From assembly GCF_902652985.1 (NCBI RefSeq), contig NC_047029.1, positions 21,018,001 through 21,082,000 of the forward strand: DNA of 64,000 bases, in the 5' to 3' direction. The notes below the pieces were generated by a model. The model was not told the DNA's origin and did not search any database. It saw only the letters and a program-made list of their open reading frames with translations. Made by a program: the position numbers and the translations under genes. The stretch comes from Pecten maximus. Its lineage: Eukaryota. Positions 1 through 64,000 of this stretch are shown piece after piece. The stretch's first letter is position 1, and every line of letters starts with the position of its first letter.

Positions 1-156
1 CAAGTACAGTAAGTGTTCAGAGAAAAATAACTAATGGAATTGGTAAGCTGTTTGGACCAGGGTGTATACTGTTTATTCTAATTTTGATGGAAAAACAATT
101 GAATTGTTTTATTGGTAATATACACATACTCTTATCAACAGTTTTGAGTACCAGAG

Positions 157-697
157 ACTTCACAGAGATATATGTATATGTATATGTATATATATATATA
201 TATAGGGTCTAGTAAGTAATAACGACGGTATAAACCAATATAGGTACTGGATCCTAACAAACAAATGTTGGATGCGTATTACTAGAAATAGATATATGTC
301 AAGTAGTAATAACGACGGTACAGACAAGTAAATTGTCAAATTTTCGAGGCAATCCGCCCCTTTATCAAGACACAGGTAAATTACATACGATCACATATAG
401 ACATAGAACATGGAACAGTTACACAAATATAGTATTACTTTTAGCATCTGTACACCACCAAAGATGTTTCCTTATTAATCATAATAGGCCCTCGGCGAAT
501 TTAGTATCGGCTGAGGGGGATCATTTTTACAACATTATGATACTTTTTGTTGTTTATACCTACTATGTTTGTGTAACTGTTCCATGTTCTATGTCTATAT
601 GTGATCGTATGTAATTTACCTGTGTCTTGATAAAGGGGCGGATTGCCTCGAAAATTTGACAATTTACTTGTCTGTACTGTCGTTATTACTACTTGAC

Positions 698-729
<32 letters not shown>

Positions 730-740
730 CTCTGTGAAGT
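157..740. mobile_element. Foldback / MITE-like inverted repeat (arms 157-434 and 561-740)
   Basis: 292-434 is a near-perfect reverse complement of 561-703. The termini ACTTCACAGAGATATATGTATATG and CATATACATATATCTCTGTGAAGT also pair, and the left arm carries an extra ~90 bp (203-291). This explains why ORFs 333..614(+) and 501..725(-) share a peptide. Confidence 0.75.
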
Positions 741-2142
741 ATGTGCCGTTAACTCTTTATGTGATTATAACAAAAGGTACCGTTATTTTTGTTGAAACAA
801 TGATTCAAATAGTAATAATTAGTTGCTTATTATAATATAGGAATCATATCTAATTGAGAGGGAAAAACAAGAGAAAATTATTGAAAGTACACTGTATATC
901 ATTGTTACCTGTACATGGTGGATTTTTAATTATAAAAGATTTTCCATTATTTCATTTCTAAAGTGTTGTGTAATATCATTATTAATATAAGTAATTAATT
1001 ATCACTATATGTATTTTGTTATGAATACGTACATATGAATGTATATGTTATTTTTAATAGTATTCTTAAACATTTTCTTCACTTGTTAGTCACCTTTGAG
1101 TTCCATGTACATAATGTATATGTATACGGAAACAGACTCTACCTACATTTTCCACAGGTAAACCCAGGTAATGTTTATATAGCAAAAACAACATGTTGGC
1201 TGAGTGGGAATGAACCGCGTACGTTTCTGTATACATGGTATGACCTAGTATACTATATATCCAGTTTAAAACTGTAATCTATACATATTAAACATATTGT
1301 TATACATTATTTAACCTCATGTACGATAAATAACATACCTGTGTTGGTTGATAGTCAGGTGTGAAATATATTATCAGAACCTATAGAACTTTACGTTTAT
1401 GAGACGTAATATAAAAACCCTTGTGTCACATCCGGGAACGGACATCCGACTCGCCATACAACAACACGGCCACCCCCTTCCTCCCACATCCCGAGATACA
1501 TGTAGCTATGACGTATTAAAGAATCAAATCGTCAATCAAAGATAAGTACCTGGCTTCAATACACTAAATACGAACTCTGAAGATCTGCTACAGTGCCGAT
1601 ATTTCTGGATAGCACATCTACATATTAAAATAATATCAGCATATATAAGTTTTCAAAACTTATTTCCGAATCCCATTCCTCTGTATATACTATGTGAAAA
1701 TGGAATGAAATAAAGTTTATATAAAATAATATCAAACGCGAACCAGGTCGTTACCTTGAAAAGTCAACATCGCCTGCTGTTGAAGGAAATTTCCTTAGGC
1801 CAACACATTATACTACTGTCCCTGGCGTTACGGTTTTTCACTTCCTTTCACAAAGATTTTATAGAATAAATCAAATGGGTAATTGGTAGCAGGATAAGGC
1901 CCATATACTTATGTTCTCTCACTAATGAAGTTACAGTTAAAAGATACAGTTTAATAGGAGTCGGTGTTTATACGAGTTGGAATCAGGTTATCACAGTTTC
2001 AGGCTAGGTTCACTGCCACAGGAAATTCGTGGCCAATCTGTGTGCCGAGGGCACACCAAATGTAATAAGCCTCGCTTTGGATCAAGCACTGTTTGTTACA
2101 ACAGAATGACACGTGCACGAGGGATTGGCATACAGACATGTA

Positions 2143-2181
2143 GACGGACGGGCGGACGGACGGACGGACGGACGGACGGAC
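2143..2181. repeat. (GGAC)n microsatellite, probably a remnant of a HINE-type element
   Basis: GACG/GGAC tandem run; the same motif sits at the 3' end of the intact HINE (about 16968-17030). Confidence 0.75.
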
Positions 2182-2573
2182 AAGTCCCAGTTGCTCTGAC
2201 AACAGTTTCGGAAAGTTTCATGAAATAAGATATTGTCCCTGTTAAATGTTATACATACGATGGATTTGAATATAAAGACAGACTGCCCTGAGGTTAGGGA
2301 TATTGATGAAACTGGGACCAGGTTTTAACTCTCGCCAAGACTTAATGACTAATTAAGAAGTAATCACCGAGTGTTTGATAAGACATTGTGTGAGACCATT
2401 CTCAGTGTTCAGAACCCTCGAGATAATTTGTAATCAGTTACAGGAGTATATTCCTTATCAGCATTTGTGCTGCTCGTTAAAGACAGTGAAATTGATTATT
2501 TTGCCAAAGAGGCGAATCCAGTAGTACTAGGTAAGACTGGAGGGGTACCAACCATCTCTAACCCTCCCTGACC

Positions 2574-3172
2574 TTAGGAATGAGATGTTATGTAGTGGTG
2601 GGGATGGGGATGGGAGCGGGGAAAGGGTTTAGGAATGAGATGTTGTGTAGTGATGGGGATGGGGATGGGGGAGGGGCTTAGGAATGAGATGTTATGTAGT
2701 GGTGGGGATGGGGATGGGGGAGGGGCTTAGGAATGAGATGTTATGTAGTGGTGGGGGAGGGGATGGGGGTGGGGGAGGGGTTTAGGAATGCGATATTTTG
2801 TAGTGGTGGAGGTGGGGATGGGGGAGGGGCTTAGGAATGAGATGTTGTGTAGTGATGGGGATGAGGATGGGGGAGGGGTTTAAGAATGAGATGTTATGTA
2901 GTGGTGGGGGAGGGGATGGGGGTGGGGGAGGGGTTTAGGAATGCGATATTTTGTAGTGGTGGAGGTGGGGATGGGGGAGGGGCTTAGGAATGAGATCTGG
3001 GGGAGCGATTAAGGTGTTCAAGTAGGGTAGGAATGCTATGTTGTGTAGTGATGGGGATGGGGGGGGGGGGGGTTTAGGAATGCGATATTGTGTAGTGGTG
3101 GGGGTGGGGATGGAGGAGGGGCTTAGGAATGAGATCTAGGGGAGCGATCAAGGTGTTCAAGTTGGGTAGGAA
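2574..3172 (+). repeat. G-rich minisatellite (~50-57 bp unit TTAGGAATGAGATGTTATGTAGTGGTGGGGATGGGGATGGGGGAGGGG)
   Basis: About 11 recurrences of TAGGAATG(A/C)GAT, most followed by 3-4 G-tracts. Confidence 0.9.
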
Positions 3173-5639
3173 CAAGGCGGGGTCAGTTTGATTGGATCGG
3201 ACAAGATGGCATAATTCATACAACTCATCGCGTACAGAATGATGTGCGCGAGCAGGTAACTACATCGAACAGGCATAAGTAAGATAGCTTTATAAGATTT
3301 TAGCTTGTTTTCGAATCATAATTCTATTGTATGTATGATTTTTATTGTGATGTTGTATGGAAGTACTTGAATATTAATAAAATATGACGTCACGATACTG
3401 ACTATATATTCTTGGACAGAAGTAGGTCACTACTTTCGAATAACATGCACTGGAATTTATATTATTGTATAAATATACACGGTTAAGGATTTTCTTCACA
3501 GAACAATTAACCATCGTATTAATTTTTGTTTATCAAAATACAAGGCATATACGTTCTCCAGGACATTTCCTACGCCCGTGTGACTGTGGAAATGGCCACT
3601 GAATTAAACAGTTTTACTTATGTAACACGGTTTCGGCTATTGTTTAATGAGGTAGTCAGCGCTGATAGTTTAAAGCAAACAAAGTGATATAAACTTACCG
3701 TTTATGGAGAGAAATGATCCAGGACTTTTACTCGATATCAAATTGCCAAGTTACTCTCTAATTAACGTTTATAAAATCGGCGGAAGTAACCTATTGACAC
3801 AGCTCGATCCAATTTCCGGTCCCTGTGTACGCAAGTACTTCCGGATTTATCTTGTCACGTCAAGTGTCCTCGTGAACCTAGCATCATATGATAAAGGAGG
3901 AGTGCCAATTTTGGCTTTCTATTGGCTATCACACATAAGTTTTATTATTTTTTTTTTTATAGATAAATTGAGGTTAGGTGGTCATGATATGAGTTGAAAT
4001 TAGGGTCAGGTCAGCGACCATTACGAGTTACGAAGGGGTCAATTTGAGGGTCAATTTCACGATTAGCCCAATTTTGACGAAACGTAATGATATTTTTGGA
4101 ATTTTCATCATAATTATGATGCATTGATATGTTGAAAATAAAACAAATCGAATAACCAACCCATAGTCAAAAAGTACGTCATAGCGACCCATTTTTTGCC
4201 ATCCCGAGATGTCGGCACTCCAGTGTATGTTCTTAATTATTCAATACCAGTGGGTAGCAAACAAACATACATGTATATCGAAATATGGTTCACTTTCATA
4301 CTTATCAAATTACATCAACTTGACCATTCCACTGATGTTATAATCAAACTCAAAGTTTCAAAACATTTCGCGGCCATATTTGTAATGCGAGTCACGTGAT
4401 TAACGTCTCACAGGAAACTGTTTTCAGCATGAGGATTACCGTGTCACGTGATATCTCGCCAGGTCACACGAACGCAGTCAATACAAATATGGCTGCTAAA
4501 TGTTTAGAAACCATTGATAGTGCTACTTGTAAATATTTTCAAAATTATATCGCATTTAATATTTTTGCATTTCTGCCTACAAACTTTCGCCATTCAAATT
4601 AGTTCATTGACAATTTCATACGCTAAACGTTTTAATCACAACATAGTCTTTGTACCTTTTAAGAAAAATGTGTAAAATCTACCTGGTTGTTGTCAGGTTA
4701 ACCATTTTGTTGTCACAATAACTTGTGCAATAGTCGTGTCCATCGTGTACATTAGTTCTTTCAGCTGCATTATATGACGTAATTAGATGAACTAGTCCTA
4801 GAAGGTATGACTATGCTTTCAGTCTCGGACAAAGGTCTGATTAGGTTTGCTTACTTGTTCCAGAGACGTATATACCTGATATACAAGTCTCTGCTTGTTC
4901 GGGAACTGATTTCCGTCATAAGGGAGAGTTTAATGTGTCATCTGTCAATCAAATTACTTCATACTATCAGTATCTGCATGCCTTCTTGAGAGCTAGAACT
5001 TTGACCAGACGAATATTAGGATATATTCCAAAAAAAATCGCTCACCGACCTATATATGTATATAAGTTTTATAAATTTATATCCGGACTATACATTCGGC
5101 AACTCTCGTCGATTGTTACATAATACTAATTCTTATTTCACATGCTCTTCAACATTATATACCGGTAATAAATGACTACAATCAGTATTTTTCATGACTG
5201 ATACACATATAAAACCCTTCTTAGCTTTATAGTAGTGTTTTCAGTGAAATTTCCATCAGACCTTCACTGGTTTCATTTAATCATATTGACATGAGTTGTT
5301 CAGGGAGGTAGAACCTCCAGCAAAATCCCACTCACAAGACATGATGATGCCCAGAGGGCATGTATAGATCAACTGGATATTTCAGTGACTATGGCAGAAC
5401 ACTCATTTCAATTTAAATAAATTACAAATACTTTTTCCCCAGTTTTAGATCTACTATTCAATACTTTGCATTGAAATTAACGCGTTCCTTTACCTACCAT
5501 TTAACTTTCTGGTTCCAAAAAAGATAACAAGCAAATTAAGTTGAAAACTTTAATAACCAATTCTGACTTCCTTTAATGGGCCCCGGGTTAATTTCCATTA
5601 TTCCATTTGGGTTCTCTTATTGCCCCATCCAGAACAACC

Positions 5640-6060
5640 GTTTATATAAAATTAGTTCCACCTAACCCATTTGTACGATCCCGACTGCCTAGGCATGCTA
5701 CGATTCAATTTTGTGGGTTATCCCCAATATTTGTAGTATTTTGAATCCTCATCACCTAGGGATGCTACTAGTCAAATATGAGTGATATACAATTCTTAGT
5801 TCAAGAGAAGAATTCGTTTGTAGCAATAAAGTCCCCCTTTTAGCCCCGCCCATGAGCCTCCTTGGAGTTCAACCCCACAACTTATACCATATTACCTAAT
5901 CTTTCAAATAAGGATGCTTCTTATCACTTTTTTCTAAATTCAAATCCTTGGTTAAGAAGCAGTAGTAGAATTTGTTGACGTATGTGCTAGACACAGCAGA
6001 CGGATGGTCACAGGGTATGGCATAAGCACAACTAGGTCCTTCAGACCAGGTGAACAAAAA
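5640..6060 (+). mobile_element. Degraded 3' part of a HINE/Helentron-type non-autonomous element
   Basis: Shares the GGATGCTAC...AAATATGAGTGATAT...AGAAGAA blocks with 61869-62480. Ends in a CAGACGGA-like tract and an imperfect hairpin (GGTCCTTCAGACC) before an A-run. Confidence 0.45.
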
Positions 6061-6329
6061 TTATTTCCCAGGTGTGTTCCCAAGTATATATAATTTCTGA
6101 ACTTAACACCATGTTTTCCTGTATCGTTTTCAATCTTACCAGCCTAAGTCTCATCATGAAATCATTACATTGACATTGACCTATTGGATTTCAATTATCC
6201 CTTTGCGAGCTATAAAGGGGACGCTGACTCTAAAATGCACAGGCATCGCAATATAATGTTTCAGCCTTGACCTCAATATCTCTAAACCCTCCCCCCCCCC
6301 CCCCCCCCCCCCCTTGATAGATGTCTGTC

Positions 6330-7750
6330 AGATTAAGCTGTCTTCCGTGCAGATTGCTTTGTCAGGAGTTCCGAGGATATATCTACTGATAAGCGCAGTA
6401 TGTTGTGCAACCATCGGTTTTTCCACTGCTGTAAGTGGTAAAAGCCGCCTACAAAATGTATTTGGTTTCTCCGCTTACAGGATGGCTCTTTCGTCAATCC
6501 ATACTGTTGCAGATTGACAGGTTATGTGAGTAAATCGTACAAGTCAGGAAGGTCACAATGAATTATTGACTCAGTTCTCTGCAGTTCTGTACCAGCCACT
6601 GCTCGCTCTGTTGTGATTCCTTACTGCGTTGCATTGACCTTCTCTCATTGATGGATACGTGTGTACCCAACATCCCAGCAACCCGTGTTCCTAATGATGA
6701 CACTGTTTTAACATACTCTCTGCTATTGCTACCTGCGTTATTTTGTCAACCTCTTACGCCACCTTCGACTCTTCCACAACTGCTGTCAATTCAGTGGAAT
6801 GGCTACATAGCATAGACTCGAAGATTGCTGAAACTCCGAAGAACTTTCTAACGACTGCGTTCCTATGCTTTTTCTGGTTCTGCGGGTCAGCAAGTTTATC
6901 ATCCAATCATTTACCAAGGCACTCGATAGTCACTTGTGATGTGTATATGTGATCTTCTCCTGAACCACCAATGTGAACAGTCCATTTAACCGAGTCCACC
7001 TCCTTCACGTCTTATGACGGAACTACAATATCACTTTTCAGTACGTTAGAAACAATCTGGTTTGTACTTGACTGGTGTTAACCGGGTTATCTATAAACTC
7101 GCTGTTTAACAGATAACCGATTCCTTCTTTGGTCTTCAGTGCCTCCACAGTGATGCCTTGATGATGAAATTTATTCCCATGATGACGATTTCGGTGAAAA
7201 ACCTTATCCTGTTACTATCTCTTTGTGTAATTGTAACGCTGTTCTCGACTGGAATAATCAGCTGCATCCCACTTAAGTATTTGAGACTCCCAGGAAAACC
7301 TGCACGGATCTTTGATCTCTTTATGTCTCTCTCATAATTTTGATTCCTTTCTGATGTAGTCTCTCCTCCTGGTCTTTGAGATAGCTTCGTAGTAGTTAGA
7401 TCATAGTTTCTACTGTTGCTCCTTCAAATCATTACATAAAGCGTGAACATTGGACGTCATGATGGCTTCCAGTGACCCTTGCGAAGTTGCTTTTGATGTG
7501 GTCGAAAAAATTCTTGCCAATAATGTTCCATACTTCTTTAATATATTGCCACTCTGCTCTTTCTTGTTGCTCGCTTCTTAAACGTTTATAACGGAGAAAC
7601 TACGGTTAAACTGCTAGTATAGGGTTTGTCCTGCGTGGCACCGTTTTGACTTCTGCTGCAAAGTGCGTCGGTGACGGCCTATGACAGCATTTTAATCTTT
7701 CTCACAGACTTTCCGCACTGGCATTCGATTTCGAGTGGTCTCCCATCACC
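6330..7750 (-). mobile_element. Heavily decayed, internally deleted HERO/NeSL-like (R2-group, RLE-type) non-LTR retrotransposon
   Basis: Minus-strand peptide remnants in the order expected for this family: ECQCGK (N-terminal zinc finger), AGFPG, MGINFIIKA, EFIDN..TSQVQTR (cf. GFMDD..T.VQARW), ECLGK*LD, AVVEESKV and LYDLLT*PVNLQQYGLTKEPSCK (cf. VYDLLPSPxNLxxWGLxExPxC). Many stops and frameshifts. Confidence 0.55.
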
Positions 7751-9255
7751 ACACCATGTTCTGCCCCTAACATTTTTTTTGTGTTTACCCTATCAATTAT
7801 AGATACAGTGATTCAGACGAATTCAGATAAAAATCGTCATAAAATTATGTGATAGGAAGAATCAAGGATTTATTTGTATATTTACAGTTTTTTCACAATG
7901 ATCGTGTCTATAACGAGGTAAATAGCTTCTTTAAATGATACTGTAATGTTTTCTGACCTGGTAGTGGAAAGTTTTCTGTTTCGTCAATGTTTCACATAAA
8001 GATTCATATTATTGATAAGTAAGATTATATATCATAATTACTTGTTTTCGCGTTAAATGCGTTTTCCACACAGGAAACAAAGACAGGGTACCAGTTCTGT
8101 TCTGATTAATAGTACAATGGCGCTAATGATTTTTTTGATGGATAGCAGGTACGTAGTAACCAACTCCGCGGATCGTAAACATCTATATCATTTGGAAAAG
8201 CTGACCTTTTTAATTTTAAAACTAATAAGGACAGATAAGTTAAGATATATTTTATTTAAAGCGTCAGACATTTCAAAGTACACCAGTCAGGCAAATATTA
8301 AAATCACCAGCCTTACAAGACTGAAATCACATTAAGCAAGATATGGCGGTAAAGGTTTATTATCACTATTACTAGGGCCACAAGTAATATCATATGGATC
8401 ATGATCTTATTTTTAACTGTGGCAGTAGGGCCACAAGTAATAGCATATCGATCGAGATCTTTACTACACCTACATGTATGACTGTGACCATGATCAAAAT
8501 CGTAACTTTTAAGTAATAATAGTATATATCGCAAAATTCATCCCATTGGTGTCCCAACAGCTTATCCTTAGTCATCTTATCAGGCCTTGGTGGTAATCAC
8601 TAACCTGTTGATCACTATGAATACTTTAAGCTAGTGCATGTGCGACTTACTTTAAATCTAGTACATCCTGCTGATAGGCAAGGGAAGGGGCAATTCAGGA
8701 ATGTCCCATTTATGTCCGCCTGATAGACCAATATCATTACTTGTACACCTGAATTGACGCAATCTGTCAAACGTCAATCTCTTCTTGAATATTAAACACT
8801 TTTCCAGATTTAGCTGTAGCTACCTGATTCTGAGTCAGTCATCCATCACTTAGATCATTGGCTAGTCAAAAACATCCCCAGACAATTTAAGCGCCGCCAT
8901 GTGTGTTTTCGCTAAATGTATGCTGATCAAAATGTAGATAATTTGAAATGGAAAAGAGCTTAAGTGTACAGTATTACTAAAAGTTAGCGTGCGAAAGTAG
9001 AATTTTATTACTCGTTTTGTAAATGAATGGTATGCACAGATAAACAAAAATCAGTTCACTATATTGAGTTTTTGAAATGTAAATTATGATGAAAACTGTC
9101 GGCGAAGATAGAATTTTATGGCTCATTTTTTGCAAGAATGACATGCACAGGTAAACATCACATCTGAAATGTAAATTTGGATGAAAAATTGTTGATATTG
9201 CGTAACTACAACGAAGAGGGTGATATATTATCGATCTACTTTTTATACACTGACT

Positions 9256-9256
<1 letters not shown>

Positions 9257-9299
<43 letters not shown>
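9257..9299. repeat. (AG)n microsatellite
   Basis: About 21 perfect AG repeats. Confidence 0.95.
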
Positions 9300-9302
<3 letters not shown>

Positions 9303-9766
9303 GACGGGGATCAGTATCGCTATTGGTTGCATAATATTTAAATGTTCGTTTGTTTTATTTTAACTAACATTAAACACATAATTTAAGAATTATCAAAGCA
9401 AAATATCATTTAAAACACAGAAATACTCCAAGCATGTGCGATAGCATACAATTTTTGCGTCAAAGTTTCTCACGAAGCTCACAATAGACTGCCCGAGCAA
9501 CCGTTGTTTGGATGTATAGGGAAACAGGTATTAAATATGAAACTAGTACCCGTGCTTAACAATGAGCTGTCATATATCTCACATTATAACTAGAACATAC
9601 TCTTTCGTAATACAATGTTTGGCCGGTCACTAACTGTTCAGGAGCCGAGAGACGACGGGTAATCCGAAGGCTACTTTTTCTTCGGATCACAGCGACTTTA
9701 ACATTAGGTTTCATGCTAATGATTCAACACACTGATAGTAACCGATATAAGAGCGTTGTCATCAAT

Positions 9767-9771
<5 letters not shown>

Positions 9772-9803
<32 letters not shown>

Positions 9804-9810
9804 GGGGGGG
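9772..9810. repeat. (TG)n microsatellite plus G-run at the left edge of the macro-repeat
   Basis: TG run followed by G10, directly abutting the first base shared with the other units (GGGTATCAGTTCTGA). Confidence 0.9.
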
Positions 9811-10201
9811 TATCAGTTCTGAATATGCAACTTTTTTGCTGCTTTCTGTGGTGTAAACATGTATAATTTTATATAATATGCAATAAACGTGATCATTTGA
9901 TAAATTGTAAATATATTGTATTGTTAACATTGAATCAGAATGGGACGCGCTGTCCACTGGACGGAACGCGACGGGAATTGGCAACACTGTCTCCCCAGTA
10001 ATTAGGTCGATAGAAACGTTAAATTCTGAATGGGGAAATGCAAACGCCAAATAACTTGATAATTATCAGTATGGCGAGAAAAACGCTAACAAAATAACAT
10101 CTTTAAAAGATGTCAGGGGTATCTACTCTACAGTATAACTATAATCAGTACAAACAATGCACACGTAAAACAAACACGTTATTCTGTAGTAGTTGTCTTA
10201 C

Positions 10202-10398
10202 CTTGTAATTCCGAGCGATGAACTTTACAACAGCACACTTATGTAAACCAAATGTTACGTACTCCTGTCACTATGAAGAAATCCGAGAAGTAAAATCTCA
10301 CTAGAGCAAAGTGAAGATAAATTCACATTTTCAGCGGAACCATTCTGATAATTTCTACCACTGAATTACCAAACCTCCGAGTCGACAGTCCTATTTAA
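10202..10398 (-). promoter_or_regulatory. Putative core promoter + non-coding first exon + splice donor (also 12639-12836, 17702-17903, 21131-21332)
   Basis: Minus strand: TTAAATAG TATA-like element, Inr-like TTAGT/TCAGT about 28-36 nt downstream, ~165 nt without a long ORF, then AAG|GTAAGA (copy 1) or GAG|GTAAGA (copies 2-4). Motif-level evidence only. Confidence 0.35.
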
Positions 10399-10675
10399 CA
10401 CTACCCTTTCCCTATATGGTGTTAACAAAATATATGTGAAGCCTTATCTGACAGATCTGGTGAACGTGATACCCCTTTCTGTTGACACAGACATGCATGT
10501 ACAATATGGGTCTCACAACATAAATAATGTTGCATTCTTATGACACTACATTAATTTTCAGAGATTGGTGAAACTAGACCAATTGTCAAATGCATAAAGA
10601 CCTCTATTGAAATAGAAATCAAAAATGTTATAGCAAAAGTAACTTCCGGGACGAAAACGGTAAACATAGAATCGT

Positions 10676-11155
10676 CCATCATTATAAAGGGTTAGTATAC
10701 ACCTCCTCCCCGTGACCTAGTGAGATACAATAGTCTACATTATAAAGGGTTAGTATACACCCCCTCCCGTGACCTAGTGAGATACAATAGTCCAACATTA
10801 TAAAGGGTTATTATACACCCCCTCCCCGTGTCCTAGTGAGATACAATAGTCCAACATTATAAAGGGTTATTATACAACCCCCTCCCCGTGACCTAGTGAG
10901 ATACAATAGTCCAACATTATAAAGGGTTATTATACACCCCCTCCCCGTGACCTAATGAGATACAATAGTCCAACATTATAAAGGGTTTGTATAAATCCCC
11001 TCCACGTGACCTAGTGAGATACAATAGTTCTACATTAAAAAAGGTTAGTATACATCCCCTCCACGTGACCTAGTGATATACAATAGTCCAACATTATAAA
11101 GTGTTAATATACATCCCCTCCCCGTGACCAAGTGAGAAATACTAGTCCAATATTA
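10676..11155. repeat. 59-bp minisatellite array 1 (~8 units)
   Basis: Consensus GTGACCTAGTGAGATACAATAGTCCAACATTATAAAGGGTTATTATACACCCCCTCCCC. Confidence 0.95.
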
Positions 11156-11331
11156 AAAATATACGGTATTTCCTCGTTAAACATTGTCTGTGTTCATTGA
11201 AAAAACTATAAGACAATGTGTGTGATACACTCTTCATCTTAAACTTCAGCGGGAATTTGATTTTTGCATGTTGAAAATCGGTAGGTGTTTAATATCGGTA
11301 CTAAAATAATGAGTTAAAAGGAAAAATAATT

Positions 11332-11487
11332 GGCATTATCTCCTTAATCACGATTATGGCATTGAAAACAAAACGATAAGCGGTATTATCTCCTTAATTA
11401 CGATTATGGCATTGAAAACAAAACAATACACGGCATTATCTCCTAATTACGATTATGGCATTGAAAACAAAGCAATACGCGGTATTC
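11332..11487. repeat. 50-bp tandem repeat x3 within segment B (also ~14264-14421 and ~19862-20018)
   Basis: GG(C/T)ATTATCTCC recurs at 11332, 11382 and 11432. Confidence 0.9.
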
Positions 11488-13119
11488 ATTAAATTACATA
11501 TTTCTTCACCTTGTGAGTCGTTTCTCGGGAAATTTCAGAAAGACATCAGTATAAGATTATACTTTCTGTTTTAAATTTTAAGACAATGATTGATTCATTC
11601 TCTGTTGTTATCAATCGAGTGTTACAATTTTAGTCGTTGTAGCCCCTAGGAAAGGTCGCTTTCATTATCTCCGTCCTCCGTCGGGCTCGGTGAGATTCCT
11701 GACCTGAATAAGCATCTGCAGGCTCACAAAAAATCCCTACGTGACAGCGCATCGTGATAAATGATACTCGATATATGAAACAAATTACCTATATTTGAGA
11801 CAAAAATAGATCTGTTCCACCCATTACAGGCCTGCTTTTCTTTTGTACTGTTGCGTTCTCCCTGTCTCGTGTCGTCAAATGACCTTGGTTGCTGTAAGGG
11901 CGTATACTCCGTTGAATATATTACACCATCTTAATAATCACAATGCTCTAGAGTTTCAGTGCATGGTATTTGGTACTAAAACAACTTAAACTTTTAAAAC
12001 TAAAAAATGTGATATTCATATTAATAAAACAAATTGTCACGTAAGGTAGCCCCGTGACCTTTGCATCAAGTTTGACCAAAATCCATGAAATCATGAAGTT
12101 GCTAAGTGTTCAAATTGAATGAGTTGGTGTTTTTTTCTTTATATAGCGAATATGACCTTGGTCTTGAAAACAATGTTTTCTGTATAATCATACTTGACCG
12201 TTGTATAATGAAGTTGTTAAATGTCTCATAAGCCAAGCCTGGCTGGGTATCAGTTCTGAATATGCAACTTTTTTGCTGCTTTCTGTGGTGTAAACATGTA
12301 TAATTTTATATAATATGCAATAAACGTGATCATTTGATAAATTGTAAATATATTGTATTGTTAACATTGAATCAGAATGGGACGCGCTGTCCACTGGACG
12401 GAACGCGACGGGAATTGGCAACACTGTCTCCCCAGTAATTAGGTCGATAGAAACGTTAAATTCTGAATGGGGAAATGCAAACGCCAAATAACTTGATAAT
12501 TATCAGTATGGCGAGAAAAACGCTAACAAAATAACATCTTTAACAGTTGTCAGGGGTATTTACTCCACAGTATAACTATAATCAGTACAAACAATGCACA
12601 CGTAAAACAAACACGTTATTCTGTAGTACTTGTCTTACCTCGTAATTCCGAGCGATGAACGTTACAACAGCCCACTTATGTAAACCAAATGTTACGTACT
12701 CCTGTCACTATGAAGAAATCCGAGAAGTAAAATCTCACTAGGGCAAAGCGAACATCAATTCACATTTTCAGCGGAACCATTCTGATAATTTCTAGCATTG
12801 AATCACTAAACCATCTGAGTCGACAGTCCTATTTAACACCACCCTTTTCCCATATGGTGTAAACTAGATATATGTGAAGCCTTATCGGACGGACCTGGTG
12901 AGCGTGATACCCCTTTCTGTTGACGCAGACATGAATGTACAATATGGGTCTCGCAAAATTGATAATGTTGCATTCTTATGACACTACATTTATTTTCAGG
13001 GATTGGTGAAACTAGACCAATTGTTACATGCATCAACACCTCTATTAAAATGTAAATCAAACACTTTATAGCAAAATTAACTTTCGGGACAAAAAGGGTA
13101 GACAACACTGTCAACGTAA

Positions 13120-14088
13120 TCTAGTGAGATACAATAGTCCAACATTATAAAGGGTTAGTATACACCCCCTCCCCGTGACCTAGTGAGATACAATATTCCA
13201 TCATTATAAAGGGTTAGTATACATCCCTCCCCGTGACCTAGTGAGATACAATATTCCATCATTATAAAGGGTTAGTATACACCCCCTCCCCGTGACCTAG
13301 TGAGATACAATAGTCCATCATTATCAAGGGTTATTATACATCCCCTCCCCGTGACCTAGTCAGATACAATATTCCAACATTATAAAGGGTTATTATACAC
13401 CCCCACCCCGTGACCTAGTGAGATACAATAGTCTATCATTATAAAGGGTTATTATACATCCCCTCCCGTGACCTAGAGATATACAATGGTCAACATTATA
13501 AAGGGTTATTATACACCCCTCCCCGTGACCTAGTGAGATACAATAGTCAACATTATAAAGGGTTATTATACAACCCCTCCCCGTGACCTAATGAGATACA
13601 ACAGTCCTACATTATAAAGGGTTATTATACATCCCCTCCCCGTGACCTAATGAGATACAACAGTCCTACATTATAAAGGGTTATTATACAACCCCTCCCC
13701 GTGACCTAATCAGATAAAATATTCCTACATTATAAAGGGTTAGTATACACCCCCTCCACGTGACCTAGTGAGAAACAATAGTCCAACATTATACAGGGTT
13801 ATTATACACCCCCTCCCCGTGACCTAGTGAGATACAATGGTCCAACATTATACAGGGTTATTATACACCCCCTCCCCCATTGACCTAGTGAGATACAATA
13901 GTCCAACATTATAAAGGGTTTGTATACATCCCCTCCACGTGACCTAGTGAGATACAATAGTTCTACATTAAAAAAGGTTAGTATACATCCCCTCCACGTG
14001 ACCTAGTGATATACAATAGTCCAACATTATAAAGGGTTAATATACATCCCCTCCCCGTGACCAAGTGAGAAATACTAGTCCAATATTA
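13120..14088. repeat. 59-bp minisatellite array 2 (~16 units)
   Basis: Same consensus as array 1. Confidence 0.95.
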
Positions 14089-14944
14089 AAAATATACGGT
14101 ATTTCCTCGTTAAACATTGCCTGTGTTCATTGAAAAAACTATAAGACAATGTGTTTGATACACTCTTCATCTTAAACTTCAGCGGGAATTTGATTTTTGC
14201 ATGTTGAAAATCGGTAGGTGCTTAATATCGGTACTAAAATAATGAGTTAAAAGGAAAAATAATTGGCATTATCTCCTTAATCACGATTATGGCATTGAAA
14301 ACAAAACGATAAGCGGTATTATCTCCTTAATTACGATTATGGCATTGAAAACAAAACAATACGCGGCATTATCTCCTTAATTACGATTATGGCATTGAAA
14401 ACAAAGCAATAAGCGGTATTCATTAAATTACATATTTCTTCACCTTGTGAGTCGTTTCTCGGGAAATTTCAGAAAGACATCAGTATAAGATTATACTTTC
14501 TGTTTTAAATTTTAAGACAATGATTGCTTCATTCTCTGTTGTTATCAATCGAGTGTTACAATTTTAGTCGTTCTAGTTCCTAGGAAAGTTCCCCGTCCTC
14601 CCTCGGCCTCGGTGAGTACTGACCTGTGTATCCATCAGCACGGCCACAAAACGATTATACGATCAGTATGAGAACACCTTCCTATGTAAATCAAATGACC
14701 TATATATGAGACAAAAATAGATCTGTTCCTCCCATTACAGGCCTTTCTTTTCTTTACTGCTCTTTATATGTAGACCTTTTTGTACTGTTGCTGTCTCCCT
14801 GTCTCGTGTCGTCAAATGACCTTGGTTGCTGTAAGGATGTTGACCCCGTTAAAACTTAATATCTTATACCACCTTTATAATCACAATGCTCTAGTGTCAG
14901 TATTTATTAGGTACTAAAATAACTTATTAAGTTTTAAAACTAAA

Positions 14945-17077
14945 CAAGAGATCCCAGAGGGATCTTGGCGCCCACCATTAAATGATCTTCATAGGTTCCA
15001 TGTCAGATTGATCTTTTCTCTACTTTTCCCTTCATTTTACTAATCTGTGCAAATTGAGACATCCCTCCAGTACTTTTCAAACAAGGGAATCCTAGCTATA
15101 TAAGAAATTTGAGATTTAAAGATAATGGCTGTTTGTTTGCCAGGTTGTTTTCAGGACAGACTGGTCCAAAAATGCAATACAAGGGACCAAGGGGAACCTA
15201 CTTATAAAATTTGAGAAAGATCCATTCATTACTTTGAGAAATAGAGATAACAAACTTCAATTGTCAAAATCCAAGATGGTGGTCTGTCGGCCATATTGTT
15301 TTCCAATTGATCTCAAAATACAATAAGCATAACGAGGCACCAAGGGGAACCTCCATATGAAATTTGAGAAAGATCCCTTCAGTACTTTCTCAGAAATAGT
15401 GATAACAAATTTCAATTGTCAAAATCCAAGATGGCTGCCTGTCGGCCATGTTATTTTCAGATTGGTCTCAAAATGCAATATGCATAACTAGGCACCAAGG
15501 GAAACTTACATATGAAATTTGAGAAAGATCCCTTAAATACTTTCTCAGAAATAGTGATAACAAACTTCAATTGTCAAAATCCAAGATGGCTGCCTGTCGG
15601 CCATGTTGTTTTCCGATTGGTCTCAAAACGCAATATGCATAACTAGGCACCAAGGGAAACTTACATATGAAATTTGAGAAAGATCCCTTAAATCCTTTCT
15701 CAGAAATAGTGATAACAAACTTCAATTGTCAAAATCCAAGATGGCTGCCTGTCGGCCAGGTTGTTTTCAGATTGGTCTCAAAACGCAATATGCATAACTA
15801 GGCACCAAGGGAAACCTACTTATGAAATTTCAGAAAGATCCATTCAGTACATTCTCAGAAATAGCGATAACAAACTTCAATTGTCAAAATCCAAGATGGC
15901 TGCCTGTCGGCCATGTTGTTTTCCGATTGGTCTCAAATCACAATATGCATAACTAGGCACCAAGGGGAACCTACATATGAAATTTGAGAAAGATCCCTTC
16001 AGTACTTTCTCAGAAATAGTGATAACAAACTTCAATTGTCAAAATCCAAGATGGCTGCCTGTCGGCCATGTTGTTTTCGGATTGGTCTCAAAACGCAATA
16101 TGCATAACTAGGCACCAAGGGGAACCTTCATATGAAATTTGAGAAAGATCCCTTCAGTACTTTCTCAGAAATAGCGATAACAAACTTCAATTGTCAAAAT
16201 CCAAGATGGCTGCCTGTCGGCCATGTTGTTTTCAGATTGGTCTCAAAACGCAATATGCATAACAAGGCACCAAGGGGAACCTTCATATGAAATTTGAGAA
16301 AGATCCCTTCAGTACTTTCTCAGAAATAGCGATAACAAACTTCAATTGTCAAAATCCAAGATGTCTGCCTGTCGGCCATGTTGTTTTCGGATTGGTCTCA
16401 AAATGCAATATGCATAACTAGGCACCAAGGGGAACCTACATATGAAATTTGAGAAAGATCCCTTCGGTACTTTTTCAGAAATAGCGATAACAAACTTCAA
16501 TTGTCAAAATCCAAGATGGCTGCCTGTCGGCCATGTTGTTTTCGGATTGGTCTCAAAACGCAATATGCATAACTAGGCACCAAGGGGAACCTTCATATGA
16601 AATTTGAGAAAGATCCCTTCAGTACTTTCTCAGAAATAGCGATAACAAACTTTAATTGTCAAAATCCAAGATGGCTGCCTGTCGGCCATGTTGTTTTCCG
16701 ATTGGTCTCAAAACGCAATATGCATAACTAGGCACCAAGGAGAACCTTCATATGAAATTTGAGAAAGATCCCTTCAGTACTTTCTCAGAAATAGCGATAA
16801 CAAACTTTAATTGTCAAAATCCAAGATGGCTGCTTGTCGGCCATGTTGTTTTCGGATTGGTCTCAAAACGCAATATGCATAACTAGGCACCAAGGGGAAC
16901 CTACATATGAAATTTGAGAAAGATCCCTTCAGTACTTTCTGAGAAATAGCGATAACAAGAATTGTTTACGGACGGAGGGACGGACGGACGGACGGACGGA
17001 CGGACGGACGGACGGACGGACCACGGACCACGGACGCAGGGCGATTTGAATAGCCCACCATCATCAGATGGTGGGCT
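14945..17077 (+). mobile_element. Intact non-autonomous Helentron/HINE (DINE-1/pearl-like) carrying a 155-bp satellite array
   Basis: Left subterminal hairpin (AAGAGATCCCAGAGGGATCTTG), ~12 x 155-bp repeats, a (GGAC)n tract and a right hairpin AGCCCACCATC-ATCA-GATGGTGGGCT. Inserted in an A-run; the empty site AACTAAAAAATGTCATA is visible in the paralogous unit at ~20534-20550. Confidence 0.9.
15110..16960. repeat. 155-bp satellite array (~12 units) inside the HINE
   Basis: AACTAGGCAC recurs at 15641, 15796, 15951 and onward (period 155). A stray fragment of the same unit lies at ~63273-63337. Confidence 0.95.
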
Positions 17078-18186
17078 AAAAATGTCATAATCATATCGTA
17101 GCCGCGTGACCTTTGCATGAAGATTGACCGAAACCCATGAAATAATGAAGTTGCTGAGTGTTTAAATTGAATCAGCTAGTGCTTTTATCTATGGAGCGAG
17201 TATCACCTTTGTCTTGACTTTAATACTATGAAAAACAATGGTGTTTATATAATAATACTGGACCTTTGTATAGTGATGCTGTTAAATGTCTCATAAGCCA
17301 ATCCTGGCTGGGTATCAGTTCTGAGTATGCACCTATTTTACTGTACACTTGTATAATTTTTCTGTGGTATAAACATGTATGACTTTATATAATATGCAAT
17401 GAACTGTGATCCATGATTATTGTATTTTTAACATTAAATCGGAATGGGACGCGCAACGGGACTGGACGCGACGGGAATGGACAACATTATATCCCACGTA
17501 ATAAGGTCAATATAAACGTTAAATTCTGAATGGAGAAATGCCAAAGCCAAATAACTTTATAATTACCAGTATGGCGAAAAGAAAGTTAACAAAATAACAA
17601 CTTTAACAGTTGTCAGGGGTATTTACTCCACAGTACAACTATATTCAGTACAAACAATGCACACGTAAAACAAACACGTTACTCTGTAGTAGTTGTCTTA
17701 CCTCGTAATCCCGAGCGATGAACTTTTCAGCCTATATCACACTTACATAAACCAAATGTTACGTACTTCTGTCACTATGAAGAAATCCGAGAAGTAAAAT
17801 CTCACTAGGGCAAAGCGAACATCAATTCACATTTTCAGCGGAACCATTCTGATAATTTCTAGCATTGAATCACTAAACCATCTGAGTCGACAGTCCTATT
17901 TAACACCACCCTTTTCCCATATGGTGTAAACTAGATATATGTGAAGCCTTATCGGACGGACCTGGTGAACGTGATACCCCTTTCTGTTGACGCAGACATG
18001 CACGTAAAATATGGGTCTCGCAAAATTAATAATGTTGCATTCTTATGACACTACATTTATTTTCAGGGATTGGTGAAACTAGACCAATTGTTACATGCAT
18101 CAACACCTCTATTAAAATGTCAATCAAACACTTTATAGCAAAATTAACTTTCGGGACAAAAAGGGTAAACAATACTGTCAACGTAA

Positions 18187-19686
18187 TCTAGTGAGATACA
18201 ATATTCCATCATTATAAAGGGTTAGTATACATCCCCTCCCCGTGACCTAGTGAGATACAATATTCCATCATTATCAAGGGTTATTATACACCCCATCCCC
18301 GTGACCTAGTGAGATACAATATTCCATCATTATAAAGGGTTAGTATACACCCCCTCCCCGTGACCTAGTGAGATACAATATTCCATCATTATAAAGGGTT
18401 AGTATACACCCCCTCCCCGTGACATAGTGAGATACAATATTCCATCATTATAAAGGGTTAGTATACACCCCCTCCCCGTGACATAGTGAGATACAATATT
18501 CCATCATTATAAAGGGTTAGTATACACCCCATCCCCGTGACCTAGTGAGATACAATATTCCATCATTATAAAGGGTTAGTATACACCCCCTCCCCGTGAC
18601 ATAGTGAGATACAATATTCCATCATTATAAAGGGTTAGTATACACCCCATCCCCGTGACCTAGTGAGATACAATATTCCATCATTATAAAGGGTTAGTAT
18701 ACACCCCCTCCCCGTGACCTAGTGAGATACAATAGTCAACATTATAAAGGGTTATTATACAACCCCTCCCCGTGACCTAATGAGATACAACAGTCCTACA
18801 TTATAAAGGGTTATTATACATCCCCTCCCCGTGACCTAATGAGATACAACAGTCCTACATTATAAAGGGTTATTATACAACCCCTCCCCGTGACCTAATC
18901 AGATAAAATATTCCTACATTATAAAGGGTTAGTATACACCCCCTCCCCGTGACCTAGTGAGAAACAATAGTCCAACATTATACAGGGTTATTATACACCC
19001 CCTCCCCGTGACCTAGTGAGATACAATGGTCCAACATTATACAGGGTTATTATACACCCCCTCCCCGTGACCTAGTGAGATGCAATGGTCCAATATTATA
19101 AAGGGTTATTATACATCCCCTCCCCGTGTCCTAGTGAGATACAATAGTCCAACATTATAAAGGGTTATTATACAACCCCTGCCCGTGACCTAGTGAGATA
19201 CAATATTCCAACATTATAAAGGGTTATTATACACCCCCTCCCCGTGTCCTAGTGAGATACAATAGTCCAACATTATAAGGGTTATTATACACCCCCTCCC
19301 CGTGACCTAGTGAGATACAATAGTCCAACATTAAAGGGTTATTATACATCCCCTCCCCGTGACCTAGTGAGATACAATAGTCCATCATTATAAAGGGTTA
19401 TTATACAACCCCTCCCCGTGACCTAGTGAGATACAATGGTCCAATATTATAAAGGGTTATTATACATCCCCTCCCCGTGTCCTAGTGCGATACAATAGTC
19501 CAACATTATAAAGGGTTTGTATCAATCCCCTCCACGTGACCTAGTGAGATACAATAGTTCTACATTAAAAAAGGTTAGTATACATCCCCTCCACGTGACC
19601 TAGTGATATACAATAGTCCAACATTATAAAGGGTTAATATACATCCCCTCCCCGTGACCAAGTGAGAAATACTAGTCCAATATTAA
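18187..19686. repeat. 59-bp minisatellite array 3 (~25 units)
   Basis: Same consensus; a homogenised ATATTCCATC/TTAGTATAC block at the left end. Confidence 0.95.
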
Positions 19687-21615
19687 AAATATACGGTATT
19701 TCCTCGTTAAACATTGTCTGTGTTCATTGAAAAAACTATAAGACAATGTGTGTGATACACTCTTCATCTTAAACTTCAGCGGGAATTTGATTTTTGCATG
19801 TTGAAAATCGGTAGGTGCTTAATATCGGTCCTAAAATAATGAGTTAAAAGGAAAAATAATTGGCATTATCTCCTTAATCACGATTATGGCATTGAAAACA
19901 AAACGATAAGCGGTATTATCTCCTTAATTACGATTATGGCATTGAAAACAAAACAATACGCGGCATTATCTCCTTAATTACGATTATGGCATTGAAAACA
20001 AAGCAATACGCGGTATTCATTAAATTACATATTTCTTCACCTTGTGAGTCGTTTCTTGGGAAATTTCAGAAAGACACCAGTGTAAGATTATAATCTCTGT
20101 TTTAAATTTTAAGACAATGATTGCTTCATTCTCTGTTGTTATCAATCGAGCGTTGCAATTTTAGTCGTTCTAGTTCCTAGGAAAGTTCCCCGTCCTCCCT
20201 CGTCCTCGGTGAGTACTGACCTGTGTATCCATCAGCACGGTCACAAAACGATTATACGATCAGTATGAGAACACCTTCCTATGTAAATCAAATGACCTAT
20301 ATATGAGACAAAAATAGATCTGTTCCTCCCATTACAGGCCTTTCTTTTCTTTACTGCTCTTTATATGTAGACCTTTTTGTACTGTTGCTGTCTCCCTGTC
20401 TCGTGTCGTCAAATGACCTTGGTTGCTGTAAGGATGTTGACCCCGTTAAAACTTAATATCTTATACCACCTTAATAATCACAATGCTCTAGTTTCAGTAT
20501 TTATTAGGTACTTAAATAACTTATAAGTTTTAAAACTAAAAAATGTCATAATCATATCGTAGCCGCGTGACCTTTGCATGAAGATTGACCGAAACCCATG
20601 AAATAATGAAGTTGCTGAGTGTTTAAATTGAATCAGCTAGTGCTTTTATCTATGGAGCGAGTATCACCTTTGTCTTGACTTTAATACTATGAAAAACAAT
20701 GGTGATGCTGGTAAATGTCTCATAAGCCAATCCTGGCTGGGTATCAGTTCTGAGTATGCACCTATTTTACTGTACACTTGCATAATTTTTCTGTGGTATA
20801 AACATGTATGACTTTATATAATATGCAATGAACTGTGATCCATGATTATTGTATTTTTAACATTAAATCGGAATGGGACGCGCAACGGGACTGGACGCGA
20901 CGGGAATGGACAACACTACATCACAAGTAATAAGGTCAATATAAACGTTAAATTCTGAATGGAGAAATGCCAAAGCCAAATAACTTTATAATTACCAGTA
21001 TGGCGAAAAGAAAGTTAACAAAATAACAACTTTAACAGTTGTCAGGGGTATTTACTCCACAGTACAACTATATTCAGTACAAACAATGCACACGTAAAAC
21101 AAACACGTTACTCTGTAGTACTTGTCTTACCTCGTAATCCCGAGCGATGAACTTTTCAGCCTATATCACACTTACATAAACCAAATGTTACGTACTCCTG
21201 TCACTATGAAGAAATCCGAGAAGTAAAATCTCACTAGGGCAAAGCGAACATCAATTCACATTTTCAGCGGAACCATTCTGATAATTTCTAGCATTGAATC
21301 ACTAAACCATCTGAGTCGACAGTCCTATTTAACACCACCCTTTTCCCATATGGTGTAAACTAGATATATGTGAAGCCTTATCGGACGGACCTGGTGAGCG
21401 TGATACCCCTTTCTGTTGACGCAGACATGCACGTACAATATGGGTCTCGCAAAATTAATAATGTTGCATTCTTATGACACTACATTTATTTTCAGGGATT
21501 GGTGAAACTAGACCAATTGTTACATGCATCAACACCTCTATTAAAATGTCAATCAAACACTTTATAGCAAAATTAAATTTCGGGACAAAAAGGGTAAACA
21601 ACACTGTCAACGTAA

Positions 21616-24600
21616 TCTAGTGAGATACAATATTCCATCATTATAAAGGGTTAGTATACACCCCTCCCCGTGACCTAGTGAGATACAATATTCCATCATT
21701 ATCAAGGGTTATTATACACCCCCTCCCCGTGACCTAGTGAGATACAATAGTCCATCATTATAAAGGGTTATTATACATCCCTCCCCGTGACCTAGTGAGA
21801 TACAATATTCCAACATTATAAAGGGTTATTATACACCCCTCCCCGTGACCTAGTGAGATACAATAGTCCATCATTATAAAAGGTTATTATACACCCCTCC
21901 CCGTGACCTAGTGAGATACAATAGTCCAACATTATAAAGGGTTAGTATACACCCCCTCCCCGTGACCTAGTCAGATACAATATTCCATCATTATAAAGGG
22001 TTAGTATACACCCCCTCCCCGTGACCTAGTGAGATACAATAGTCCAACATTATAAAGGGTTAGTATACACCCCCTCCCCGTGACCTAGTGAGATACAATA
22101 GTCCAACATTATAAAGGGTTATCATACAACCCCTCCCCGTGACCTAGTGAGATACAATATTCCATCATTATAAAAGGTTATTATACACCCCCTCCCCGTG
22201 ACCTAGTGAGATACAATATTCCATCATTATAAAGGGTTAGTATACACCCCCTCCCCGTGACCTAATGAGATACAACAGTCCAATATTATAAAGGGTTATT
22301 ATACATCCCCTCCCCGTGACCTAGTCAGATACAATAGTCCAACATTATAAAGGGTTAGTATACACCCCCTCCCCGTGACCTAGTTATACAATAGTCCAAC
22401 ATTATAAAGGGTTAGTATACACCCCTCCCCGTGACCTAGTTATACAATAGTCCAACATCATAAAGGGTTATTATACAACCCCTCCCCGTGACCTAGGGAG
22501 ATACAATAGTACAACATTATAAAGGGTTATTATACAACCCCTGCCCGTGACCTAGTGAGATACAATGGTCCAACATTATAAAGGGTTATTATACAACCCC
22601 TCCCCGTGTCATAGTGAGATACAATAGTCCAACATTATAAAGGGTTAGTATACATCCCCTCCCCGTGACCTAGTGATATACAATAGTCCATCATTATAAA
22701 GGGTTATTATACACCCCCTCCCCGTGACCTAGTGATATACAATAGTACAACATTATAAAGGGTTATTATACAACCCCTCCCCGTGACCTAGTGAGATACA
22801 ATGGTCCAACATTATAAAGGGTTATTATACAACCCCTCCCCGTGTCATAGTGAGATACAATAGTCCAACATTATAAAGGGTTATTATACACCCCCTCCCC
22901 GTGACCTAGTGAGATACAATAGTCCAACATTATAAAGGGTTAGTATACATCCCCTCCCCGTGACCTAGTGATATACAATAGTCCATCATTATAAAGGGTT
23001 ATTATACACCCCCTCCCCGTGACCTAGTGAGATACAATAGTCCAACATTATAAAGGGTTATTATACATCCCCTCCCTGTGACCTAGTGAGATACAATAGT
23101 CCATCATTATAAAGGGTTATTATACACCCCCTCCCCGTGTCCTAGTGAGATACAATGGTCCAACATTATAAAGGGTTATTATACATCCCCTCCCCGTGAC
23201 CTAATGAGATATTTGGTTTGTTTATTTGTTTGTTTTAACGTCCTATTAACAGCCAGGGTCATTTAAGGACGTGTCAGGTTTTGGAGGTGGAGGAAAGCCG
23301 GAGTACCCGGAGAAAAACCACCGGCCTACGGTCAGTACCTGGCAACTGCCCCACGTAGGTTTCGAACTCGCAACCCAGTGGTGGAGGGCTAGTGATAAAG
23401 TGTCGGGACACGTTAACCACACGGCCACCGCGGCCCCTCCTAATGAGATGAGATACAACAGTCCAACATTATAAAGGGTTATTATACACCCCCTCCCCGT
23501 GACCTAGTGAGATACAATGGTCCAACATTATAAAGGGTTATTATACACCCCCTCCCCGTGACGTAGTGAGATACAATAGTCATTATTATACAGGGTCAGT
23601 ATACACCCCCTCCCCGTGACCTAGTGACATACAATAGTCCAACATTATACAGGGTTAGTATACACCCCCTCCCCGTGACCTAGTGAGATACAATGGTCCA
23701 ACATTATAAAGGGTTAGTATACATCCCCTCCCCGTGACCTAGTGAGATACAATAGTCCAACATTATACAGGGTTAGTATACACCCCCTCCCCGTGACCTA
23801 GTGAGATACAATCGTCCATCACTATAAAGGGTTATTATACAACCCCTCCCCGTTACCTAGTGAGACACAATAGTCCAACATTATAAAGGGTTATTATACA
23901 TCCCCTCCCCGTGACCTAGTGATATACAATAGTCCATCATTATACAGGGTTATTATACACCCCCTCCCCGTGTCCTAATGATATACAATAGTCCAACATT
24001 ATAAAGGGTTATTATACACCCCCTCCCCGTGTCCTAATGATATACAATAGACCTACATTATAAAGGGTTATTATACACCCCCTCCCCGTGACCTAGTGAG
24101 ATACAATAGTTCAACATTATAAAGGGTTATTATACAACCCCTCCCCGTGACCTAGTGATATACAATAGTCCAACATTATAAAGGGTTATTATACAACCCC
24201 TCCCCGTGACCTAGTGAGATACAATAGTCAACATTATAGAGGGTTATTATACACCCCCCCTCCCCGTGACCTAGTGAGATACAATAGTCATTATTATACA
24301 GGGTTAGTATACACCCCCTCCCCGTGACCTAGTTATACAATAGTCCAACATTATAAAGGGTTATTATACACCCCCTCCCCCTGACCTAGTGATATACAAT
24401 AGACCTACATTATAAAGGGTTATTATACACCCCCTCCCCGTGACCTAGTGAGATACAATAGTCCAACATTATAAAGGGTTATTATACAACCCCTCCCCGT
24501 GACCTAGTGATATACAATAGTCCAACATTATAAAGGGTTATTATACAACCCCTCCCCGTGACCTAGTGAGATACAAGTCAACATTATAGAGGGTTATTAT

Positions 24601-25118
24601 ACACCCCCCCTCCCCGTGACCTAGTGATATACAATAGTCCAACATTATAAAGGGTTATTATACAACCCCTCCCCGTGACCTAGTGATATACAACAGTCCT
24701 ACATTATAAAGGGTTATTATACAACCCCTCCCCATGACCTAGTGAGATACAATAGTCCAACATTATAAAGGGTTATTATACAACCCCTCCCCGTGACCTA
24801 GTGATATACAATAGTCCTACATTATAAAGGGTTATTATACAACCCCTCCCCGTGACCTAGTGAGATACAATAGTCCAACATTATAAAGGGTTATTATACA
24901 TCCCCTCCCCGTGACCTAGTGAGATACAATGGTCCAACATTATAAAGGGTTATTATACACCCCCTCCCCGTAACCTAGTGAGATACAATGGTCCAACATT
25001 ATAAAGGGTTATTATACATCCCCTCCCCGTGACCTAATGAGATACAATAGTCCAACATTATAAAAGGTTATTATACAACCCCTCCCCGTTACCTAGTGAG
25101 ATACAATAGTCAGCATTA
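21616..25118. repeat. 59-bp minisatellite array 4 (~55 units, interrupted by a SINE)
   Basis: Same consensus; lacks the terminal variant units and segment B seen after arrays 1-3. Confidence 0.95.
23212..23437 (-). mobile_element. tRNA-derived V-SINE, full length, with TSD
   Basis: Minus strand GGGGCCGCGGTGGCCGTGTGG (A box), GTTCGAAACC (B box), V-core TTTCTCCGGGTACTCCGGCTTTCCTCCAC and (AAAC)-rich tail. CCTAATGAGAT is duplicated at 23200-23210 and 23439-23449. Confidence 0.9.
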
Positions 25119-25129
25119 ATTTCTTTTTT

Positions 25130-25468
25130 TCATGTCCTCTATATATCCTTTTCTCTAATTTAGGAAATTTAAATCTGGAGGTTGTCACTGATTTAGACTA
25201 ACTGCTCAAAGGAAATGAATATCACCCAGTATACGAACAATCTTAGAAGTTTGCAAAATCATTTAAACTCCAGCCAAAGGTTTCGGTAATGTGATATCAA
25301 ATGATATACATCTTTTTTAAATTATTTGTAAAAACAAATGGTATTCATTGTGATCACGTTATGTTATTTCTCAGTTTATATATGATGTATTTTGGAGAAG
25401 GCCTTAGTAACGCTGTAATAATCCTTTATGCTTTTGAAGCAAATAAAATATGTTTAAATCAAATCAAC
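25130..25468 (+). mobile_element. 3'-terminal fragment of a CR1/L2-group LINE
   Basis: LLKGNE...SQRF-like end of ORF2, then GGAGAAGGCC...AATAAAATATGTTTAAATCAAATCAA, the same terminus type as at ~30210-30235. Confidence 0.6.
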
Positions 25469-26515
25469 CAAATGCCAATTCGTGTATATATATTTGAGTC
25501 TGACATAATACGCCCGACAGCGACTCCGACAAAGCGACTATGAACGTATAACACGAATTCCGTTTGTAGCGATATGCATTGTTATTCAGGGCACACGTAA
25601 ACTAGGCCTTTCTACGGAAATGTTTCTTTGTGGACATTTTACCTTCTTTTACACAGAACGAGGACCGAGACACCCAGAAAATGGTATTTAAGGATCATAC
25701 GCGTATCGTTAAGGTTAAATATGCAGGAATCCATTGTTATCGTCATCACTGTTCAAATCATGAATAGCTGATCAAACGAAAACGTATGTATTCAGAGAAG
25801 TAATTAATGTCCTCATCTATTTGCATCTATAAGCTAATGAGGTAAGTTAAGAAAGCCATTAATCAAGTCTATTTTAAGCGAACAGCGTATTAATGCCTCC
25901 TCTGTCATTGATTCCATACATCATTATAAAAATAACAAAGTAAAGTCCCAAAGAATCCACGAGTCCCAGTGTTCACACGTGTAAGGAATATGCTACACTT
26001 GTGACGGAAACCACCCCTTCCGTAGGTTTTCATACAGTCGTGAACTTAATCACTGACCATTAACTTGGACTGATGACCATCAGAATCTTGTCAAGTGAAG
26101 AACTTCCTAAAGTGATGTGTGATAAAACGTCGTAACTTAGCTTTTTTTGTCCTTGTGATACGTAGGAATCAGCATTTAAACTTACTAGTTACCGTACCTC
26201 ACTAGAGTATATTGCCGATGACATATCACTCCCAGTAGCATTTTGTTGAAAGTAGCTAATCGGAATTGCCCTTGCTTGAACGTCAATTAAGCAGAGAGCT
26301 TGCAGTTAGAACCAACTGCAACAAAAGTCAATACAGATTAACTTTTCTTAATATTAAAAACTTACGGAAATCTTCCAGACACCTCGTCAACTGGGATCGG
26401 GAACATTATCGAAGACGCATCCATATTTCCAGCTTCTTTCAACGATATAAACATAGGCCTGAAAATATTGTTACACATATATGTAATTATTTCTTCTGAA
26501 ATCGAAATTGATATA

Positions 26516-27685
26516 CAGTAAAACTCACTTGTGTCGAACACGGTTGAGTCGAATACATCGGATGAGTCGAACGTTTCGTTCGGTCCCGATTTTTTCCCTT
26601 CTTTATCTTAGTAAATTAAGCACGGATGACTCGAACACTGTTGAATCGAATACTACGGTTGTGTCGAATATATTTTGTGGTCCCTCCCTTCTAAACTATA
26701 CCAAAATTTCCATTTTTGTGTCGAACATCGAGGCGTCATGCTGTCTCAGGTAAAATTTGCTGGCCTCGTCCTATTGACCGAGTGTGACCGATCAGCCGTA
26801 ACGGTGTAACCAGAGCCTATTGTTAGTTTCCGGCTGTCGGTTACGCATCATCCCATTGTTTATACAGGTGCTCAGGTGAAGTAAAACGTTCAGGTATACA
26901 TAACTAAGAATAAAATGTGCACGTTTTAGTCTACAAACCAACAGTGTGTTCTATTTACTGTTTTGATGCACACGGCCACCGAAAAAAATAAGTAAAAAGT
27001 AAACGATAAATTACATATCTTCCATCGAAAAATAAAAAGAAAAATACCTGTCTGTCATTGATTTATTTATGTATGCCTAAATTCGGAATACGACGATGCA
27101 ATAGTAACAATGATATGCGGGATGTTTTTACTCTGTTCAAAAGATTGTGGCAATGCATGATCATGCAGCCGATAAACACTGACCGCGGCCTTCACCTTTG
27201 ATACAAAATCAGCACGTGAACGGTCGATCAATTTTCCCGGACTGTTTATTGTTTAATATTGTTAAATTGGAGAACAATATAAACGGACTTAAAGATAAAT
27301 AATATGAGTGAAATATATACATTTATATTCTTATAATATATGTAACGTTTTCATAGAATATTATGCTGTCATTTGCGACTCCCGTGTGTAAATCGTGTGT
27401 CTATGTCAATGACTATTTTACGCATGAACTTTGTTTTTATCTGTAACTGTGCACAATATTGTTTATTAAATAAAGGAATAATTGTTATCATGTACAATTA
27501 ATTAATTAATTTGTTATTATGTATAACTTATTTTCGACTATGTTATCACGCAAGTACTTGTTCTGCATACAACCGATGATAGTCGGGTATTTTGTCTCCG
27601 TATACAAACACGGATAAGTCGAACCATCGGATAAGTCGAATATTTTGCTTGGTCCCGTCGATTTCGACTTATCCGAGTTTTACTA
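26516..27685. mobile_element. Tc1/mariner (pogo/Tigger-like) non-autonomous element
   Basis: TA|CAGTAAAACTC ... GAGTTTTACT(A)|TA termini, with subterminal repeated GGAT(G/A)AGTCGAA motifs at both ends. Confidence 0.75.
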
Positions 27686-27758
27686 TACATCATATAGAAC
27701 ATTAATACAGGTAACGTTTGAATATTATTAGAATTTGAGTTTACATACATAAACAGTT

Positions 27759-29699
27759 TTGTGTAAAAGAACAAGAACAACATGCTGCAAGATATATTTA
27801 AAATATGGTCTTAAAGAACTAAGGACTGACGCTACGATATCAGACATACATTTTCAACTCAGCGACATTACCGACATACTTAAATCTTTATCTCTTTACA
27901 AAGCTGTAGGTCACGACGGAATAAGCCATAATATGTTAAAAAATACAGCATTTTCTATAGCCTACCCATTATCATTAATATTTAGACACTCTCTTGATAC
28001 TGGTATTTTCCCGGAACACTGGAAATTAGCAATAGTTATGCCATTATTCAAAAAAGGGGATAAACACGTTTCTTCTAATTATAGGCCTATTTCATTACTC
28101 AGCACTATCGGTAAAGTTTTTGAACGTTTAGTAGTTAAATATTTGAAAAACTATTTGCTTGAAAACTCACTTATTTATAAATACCAATCTGGTTTCCAAT
28201 CTGGTCATTCTACCGTCCATCAAATGATAGAAATTTACCATACCTTATGTGAAAATTTGGAAAAAAATCAACCAACCTGTCTAGTATTCTGTGATATCTC
28301 CAAAGCGTTCGATCGTGTGTGGCATAAGGGACTGTATGTAAAGTTAGCGAATTATGGAATTAATGGGAAACTTCTAATTTGGTTAAAAAATTATGTAAGT
28401 AACAGAAAACAGCATGTTTTTGTAGGAAACAGTAAATCTTCCGTTAGGACTACTAATGCTGGCGTGCCACAAGTATCTGTATTGGGCCCACTACTTTTTA
28501 TTCTTTACATAAACGACATATCTGATAATCTCGATAGTCTTTCAAAATTATTTGCTGATGATACCTCTTTATTATGTTCTGGTCGATCACCATTTGAAAT
28601 TGAAATTAAAATAAATAATGACTTAGCAAAAATTCAAAATTGGGCAGAAACCTGGTTGGTGAAATTTAACCCTCTGAAAACGGAAGCCTTACTAATTTCA
28701 AATAATGAACATGAACATGTTATAGACATTAGATTTAACAATATAGATGTAGAATTTGTTGATCACCACAAACACCTAGGCGTAACATTAGATGTAAACT
28801 GTAAATGTTCTCGACACATTGAAAGCATATGCAAAAATGTATCTAAACAAGTAAGTATTCTCAGAAAGCTCAAATATATTTTAAATAGGCAAACTCTGTA
28901 TAAAATTTACAAGTCATATATTCTGCCTTTATTTGAATATTGTTGCGAGGTTTGGGATGGATGTTCTCTCAGTGATGCAGATAATTTGGAAAAATTAAAT
29001 TTAGAAATTGCAAGAATAATTACCGGATTACCTTCCTTTGCTAGCAGGCTCTCATTATACTCTGAAAGTGGATTAGAACCTCTTGTAAATCGTCGTTCTA
29101 GAAGAAAACTACAACTATTCTATAAAATTACTAACCAACTCACTCCTAGTTACTTATCCACTTTATTACCTCCCTTGGTATCTGAAAACTCACATTATAA
29201 CCTACGTGATGCAAATAATTACTCTCTATCGAACTTCAGACTTCAACTAATAAACAAATCGTTTTTCCCATCTACTATTCGACTTTGGAATCAACTTGAT
29301 CTAGAGATTAGACATAGTATCTCATATTCAGTATTTAAAAAATCTATCTCAAATAAAACACATGTACCTACCCATTACTCAGTTGGAAATAGAAAATCTA
29401 ATATATTGCATGCGAGATTAAGAAACAAATGTAGTATTCTAAAAAATGACCTTTTTCAATCGCATCTTATTGATTATCGCCATTGTCAGTGTGGACATCC
29501 TATTGAGGATGCATACCACGACTTCTTTATTTGTCAAAATGACTTTGAACAGAGAATCGAATTGTTCCGAAATCTAAACAATTTCATGCCACTAGACCTG
29601 CAACTGTTGTTATATGGAAACAATGATTTATCCATTGAAGATAATTTTATGATAAGCCAAATCACTCAGAAATACATTCAAGACTCAAGAAGATTTTAA
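27759..29699 (+). CDS. LINE ORF2 fragment: reverse transcriptase plus C-terminal Cys/His motif, no endonuclease
   Basis: Motifs NYRPISLLS, QSGF, DISKAFDRVWH, GVPQ(V)SVLGP, YINDI, LFADDT, HKHLG and CQCGHPIEDAYH..C. Element homology starts at about RTDATISDI (27822); the upstream codons are flank. Confidence 0.9.
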   Translation: MCKRTRTTCCKIYLKYGLKELRTDATISDIHFQLSDITDILKSLSLYKAVGHDGISHNMLKNTAFSIAYPLSLIFRHSLDTGIFPEHWKLAIVMPLFKKGDKHVSSNYRPISLLSTIGKVFERLVVKYLKNYLLENSLIYKYQSGFQSGHSTVHQMIEIYHTLCENLEKNQPTCLVFCDISKAFDRVWHKGLYVKLANYGINGKLLIWLKNYVSNRKQHVFVGNSKSSVRTTNAGVPQVSVLGPLLFILYINDISDNLDSLSKLFADDTSLLCSGRSPFEIEIKINNDLAKIQNWAETWLVKFNPLKTEALLISNNEHEHVIDIRFNNIDVEFVDHHKHLGVTLDVNCKCSRHIESICKNVSKQVSILRKLKYILNRQTLYKIYKSYILPLFEYCCEVWDGCSLSDADNLEKLNLEIARIITGLPSFASRLSLYSESGLEPLVNRRSRRKLQLFYKITNQLTPSYLSTLLPPLVSENSHYNLRDANNYSLSNFRLQLINKSFFPSTIRLWNQLDLEIRHSISYSVFKKSISNKTHVPTHYSVGNRKSNILHARLRNKCSILKNDLFQSHLIDYRHCQCGHPIEDAYHDFFICQNDFEQRIELFRNLNNFMPLDLQLLLYGNNDLSIEDNFMISQITQKYIQDSRRF

Positions 29700-30024
29700 T
29701 TCCCCGTTTTCTCTTTTCTTAATCAATATTGTGAAATATTATACATACATATATATATTGACAGTTAAAAAAGAAAGAAAATGTATTTATAAAGTCTCTT
29801 CCGATTCCGATAGCGCAAGAGAAACGAATATTTTTTTCCAGAAGGCAATGGATCGAACGGAGAAAGCTTACCATGGAACAGGATATAACGAACATTAGAA
29901 ATAGCAGTGTGTTTTTGTGCAGCGAATAGTTTAATCTTCTGCTATCGAAATAGGATTTGTTTTGTTTGCTTAGTAAAAAATTAAACTAAATTTATCAATT
30001 GAATATTTGAATAAATTCGAATCG

Positions 30025-30082
<58 letters not shown>

Positions 30083-30236
30083 AATATAATTGTTAATATT
30101 TCAAATGTCATGTCATCTTGTATAAAAATTGTAAAAAAATCATGATAATTGGGAAAGGGCTTCATATAAGTTTGAAAACTTGTGCCCAATCCTCTTGTAT
30201 ATATTGATACAAATAAAATATGTTTAAATCAAAATG
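27822..30236 (+). mobile_element. 5'-truncated CR1/L2-group LINE with 9-bp TSD
   Basis: AAAGAACTA at 27813-27821 and 30237-30245. Contains the RT ORF to 29699 and a 3' UTR ending AATAAAATATGTTTAAATCAAAAT. Confidence 0.85.
30030..30080. repeat. (TC)n microsatellite within the LINE 3' region
   Basis: About 25 TC repeats; source of the ERERER ORF. Confidence 0.95.
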
Positions 30237-31919
30237 AAAGAACTATACTTACATTTTGAAAGTTTCTCACGCTTGTAAGGCCTTTCACAAAATAAATACC
30301 GAAAAAAAAATGCGCGTCTTTTGTTCAGACTCAAAGCACAGAAAGTTAATATATCTAATATGTAGGAGGAGCAAAACAATTGCAATAACATCATCAGGTA
30401 GTCGGGAATCATCGAATGGTATGTTAATTACCTGAACCAAGCATAATGAAAGCTCGAAAAGTGCCTAGGCGGTTACGGGTTAACATTGATTGTCAAAATA
30501 AACAAAAAGTAAAGCAAAATCTGACGATGAAATGTGTCCGACACAGGGCAAAGAACAACTGCATATGCAGTTTTTCGACGACGCATTTTAGGAAACTTCG
30601 GACAAACATCAATTGGTTATGTGTATATTGTCCACTCGTATATGGGTCGTCGTAAAACACCGTTATGCTAGTGAGCGATTACTACATTAATGATGTTTCA
30701 CATAATTCAAATAAAAATTTGTTTCCCGGACCAGATTCAGTCAAAGATCGTCACTAAAAGGGAAGATCCACAAAATTAAGCCAGGTGCATGCATGCAGTG
30801 TGTGCATACTACAATGTTTTAATGAACGATGAAAGAGCTCTCCTAACATGATCGTGCGCACACAGACAGCTGGACGAACGGTTGGACGGATAGGCGATCA
30901 ACAAGCATACCGCTATTATAAAAGTAAGTAGTTATGCATTTGTGTTTGTCAAGCATCTTGCTGATAACATGTGTCCTGTCTTAACGGCCACGTGTGGGTT
31001 CATTCGTAGTTGACCTTGGTTTCATCTATCATTAGCCTGAATTGCGGTCTGTTCAAGCTCTGACCTATTGTTGTTTTTCTTTTTCTACATCAAAAAGATT
31101 AAAGGAACATACACACGGTCTTAAGAAGTATAATGTATTGAATTACAACAACAAAATTAGGTGGAATCATATAGATTTTAATACAAAGTTTGATGTATAA
31201 GAATAATAACAGTGTACATATTCACACATATTATACTATAGAGACTAGTTTGGTATATTGTTATGTTAAAGCACTTTTGAACGACATTAACGCATTCATT
31301 TACATAATTTACTACTACAGAATGCGTACGACAAATATATGAAAACATAAACAAACTATGGCATTTACTTTAAAAAGTCACTTTGGTATTTAAGGTTTTA
31401 ACAAAATAAACATCAAAGGTGTGGGGTTTTTTCCATCAATTACATAACTGCCATGAAAAAGGTCCTTTTTCATTCAAACTCCAAAAATTTAACACTAAAA
31501 AAACTGCCTTTAACAGTATCCAATATTACATCAACAATGTTTGTATATATGATACGTGACCGTATTTTTTTATGCTGAATACAATACACTTACTAAAGAC
31601 ACGGGAGTGTAAATGTTATGCGTCCTACGCGACTGGTACGCGTGCACAGGACTATCATCGTTGATTATGATACATAGAATAGGTACAGTTGTTTCACTGT
31701 GGCTTGTATGCCCAGATGGTTGTTAACTTAAGTCTATGATTCTTACCATATGGTAAAAGCTATTTTCTCTGTGTTTGGCGTTATGGCCGGGGAAGGATTT
31801 CGTGTTGTACAATGCGGCGAAAAGATTTCTTAAATAGAGATGATAGGACAATTCATTACTGCGTTACATGACAACGCTAACACCCACATAATGATTGGAA
31901 TCCTAGCAGTCACATATTG

Positions 31920-32088
31920 ATAGGAAAATTTAGAGACAAATTCTAACCGTCAAATAATGGTAGGAATCTAACCGTCAAATAATGGTAGGAATTACAGAAA
32001 CAAATTCTAAGTAAAAAATAATGGTAGCAATCTCAGAGACAAATTCTAAGTCAAATAATGGTAGGAATCTCAAATTTAGAGACAAATG
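31920..32088. repeat. Degenerate short tandem repeat (AAATAATGGTAGGAAT / GACAAATTCTAA blocks)
   Basis: About four to five recurrences with 23-40 bp spacing. Confidence 0.7.
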
Positions 32089-33999
32089 CTTTATTACTGC
32101 AGGTGAAGTATCAATTATAAAAGCTGTATAACAATACATTAAATGGAAATCTCTTGTAGGTTGATGAATATAAACGTTCCATATAAAAGCTCGGAGAGAA
32201 AAATATACACTAACAACACAGCGTTACTGCAACAAGAGAAAGCGGTTGTTTAAACAATCATACATACAGTGGCAGGCGAAGGATAAAAATATGTTCTAGG
32301 CTATTACCATTGGAATTTATTTATAGATGAGTGGAGAAAATAAGGCATAAGAACTGTATAATATATAAACAGCTTGTGGTGTATCATTCATGATGAGACG
32401 ACAAACACAAACACAACCACAGTAGTCACCATAACAAACAATTGTACAAAACTTTTAACAGATTTCCTTTTCTTGGCAATCTAGATATAAAGATATACAC
32501 TATATGTGTCATATTAACTATGAATACTGTTAATGGTCAGGAGACACCTAGAAAATAAACAATGGATTCGGCAAAAAAAAACAAAAAACAGTGAATATTC
32601 CTAACAAATACGAAAATAGCAATACGGTACTTACATGCAGAATATGTGTAATAAAAAATATAGTAAAATGTAAATGAGGATGAAATATACACAGATGAAG
32701 TAAATAAGACAGAAATCATCGAATCAACGAAATCACGGAAATGTGTAATTCCATGCAAGGTCAGACAACGATTGGTGTATTAAGTCGTACTTAATACACA
32801 CGGTATGTGCGTATTTACCATATACATGGATCTATATATTATCATAAATGAGAAATCGTTTTCGTTAAATACATTTTATAAAGCTGTTTTAAAACTATCA
32901 ACATCTTCTGTACGTTAAGTTCATATATGTGTAGAGTTTTCATAGCGGACACATTATATTGTATGCTGTACATTTATATATTATAGCTAATATAAGCCTA
33001 CCGCAGCTGCCAGTTAAAGTATTTGGTCGATCACTCTGGCATTTTAGCTTTTAAATGTTAAACCGTGCAACCCTTTTAGTCTATATCAGGTTACGTTCGT
33101 TCAACGTGTTACCAGGATTCGAAGATATATGTTTACATCGAATCCCATTTGTATAAGATTTAAAGGGCGTTTGAAGGTAACACGGATCCACAATAAAAGA
33201 TAAAATATAGCAACTGTATTTAGATACTCTCTATAAAGTTGGGACATTTTTAACATAATATATGGCGTAGTAATATTGGCATAGACTAGCTATCTAAAAA
33301 TAACACATCAATGTCAAAATATAATATGAAAAGAATCCAGATTTGATCAATAAAAATACATTATATTTAACAGCAGTTATAATGAGGTCATAAAATCTAT
33401 ACACTGTATATATAAAGTACATGTTTATATATGTATTCTCTATGCACAAATGTAATTGTTGAAGTGCTGATGAGCATATCAATGTCCATTGCTTATGAGT
33501 GATTTGAACATATATGTAATTTTCAGAAGTGTCACCAGGACCAAGTCAATAAAGACAGTGTTATATAATACAATATGGAAAGGGGGTGCAACATAAGGCC
33601 TATCCCGTATAACAAGGGAAGTAACTCCAATCAAACTACTTTGCCTACAGATCTATCGGATAAAGATTATAATATTAGCAATTATACAACTACCAAATAA
33701 TAAATAACAATTAAATCAAATACAACATCAAATAGCACGTGTGAATTCAGCACCGAAATAATAAAAATGAAAACATTACAGAATATACATATATATTAAT
33801 CAAAACTTTAGTTAACATCACGCGTAAACTTCTAAAACAATACATAAAACAAAAGGCAATAGAAATGTATATATATAATCATTTGTATAAGGATGACTAA
33901 AGGTTCTTAACTTCCAGTGTCAGTCCTGGAATCCATGGATTTCAATACATGGTTATCAAACATTAACACTACTTAAAATCTAATAATTCTATTCTAGAA

Positions 34000-36185
34000 A
34001 CATACTGACAATAAAATATACTCAAAAAAATATTTACGTACATCATATCTATATCAGTTTAAAGTATAGCCTTTGTAAGTTTCTTGGATATCTCACTGAC
34101 CAACATCGCCACTCCACCTCCCATTACGAGTCTACAATTCTGGTTAAAACGATCTTTATATCATTATTTGATTATCTTGGTTCACATTTTGAGTACGTGA
34201 CATAACATGGACTTCACTAAGATTAGATGACGCTTACTCTTCCAGAACACCTGGTCTAATTATCCTTGTACTTTATCAAGGATCTCCACTTCATCATATT
34301 TCCCCCTCGTTTTATCGATTTTCAGAGCTCAAAAACATCGTGAAAAATCAAAAAGACTTTTTCAAAATATATCAATTAGATAATACAAGAGTGTAGTTAA
34401 ATGAATTATTTTGAGTAGAAACATTGAAAATGTTTATCTCTTTGATATAGTTTAGATGCACAACCTTTTCACAAAATTATATGGCAATTCGAATGTACAA
34501 TTGTCAACCTTGTAATGCATCCATCACATGCCGAATTCATGTGTCAACATACTCACCCAGGTAATTAATCATTATACATTGATCTAGTTTCATTTACGAG
34601 ACAGTGTTTAAACCTCAAAGAAAAGCAATAAAATCACGTCAAAATCATTCTATATAAATTTTGACTAATACAGTTTGGGGTAGCGTAAAAATAACTATAA
34701 TGACAAAGGTAAAAATTAAATATAATAAAATAATCAACAGACTAAGTAAATAAGAGTACCGTTTTAGGTAAAATGCTCGCCTCACATTGTATATCACTAT
34801 AACTCCCACTAGCATTAGGGTGTGAGTTCACCAACTGGAGTCTACTTTGCAATATACCGATATTTTCACGAAACATATTGCAATATTCAAAGGTAAAATA
34901 GACGCAATATTTAAAGGTAAAATAGATAAATTATAAATTAAGTTATGTGTCATTGCAAGCAATGCCGTAATAGCGGACGTAAAACCCGTTTAATGAATTG
35001 TAAGCATTATAATTATCATAATTATGAAAACATTAGACTCCGAGAAGTAGGAGTTAACCCCCACAGCAACCCTCAAACCAAATATCAGAACTCCAGTACA
35101 CCTGTAGAAATAAAAAAAAGAGTTTACTGATACCTTTCAACACTTGAACCAAAAACTTAACATTTAAAAAAAACATGCTTGGTATTGCTAAAGTAATACA
35201 CGTCCCCTACTGGTCCAAATAAAAATAGTTATAGTGATCTTGACCTCGATATGAAACCCCTGAAAGCCGAAATGTAGCTACTCATACTGTAGTTACATGC
35301 TAACTTTCACCGACATACCTTGAAGCATGGCTGAGGAAAGTGCGGAAAACTGAGTGGACAGACCGACAGACGGACGGGGAGGAAACCAACAGTTCCTCCG
35401 GTTTCACCAGAAGGGGACTAAAAACCAACGCTGATGCCGACATGACAACATAAGCGTCCCCTCTCTTCGAGAGGCAAGGCGAGCTAAAAATCCGTTTAAG
35501 TGTTCAAAGAGAACAAGAATCAAGCAGCTTTCCAAGTCAAACGGTTTCTAAAACACCAAAAATACTTCAAGTTATGTATAACATGAAACCTTTGTTGGTA
35601 CTATTTCGTTTCAAGCTGTTTACATACTGACAATAAAATATACTCAAAAAAATATTTACGTACATCATATCTATATCAGTTTAAAGTATAGCCTTTGTAA
35701 GTTTCTTGGATATCTCACTGACCAACATCGCCACTCCACCTCCCATTACGAGTCTACAACTCTGGTGAAAACGATCTTTATATCATTATTTGATTATCTT
35801 GGTTCACATTTTGAGTACGTGACATAACATGGACTTCACTAAGATTAGATGACGCTTACTCTTCCAGAACACATGGTCTAATTATCCTTGTACTTGATCA
35901 ATGATCTCCACATAATCATATTTCCCCCTCGTTTTATCGATTTTCAGAGCTCAAAAACATCGTGAAAAATCAAAAAGACTTTTTCAAAATATATCAATTA
36001 GATAATACATAAGCGCCCCCTCTCTTCGAGAGGCGAGGCGAGCTAAATATCCATGTAAGTGTTCAAAGAGAACAAGAATCAAGCAGCTTTCCAAGTCAAA
36101 CAGTTTCTAAAACACCAAAAATACTTCAAGTTATGTATAACATGAAACCTTTGTTGGTACTATTTCGTTTCAAGCTGTTTACATA
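34000..36185. repeat. Interleaved direct duplications X(34000-34387)...Y(35448-35625) X'(35622-36008) Y'(36007-36185)
   Basis: X/X' and Y/Y' are each near-identical by direct comparison. Confidence 0.9.
35172..35424 (+). mobile_element. Short HINE-type element
   Basis: AAC(A)...GTCCCCTAC left block, GACAGACGGACG tract, imperfect hairpin GTTCCTCC...GGGGAC before an A-run. Confidence 0.5.
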
Positions 36186-36494
36186 TATTTACAAATTTTC
36201 GTGAATGGTCACAGCGTTCTGCAAAAATATATATATATGTAAATGAAAAATAGAAAACAGAGGAGGACGATATATGTTGAATACAGACAGCATGCAAACA
36301 TTTTATCTGATTTCCTTTCCTAGTCCGCCTCAAATAACTCTTGTTATAAAACTTGTTTTCCTTTTTCCTTGATTATTTGAGTCGTGTAAACATCTCAAGT
36401 TTTTTGCTCGTAAAGAACGATAACTCAAAGTCTCCGCTAGATGTTTGTAAAGACCAACACCGACAAGGGTAAAATAAGTGCATGTGCACGGGAC

Positions 36495-37010
36495 GGACCC
36501 TTATCTACCAAAAATGGCACCCTGTATGTTTCGGGACTCTTTTCTAGCGAAGATGGCACCCTGTATGTTTCGGGACCATTGCTTCGCAAGGATCACACCC
36601 TATAAAATGTATGTTTCGGGATCCTTATCTAGTGAAGATAGCACCCTGTATGTTTCAAGACCCCTGCTTTGCAAAGATGACAACCTGTATGTTTCAGGAC
36701 CCTTGTCTAGCGAAGATGACACCCTGTAGGTTGCGGGACCCCTGTCTAGCGAAGATGGCACCCTGTATGTTTCGACACCCGTACCTAGCGAAGATGTCAC
36801 CCTGTATGTTTCGATACCCTTATCTAGCGAAGATGTCACCCTGTATGCTTCAGGCCCTAACCTTGTGAAGATGACACCCTGTATGCTTTAGGACCCGACT
36901 AGCGAAGATGGCACCCTCTATGTTTCGACACCTTTACCTAACAAAGATGGCACTTGGTATGTTTCGGGACGTTTACCTAGCGACGATTGCACTCTCTATG
37001 TTTCAAGCGT
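36495..37010. repeat. 39-bp minisatellite (~13 units, CTAGCGAAGATGGCACCCTGTATGTTTCG core)
   Basis: CTAGCGAAGAT recurs at 36746, 36785, 36824 and onward; it generates the repetitive ORFs on both strands. Confidence 0.9.
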
Positions 37011-37103
37011 ACGCTGCATTTACACATTAATGTCAATATGGTGAAAACTAAACACTGATTACCTGTTTGTTGAAATATTAATTGCCACATAAGAATTCTG
37101 GAG

Positions 37104-40100
37104 TCACATGGCTACATCGTCAATGTATGGAATGTCCATAACATGTTCTGTTGGCATCTTAGCAGGAGGCTCCATAGCATGGCTTTCTGGTACGTGGTCT
37201 ACGATTGGCTTCTGTGAACTATCGCAAAATGGATTTCTAATAGCGCGGTTACATACCTGATTCTGCTGACGATCCTGGGCAGGATGCTTTCTGGTATTGT
37301 TACATACGGGTTTGGTTGGGGAACTGAAATGGGACAGCTTTATTTTACCACCAGAACTACCATGATGACGACATTTGAGCCCGATACTAAGCCCTGTAGC
37401 GACTTTGGGTCGAAAATCAAACTCCCGAAAAACCTTGTTGGGAGTATCCTCGAAGCTTTTATTCTGATTTACTCCCTGTCCGTGACCCCTCACAAAACCT
37501 GTAGTAGTATACTCTTCTTGATTGCTGTGGTGACCGTACTTTTGGTTTGAATTCGTGCAATCATTACTTCCGCCCAACAGCTGCTGATTCTCCTTACACA
37601 CCCCGTGCATTCCTTGTGGACTGACAATCTGCTTTTCAATGGTGTCTCTGGTATCACTATCACCGGTGTTTCGAGAGTGTTGAACCATTTAGTCTTCCGG
37701 TGTTTGCATCAATTCCAGACAACCCAGAATAAGTTGAGATATCAGGACTCTCAATATTAGATATAACAGAACGAGTGGAGGATTTAGAGATGCCATCTCT
37801 ATGTTGTGGATCAGATGAGACAATCCGATTGGTCAGGTCTCGGAAGGGCACTTTCCGTCGGCGTAGATTGACATGCTGTTTGACAAAATGTGTCATGTAG
37901 TCAGTCGAGTCTCCATCAATTGATGGATCATGCTCAGCTTGTCTCTGCAGTTGAAGGTGAGCTTTAGCCAGTGCTCGTAATGCTGAAAACAGAATGTATT
38001 TCATTGTTTTATATTGTAGACGGAACATTCAATACCAAGCAATTTGAACCGTGTTTGCAAATACTTCTTTTTCTTTAGCATTGCAGTTCCTTCCCGAAAA
38101 ATTGCTTGCTTGTTTACAAGCGAACCCCTACCTTCACATAATACATCTCCCGAATTTTTACACGACAGGTTAACAATTACTTTTTGCTTTGTTTATAATG
38201 GAACTTCTAATTGTTTTATTGCTGGCTCGGCTAGTTGCCCAACTAACCCTTTGACTGTCGTTCTCAGTGTTATTAACTCATGGATAATGTGGCACTGTCC
38301 TCTTCACTTCGAAAAGTGGAATTAATGCAATTTGAGTTTTAACGGAGCGTGTTTGTCCATTCTTCAATGTCTTATTTCAGTTATCTGACTGTGCATTCTT
38401 TTGTTGTGACAGTTTTAATTTCTTTCCAAGAATGAGAAATATTTGGTTTGGAACTATAACCATATTTAGTGAAAAACAAATACGGATACCAACTATATAT
38501 ACATTGAGCATATGCGTGGTTCGGAATTATTGTATACATGTTGATTTTGGTAGCACGATCTTCCAAAAGATCGTTGCCACACCTCCAGAAACAGAAAGTG
38601 TTTCTCTCTTAGCGAGGTGCTTTTTCATATATGGCTGAATTTGTCAAAAGAGTTTAGAAGCAGAGATTTTCAAATCGCAAGAACATATCCAAATGTATGG
38701 ATTAACTGACCCTTCTAAACTATAAATCAAGGAAATTATAGTCGACTCTTCTACATATTTAATTACAACATAACTATCTGGGTCAGTTTACCACTAAGCT
38801 ACATGATAAACATGGAGATTGAATTTCCCCATTATGACTTTTACATTTCTTGATCATAACACCGCTGCTTCCTCATTTCACGATATGTCCATGTCGCAGA
38901 AGATTCTATGTTATGGAATAGTTACAGCGAATATTATTTCAAAGATGTTGACTTCTAACTGAAAAGTAAAGGATTTCCAAAATGATGAAGGTTATGGAGA
39001 AGTTTGTGGTCTCCATCATGACCTCATCAGGGACATAGTTCCTTCCTGCGTGGGTGCAGTAATGTCCCTCATGGCTCTATTATCACTATCCTAGTTCTTA
39101 GCTTGAGAACATGACATTTCATGTTGTCACAGACACAAATAAATCTTTCTGGAGCACATGGACTCGTATTCACGAAACCATACTCATGATAAAATACACA
39201 TTTTGTGCTGGTTGTCAAATATTATGTTTGGTGAGAAATCAGATATCTGAATTTGTATTTCTTCAAAGATTTGAAGGAATTTTGGAAAGATTTCAATTGA
39301 GATATTATTTTTGACGTTGAGTTTTTTTTGTTTTTTTTTTCTTTTAAACTATTTCATAATTAAAAGAGTTTAAATTACTATTGTGTAAAAATAAGCCAAG
39401 AATATTGGAAGCAATAAAGTGTTGTGGTTTTTAGTGTTATGGTGTATTTATTACATGAATTTTGGCTGGTAGTGTGTTAATACAGTGAAACAGAAATTCA
39501 AACGTATTAAATGAAGACCTCTCCACACCAAATTTTCTATAAAATTACTGGACTTGACTGTAAACTCAGTATACTCTTCTTGTACATACATGTATATAGA
39601 GTTATTGGTTAATCTCAGTATATTTATGTACTAACCGGACCAAACAGTTACCTCAGTATATACTGTATAGCCGGTTATTTTTCTCGTAGATTATATTTTG
39701 CTAGTTTGCGGCCCATTGACGGGTCGCGGAAATATGATCTGTGAAATGATAAGACACAGGTTAATTTAACCCACAAAATTAACTGTGATTAAGGCTCATC
39801 ATATTGTATCATCATCAGCTGATTTGGCCGTCTCCAATCACGCAAGGTTATTTCAACAATTATAATTATTCAGAACAGATTATATGCTTATAAATTTTAA
39901 GTTGAATCAACAATCACATTGAAATGTCACACCAAGGTCTAAATTTCTTACCAGTTATGACACACTATAACAGCATTCCAATGTTAAACGGTTTGTAATT
40001 CGAAATCGGGAGCAATATTCCTGAAAATCAGATATCCTTTTATAACCAGATCATGAAATTTTATTTTGCTAAAATGGTATTCTTTCATTAAAAATGAAAA

Positions 40101-43100
40101 TCACTTCATTTTTGACCTGCGAAAATAACCGGCTATACAGTAGATCTATATAGATATCTTTATTGAAGTAACATCAGCATATCTACAAAATTACCTTTTG
40201 TTTTTTATTGTTTACTGGTGTGTAAAATGCATCTTTTTTAACAGATATTTTAACATGACGTGCTAATGTGTGTCATCTATTATATCTGTAAAAAAAAATG
40301 CAGTTTACACACCAGTTAACAACACATACAGAAGAAAAACTAATTTTTAAATATATGATAAGTATTGACGATTTTCTCAATATATTATGTTTAATTACCT
40401 GTATTAATGTCATTCTCTATTTCCTCTTTTACTCCACACAGATTTTCGTGTAACAAATTCAGATCTGAAATGAAATGATCGATACCTATAAACCCAAATA
40501 TACTAATTGGATGCAAAATGTACAAAGTGATTTCTACGTAGTACCCTCCCTATATTAAGTCTGTGGCATTAAGAAGCATCTGAGGAGAATCATGCTAGTC
40601 AGTTCCTGTGATAATAGGACTTCACATATTGATGACAATTTAAATTAGAGACAAAATCTCACCAAATCATATAATTCCTTTTTTCTATAAATTGTCTGCC
40701 ATAAATTTATGCAATATCAATATCATCTTCTGTTTCTTTAAGAAAACAAATGTAATTTATAATAATATTTGTGTACACTGTCTATTCATTTGTTTTAAAA
40801 AAAAAATGTAATATTTTCTTGGCGAAATCTTTCAAAATTGTTTGTTGGTTTTTGTTTAATGTCCTATTTACAGCCAGGGTCATTTAAGGATGTGCCAGGT
40901 TTTGGAGGTGGAGGAAAGCCGGAGTACCCAGAGAAAAACCACCGGCCTACGGTCAGTACCTGGCAACTGCCCCACTTAGGTTTCGAACTCACAACCCAGA
41001 GGTGGAGGGCTAGTGATAAAGTGTCGGGACACCTTAACCACTTGGCCATCGCGGCCCATATCATTCAATACACAAGGAATAGCTTTAAAATCCAGTCATT
41101 TTTTTAAATGATACACACAAAATAGCATTGTGAAGGCTAATTTTATGAGTTCAACGTCGCTTGTGGCTTCCATCGATGTACAAGTGAAAATACTGGTCAG
41201 TAATTAGTCAGGGCACGGTGAACTTACAATTCATGGTGTTTGCTTAAAATCGACCATGCATACCTGATATTATTTGAATCAATAAAGGCTAAAAGTAAAT
41301 CTGAACACAGGTAATCATTGTTTATTTCACACCTGATTGCATTTCACACCCCAGCGGGATATGCAAAGAAAGAAAATGGGGGAACTTGATAAATCCTGAG
41401 TGTTTCAAGTGCAACTGTATCGAGAATTCCTAACGGAATTTTCCGAATGTAAACGACGAAAACCCATTTCTTAAAAGTAGTATAGGGCAAATTTAAAACG
41501 GGGCGAATATCTTTTGTGTTGCTCAAGGGCAAAAATATACAGTAATTGCAGAGTTTATACACAAGAAATATGTCATGTTACATAAATGTAAAAACAAAAT
41601 TCATTAGCCTGGTATTACAATACTGACCATGGTAATAAGGCTCAATAAGGTTTACTTACCAGCAACGATCGCCACCATCTCGTTGACCTCTGTGTCCAGT
41701 GTGGGACCAGTCATCAGGGACAACTGTATATACCTCTGTAGCTTCTTCAAGGATCTGGTCCAATAACAACATGAAAAAAACATAGTTTACAGTATACTTG
41801 TTGCTCCTTGCATATTTCCTTCAGAATAAAAACATTCCTGCATTAATATGGATCCTGACTTATCAGTGAAGGTTCGTTTGAGATATACGCATAAAAGTTC
41901 CTGTATTAATAAGGATCCTGACTTATCAGTGAAGGTTCGTTTGAGATATATGCCATACCTTTGTTCAGCACTATCATCCAAGTGTATGTTCAGTAAGCGT
42001 GTTGTCAGTAGATGCAACCTTTTCCTCCATTCTACAGCTTCTGCAAGGGAGGCAACTCCAGATCTGATCTGATATTGTGTTGAACTGTGAGAGATCAAGA
42101 GACAAGAGACATTAAAAACACTGGCTATTAACAGTCATTCATAAATTCACATTTTATTCTTTCCATTATATATCATGATATATTACTATCTGGATTCCAC
42201 AAGAACAGTTTTTGTTTACTGATTACGCTTTCAACGATCTTTTACACATTTCACAGGAATGTGACATGCTTTCAATGATTTTTTTTTCACATTTCTAAGG
42301 AATGTGACAAATTACTACCAGAATTACAATTTTTATCTTCCAATAGTGGAGTAAATTTTTTTCAAGTTGATAATTGAAAAATGTATCATCCATTACATGT
42401 TGCAACTCACTGGATTTTATTTACATTTAGCATATCACATGAATGAATATTTGAAAAATTATGATTTGCCGAAAAATGCCAGCAATTGAATCAATCTTAT
42501 AAAATTTCATGAAAAAAAAATTAAGAAAAATAATTAATGAATGCTTGAATATGCAGGAAAGTCTGTAGGACACACTACCATTAAACATTTTGAGGCATCT
42601 TTCATTCTGATACTATAAAAAAAATACCTCACCCTTCTTGTCCTAAGCTTCTGTGCATTTCCTTTTTGATGGTGATGATTTCTTCTTTAAGCTCAGCGAG
42701 ATGCCTAGACTTGACTTGGTACTCCGATTTTAACTTCTGTGTTAAGTTCTGTAATGATGAAATTGTCAAAACTTTTTTTTTAAATGTGTGGATAGAATCT
42801 TCATAAGGTCAGGTTGCCATATTTGATTTCTAAATAAAACACAAAACATGATTAATTATTTCTGTCATTGTACTTTATCACAGCGTCATTCACTAGAGAA
42901 TTATCTGGCAAATATTCACACAAATTATTGCAGGGCTTTTTCTCACTTGTTTGGGAAGGGTCCTTTTTGTCTCATTTTGGGAAGAAAATTGGTGAATTGG
43001 GAAAGATTTTTTCAGGAGTAAACTGCAAATTTTGGGAATTTGGATTTAATTCCAATTGGGAATGGGACCCATTAACGGCCCCAGAAAGCCCTCAGAAAAA

Positions 43101-44654
43101 GCCCTGTATTGATTTATTCCAACTAATAACAGTAATTAAATAAAAACCGGCTGGGAAAAAGACACTACTGTGCTGTCCGTGTTGTGTAGGGAACCATATC
43201 TTCCACTTAGTATAAAACCTGACCGGTCTCGTAACTAAGACATAACTCAACAGTGGAAAAGTGAGCAGAGTTTGCAGCCCTTTATAAAGAGTTGCATAGG
43301 GTGGCGAAGGGTGGCGCAGAAAACTTCCAAAGGAGAGCTACAAAACTCATACCTAGATTTATAAACTTGACATACCCTGAATGCAATCTAATTAAAATTA
43401 GACTTGTAATTTTCACTTCTCAACGATACACTACAATACAAGTATTGCAGTGTATCGTAGAGGAACGGAAATTACAAGTCTAATTTTAATTAGATTGACC
43501 CTGAATGCTTCCAGAGATTAGACCTGCCAACCTTAGGACATCGAAGGAAAAGAGAGGAATGAATCAAAGTATTTAAAATCCTGAAAACTATCTGTGATGA
43601 ATGAGTCACAACACCTACAATTCTGTATGTTCCAAATGGATACCATCAGCAGGACAAGAAGACATTCACTAAAAATATTCAATAAGCAATGTAACCTGGA
43701 CATCAGGAATTACTTCTTTTTTTTTATAGCTTTTATGTTGTAGATGCCTGGAACAACAGCATGTTATAAAATGTAAAACAATTTGAAATTCTACTGGACA
43801 AAAATTGGGGAAAATGCCAACAAACAATTTAGCTATATTTACATTTTTTTAAATGTAGATAGAAAATACATTTTAATTACACCAGAAGTATTAAAATGTT
43901 AAGTAGATATCTATTAGATGTAAATGCTTTAATATCAATTGATATGGATATAGAGCTTTACAGTCTGCATCCATTATTTATCGTATTAAAAATGCTTCGC
44001 TTGTATACTTACCTTGTTAAACATACTAAGTTAAAACCCAATGACTCAACTCCAATATTATTAGAGGTTTAAAAGACAGGAAAATTTTGACAGGCTGTCA
44101 TGTAATATCCACCAATGTAATCAGGTGGAATAAGACGTCATATACGTACATGTATAGGAGTACCAATGACCCATGAAGAGCCGTGCACGAGTTCTGTTAC
44201 ATTTTTTTGTAAGTCAGTCATGTCCTTCGAATTCGGCGATGGGTTAAAATCCTGTTTTTTAATATCTTCCTCTTTCATCTAAACGATAATGCACCCACCA
44301 TGCATTATATCTACAATGTGTATTATGTCAGCAGAAACTGAATGGCATACGCGTATCCGTCCTCTTTCCCTCCAACAGTCCAACGGGCCCAACACTGCTC
44401 GTTTTTCTTCTAGTCAATATGATTCCTTTGGAGAATGACAACGAGTTTAGCGCGTAAATACATGAAAATAAATATCTAGAGTCTAACATCAATGTATATT
44501 TAACGTTACCTTTCTTTGGATTTCTTCCATTTTCAATAAGCATTTGTACGTTCCAAAAGCAGATTTTGTGTTGCCCGCCTATTAATGCCGGATGTTTACT
44601 TTTTGTGCTAAAATTTGAGTAGTATGTACTGGTTTGGGGATCCGGACTGAACAT
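37104..44654 (-). CDS. Multi-exon gene for an unrecognised coiled-coil protein with D-box-like motif; 5' end uncertain; frameshift in last exon
   Basis: Phase-consistent AG/GT exons 44654-44510, 44409-44351, 44278-44150, 42748-42633, 42084-41959, 41754-41660, 40464-40399 and 37982-37660 give ...GTPIH|NLTQKLKSEYQVKSRHLAELKEEIITIKKEMHRSLGQEG|STQYQIRSGVASLAEAVEWRKRLHLL...EQR|SLKKLQRYIQLSLMTGPTLDTEVNEMVAIVA|DLNLLHENLCGVKEEIENDINT|ALRALAKAHLQLQ...RRKVPFRDLTNR... An overlapping frame continues 37688-37104. The last five exons are well supported, the first three less so. Confidence 0.75.
38050..39100 (-). mobile_element. Possible highly decayed KDZ/Zisupton-like transposase fossil in an intron
   Basis: Fragments PCLSC, FGYVL, PYMKKH and NHAYAQC occur in roughly the order expected for KDZ transposases; weak. 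Confidence 0.25.
39663..40140. mobile_element. MITE with TA TSD (Tc1/mariner type)
   Basis: TA|CTGTATAGCCGGTTATTTT ... AAAATAACCGGCTATACAG|TA. Confidence 0.85.
40838..41057 (-). mobile_element. V-SINE, second copy (intronic)
   Basis: Near-identical to 23212-23437; A and B boxes and V-core present. Confidence 0.9.
41828..41957. repeat. 63-bp tandem duplication next to the exon donor at 41958
   Basis: GGATCCTGACTTATCAGTGAAGGTTCGTTTGAGATATA at 41850 and 41913. Confidence 0.85.
42931..43106. mobile_element. 176-bp MITE, TIR CAGGGCTTTTTC, apparent 5-bp TSD TATTG
   Basis: TATTG|CAGGGCTTTTTCT ... AGAAAAAGCCCTG|TATTG. Confidence 0.8.
43315..43850 (+). mobile_element. Decayed 3' fragment of a CR1 LINE
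   Basis: ENFQRRATKLIPRFINLTYPE|...LDLPTLGHRRKR...RTRRHSLKIF...RNYFF..VVDAWN, matching the CR1 ORF2 C-terminus. Confidence 0.75.
43384..43497. mobile_element. 114-bp hairpin MITE with 10-bp TSD (Mutator-like) nested in the CR1 fragment
   Basis: ACCCTGAATG|CAATCTAATTAAAATTAGACTTGTAATTT ... AAATTACAAGTCTAATTTTAATTAGATTG|ACCCTGAATG. Confidence 0.9.
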
Positions 44655-45916
44655 TTTCTCAACTAAAGTTCTACACAGCGAAATAATAAATCTTGACTAT
44701 GAAGTATAATGTTACATCAAACGTTTGGGCACATCTTCAATAAATCTTTCCATTATTTCTTTCATAGTTGTTCTTTAAACCGGTTGTCGCGGAAATTGAA
44801 ATGCACCACAAATATGTTACATTTGTTGCAAAAAAAATGTTTTTTGCTAAGACTGTTTCATAAAAAGACAGGAGATTATGTAATAATAAGGATGTAAATA
44901 GCCCAATTTTCTATAAATGTTTAATGGTTGCAGACAATTAATTCTATATTTCTTTTTATATTACATAAGTCTAATTCAGTTGAGATATACATACTTTACC
45001 ACAGTTTAGATTTTGAGTTTGTACGTTCAGTTGTTATGGTTACGAAGCGTGAGTGGCATGGCGATCTCCATTCGTCGACATGGTCATATTTGATATACAT
45101 ATATTTTCCTAATCGTAAAACAGTCTTACAAGGCGTGTCTTATCACAAAGATGGACAAATAATTGATGCTACTTTTTTTTAACATAGTGATAGAATCTAT
45201 ACAGACTTATTGTTTTAAAGAATATTAGTCTAGTCCTCTTCTTTGTAAAAACCCACTGTTAAAATCCGGCGGCACCGGTGAAATTATCATATTTAGATAT
45301 AACTGGTCGTGCGTTCAAAGTTGTATTTCAAAAAGAAGAGATATATAATGCAAAATGTATTTGGATCTGAGAAATCAACGTTTACATTTTTGTACATGCA
45401 CATCACACAGGAACCAGCCCATGTTCCTCACACTACTTGTACTGCTGTCGCCGTTGTACCATATCCGTCTGGAATAAACACTCACAGTCGACCATGATGT
45501 CATATTTCCATATAGAATGCTTACAACCGATAAACGCAGAACGCAAGCTAATCACAACCATGGTTTGAATTCGAGGCCGCGTCACAACTACTTTTGATAT
45601 ACAGCTGCTTGTGTTTACAATTCTTCTTCTTAATGGTTTGCTAATTCCGTCAGAAACGACGGTTATATTATCAGGGTTGATATATACAGTGATTTTTTTA
45701 TGTGCAGATAAGATGAAGGTAAAAAAAATGAGTGATTTTGATTGGTGTGTGAGGACTTCAAGGGCTACGTAGGGTTTTGTGCCTTGAAGTCCTCAAGTGT
45801 AGTGCATTGTACTGCTGCTACAGGAAGGAGAGTCTAGTTGTTGGAGTGTATGATTGTGGAGAGCGTTATCATTGTGTATTTTGTATGGGGCGCCGTTTTA
45901 CTATTTATTAACAAAA

Positions 45917-46103
45917 CTGGATATCCATAATTCGAATTTATGATATCATTAAATAATTTTGGATATCCAAAATTCGAATTATGGATATCCAAAATTCGAA
46001 TTATGGATATCCTAAATTCAAAACATTTTAAGATATCCTAAATTCGAATTATGGATATCCAGAAATGAATTATGGATATCCTAAATTCGAATTATAGATA
46101 TCC
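45917..46103. repeat. 22-bp minisatellite TGGATATCCAAAATTCGAATTA (~8 units)
   Basis: GGATATCC recurs with period ~22. Confidence 0.9.
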
Positions 46104-46149
46104 TTTTTTTTTTCAAATGTAAGCGTGCAGAGTTTGCAAGTTTTATAGC

Positions 46150-46420
46150 CTGATCATTAATCCCGAGAAACTTCATCATCCAATCGGTTTCCCATTTTGC
46201 TGCTGCATAGGCCTTCTTGTAGTTTTATTGTGTCGTTCTTGTTGTGATTTGTTTTGTATATGATACTTTCGTCGGTTGTATGTATTCACGGAAGTCGTTA
46301 ATATAAACGAGGAAAAGGAAAGGTCCCAAACAGGTTCCTTGGGGGACTCCTGATGTAAAATTGTGAGAAAAGTTTCGGTGTTGTACTGGTACAATTGCTA
46401 AGAATTACGATCACCCTTAC
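46150..46420 (-). mobile_element. LINE RT fragment (second family)
   Basis: SGVPQGTCLGPFLFLVYIND, then DESIIYK...LQEGL and KWETDWMMKF, with frameshifts. Confidence 0.7.
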
Positions 46421-46449
46421 AAAGAACGTCTACGTCGACTGGACAGTAC

Positions 46450-47830
46450 CATAACAAATTGAGCAATGAGTGTTCTTCTTAGTAAACTTACATTAAGGGA
46501 CAAATTAGGAAAAAATGATAGCAGTTTTCACAGGGATGCCCACATTGACAATCAGACGAATCTACTTAGCTCTAAAAATATCGTACTTTAGTGAACATGC
46601 TCGATTTCTTAGTTGGCTGTGAAGAATGTATTGTTTACGTACTGACATAAATTTGTTACATGAAGGAACTTAGAGAAGGGGAGTTTCTAATACTTAGTAC
46701 TGTTATTCGAGTCGTTTCAAAGTTTGAAGCAGAAGAAAAGAAAGAGTTTTTAGACAGTTGTAAACAAATAGTCGCTCTCTAAGTAAATGTGCATTTCAAG
46801 CAAATTATAAGAAGCTATATTTCCAATATACATTAGCATTAAGTCGATGAGAAAATCAGGTGACTGATTATTAACTATTGAATAAAATAAAGACACTTTT
46901 CGAGCGTCTCTTCTCTTTGCAAGGAGTAACCATCCGGTTTCTCCATATAAGAAATATGGGGTTTTTTTTGTAAATAAGGGAAGCCCTGTGACTATTCCTG
47001 CGGTTTCTAAGTTTATTTTTTCTAATAACAATGAATTTGTTTTACCGCAGTTGTCCCAAAATTCGCATGCATAATCAAGTAGAGGTCGTATGTAAGTAAA
47101 ATACATTTTTTCTAGTGAATTTCTATTTAAAATAAGTTTTGATTTACGAAGGGTAGCTAGCTATATATTTGTTACTTTATTAACTATGTATTCTACATGA
47201 ATATTCCATTTACAATCAGTGGCAAGGATAACTCCTAAGTATTTATACTGGTTAGTGATCTGGATGGGGGTATTGTCAAATGTGAAGAACGGAACAAATA
47301 GAAGCTGCCTATTTGAGTCTCAGTTTTGGTAGGGTTAAAGGGGAACATCGGCAATTCTTTGGACCAAACTTCAAGTTTTTTTCAAATAACTTTTTGCCTC
47401 AGCTTCAATAATATTTAAGTTATTGGACGAATAGCAAGAAGAGATATCATCTGCGAAAAGCCTAGACAGAGGAGAAAGATCACAGAAAATAGCATTTATG
47501 TATAATAGGAAGAAACGTGGACCGAGAACTGAACCTCGAGGAACACCAGCATTATGGTCTTAAATGAGGATAGCGAATCGTTAAAGAAAACATATTGTTT
47601 TCGTTGTGCCACACGCGGCCAAGGTCTTTGAAAAATCACATAAAAAATTAAATAGAATGCTTGTAATTTTCTAAAGAAGTAATTATTGAATGATACAGCC
47701 CAATAAGCTGATGAGTAGTTCAATGGTTTGATAGAAACTCAGACTGATACTTATGAATGAGGCCATTTTCGATTAAGAAGTTATAAACATCATTATAAAC
47801 TACACGCTCAAAACGTTTACCTATACAACT
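46450..47830 (-). mobile_element. Decayed CR1/L2-group LINE related to 27822-30236
   Basis: NFLIENGLIHKYQS, RVWH, LSRLFADDISL, YKYLG, YIRPLLDYACEFWDNC...LEKINLETAGIVTGLP and CQCGHPCENCYHFFLICP; multiple stops. Confidence 0.85.
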
Positions 47831-48199
47831 TAGCAACGAGATGGGTCAGTAGACTATGCTTGCGTCGTTGGCCATAAGAATACGCATGGCATCGGCAGTT
47901 TGCAGTTGTCAGGAAATATTCAAGAGGACAAAGAATAATTTGATATAAAAGAAAGCGGTATAGAAATTTCACTGGATAGTAATTTTCTTTAGATAGCAAA
48001 ATCCCCATTGACCATGTCAAACGAATATACCCTGTGGGACTTGAAATCAAGGACACGACAGACTCTTCAATATCAACTGCTTATAGAAACACCCTTGCTT
48101 CCCTACACATACATGTAGTGTTTTAGGTCTCATTTGATTCAATGTCCCATTATCACGATTTCCGTGAAAGATGCCAACCTTAGTCATTACCTTCGTAAT

Positions 48200-48730
48200 C
48201 TTACGAAAAGAAGCAGGTTGGTCGTTGTCATAGGGAAGTGTTTTGGTCGACATTATAATCGCACCAGGACATATTCAATTATATGTGTTGTAGAAAGTCA
48301 GGAGTGTGTGATGCTTGTTGATATGAGTGGTGGTGCGGTTGTCACCAATGTTGCTAGTTCTTACTGTGAGGATATCACTTAACTCATTTCACCTATATTG
48401 GTGCATGGCTGTCGTCATGACCTAGATTGGTACGGTGGCTGTCGTCGTGACCTAGATTTGTACGGCGGCTGTCGTTATGACCTAGATTGGTACGGTGGCT
48501 GTCGTTATGACCTAGATTGGCACAGCGGCTGTCGTTATGACCTATATTGGCACGGTGGCTGTCGTTATGACCTAGATTGGTACGGAGGCTGTCGTCGTGA
48601 CCTAGATTGGTACGGCGGCTGTCGTCGTGACCTAGATTGGTACGGCGGCTGTCGTCGTGACCTAGATTGGTACGGCGGCTGTCGTCGATGATACAGAAGA
48701 CGCTTACTCTTCCCATACACCTGGTCGTTT
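48200..48730 (+). mobile_element. Possible Penelope-like element 3' remnant hosting the 30-bp minisatellite
   Basis: KRSRLVVVIGKCFGRHYN resembles the RL...KFYGRH C-terminal motif of mollusc PLE-like RTs. The GACGCTTACTCTTCC..ACACCTGGTC motif (~48699-48727) also occurs at ~34229-34256. Confidence 0.35.
48406..48688. repeat. 30-bp minisatellite GGCTGTCGTCGTGACCTAGATTGGTACGGC (~9 units)
   Basis: CCTAGATT recurs every 30 bp from 48421 to 48661. Confidence 0.95.
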
Positions 48731-49890
48731 CTTGTACTTTTCTATTGGTATCCATGTAAATCTATATTTTGCTCGTGTTATGTCATACTCTCAACTGATT
48801 GCACATACAGCTCACAGCTAGGATCACAGAAGTACATGTCTATACTAACTTCAACCGACCAGTTTATTATACAGATATGAACACATGTGGAAATAATGTT
48901 TCATAACTTCTAGGTATCTATGGAAGTTATAAACAGGTAAAGGGGATGGAATTTACTGAAGATATTTCCAGAGACAGGTGTTCTGAAAATTACAATTTGA
49001 CACGATATTTACAAGTACACGGACTTTTTTTCGTTGTGCATAATTGTGAGCAAAACGGCTTACATGTGCGAAAAGTATTCATAACCTGTAAGATGCATAA
49101 ATACATGTAAACATGAATATAAATGTAAACGAAGATTGATTATCAGAGAGACTCGCTCTGATGTACGTTGCCGAAAGTATGAGAAGAATATGTTGAAATG
49201 AGAAATGACAGTTAACATACCGGGGCTTCTAATGGTCGATTCCATCTGAACGTACATTATGGAAGAATAAAACTTGAACTTTCCATGGCAATCAACACAA
49301 TACACTACATGTACATTATTTATGAAGGGGTTTAAGTATACATGAATATCAAAACAAGTACTGTATATGATTTCGTTCCGGTTTAGAACTGGCCCTCTTT
49401 CTGTATGGAAACCGGTATGTGGTTTCGAAAAAATTAATTGTCATCTTCTGACATGTTTTTCCGGTAGTATTTACAAGTGTGGTTAATTTGGTGTTCTCAT
49501 CCTTTAGATGGTGTTATATTTCCTTTCGTCTTTTCCTGCTTTCCTGTTCTGATATGCAAGATGATATGATTTTAGGGCAAAAAATTACAATTAATTATTA
49601 AATTATCACTTCTTGGAGTAAATTCAAATTTAATAATATTTTTTTATTTTTGCTATTGCGCCAATTTAGGAAAAGAGGGTGGTGTGATATTTGTGGTATA
49701 ACAGTGATGAGAAGTATGAATAGAATTGGACCCAATACTCTTACTTGAGAAAATGAGATGATGTAGGAATTTCGATGACGAGTCGTTTTGTTTTGTTTTG
49801 TTTATCAAATATACGCTTATAAAAGGCCGTTAACTGCTATTGCTATCACCAAGGGTGCAATTCTATCTGTCACCTATTCTGCATTTATAT

Positions 49891-51615
49891 TGTCGTGACG
49901 GACGACCCATGTACGTAAATATACGTCCGTGTACAACCAGGTGTAGACAACACCGATTGTAGTCACGCACGGCCAAACATCACCTTCGGGACGTGCTGAC
50001 ATAAACACTCGCTCAGAGTAGTCAACTCATCTGGTATATTCGCAGCATTTTGATATAAGCAAGTGCTCTCAGCAAAAGTTACAACTGAACCTGATCATCT
50101 CAACCCCCGACCTCACAACAGGACAACATAAGAAACAAAGACCCATCTTCCGTAGAAAGAACAGACGTTCGGACCAAAACTTCGGACAAAGGACCGGTCG
50201 ACCCAAGTTAGCAATGCATGGGTCAGTCAGCTCTCCCCACCTCTGTTCCAAATCAAGAGCTGCCAAGTCAGTGGTTAAGTTGAGAATCCCCAAAAGCGCT
50301 GTCACATCATCCAGCATCACCCAGCGCCAGAGGACGACTACAACCCCGTAGCAGATACCATCCCCGAGCTGCTGGGTACAAAACGGACATGGGCATGCAT
50401 ACCTGCCGTCCGGAGAATAGGCACTACAGACGACACTGCCCAAGGAACTACACCAAGTCGACCGCTGTATAGGAGCAGGAAACATTAGACCACTCAACAA
50501 ATTTGTCAAGGAATAATATCCTGAATTTGTGGGCCACATACGGCACACCAAATACCGCAAGGTTCTTTCCGGTGGACGACTGATCAACCACAAAGAACCC
50601 GAGGTCAGCTTGCAGCTCTGCAACCGACCATGGTGACCGTTCCCCTCACCCTCACCCGCGGTACCCGACATAACAAAAGACTAGTGGTGGTAACGAGTTA
50701 TTTCCACCGGGGGCGTAATGTCAGCGGACCTTCCATTATAGCAAGCAACGCCACCACACAGATGACCCTCAATCCAACAGAAAACTCGATGTAGCACATA
50801 TGACTCCTAACAATACCCATCGACACATCGAAGCACCGACCTCCGCATGGACCAGGAAGACGTTCAATATCTGTCTCCACATCAGTCACAGATAACAACG
50901 ACCCAGGCCCAACTTTCCTTCCTCGTCATCATTGAGCAAAGGATTCCCCCCAATGATAAAGTCGCAATAGCCGCAAACATGAGCTAGTGACTCATCCGAC
51001 TAGGGCCCAGTTGTTCGAAAGGTGATTAGCTTAATCACTTGGTTAGTGAAAATCTCATTTCTCCTTTACTTCAAAACCAGTGTGTGCATATTCCTGCAAA
51101 TAGGCAGATAGAAAGAGATTGAAGAACGCTACAAAATTTCACAAAAATGTTGTGAAGATAGTTTGGCAAGAAATGATTTTCTCAGGATTTTAAGATTGTT
51201 ATAAAACTGCGATTAACCTTATCACCTTTGAACAACTGGCCACAGGTGTGAAACCAATACGTAGCCAGGACACTGTAAAAATATCTTCAGCCATGAAGAC
51301 TGTTCCGGGGAATCCGCTGCCGACCACTCCAATCCTGCTACGGCAAGAAACAAAGACACGTTAGGAGGTCGAGCTCACCATTCCACTCATCCTCGTCTGG
51401 GAATCACACAAGACGTAGGTTACAGGACAGAATACATCATGGAACCCAGGTGGAAACTTAACCATGCTCTCTGATTTGTCCAGAAATCCATGTCCTATAT
51501 CGGTTTCTATCCCGTGCAAAATCAATACCAGGTTCACTCAACCTCCACCCCCGCCTAACTGAATTGGGAAGAGAATCTCAGCCTTATCCTCTGTATGCTG
51601 AATTACGTCACCACA
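49891..51615. mobile_element. GC-richer insertion with LTR-like TG...CA termini
   Basis: TGTCGTGACG ... CGTCACCACA imperfect inverted ends and a composition shift from the flanks; no TSD or recognisable protein domain. Confidence 0.35.
51004..51241. mobile_element. PIF/Harbinger-type MITE nested in the above
   Basis: GGCCCAGTTGTTCGAAAGGTGAT ... ATCACCTTTGAACAACTGGCC TIRs. Confidence 0.75.
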
Positions 51616-52043
51616 AGGTTCAAGGGTCATTTGTTCCGGAGAGTTCCGACAATTTTCAGATATAAGGGAAGACTTCCTGGGCCTCATCACAAGATCACTA
51701 ATTTCAGTAAAGATATCTGACAGCGTACGTCAATGAACGTTAAGTGATAAGAACATTCAAACAACGTTTAATTGTTCATTGATCAAGCATAGTTCATAGT
51801 GTCCAACGATATACAATAGTTTCTTGGTTTCGAGCAAATTTTAATCAAGATGCTAAACCACATCCAAGTTTTACAGAAAACATTACATATATTACATGGC
51901 AAACTTCAATAGACGTCAGTAACTGGGGTAGCGATGTAGATAATATAAATGATAAGTAAAATTACACCCGTTTTGGAAAAATAACAACGCAAACAACATT
52001 TAAAACAAAGACAGTATCTATAATGGTACACTATGTGACTAGT

Positions 52044-55000
52044 CTACCAATCAGCGTCTTCCTCCACGGGCTGTGCTTTCTTTGGCTTTTTCGTAGCTGT
52101 CTTTTTAGAGGACGAAGTCGTAGCCTTCCTGTGCTTGTCGGATGACTTGGAAGGCGAGGCCGTCTTACTAGATTTCGGGTTGTCGGAGGCGGTGGCGGCC
52201 GAGTCGGAAGTTGTGGCTTTCGTTTTTGTCGGCTTGTCCGGTGAAATGGGTGTCACTCTGTTCTTCTTTTTGATGACCACGTGGTACACAATGATCGCTG
52301 CAATGATGACGACAATTATGGTTCCGGCCAAAATGCCAATGGCGAGAATCGTGTGTTCTCCAAGACTCATCACAGCGCCAACGACATGGTCAAACCAGGT
52401 GCAACCGGCCTAGAAAGGATTAAAGATAATAATGTAGAACATTTAGTATTTCATTTTGTATATTATTACTTTTCTACTTATTATACCGTATAGCGGGAAA
52501 TTTTAGCGGTCATAAAATTTGATGATTTGGTCATGAAAACTGAAAGTAAAATTTTGGCGGGTTGAAATTTAGCTATTTCCCTTAAATCTATGGTTTTGAT
52601 TTGGCGTTCAGCATATATATTACCTACCGGTATATATAGATAATTATGTAATGTCCATACATCCTATCCATGTTGATTCAGTGTGTTGTGTATTATCGAT
52701 ACTCTGTCTCGAAACCGGAAACTATTACCAAAAATCGTCAGAGGAACACATACATGTAGATTTGCTAAATCAGTGTTTATATGAGTAATGTGTACAAGCA
52801 ATAGACAAGGGGATTTAATCAACTGTATTATAAGCGGTTATCTGTTTATGATGTGTATACGTACAGGTAAGTTTAACAATGAGTCTACGGGTATTTACCT
52901 TTCTACTTTTTTTTTTTTTTTTTATTTTCACACCCAAAACGTAATTGCCGCAAAAAACGTGACGTTACAATACGACCATTGACCTAGTGTAATTGTAAAC
53001 TTTATAACAATTGCGAAACAAGATGTATCAACTTATATTAATCACGCTTGATATTCTTCGATGAGGTAGCATTATGAAGTCGACATCAGCTCCACGTCAT
53101 CACAAGGAGACAAACACATTCAACACATGCGTGCACGCATCTCACACACACGAGAAGCCGTCCTTAAATGATCTTAGTTGTTAATAGATATGACGCTGAA
53201 CACTAAAAAAACCTAGTTAAGCTGTTTCCATCACCTGAGGTGGTATTTATGATAGTTCTGACGACTATCTATCACTTTAAATAATAGATTGTTATGGCAA
53301 GTCTAGCCCGAGTTTCCTCTGACCCTGACACTATGTTTGGTGTAGGGCCCAGTGGAAAATTGGGCAATGGCAAGCCAAATTATCATTTATTCATGGAGCA
53401 ATGTTGGTCCAGCACTTCACTAATCCAAGTTGGTTGAATAAATGACAACTTGGTTTGCCATAAAGTGTACATGAGTGTTATACATCGGCTGAAATGAAAT
53501 ACATTTTAAATAATACTCTAGTTTGTGTATTTTTTAATCTGAGGACCATTCCCTACAAGTTGATTATTATCAAGGATCATTCCTAAAATCCAAGTCTTTA
53601 AAGTTTCAGTTTTCTCAGAAAGCTTGGTGAATGTAAAGTGCAGTCACCTTTGTATTATCCTCATCAGCACCGTCAACACAGTGGTTCACGCCGTCACACT
53701 TCAGCGAGTCGTCAATACATCTACAAAGCAATGTTTAAACAATTTGTAACACAGAAAACAATACTGGTGACGTCTCCCAACAATAAACATGGGAATAATG
53801 AATATTCGAGGTAAAATAGTCCTTCAAATAATAAATTTGTCATGATTTTAAAGGCATTTTAGAGGAAGAGTTGTTTTGTCTCTTTTTATAACTTGCGAAT
53901 TTCACAATTTGCAATGTGGTCGCATCATAACTTCCTTAAAATTGCAATTTAACAGCCGAGTACATTTCAATTGAGTCTTATGAGTGCACGTTTTAAAGCC
54001 ACCTACTCACGAAAAAAACATAAATCAATGTTTACACATATGAGCTTTTTACAGTTTTCGGACCTGATACATATCTAACAGATTATCGTGAATCAGAAAC
54101 TGAAATAAAATGTGTATTTATGAAAGTATACGGGGAATTCCCAAAAATAATAACTGTGGCTGCCGGACCAAGTTTCTCTGAAAATTAGTCCCACAATGCA
54201 ACAGCGGGTTTGCCGCAAGCGTGGAACTGCGAAAACGCAGACAGATTCTGCCAAAAAAGACACAAAAGTGTGTGGAATCGGCAAAACCCGAGTATTTCCT
54301 TAGGAAAGGAAATGATTCGTTGGGACTTAACGAGAGAAGAAAAGGGAATAGACTCGAATTCCGATTTTTCCGGACGTCTATTGGATTGCTGGTTAGCTTT
54401 TGAACATTGTCAACTTCACCGATCTACGATTTTATCGATGTTTTGTTGTATGCATATTGCTACATTTTAAAATTAACTATTAAATGTAAACTATGTTTGT
54501 TCGGCATAGCCGTATAATTTTCTTTTGGCCTGGATATGACGCGACAGGTGGCGTTACCGGTCAAGATAAAGTATGTGATTGGTCAATGTAGCGGTCAATG
54601 CAAAATACAGATATGCAGTTAAAAACGAAACAAAGTTAAGATTGAATGCAAGCTGAATAAATGGATGTATCTTTTCAAATGACACATTAATAAAATTGTA
54701 TTCTTGATTCGTGATTCAAACTGATATTATTTTGTTTTCTGTACTGAAACGCATTAGTTCGTTCATTTATTTCACCATCAGTTAAATATTATAACCACCA
54801 GCACTAAAACTATGCCGTTTATCTTTTTTTTAAGATATTTCTTGTTTTACACTGATGTCTCAAGGACTCCCCCGGCCAAGCGTCCAGGCCAGTGGTCATT
54901 TTAATGTTGGGAGAGCGTGAATGAGCATCTTAGAATGCCATTAATATACGTGTGCAACTAGAATTTTAGGTTGTTCGGGAGTATGTGGCGTTAAAGCTCT

Positions 55001-57828
55001 TTGACGCAGTGTACCTTGTGACATCACATTTGAATTCCCCTGCTTGACATGCACCAGCATTCGTTCGGAATGACGTCAGAAGGATTTTAAAGCCGCTCTG
55101 TTCAGAAGTCCCATCACTGTTGAAGATTATTGTGATGTTTTCCGTATCAGAAACGTACGCAGGTACGGCTGTTAAATAGAACCAAAAGAAAAGTAAAAAA
55201 TTAGTTCAACAATTATGACAGTACGGCCATGGATGCTGTAGGGATCTGTTTTCTTGGTACTTGATATCCCGTGGTAACACAACTGAACCCACTTTACGAC
55301 ATAGAAGATCACATATTTGTAGACGATTGGCTTTTCTGTGGGAAAATAAAACTAATTCGGGACACATTAAATTTGCATTGAGAAAAAAGGCATATGTAAT
55401 TATATGTTCATACATCAAATCACTACCTTGTTACCATAACAAAAATCGTGTAGGTAAACACCTAGCGGAATTTTGATTCAAAAGTGACGTCATGACTGCA
55501 ACCTGTAAGTACTTGACATTACACATTTATAGTGACGTCACCAAAGACATTTTACATTTCATTGCAATCCCTGACAATAATGTTCTACCAAATGTTTGCC
55601 AAAATATAATAGTTATGTGACAGACCATTACATGTTCATGCGTTTCTGGATTAAACGAGTATAAATACGCTCGTTTGATATACATGTATAACGTTATCTC
55701 ATGTAAGATTCGTTTTATATATTTGAAAACTTTTTAAAGGAACTATGATCTGTTCTCGCTCGTCCTCCGAGGTGAGGGTCGGTGGGGATACTATACAAAC
55801 AGATGGAGATCAACACTTTTCGCAACACCACATAAATATAGAAACAATGCATAGTATCCAAAAACAATGAACATCTCCCTACGTCACAATACAAAACAAC
55901 GTCACAATACAAAACAATGCATGTACATACGCATGTGCACTGACCAGAGTTTCCTCTGGCCCTGACACCAGACATAGACATTCTGATAGATACAATGTGG
56001 ATCCTGGTGAAGGTATCTGTCAGAATGTCTATGTCTGGCGTCAGGGTCAGAGGAAACTCGGACTAGTATGTGCACGCGTTTCACGTTACCTTGGCTCCCA
56101 CAGTATGTAAAGTTTTCGTCCCTCCCGAGCTCTTCGATCGTAACGTAATCCTGACATCCGGAACTAGTTGGTTCTTGAAGGCTGAACTTCAGAAATTGAA
56201 CCAAAACTCGTTTGCCTTTGGAATAAAATGAATTAGAATAATTATAGACATGCATTTTGTAGTAATTTTTGTTTATAAGTGGGAGTTTGAAAAGTGACGG
56301 GGGTGGGGCTGGGGTCTTTTACATTAATCTTCTCAATGTCCTATATGTAATGCTGATAAACCTAGTTTCCTGATTCTCCCCATGTATGTGAGGTATTTCA
56401 TTTCCAATAGCTGGTCGTTTTAGCATTGGCGTACACGTGCGCCTGTGAGTGACATAAAGGATGTTTCGAGGTATGGACGTACGGTGCCTTATAGAGGGTG
56501 AGAAACATGTTTTTTTTTCATAAAGTAACAAAAGTTCAAAGTGACTTTTGACATTCACCAAAAACCTAACCGTTCAGTATAGAACGCCATGATGTGATGA
56601 CCTTGGCGTGTGATGTTGTAGTGGGAATGTGGCGCGACAAAAGTATTTGGTCACGTAATATTTTGACTATATATTTCATGCATACACACAATGTATTAAC
56701 TAGATTTCAACACAGTCGTCTGTATCTGGTTAGTATTTACGGAGAGAAGAAATTAGCCCCTACTCATACTATATAAAGAAAGTGTATAACATTTGAAAAG
56801 GAAACGTCGGAAGTGGGGGAGGGTTGAGGGTTTGGTGGGGGGGGGGGGTGTCGAGCTCCGATTCACTTTGAATTTCAGTTAAAATCTGGCTAAAATATCA
56901 ACGCACAGAAACTTCAGTAAAGTACTTTTGTTTAGAATCCTTATATATCAACGCATGTTATTGTTTTTTTCGTGTGACAATGAAAATGGAACCAAAGTGG
57001 TGTGCTAGCGGACGATGAATCGACTGTGGAACGTTAGTAGGCTATTATTTTCATAACGTCCTTTTTCAACGGAATTTATTGGGGGAAAATTTACATATCT
57101 GTAGATAATAATTTACTCATTCTTCTGATATTTGTTTAAATTTCCGTCGTCGATTTTAAGAGATATTGCACGTTACAATTTTAAAATTTTATCATTTGTT
57201 ATTATTTAGTAAGAATAAAGCAGAAAACGACGTCACATTTTTCTTTCGGTGCATATGTTCGTCTATTTTGTGAAAATTAAGCACGGGAAAAATATTAAAA
57301 ATATCAAGTGAAAGAGCTTACAATTGTCTACTAATGTATTGAATTTCCTTGTATGGATTTTCATGGATTTTCAAGTGAAAATAGAAGTCATCAAAAATGA
57401 ATTGAAAATTTGACAAAATGCATGACGAATACTTTTGGCATGTTGCCTTATCTTGTACACAAGCTTATCATGGACACTCTCACGAACGGACAAATGCACA
57501 GACAAAATTATACACTTTTCACTAAGATAGGGGTGTGATTTGATACATGTATCAATACTGGAATACCTTCTCCGGAGTCAAATCCAACTGCACAGTCCTC
57601 ATTAGCGCGGTATCCGATCAAAGTTCCAAACTGATAAGCTCCGACATGAGAACGCAAATAGGCGCTTTTCTCTCCTGTAATAACTTCCGAACAAACGCCA
57701 AATTGTCCATTCTGGGTGTAATAGTCAGCGATCAAATTGAATGATTCGACAGATGGAAGAAATACGCATGCTACAACGCACAAACAGAAAACTACCATAC
57801 CATCATGTTGCTTCTTGAAAGACGTCAT
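52044..57828 (-). CDS. CUB-LDLa single-pass membrane protein (LDLRAD/NETO/Culd-like architecture), 5 exons, 326 aa
   Basis: Exons 57828-57567, 56215-56090, 55168-55015, 53720-53648 and 52409-52044, all AG/GT and phase-consistent, total 981 nt. Signal peptide MVVFCLCVVACVFLPSVES; CUB (C..YRANEDC...GKRVLVQFLKFSL..GCQDYV...YCGS...ITIIFNSDG..QSGFKI); LDLa CQAGEFKCDVTRCIDDSLKCDGVNHCVDGADEDNTKAGC; TM ILAIGILAGTIIVVIIAAIIVYHVVI; tail KKKNRVTP...VEEDADW. Candidate ATTAAA polyA signal at ~51766-51771. Confidence 0.92.
53366..53461. mobile_element. Small hairpin MITE-like element in intron 4
   Basis: ATGGCAAGCCAAATTATCATTTATTCA ... TGAATAAATGACAACTTGGTTTGCCAT imperfect inverted repeat. Confidence 0.55.
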
Positions 57829-59292
57829 TTTGCAATGGTCGCCAACGATCTTATGACGTCATAATGGCTGCGCGGGAGAAATGACGTTACAGCTTCGCAC
57901 AGAGTGGCTGCAGAACCTAATATCAAGAATGACAATCAATAGATAAAGGTGATTGGCCGGTCGTCACTGTCAAACGTCCAATCAACACATTCACTCACGG
58001 GATGGTCACTGCTTTAAACTGCAATTTAATCGAAATAGCATGTCGCACATTTGCCTGCTATCTCTCCATTATACCAACATCGAAATGGATAAGTTATGAT
58101 TCCTTGTAGATCAATTTCAATGCTGCGTGTCGAGCAGGGAACTGTCAAGAGTACTTCAAAATGAATTTTGGAATGTCATGGCCAGGAAAAAGAACCCTTA
58201 GCGTGTGGAACGCCCAACTTAAAGAGTAAAACTGCTTTATGGTTAATGTATTACTCACAGTGTGTGGCAATGACTTGGATGATCAGGGTCATTAATCAAA
58301 GGAACATTAGCTGGATAAAATGGAAGATTTGTTTTTCATTATTAAATGAACGATTTCAAAACCGTTTCTATAATTTAAACATATCATTAATATTATTTCT
58401 TTTGCAACAACTGCGAAATAAGTTATAAAAATTAATATAAATCACACTTGTTGGCCCTGGTGGAAATTGCATTTAAAAAATCTACTGTTGGTTTGTTATT
58501 TTCTGTCTAATAGACGATCATTTTAGCGATGCTAATAGTATTTGTTGTTGATATTAATTGCATATATGGAAATTGATTTTTCTTTCTTTTTTTTTGTTTT
58601 TTTTTTTTTGTTTTTTTGTTTCTTTTTACCCTGTTGGAAACGTAATTAATCCCGATCGAAAAAAACGGATTAATGCTTGTCTAACTTTTGATCATAATAA
58701 CGCAGCTTATGGAGTTTGATTATCTATGATAAAAAAAAGGAATAACAATTAATTCCTGTAGTTATGATGATTTAGCATTGTATTGAAACAGAGACGTATG
58801 TATCACACATCATGTCATATATATGTCTCTGATTGAAATAATATTGTTTTCAGAAATAGTATTTGGTTATTTTATATCTGATTACTGATAATACTTGGCA
58901 AAGCCAAACTCAATACATTTTCTTGAATTGAATATCAACTAGATGTGATCATATATTTTAACGCTAATCCTCTAAAATCAATACGTGATAATATGATTAA
59001 TAGATTTTGATGTGTATTCACGAACTCTTTCTTGCGAACCTTTGTCTATGTTAGATATTCTATATGTTTATGCCTATCTAAATGTTTTCATGTAATATAT
59101 TTGTATGATCGTCTATAACTTTAAAAAATGTGCCTAAACTATGTTTAAAGTCAAAAAGTTAAAGTGATAGATTAATTAATCTTCCCAGCATGGGTTATCA
59201 TTCGTGGATTTGGCCGCACATTTTCCGGATTTTTTCCACCGCTGTTCTGGTCAGAAACTAGCATATTCTTTGTTGTGACGTCATTTTCCAAG
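57829..59292. promoter_or_regulatory. Divergent intergenic promoter region with CRE palindromes near both start codons
   Basis: TTATGACGTCATAA (57851-57864) and TGACGTCA (59276-59283); CCAAT boxes at ~57952 (minus) and ~57978 (plus). Confidence 0.5.
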
Positions 59293-59396
59293 ATGTCTGC
59301 GTCCACGGAAAACGTGGACGAGAAGAAAATTGTTGCTTCAGTGCGTGCCGGAGCTAATCTGGTCCATTCAAAGCCTTTGTTTTCACACGATTCAAA
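59293..59396 (+). CDS. WDR75: First coding exon of WD repeat-containing protein 75 (UTP17/NAN1 orthologue); remainder apparently outside the window
   Basis: MSASTENVDEKKIVASVRAGANLVHSKPLFSHDSK followed by a phase-2 donor AA|GTAAGA. Resembles, from memory, the vertebrate WDR75 N-terminus (..VVRCGGSELNFRRAVFSADSK). No matching exon 2 found before 64000. Confidence 0.7.
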
Positions 59397-59510
59397 GTAA
59401 GATTTTAATAGACTTATTTTAAAGTATAATGCATGATCCTCACTGGCTTAGCATGGAGTAGTTAATGATTTTGTCAACATCAAACTGTTTGGTTTCATTT
59501 TGATTGGGTT

Positions 59511-60090
59511 GGGGTATTTACCGAAACGGACCGAAACGGAGATGGAATTACCGAAACGGAGGAAAATGGGGCTTAAATTAGCATTCTTTTCAGAGAACGG
59601 ACCCGAATATATGTTCTACAGTGCCTAACTGTGTCATATGTAAAATATCGGGGGTTTATTTGACCGAGAAGTATTTTAATTCGATTTTTTAATTATTCGC
59701 GATTAGCGGCCCGATTGTCGTCCGGGTTGCATTACCGAAATGGCCGATAATGGACCCGAAATCGATATTGTTACAAGAGAATGGACCAAATATTGTATTA
59801 TTTGGTGTGTATAGATGTCAGAGGTAAAATATGTTTTATTTATTTTGCCTAGAAGTATTTAAAAATAATTATCAAAATATCCGATCCACGACCCCATTGC
59901 CGTCATAGTTGAATTACCGAAATGGCCGATAATGGATCCTAAACCGATATTTTTACGGGGTAATGGACCCAATAAAGTATTCTTTGGTATATAAAGAAGT
60001 CATATGTAAAACATTTTTGATATGTTTTCTCTAGAAGTATTTTAAAATCATTATCCAAAAACCCGAACCACAACCTAATTTTCGTTTACG
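59511..60090. repeat. ~182-bp degenerate tandem x3, probably a transposon subterminal region in WDR75 intron 1
   Basis: ATTACCGAAA(T/C)GG...GGA(C/T)CC at ~59547, 59731 and 59913. Confidence 0.65.
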
Positions 60091-61868
60091 CATTGGTCAT
60101 GAATAAAAAAGGAGCCGGAAAACAGAAATCCGGATATTTATTTAAAACAAAAACAAACAAAAAACTTCCACCTGCTTTATGACATGATTTGGACTTCAAC
60201 ATTTTTGTGTTATTGAAGATATCAGAGATTTTCCAGCTATTAATGAATGATGTCAGTTCAGGGTGAGTAACACAAATTAATTCCATCAAGTACACAATAT
60301 AAAACTTACTTATCCAATATTTTAATTATTAAATGACAAACATTTGCGGGACAAGTTATGCTTTTTTACAACAGTTCTTCGCCTACAGAACATTTGATGA
60401 GATTATTATGATATGCATTGTATAATGTGTTGTCGTTCTATACTTATTGGGAAATTGGTAAGGCTTTATTATCAAAATATGTGTTTCCATGAAAAAAATT
60501 TTGATTTGACCATTTTTGCAATCTAGTGCACATTGTTTATTTCAGTATTTGTTTCAAACGATTTCTTTAAACTTTTAAATATTTAACTTTGTAGTGTAAG
60601 TCAAGGTGAGGGTTATAACCACTCATAAGAATTTCAATGCAACATTATATGACATTCAATGTGTGCCATCCCTTGCTACTCTTGATGTCAGTACAAAATG
60701 CTCATCTCTGTATGGTTCCGATGTTTATAGTTTATGTAGATAGATTCAGCAGTCACGTCGGTCAAACTACCATAATAATTGTGTTGAAGATATCAATATG
60801 ACATTTATAATTATAAATCTTGTCGTTTTCATTCCCATGATGATCACTAGAAGACATTGTTGTTCAGACCTATCTTTGGTAAAAATTTTGATTCAAATTT
60901 TTAAACTTGATATCATTTCAGTTTTCATTAATGAAATGAAACATGTAGCATAATACATGAGCATTTATGTTTTTAATTATCTTTCGAAAACAAAATTAAA
61001 CTTAGTGCTTTAACCATTGTTTATAATCCAAATAATTGAAACCTCAACAAGATAAGACAAATAATTACTTTTCACATTTTATTGAGCACAAAAGGCAAAG
61101 ACATGAAATAAACAGTTGGCAATATGAAACAAGTCAAAGTTATAGAATAAATGTTTCCCTTGTGAGATATCATTTTTTGAAAACTTCACCCACTAATGGA
61201 AAATCACTCAAATAAATCTTTAGTGTAAACAGATAATAAAATATATGTTCTATAACTAATGAATTTAGCACTGTAATACTGCAAATTTACAAATTTAAAG
61301 CAAGCACTGTATTTTGCATAAAACCCCATAATTGGAATAATAAAAAGGAGACTAATTATTTTACAAAGTCGTGTATTCACTGCCAAAAAGGTATCATATA
61401 ACAAACAGGTATATTTTTAAGTAAAATGAAAAATACAAAGATTAAATTTTAATAAAAAAGAAAATGAGAAAACAAATGTGCAATATAATATCAGTTGTAT
61501 AGGTATGCATGGACAAAGTGATAAGCACAAAGAGAAAAAGTTATAATGTAAATTTCATTGGAATATATATATAACAGTTACACAAGAAAACAATGCTTCT
61601 AACATGCAGTTAGCCTTATATAGTTAATATAGGATGATAGAAAATATTCCCCTCAAAATATGTTAAAAGCTTAAACACTTATGAAAAAAATAAATCAACT
61701 TTTTGTGTGAACAAATAATGTAATATATATTGTATAACTGATTTTAAAACAAGCACAGTTAATGCATAAAACCCATAATTGGAATAAAATACAATAAAGA
61801 TTTCAAACAACTATTTCACGCAAACATGTCTGTATACTCATATTTAATACCAACAAGCACTTTAAAAA

Positions 61869-62480
61869 CAAGAGGCCCAGAGGGCCTGTATCGCTCACCT
61901 GGATTTCATGAGATATGAAACAAGAATGATGATTAAATATATTTGTTGCAGGTATTGCTATGTCAATATATCATAGGCATTTTATATGGGTACGTGAGGA
62001 TTTTATATAAAAAAATACATTAATCCATGAAATAAAATTAACTTTTGGCACAACCCCATAGGGATGCTACCACACAAATGTGAGTGATATCCATTGCTTA
62101 GTTTCAGAAAAGAAGTTGCTTAAACCAATTGAGCCCTTTTGACCCCGCCCTCTGCACCCCGGGGGGAGTGGGAGTCAGTTGCTTCCTTTATAAAATTTTG
62201 AATCCCTACCCAAAAGGATGTTACGTAATACTAGGCAAATATGAGCGATATCCCTTGCTTGGTTTCAGAGAAGAAGTCGTTTATATTAAGAGAGCCAAAT
62301 TGACCCCTTTTGGCCACGCCCCTCAGACCCCTTGGGGGCAGCCCCACCATTTGTACAATTTTGAATCCCCACCCAGGCCCCATAGTGATGCTACCAGGCA
62401 AATATGAGTGATATCCATTGCTGAGTTTCAGAGCAGAAGTTGTTTATATCAATTATATAAAACTGACCCCTTTTGGATAT
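61869..62480 (+). mobile_element. Left part of a HINE/Helentron-type element with ~160-bp internal repeats
   Basis: AACAAGAGGCCCAGAGGGCCTGT hairpin start (same architecture as 14945); GATATCCATTGCT..GTTTCAGA..AGAAGT recurs three times. Confidence 0.65.
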
Positions 62481-63875
62481 AATCCTCCAGTAGCTATCAA
62501 GAAGAAGTGATTAGCTATAATTGCCATTTATTACAATATATGTTTAAGTGAATGCTGGTTATTCGAAAAAGATGAATTTTATTTAAATGTTTATTGTAAA
62601 TATGTATTCCCAAGGAAAACTGGTTTTGATGAAAGTAATATAAAATATCTTCTATAAAACTGCTAAAAAGTAAGATGTTTTTAGTTGAAAATATACATGA
62701 TAGCGTAATGGTAAAAATTTGAAGAAAATCTAAAACATAGCTTGTTTGTGGTTTGCTATTTTGCACCTGAAATCAGTGTTTTCTCCAAAAATAACTCTAA
62801 AATAAGACTTATTTCAAATTTTGCAATATTCCACAACTACCTGTGGTAATTATAAATCAAATACAAAAATGTATTAATGTGTACATAACTGGAGATTTCA
62901 ATGCCAGAACTTATACCAGACCTGATATGATGGTTTGGTTACTACTCAGAATATAAATGAAATGAATAATTTAGGAAAATATCTGACACTTAGTTAAAAA
63001 TATTGTACTTGAATTGTTGAATGTATATATTTCAGTTTATCATAGGTTATAAGATAAAAAAAAAATTGCCTCTCTTCGTTGTATCTGTCTTTTTTTTTTC
63101 GAACTGCTCGGTTAATGGAAATTATGTAATATTCTATGAATCAAAGGGGGTTGATATGTACTTTACATGGATGTAATATTCAATGGGGTATATATGTAGG
63201 ATGTGTAATAATCAATTGGGGTAGATATGTACTTTACAAGGGTGTAATTATCGTGATCAATGGGGGTAGATATTTTGAGAAAGATCCCTTCTGTACTTAT
63301 GATGATTTCTGAAATAGCGATAACAAGAATTGTTTATTGAGGGCCAGTTTATTTGTCCATATACTTTAGAAGTTTAGAAACTTAAGTATAGACAGGCAAT
63401 TAAATTATAGTTTTAGATTTTAATAGTTGTTAAATTATCATAAATAACTTATAATAACTGAAATATCTTACACCTAGTACCATGTAACATGGAAAATCTT
63501 TATTTGTAGAGATGATGTAGATATGAAGGATGGCTCAGATATTTAGTAAACTTTTGCAATTCTGTTTGATGCATTCAGAACAAAAAACTCTGATATTATG
63601 AAATATAGAATTGTTTCCATTTCTTCAGTTAAATGACTACAAAAGGCCTTATTTCCTTCATTCTTACATGTAGAACATAAATAAGTAAATTCTATCATAT
63701 CTTTATCATATGAAATGCTCATTTCTATAGCCATAGGATTTGTATCCCCCTAACTTCTGTAAGATATGCCCAATTTATATATATATAAAGTAGCTGTAGA
63801 ATTTGTATACCCCCTTCATTATGTAAGATATGCTCATTCTGCAGCCATTAAGGATTTGTATCCCTCTACTTTATG

Positions 63876-63923
63876 GAAGAAGAAGAAAAAAGAAGTCAAG
63901 AAGAAGAAAAAGAAGAAGAAGAA
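63876..63923. repeat. (AAG)n-rich tract
   Basis: Imperfect GAA repeat; source of the poly-K ORF. Confidence 0.85.
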
Positions 63924-64000
63924 TATTCTTTCCTCTGTCCAATATTAGCAGTTAAAAGTTTAATATTTATGGGATTATGATTGAAAAATTCGAAATTTAA

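What the first reader, a model, noticed from the sequence alone, without database searches (positions are those of the whole stretch)
10202..21332. Each unit carries a candidate promoter/first-exon cassette: possible tandem alternative promoters
Seen: all four A segments keep, on the minus strand, TTAAATAG, then TTAGT/TCAGT about 30 nt later, ~165 nt of non-coding sequence and a strong (A/G)AG|GTAAGA donor. A CArG-like CC(C)ATATGG / CCTATATGG lies just upstream and the VNTR about 280 bp further upstream. Inference: four alternative non-coding first exons, each with its own VNTR length, could splice to a common downstream gene or lncRNA at lower coordinates. This is the best candidate here for an undescribed system, but support is motif-level only.
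Basis: inference. Interest (0 to 1): 0.7.

Follow-up and report, generated by a model that had tools for sequence, protein, structure and literature searches.

The report
Quadruplicated start region of scallop transporter
A scallop gene for a vitamin C/nucleobase-type transporter has a stretch of its upstream DNA copied four times in a row, each copy beside a minisatellite; the stretch likely holds an extra non-coding start exon, but the one spliced RNA piece found here starts from a different, unduplicated exon just downstream.

Summary
The four copies are real and local: an ~870-bp segment (A) plus a 59-bp minisatellite (8, 16, 25, 59 units), found nowhere else in the genome search. The predicted downstream gene exists. 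It is a minus-strand SLC23A1-like transporter whose ATG ends a 38-nt mini-exon 13.5-24.5 kb below the A donors. That mini-exon already takes alternative 5' exons: window 8824-8883 (one RNA contig) and 1755 (annotated isoform X1); at least four annotated transcripts share one protein. No A-to-gene junction was seen. The motif case is weaker than stated. The donors are strong, but such sites recur about every 4 kb. The CArG box fails, the Inr in A1 is a different site, and the copies are only two lineages plus a crossover hybrid, so shared motifs are expected by descent. Promoter, exon and near intron are less diverged between lineages (10% vs 17%). Best reading (0.45): one distal first exon of an already multi-promoter gene, multiplied by unequal crossing-over into near-redundant copies, with the VNTR likely a passenger. 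This is a known design (PEP1-like), and the scan noted similar cases in other genomes.

The parts
1755..1770 (-). Coding end (MLTFQ + 1 nt) of an alternative 5' exon of the SLC23A1-like gene, used by annotated isoform X1; donor at 1754; 5' end not determined
8824..8883 (-). Single-copy upstream exon joined to the ATG mini-exon in one RNA contig; likely a first exon (contig ends at 8883); donor CAG|GTAGCT at 8823
9808..10665 (-). Segment A1 (lineage alpha): TATA-like word 10398, candidate non-coding exon ~10362-10202, donor 10201
10666..11159 (.). 59-bp minisatellite V1, 8.4 units
11160..12244 (.). Spacer B1/C1 (holds a 3x50-bp repeat and fragments of dispersed repeats); right half is lineage alpha
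12245..13114 (-). Segment A2, crossover hybrid (promoter side as A3/A4, intron side as A1): TATA-like word 12836, TTAGT 12807, candidate exon 12807-12639, donor 12638
13121..14092 (.). 59-bp minisatellite V2, 16.5 units
14093..14942 (.). Spacer B2 (continues as C2 at 17078-17309 beyond the inserted element)
14943..17083 (.). Young dispersed element inserted in unit 2 only: 11.5 x 155-bp repeat, (ACGG)n, terminal palindrome; HINE/Helentron-like
17310..18181 (-). Segment A3 (lineage beta): TATA-like word 17903, candidate exon 17874-17702, donor 17701
18188..19689 (.). 59-bp minisatellite V3, 25.5 units
19690..20738 (.). Spacer B3/C3
20739..21610 (-). Segment A4 (lineage beta): TATA-like word 21332, candidate exon 21303-21131, donor 21130
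21617..25118 (.). 59-bp minisatellite V4, 59.5 units by span, interrupted at ~23211-23438 by a SINE-like insertion between 11-nt direct repeats

Best explanation
The four units are tandem copies of DNA lying 1.3-12 kb above a spliced upstream exon of an SLC23A1-like transporter gene, and segment A likely carries one further, distal non-coding first exon of that gene, which unequal crossing-over likely multiplied into near-redundant copies. Shown: the gene, its 38-nt ATG mini-exon, two other upstream exons joined to it, the locus-specific array, and the hybrid nature of A2. Inferred: transcription would start about 29 nt below TTAAATAG in one or more copies, and the AG|GTAAGA donor would splice 13.5-24.5 kb to the mini-exon. 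The result would be the same 621-aa protein behind a ~200-nt leader with 2-5 short closed upstream ORFs. Because A2-A4 have identical core promoters, the copies would mostly add dosage, not four specificities. The 59-bp array is likely a passenger and a substrate for the crossovers, with any regulatory effect untested.
For: (1) The gene is mapped exactly on the minus strand: 14 coding pieces, all GT-AG, and the start ATG is the last codon of a 38-nt exon with a good acceptor. (2) The gene is already multi-5'. At least 4 accessions share the protein starting at that ATG, and a fifth isoform adds the 1755 exon. One RNA contig in run X2 joins exon 8824-8883 to the mini-exon. At least 3 annotated variants remain unplaced. 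Orthologues in three other scallops also have 2 to at least 4 accessions per identical protein. (3) A donors score 8.4-8.9 bits on a matrix trained on this gene, above 11 of its 13 own donors in leave-one-out scoring, and lack a good upstream acceptor, as first exons do. (4) TATA-like + Inr-like + AG|GTAAG geometry arose in 22 of 5000 simulated segments and once elsewhere in 214 kb of real DNA; the pattern was defined after seeing the copies. (5) Between lineages, promoter + exon + first 100 nt of intron differ at 54/545 sites with 2 indels, against 141/831 with 15 indels in distal intron and spacer (p=2e-4 and 0.013). (6) Orientation and position fit: A1's donor is 1.3 kb above the 8824-8883 exon.
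Against: The only upstream exons tied to the mini-exon are 8824-8883 (1 contig, in 1 of 4 runs laid) and 1755, and neither is an A copy. 29 other GT sites in 114 kb score as high as the A2-A4 donors. Several strong non-A donors (e.g. 3698, and 3136 bp left of the window) could account for the unplaced variants. The Inr is not homologous in A1, the CArG fails, and TTAAATAG is not a consensus TATA box. Low divergence can come from homogenisation: 479 nt of non-exonic spacer differ at only 6-11 sites between units, and the longest identical block is where A2 crossed over. CpG ratio does not set A apart from background. A shows no similarity to the gene's other 5' exons.
Confidence: 0.45

Rival explanations
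1. Segment A is ordinary upstream DNA with a cryptic donor and a TATA-like word. The array is a neutral local amplification driven by the minisatellite and unequal crossing-over, and the gene is driven only from its single-copy 5' exons.
For: Both placed 5' exons are single-copy and not A. Equally strong donors occur about once per 4 kb. Motif retention is expected by descent. Homogenised tracts also occur in the spacer. The array has absorbed a young 155-bp-repeat element and a SINE-like insertion.
Against: Indel and substitution deficit over the whole 545-nt promoter/exon zone, including its uniformly diverged upstream part. Correct strand and spacing. At least 3 annotated 5' variants unplaced.
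Confidence: 0.33
2. A and the 59-bp array are not transcribed but act as a multiplied enhancer block for the promoter of the 8824-8883 exon, so that unit number or array length would tune transporter expression, as promoter repeats do for TaALMT1 or cyp51A.
For: The array begins 0.9 kb above the RNA-supported exon. Each 59-bp unit repeats TAGGTCA, a G-rich box and TATAAA (counts; their reading as factor sites is recalled, not tested). Precedent for transporter promoters.
Against: No test of activity was possible. Motifs in a repeat multiply by descent. The most conserved part is centred on the exon and donor, not on the array.
Confidence: 0.12
3. A holds an internal 5'-UTR cassette exon of 69-73 nt (acceptor ...TTTCTTCATAG at 10270/12707/17774/21203, same donor), spliced below a still more distal first exon.
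For: The acceptor-like site lies in a 61-nt block identical between lineages (p about 0.05). Strong donors exist further upstream, e.g. at 44012.
Against: The acceptor scores only 1.9 bits, and 24 of 29 other strong GT sites have an equally good one nearby.
Confidence: 0.05
4. Some of the four units are an assembly artefact: two haplotypes laid end to end, or a mis-joined repeat.
For: A1 and A2 are identical over 294 nt of intron, and A3 and A4 differ by ~1%. High hemizygosity is reported for this species (10.68%, passage).
Against: Alpha and beta lineages differ by 10-17% with many indels. Each array has its own length. The inserted element is in unit 2 only.
Confidence: 0.05

Closest known systems
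Arabis alpina PEP1 (PMC3527215; abstract and section 12 read)
   Same: Partial tandem duplication of a gene's 5' end; duplicated first exons splice to one shared downstream exon and give the same protein.
   Different: In PEP1 both junctions and both start sites are shown, exon 1 is coding, and the upstream sequences share little homology. Here no A junction is shown, the exon is non-coding, there are four copies with near-identical promoters, and each has a minisatellite.
Human SLC23A2/SVCT2 exon 1a and 1b promoters (PMC3332055; passages)
   Same: Same transporter family (PF00860) with alternative first exons and separate promoters, one ubiquitous and one cell-specific.
   Different: Those two promoters are unlike each other (CpG-poor and CpG-rich), and the passages read describe no tandem array or VNTR. 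The scallop gene's substrate is untested.
Clustered protocadherin variable first exons (PMC3333863; passages)
   Same: Tandem exons each with its own promoter; the 5'-most exon is spliced to constant exons.
   Different: Pcdh variable exons encode different proteins and carry a conserved CTCF-bound element. A exons are non-coding and would change only the leader.
Promoter tandem repeats raising expression: wheat TaALMT1 (review PMC6480313, one passage); Aspergillus cyp51A TR34/TR46 (PMC9239056, listing only)
   Same: Duplicated or triplicated upstream blocks in front of a gene (a transporter for TaALMT1).
   Different: There the effect on expression is measured between lines or isolates. Here only one assembly was seen and no effect is shown.

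Membership tests
Tandemly duplicated promoter + first exon on one gene body (PEP1 type) | Two or more tandem copies of a 5' segment upstream of a single gene body, same strand | tested here: met
   4 matches in G000, all at this locus; single SLC23A1-like body downstream on the minus strand
Tandemly duplicated promoter + first exon on one gene body (PEP1 type) | A shared downstream exon with an acceptor that takes alternative upstream exons | tested here: met
   38-nt ATG mini-exon joined to 8824-8883 and to 1755
Tandemly duplicated promoter + first exon on one gene body (PEP1 type) | The duplicated exons themselves are spliced to the shared exon | tested here: inconclusive
   Only assembled contigs of 7 runs were laid; the mini-exon was covered in 1 of 4 runs, by a contig from a non-A exon
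Tandemly duplicated promoter + first exon on one gene body (PEP1 type) | Independent transcription start site at each copy | not testable with these tools
   Contigs cannot show starts; no CAGE or 5'RACE data
Tandemly duplicated promoter + first exon on one gene body (PEP1 type) | Diverged upstream sequence that gives the copies different control | tested here: not met
   A2, A3, A4: 0/70 differences in the core and 3-6/208 upstream; only A1 differs (8/69, 24-25/208)
Variable first exons of Pcdh type | Each first exon encodes a different protein part | tested here: not met
   All ATGs in the A exons close within 1-12 codons; none is in frame with the main ATG
CArG box (SRF site) | CC(A/T)6GG (consensus recalled) | tested here: not met
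   A1 one mismatch; A2-A4 more than two; no enrichment
TATA/Inr core promoter | TATAWAWR about 30 nt above an Inr (consensus recalled) | tested here: inconclusive
   TTAAATAG is non-consensus; spacing is 29 nt in A2-A4 and 36 nt to a different site in A1; whole geometry in 22/5000 simulations, post hoc
Regulatory promoter VNTR | Array length varies and changes expression | not testable with these tools
   Lengths differ between paralogous units; no population or expression data
HINE (non-autonomous Helentron), for the 14943-17083 insert | Central tandem array, 4-nt microsatellite, terminal palindrome, T-rich insertion site, dispersed copies | tested here: met
   (40 of 40 scored candidates 99-100% identical, 1384 candidates), features from passages; subTIR/IR pair not checked

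The most novel reading that the evidence does not exclude
Four active copies of one distal promoter and non-coding first exon feed a single transporter gene. Each copy's output is set by the length of its own 59-bp minisatellite (8 to 59 units), and unequal crossing-over changes both copy number and array length between scallops. This would be a two-level, recombination-tuned expression dial.
Probability: 0.07. Interest if true: 0.7.

Novelty: new member of a known kind. Interest (0 to 1): 0.3.

Why it matters
If A is transcribed, this is a compact natural test of how a duplicated promoter and first exon behave soon after duplication. It offers two old lineages, a fresh hybrid, near-identical copies that can be told apart by a few SNPs, and different array lengths in one chromosome. 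It could also be a source of heritable expression variation in a transporter family reported in bivalve stress transcriptomes (passage). If A is silent, it is an ordinary local amplification next to a multi-promoter gene.

Tried and rejected
Run search: no RNA holder listed for window 5000-12000; 23 runs offered by species label only, all as contigs. Laying X1-X4 on 3200-10660 at 85% likeness: no contig on the A1 exon bins (10172-10660). This is no proof of absence, since contigs drop rare forms, a filter omits records, and expression of the gene was shown only for X2. Laying X2, X7, X10, X13 on the mini-exon: X7, X10 and X13 did not cover it, so they are uninformative. Rfam on 1-30000: 0 matches. 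A or VNTR as a dispersed transposon: rejected, since matches are local only; a short part of A's intron side has 6 weak matches elsewhere. A as a coding exon: rejected. A as a paralogue of the gene's other 5' exons: no score above shuffles. CpG signature: none. Bounding the number of annotated transcripts through the neighbouring gene's accession numbers failed, because this species' copy of the nested protein was not returned. Pfam gave nothing for 6 of 7 window ORFs tried. Literature: 8 searches; the two aimed at this gene listed no paper on its 5' structure (listings only). Zhang, Haws and Wu 2004 on variable first exons is not held and was seen only as a reference entry. No supplements were read.
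Full report
Structure. The region 9808-25118 is a tandem array of the form A1-V1-BC1-A2-V2-BC2-A3-V3-BC3-A4-V4. V is a 59-bp minisatellite of 8.4, 16.5, 25.5 and 59.5 units. A search of the own genome found A only here (4 matches) and V only here (46 matches, all in this stretch); the tool warns that counts are lower bounds. The spacers contain pieces of dispersed repeats. Unit 2 carries a young high-copy element at 14943-17083, and V4 carries a SINE-like insertion between 11-nt direct repeats.

The copies are not four independent witnesses. A3 and A4 differ by about 1%. A1 differs from them by 8-16% depending on the part. A2 follows A3/A4 down to 108 nt above the donor and mostly A1 from 46 nt above it, so it is a crossover hybrid. 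There are two lineages, and an 8-nt motif survives between them by chance with probability 0.38-0.49.

Motifs. TTAAATAG and the donors sit at the stated places. TTAGT lies 29 nt below the TATA-like word in A2-A4; A1 has TTGGT there, and its TCAGT is another site at 36 nt. The CArG claim fails: A1 has one mismatch, A2-A4 more than two, and sites with up to one mismatch are no more common than chance (107 against 131). The donors are good: 8.4-8.9 bits on a matrix from this gene's 13 donors, above 11 of 13 leave-one-out scores. Yet 29 other GT sites in 114 kb score as well as A2-A4. The full geometry appeared in 22 of 5000 simulated segments and once more in 214 kb of real DNA. That pattern was written after seeing the copies, and it also misses the gene's two supported 5' exons.

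The downstream gene. Stretches left of the window hold a minus-strand SLC23A1-like gene. Its annotated 621-aa protein P0003 maps exactly as 14 pieces with GT-AG introns, and the start ATG is the last codon of a 38-nt exon at L005:6657-6620 with a pyrimidine-rich acceptor. At least 4 accessions share this protein (the tool shows at most 4), so they differ outside the coding sequence. A fifth isoform begins MLTFQ, which is window 1770-1756 followed by a donor, joined in frame to the mini-exon. Orthologues from three other scallops also list 2 to at least 4 accessions per protein, so several non-coding variants look older than this array (inference).

RNA. Only contigs were available. In 1 of 4 runs laid on the mini-exon (X2; RNA by guess, but spliced), one 509-nt contig of depth 53 covers the mini-exon. 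Its loose ends match the next coding exon on one side and window 8827-8856 (29 of 30 letters) on the other. Depth fits cover of 8824-8883, and that stretch is single-copy. The join is read from loose ends of one contig, not from a joint table. So the gene's 5' region reaches at least 12.2 kb up, to 1.3 kb short of the A1 donor, and the form seen uses a non-A exon. A-derived junctions would span 13.5, 16.0, 21.0 and 24.5 kb; none was obtained.

Constraint. Between lineages, the promoter side, exon and first 100 nt of intron differ at 54 of 545 sites with 2 indels; distal intron and right spacer differ at 141 of 831 with 15 indels (p=2e-4; p=0.013). I left the left 479 nt of the spacer out of that comparison because it is recently homogenised (6-11 differences). 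That tract shows that low divergence here can arise without function. An acceptor-like AG 69-73 nt above the donor sits in a 61-nt identical block (p about 0.05) but scores only 1.9 bits, no better than background. CpG content and similarity to other 5' exons gave nothing.

Mechanism. Most likely (0.45), an ancestral A was one more distal non-coding first exon of a gene built to accept several. Unequal crossing-over, helped by the adjoining minisatellite, copied it. An active copy would splice its cap-proximal donor to the mini-exon (as for protocadherins) and give the same protein behind a leader with 2-5 short closed upstream ORFs. The supported 8824 exon also has upstream ATGs, so these do not disqualify A. 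Identical cores in A2-A4 argue for redundancy or dosage over four specificities. The main rival (0.33) is a silent amplification with a cryptic donor; enhancer dosage, an internal UTR exon and assembly artefact are less likely.

Comparison. It would work like Arabis alpina PEP1 (abstract and section 12 read). Membership is open, because the defining junctions are unshown and promoter divergence is not met for A2-A4. Alternative first exons are known in this family from human SLC23A2 (passages), and promoter repeats are known from TaALMT1 (one passage). Two searches aimed at this gene listed no paper on its 5' structure.

Verdict. This is a new instance of a known design; interest 0.3.

Noticed in passing
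L007:5254 to L006:7103 (G000:C15 about 20993250-21005100), plus strand: A five-exon PDZ/ZM-type gene lies wholly inside the ~20-kb second coding intron of the SLC23A1-like gene, on the opposite strand. The relative's two proteins come from contigs of the same length (96,470), so the nesting is probably shared with another scallop.
   Followed up: partly
L005:6864-6960 (3136 bp left of the window) and window 3698: Two more strong minus-strand donors (9.2 and 9.5 bits); the first has TATATA words upstream. Both are candidates for the unplaced 5' variants.
   Followed up: partly
window 1855-1865, minus strand: A consensus-like TATAAAA with a CCAAT further upstream lies above the exon ending at 1755, suggesting a conventional promoter for isoform X1 (sequence printed).
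   Followed up: no
window 14943-17083: Very young HINE-like element: 40 of 40 scored genomic copies are 99-100% identical at its left end, among 1384 candidates.
   Followed up: partly
window 23211-23438 and 40838-41057: Two 93%-identical copies of a tRNA-derived SINE-like element (class recalled, not tested); one sits inside V4 between 11-nt direct repeats.
   Followed up: partly
window 27753-29699, plus strand: 648-aa open frame with a reverse transcriptase domain, likely a 5'-truncated LINE.
   Followed up: partly
window 52044-57858, minus strand: Frames that look like exons of a membrane protein (signal-peptide-like, cysteine-containing and transmembrane-like pieces); no Pfam match.
   Followed up: partly
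window 8685-8875: Low-depth unspliced contigs cross the 8823 donor in runs X1 and X2: nascent RNA, a retained intron or DNA.
   Followed up: no
window 229-345 and 580-740: A long inverted duplication around (AT)n runs, possibly a foldback element.
   Followed up: no
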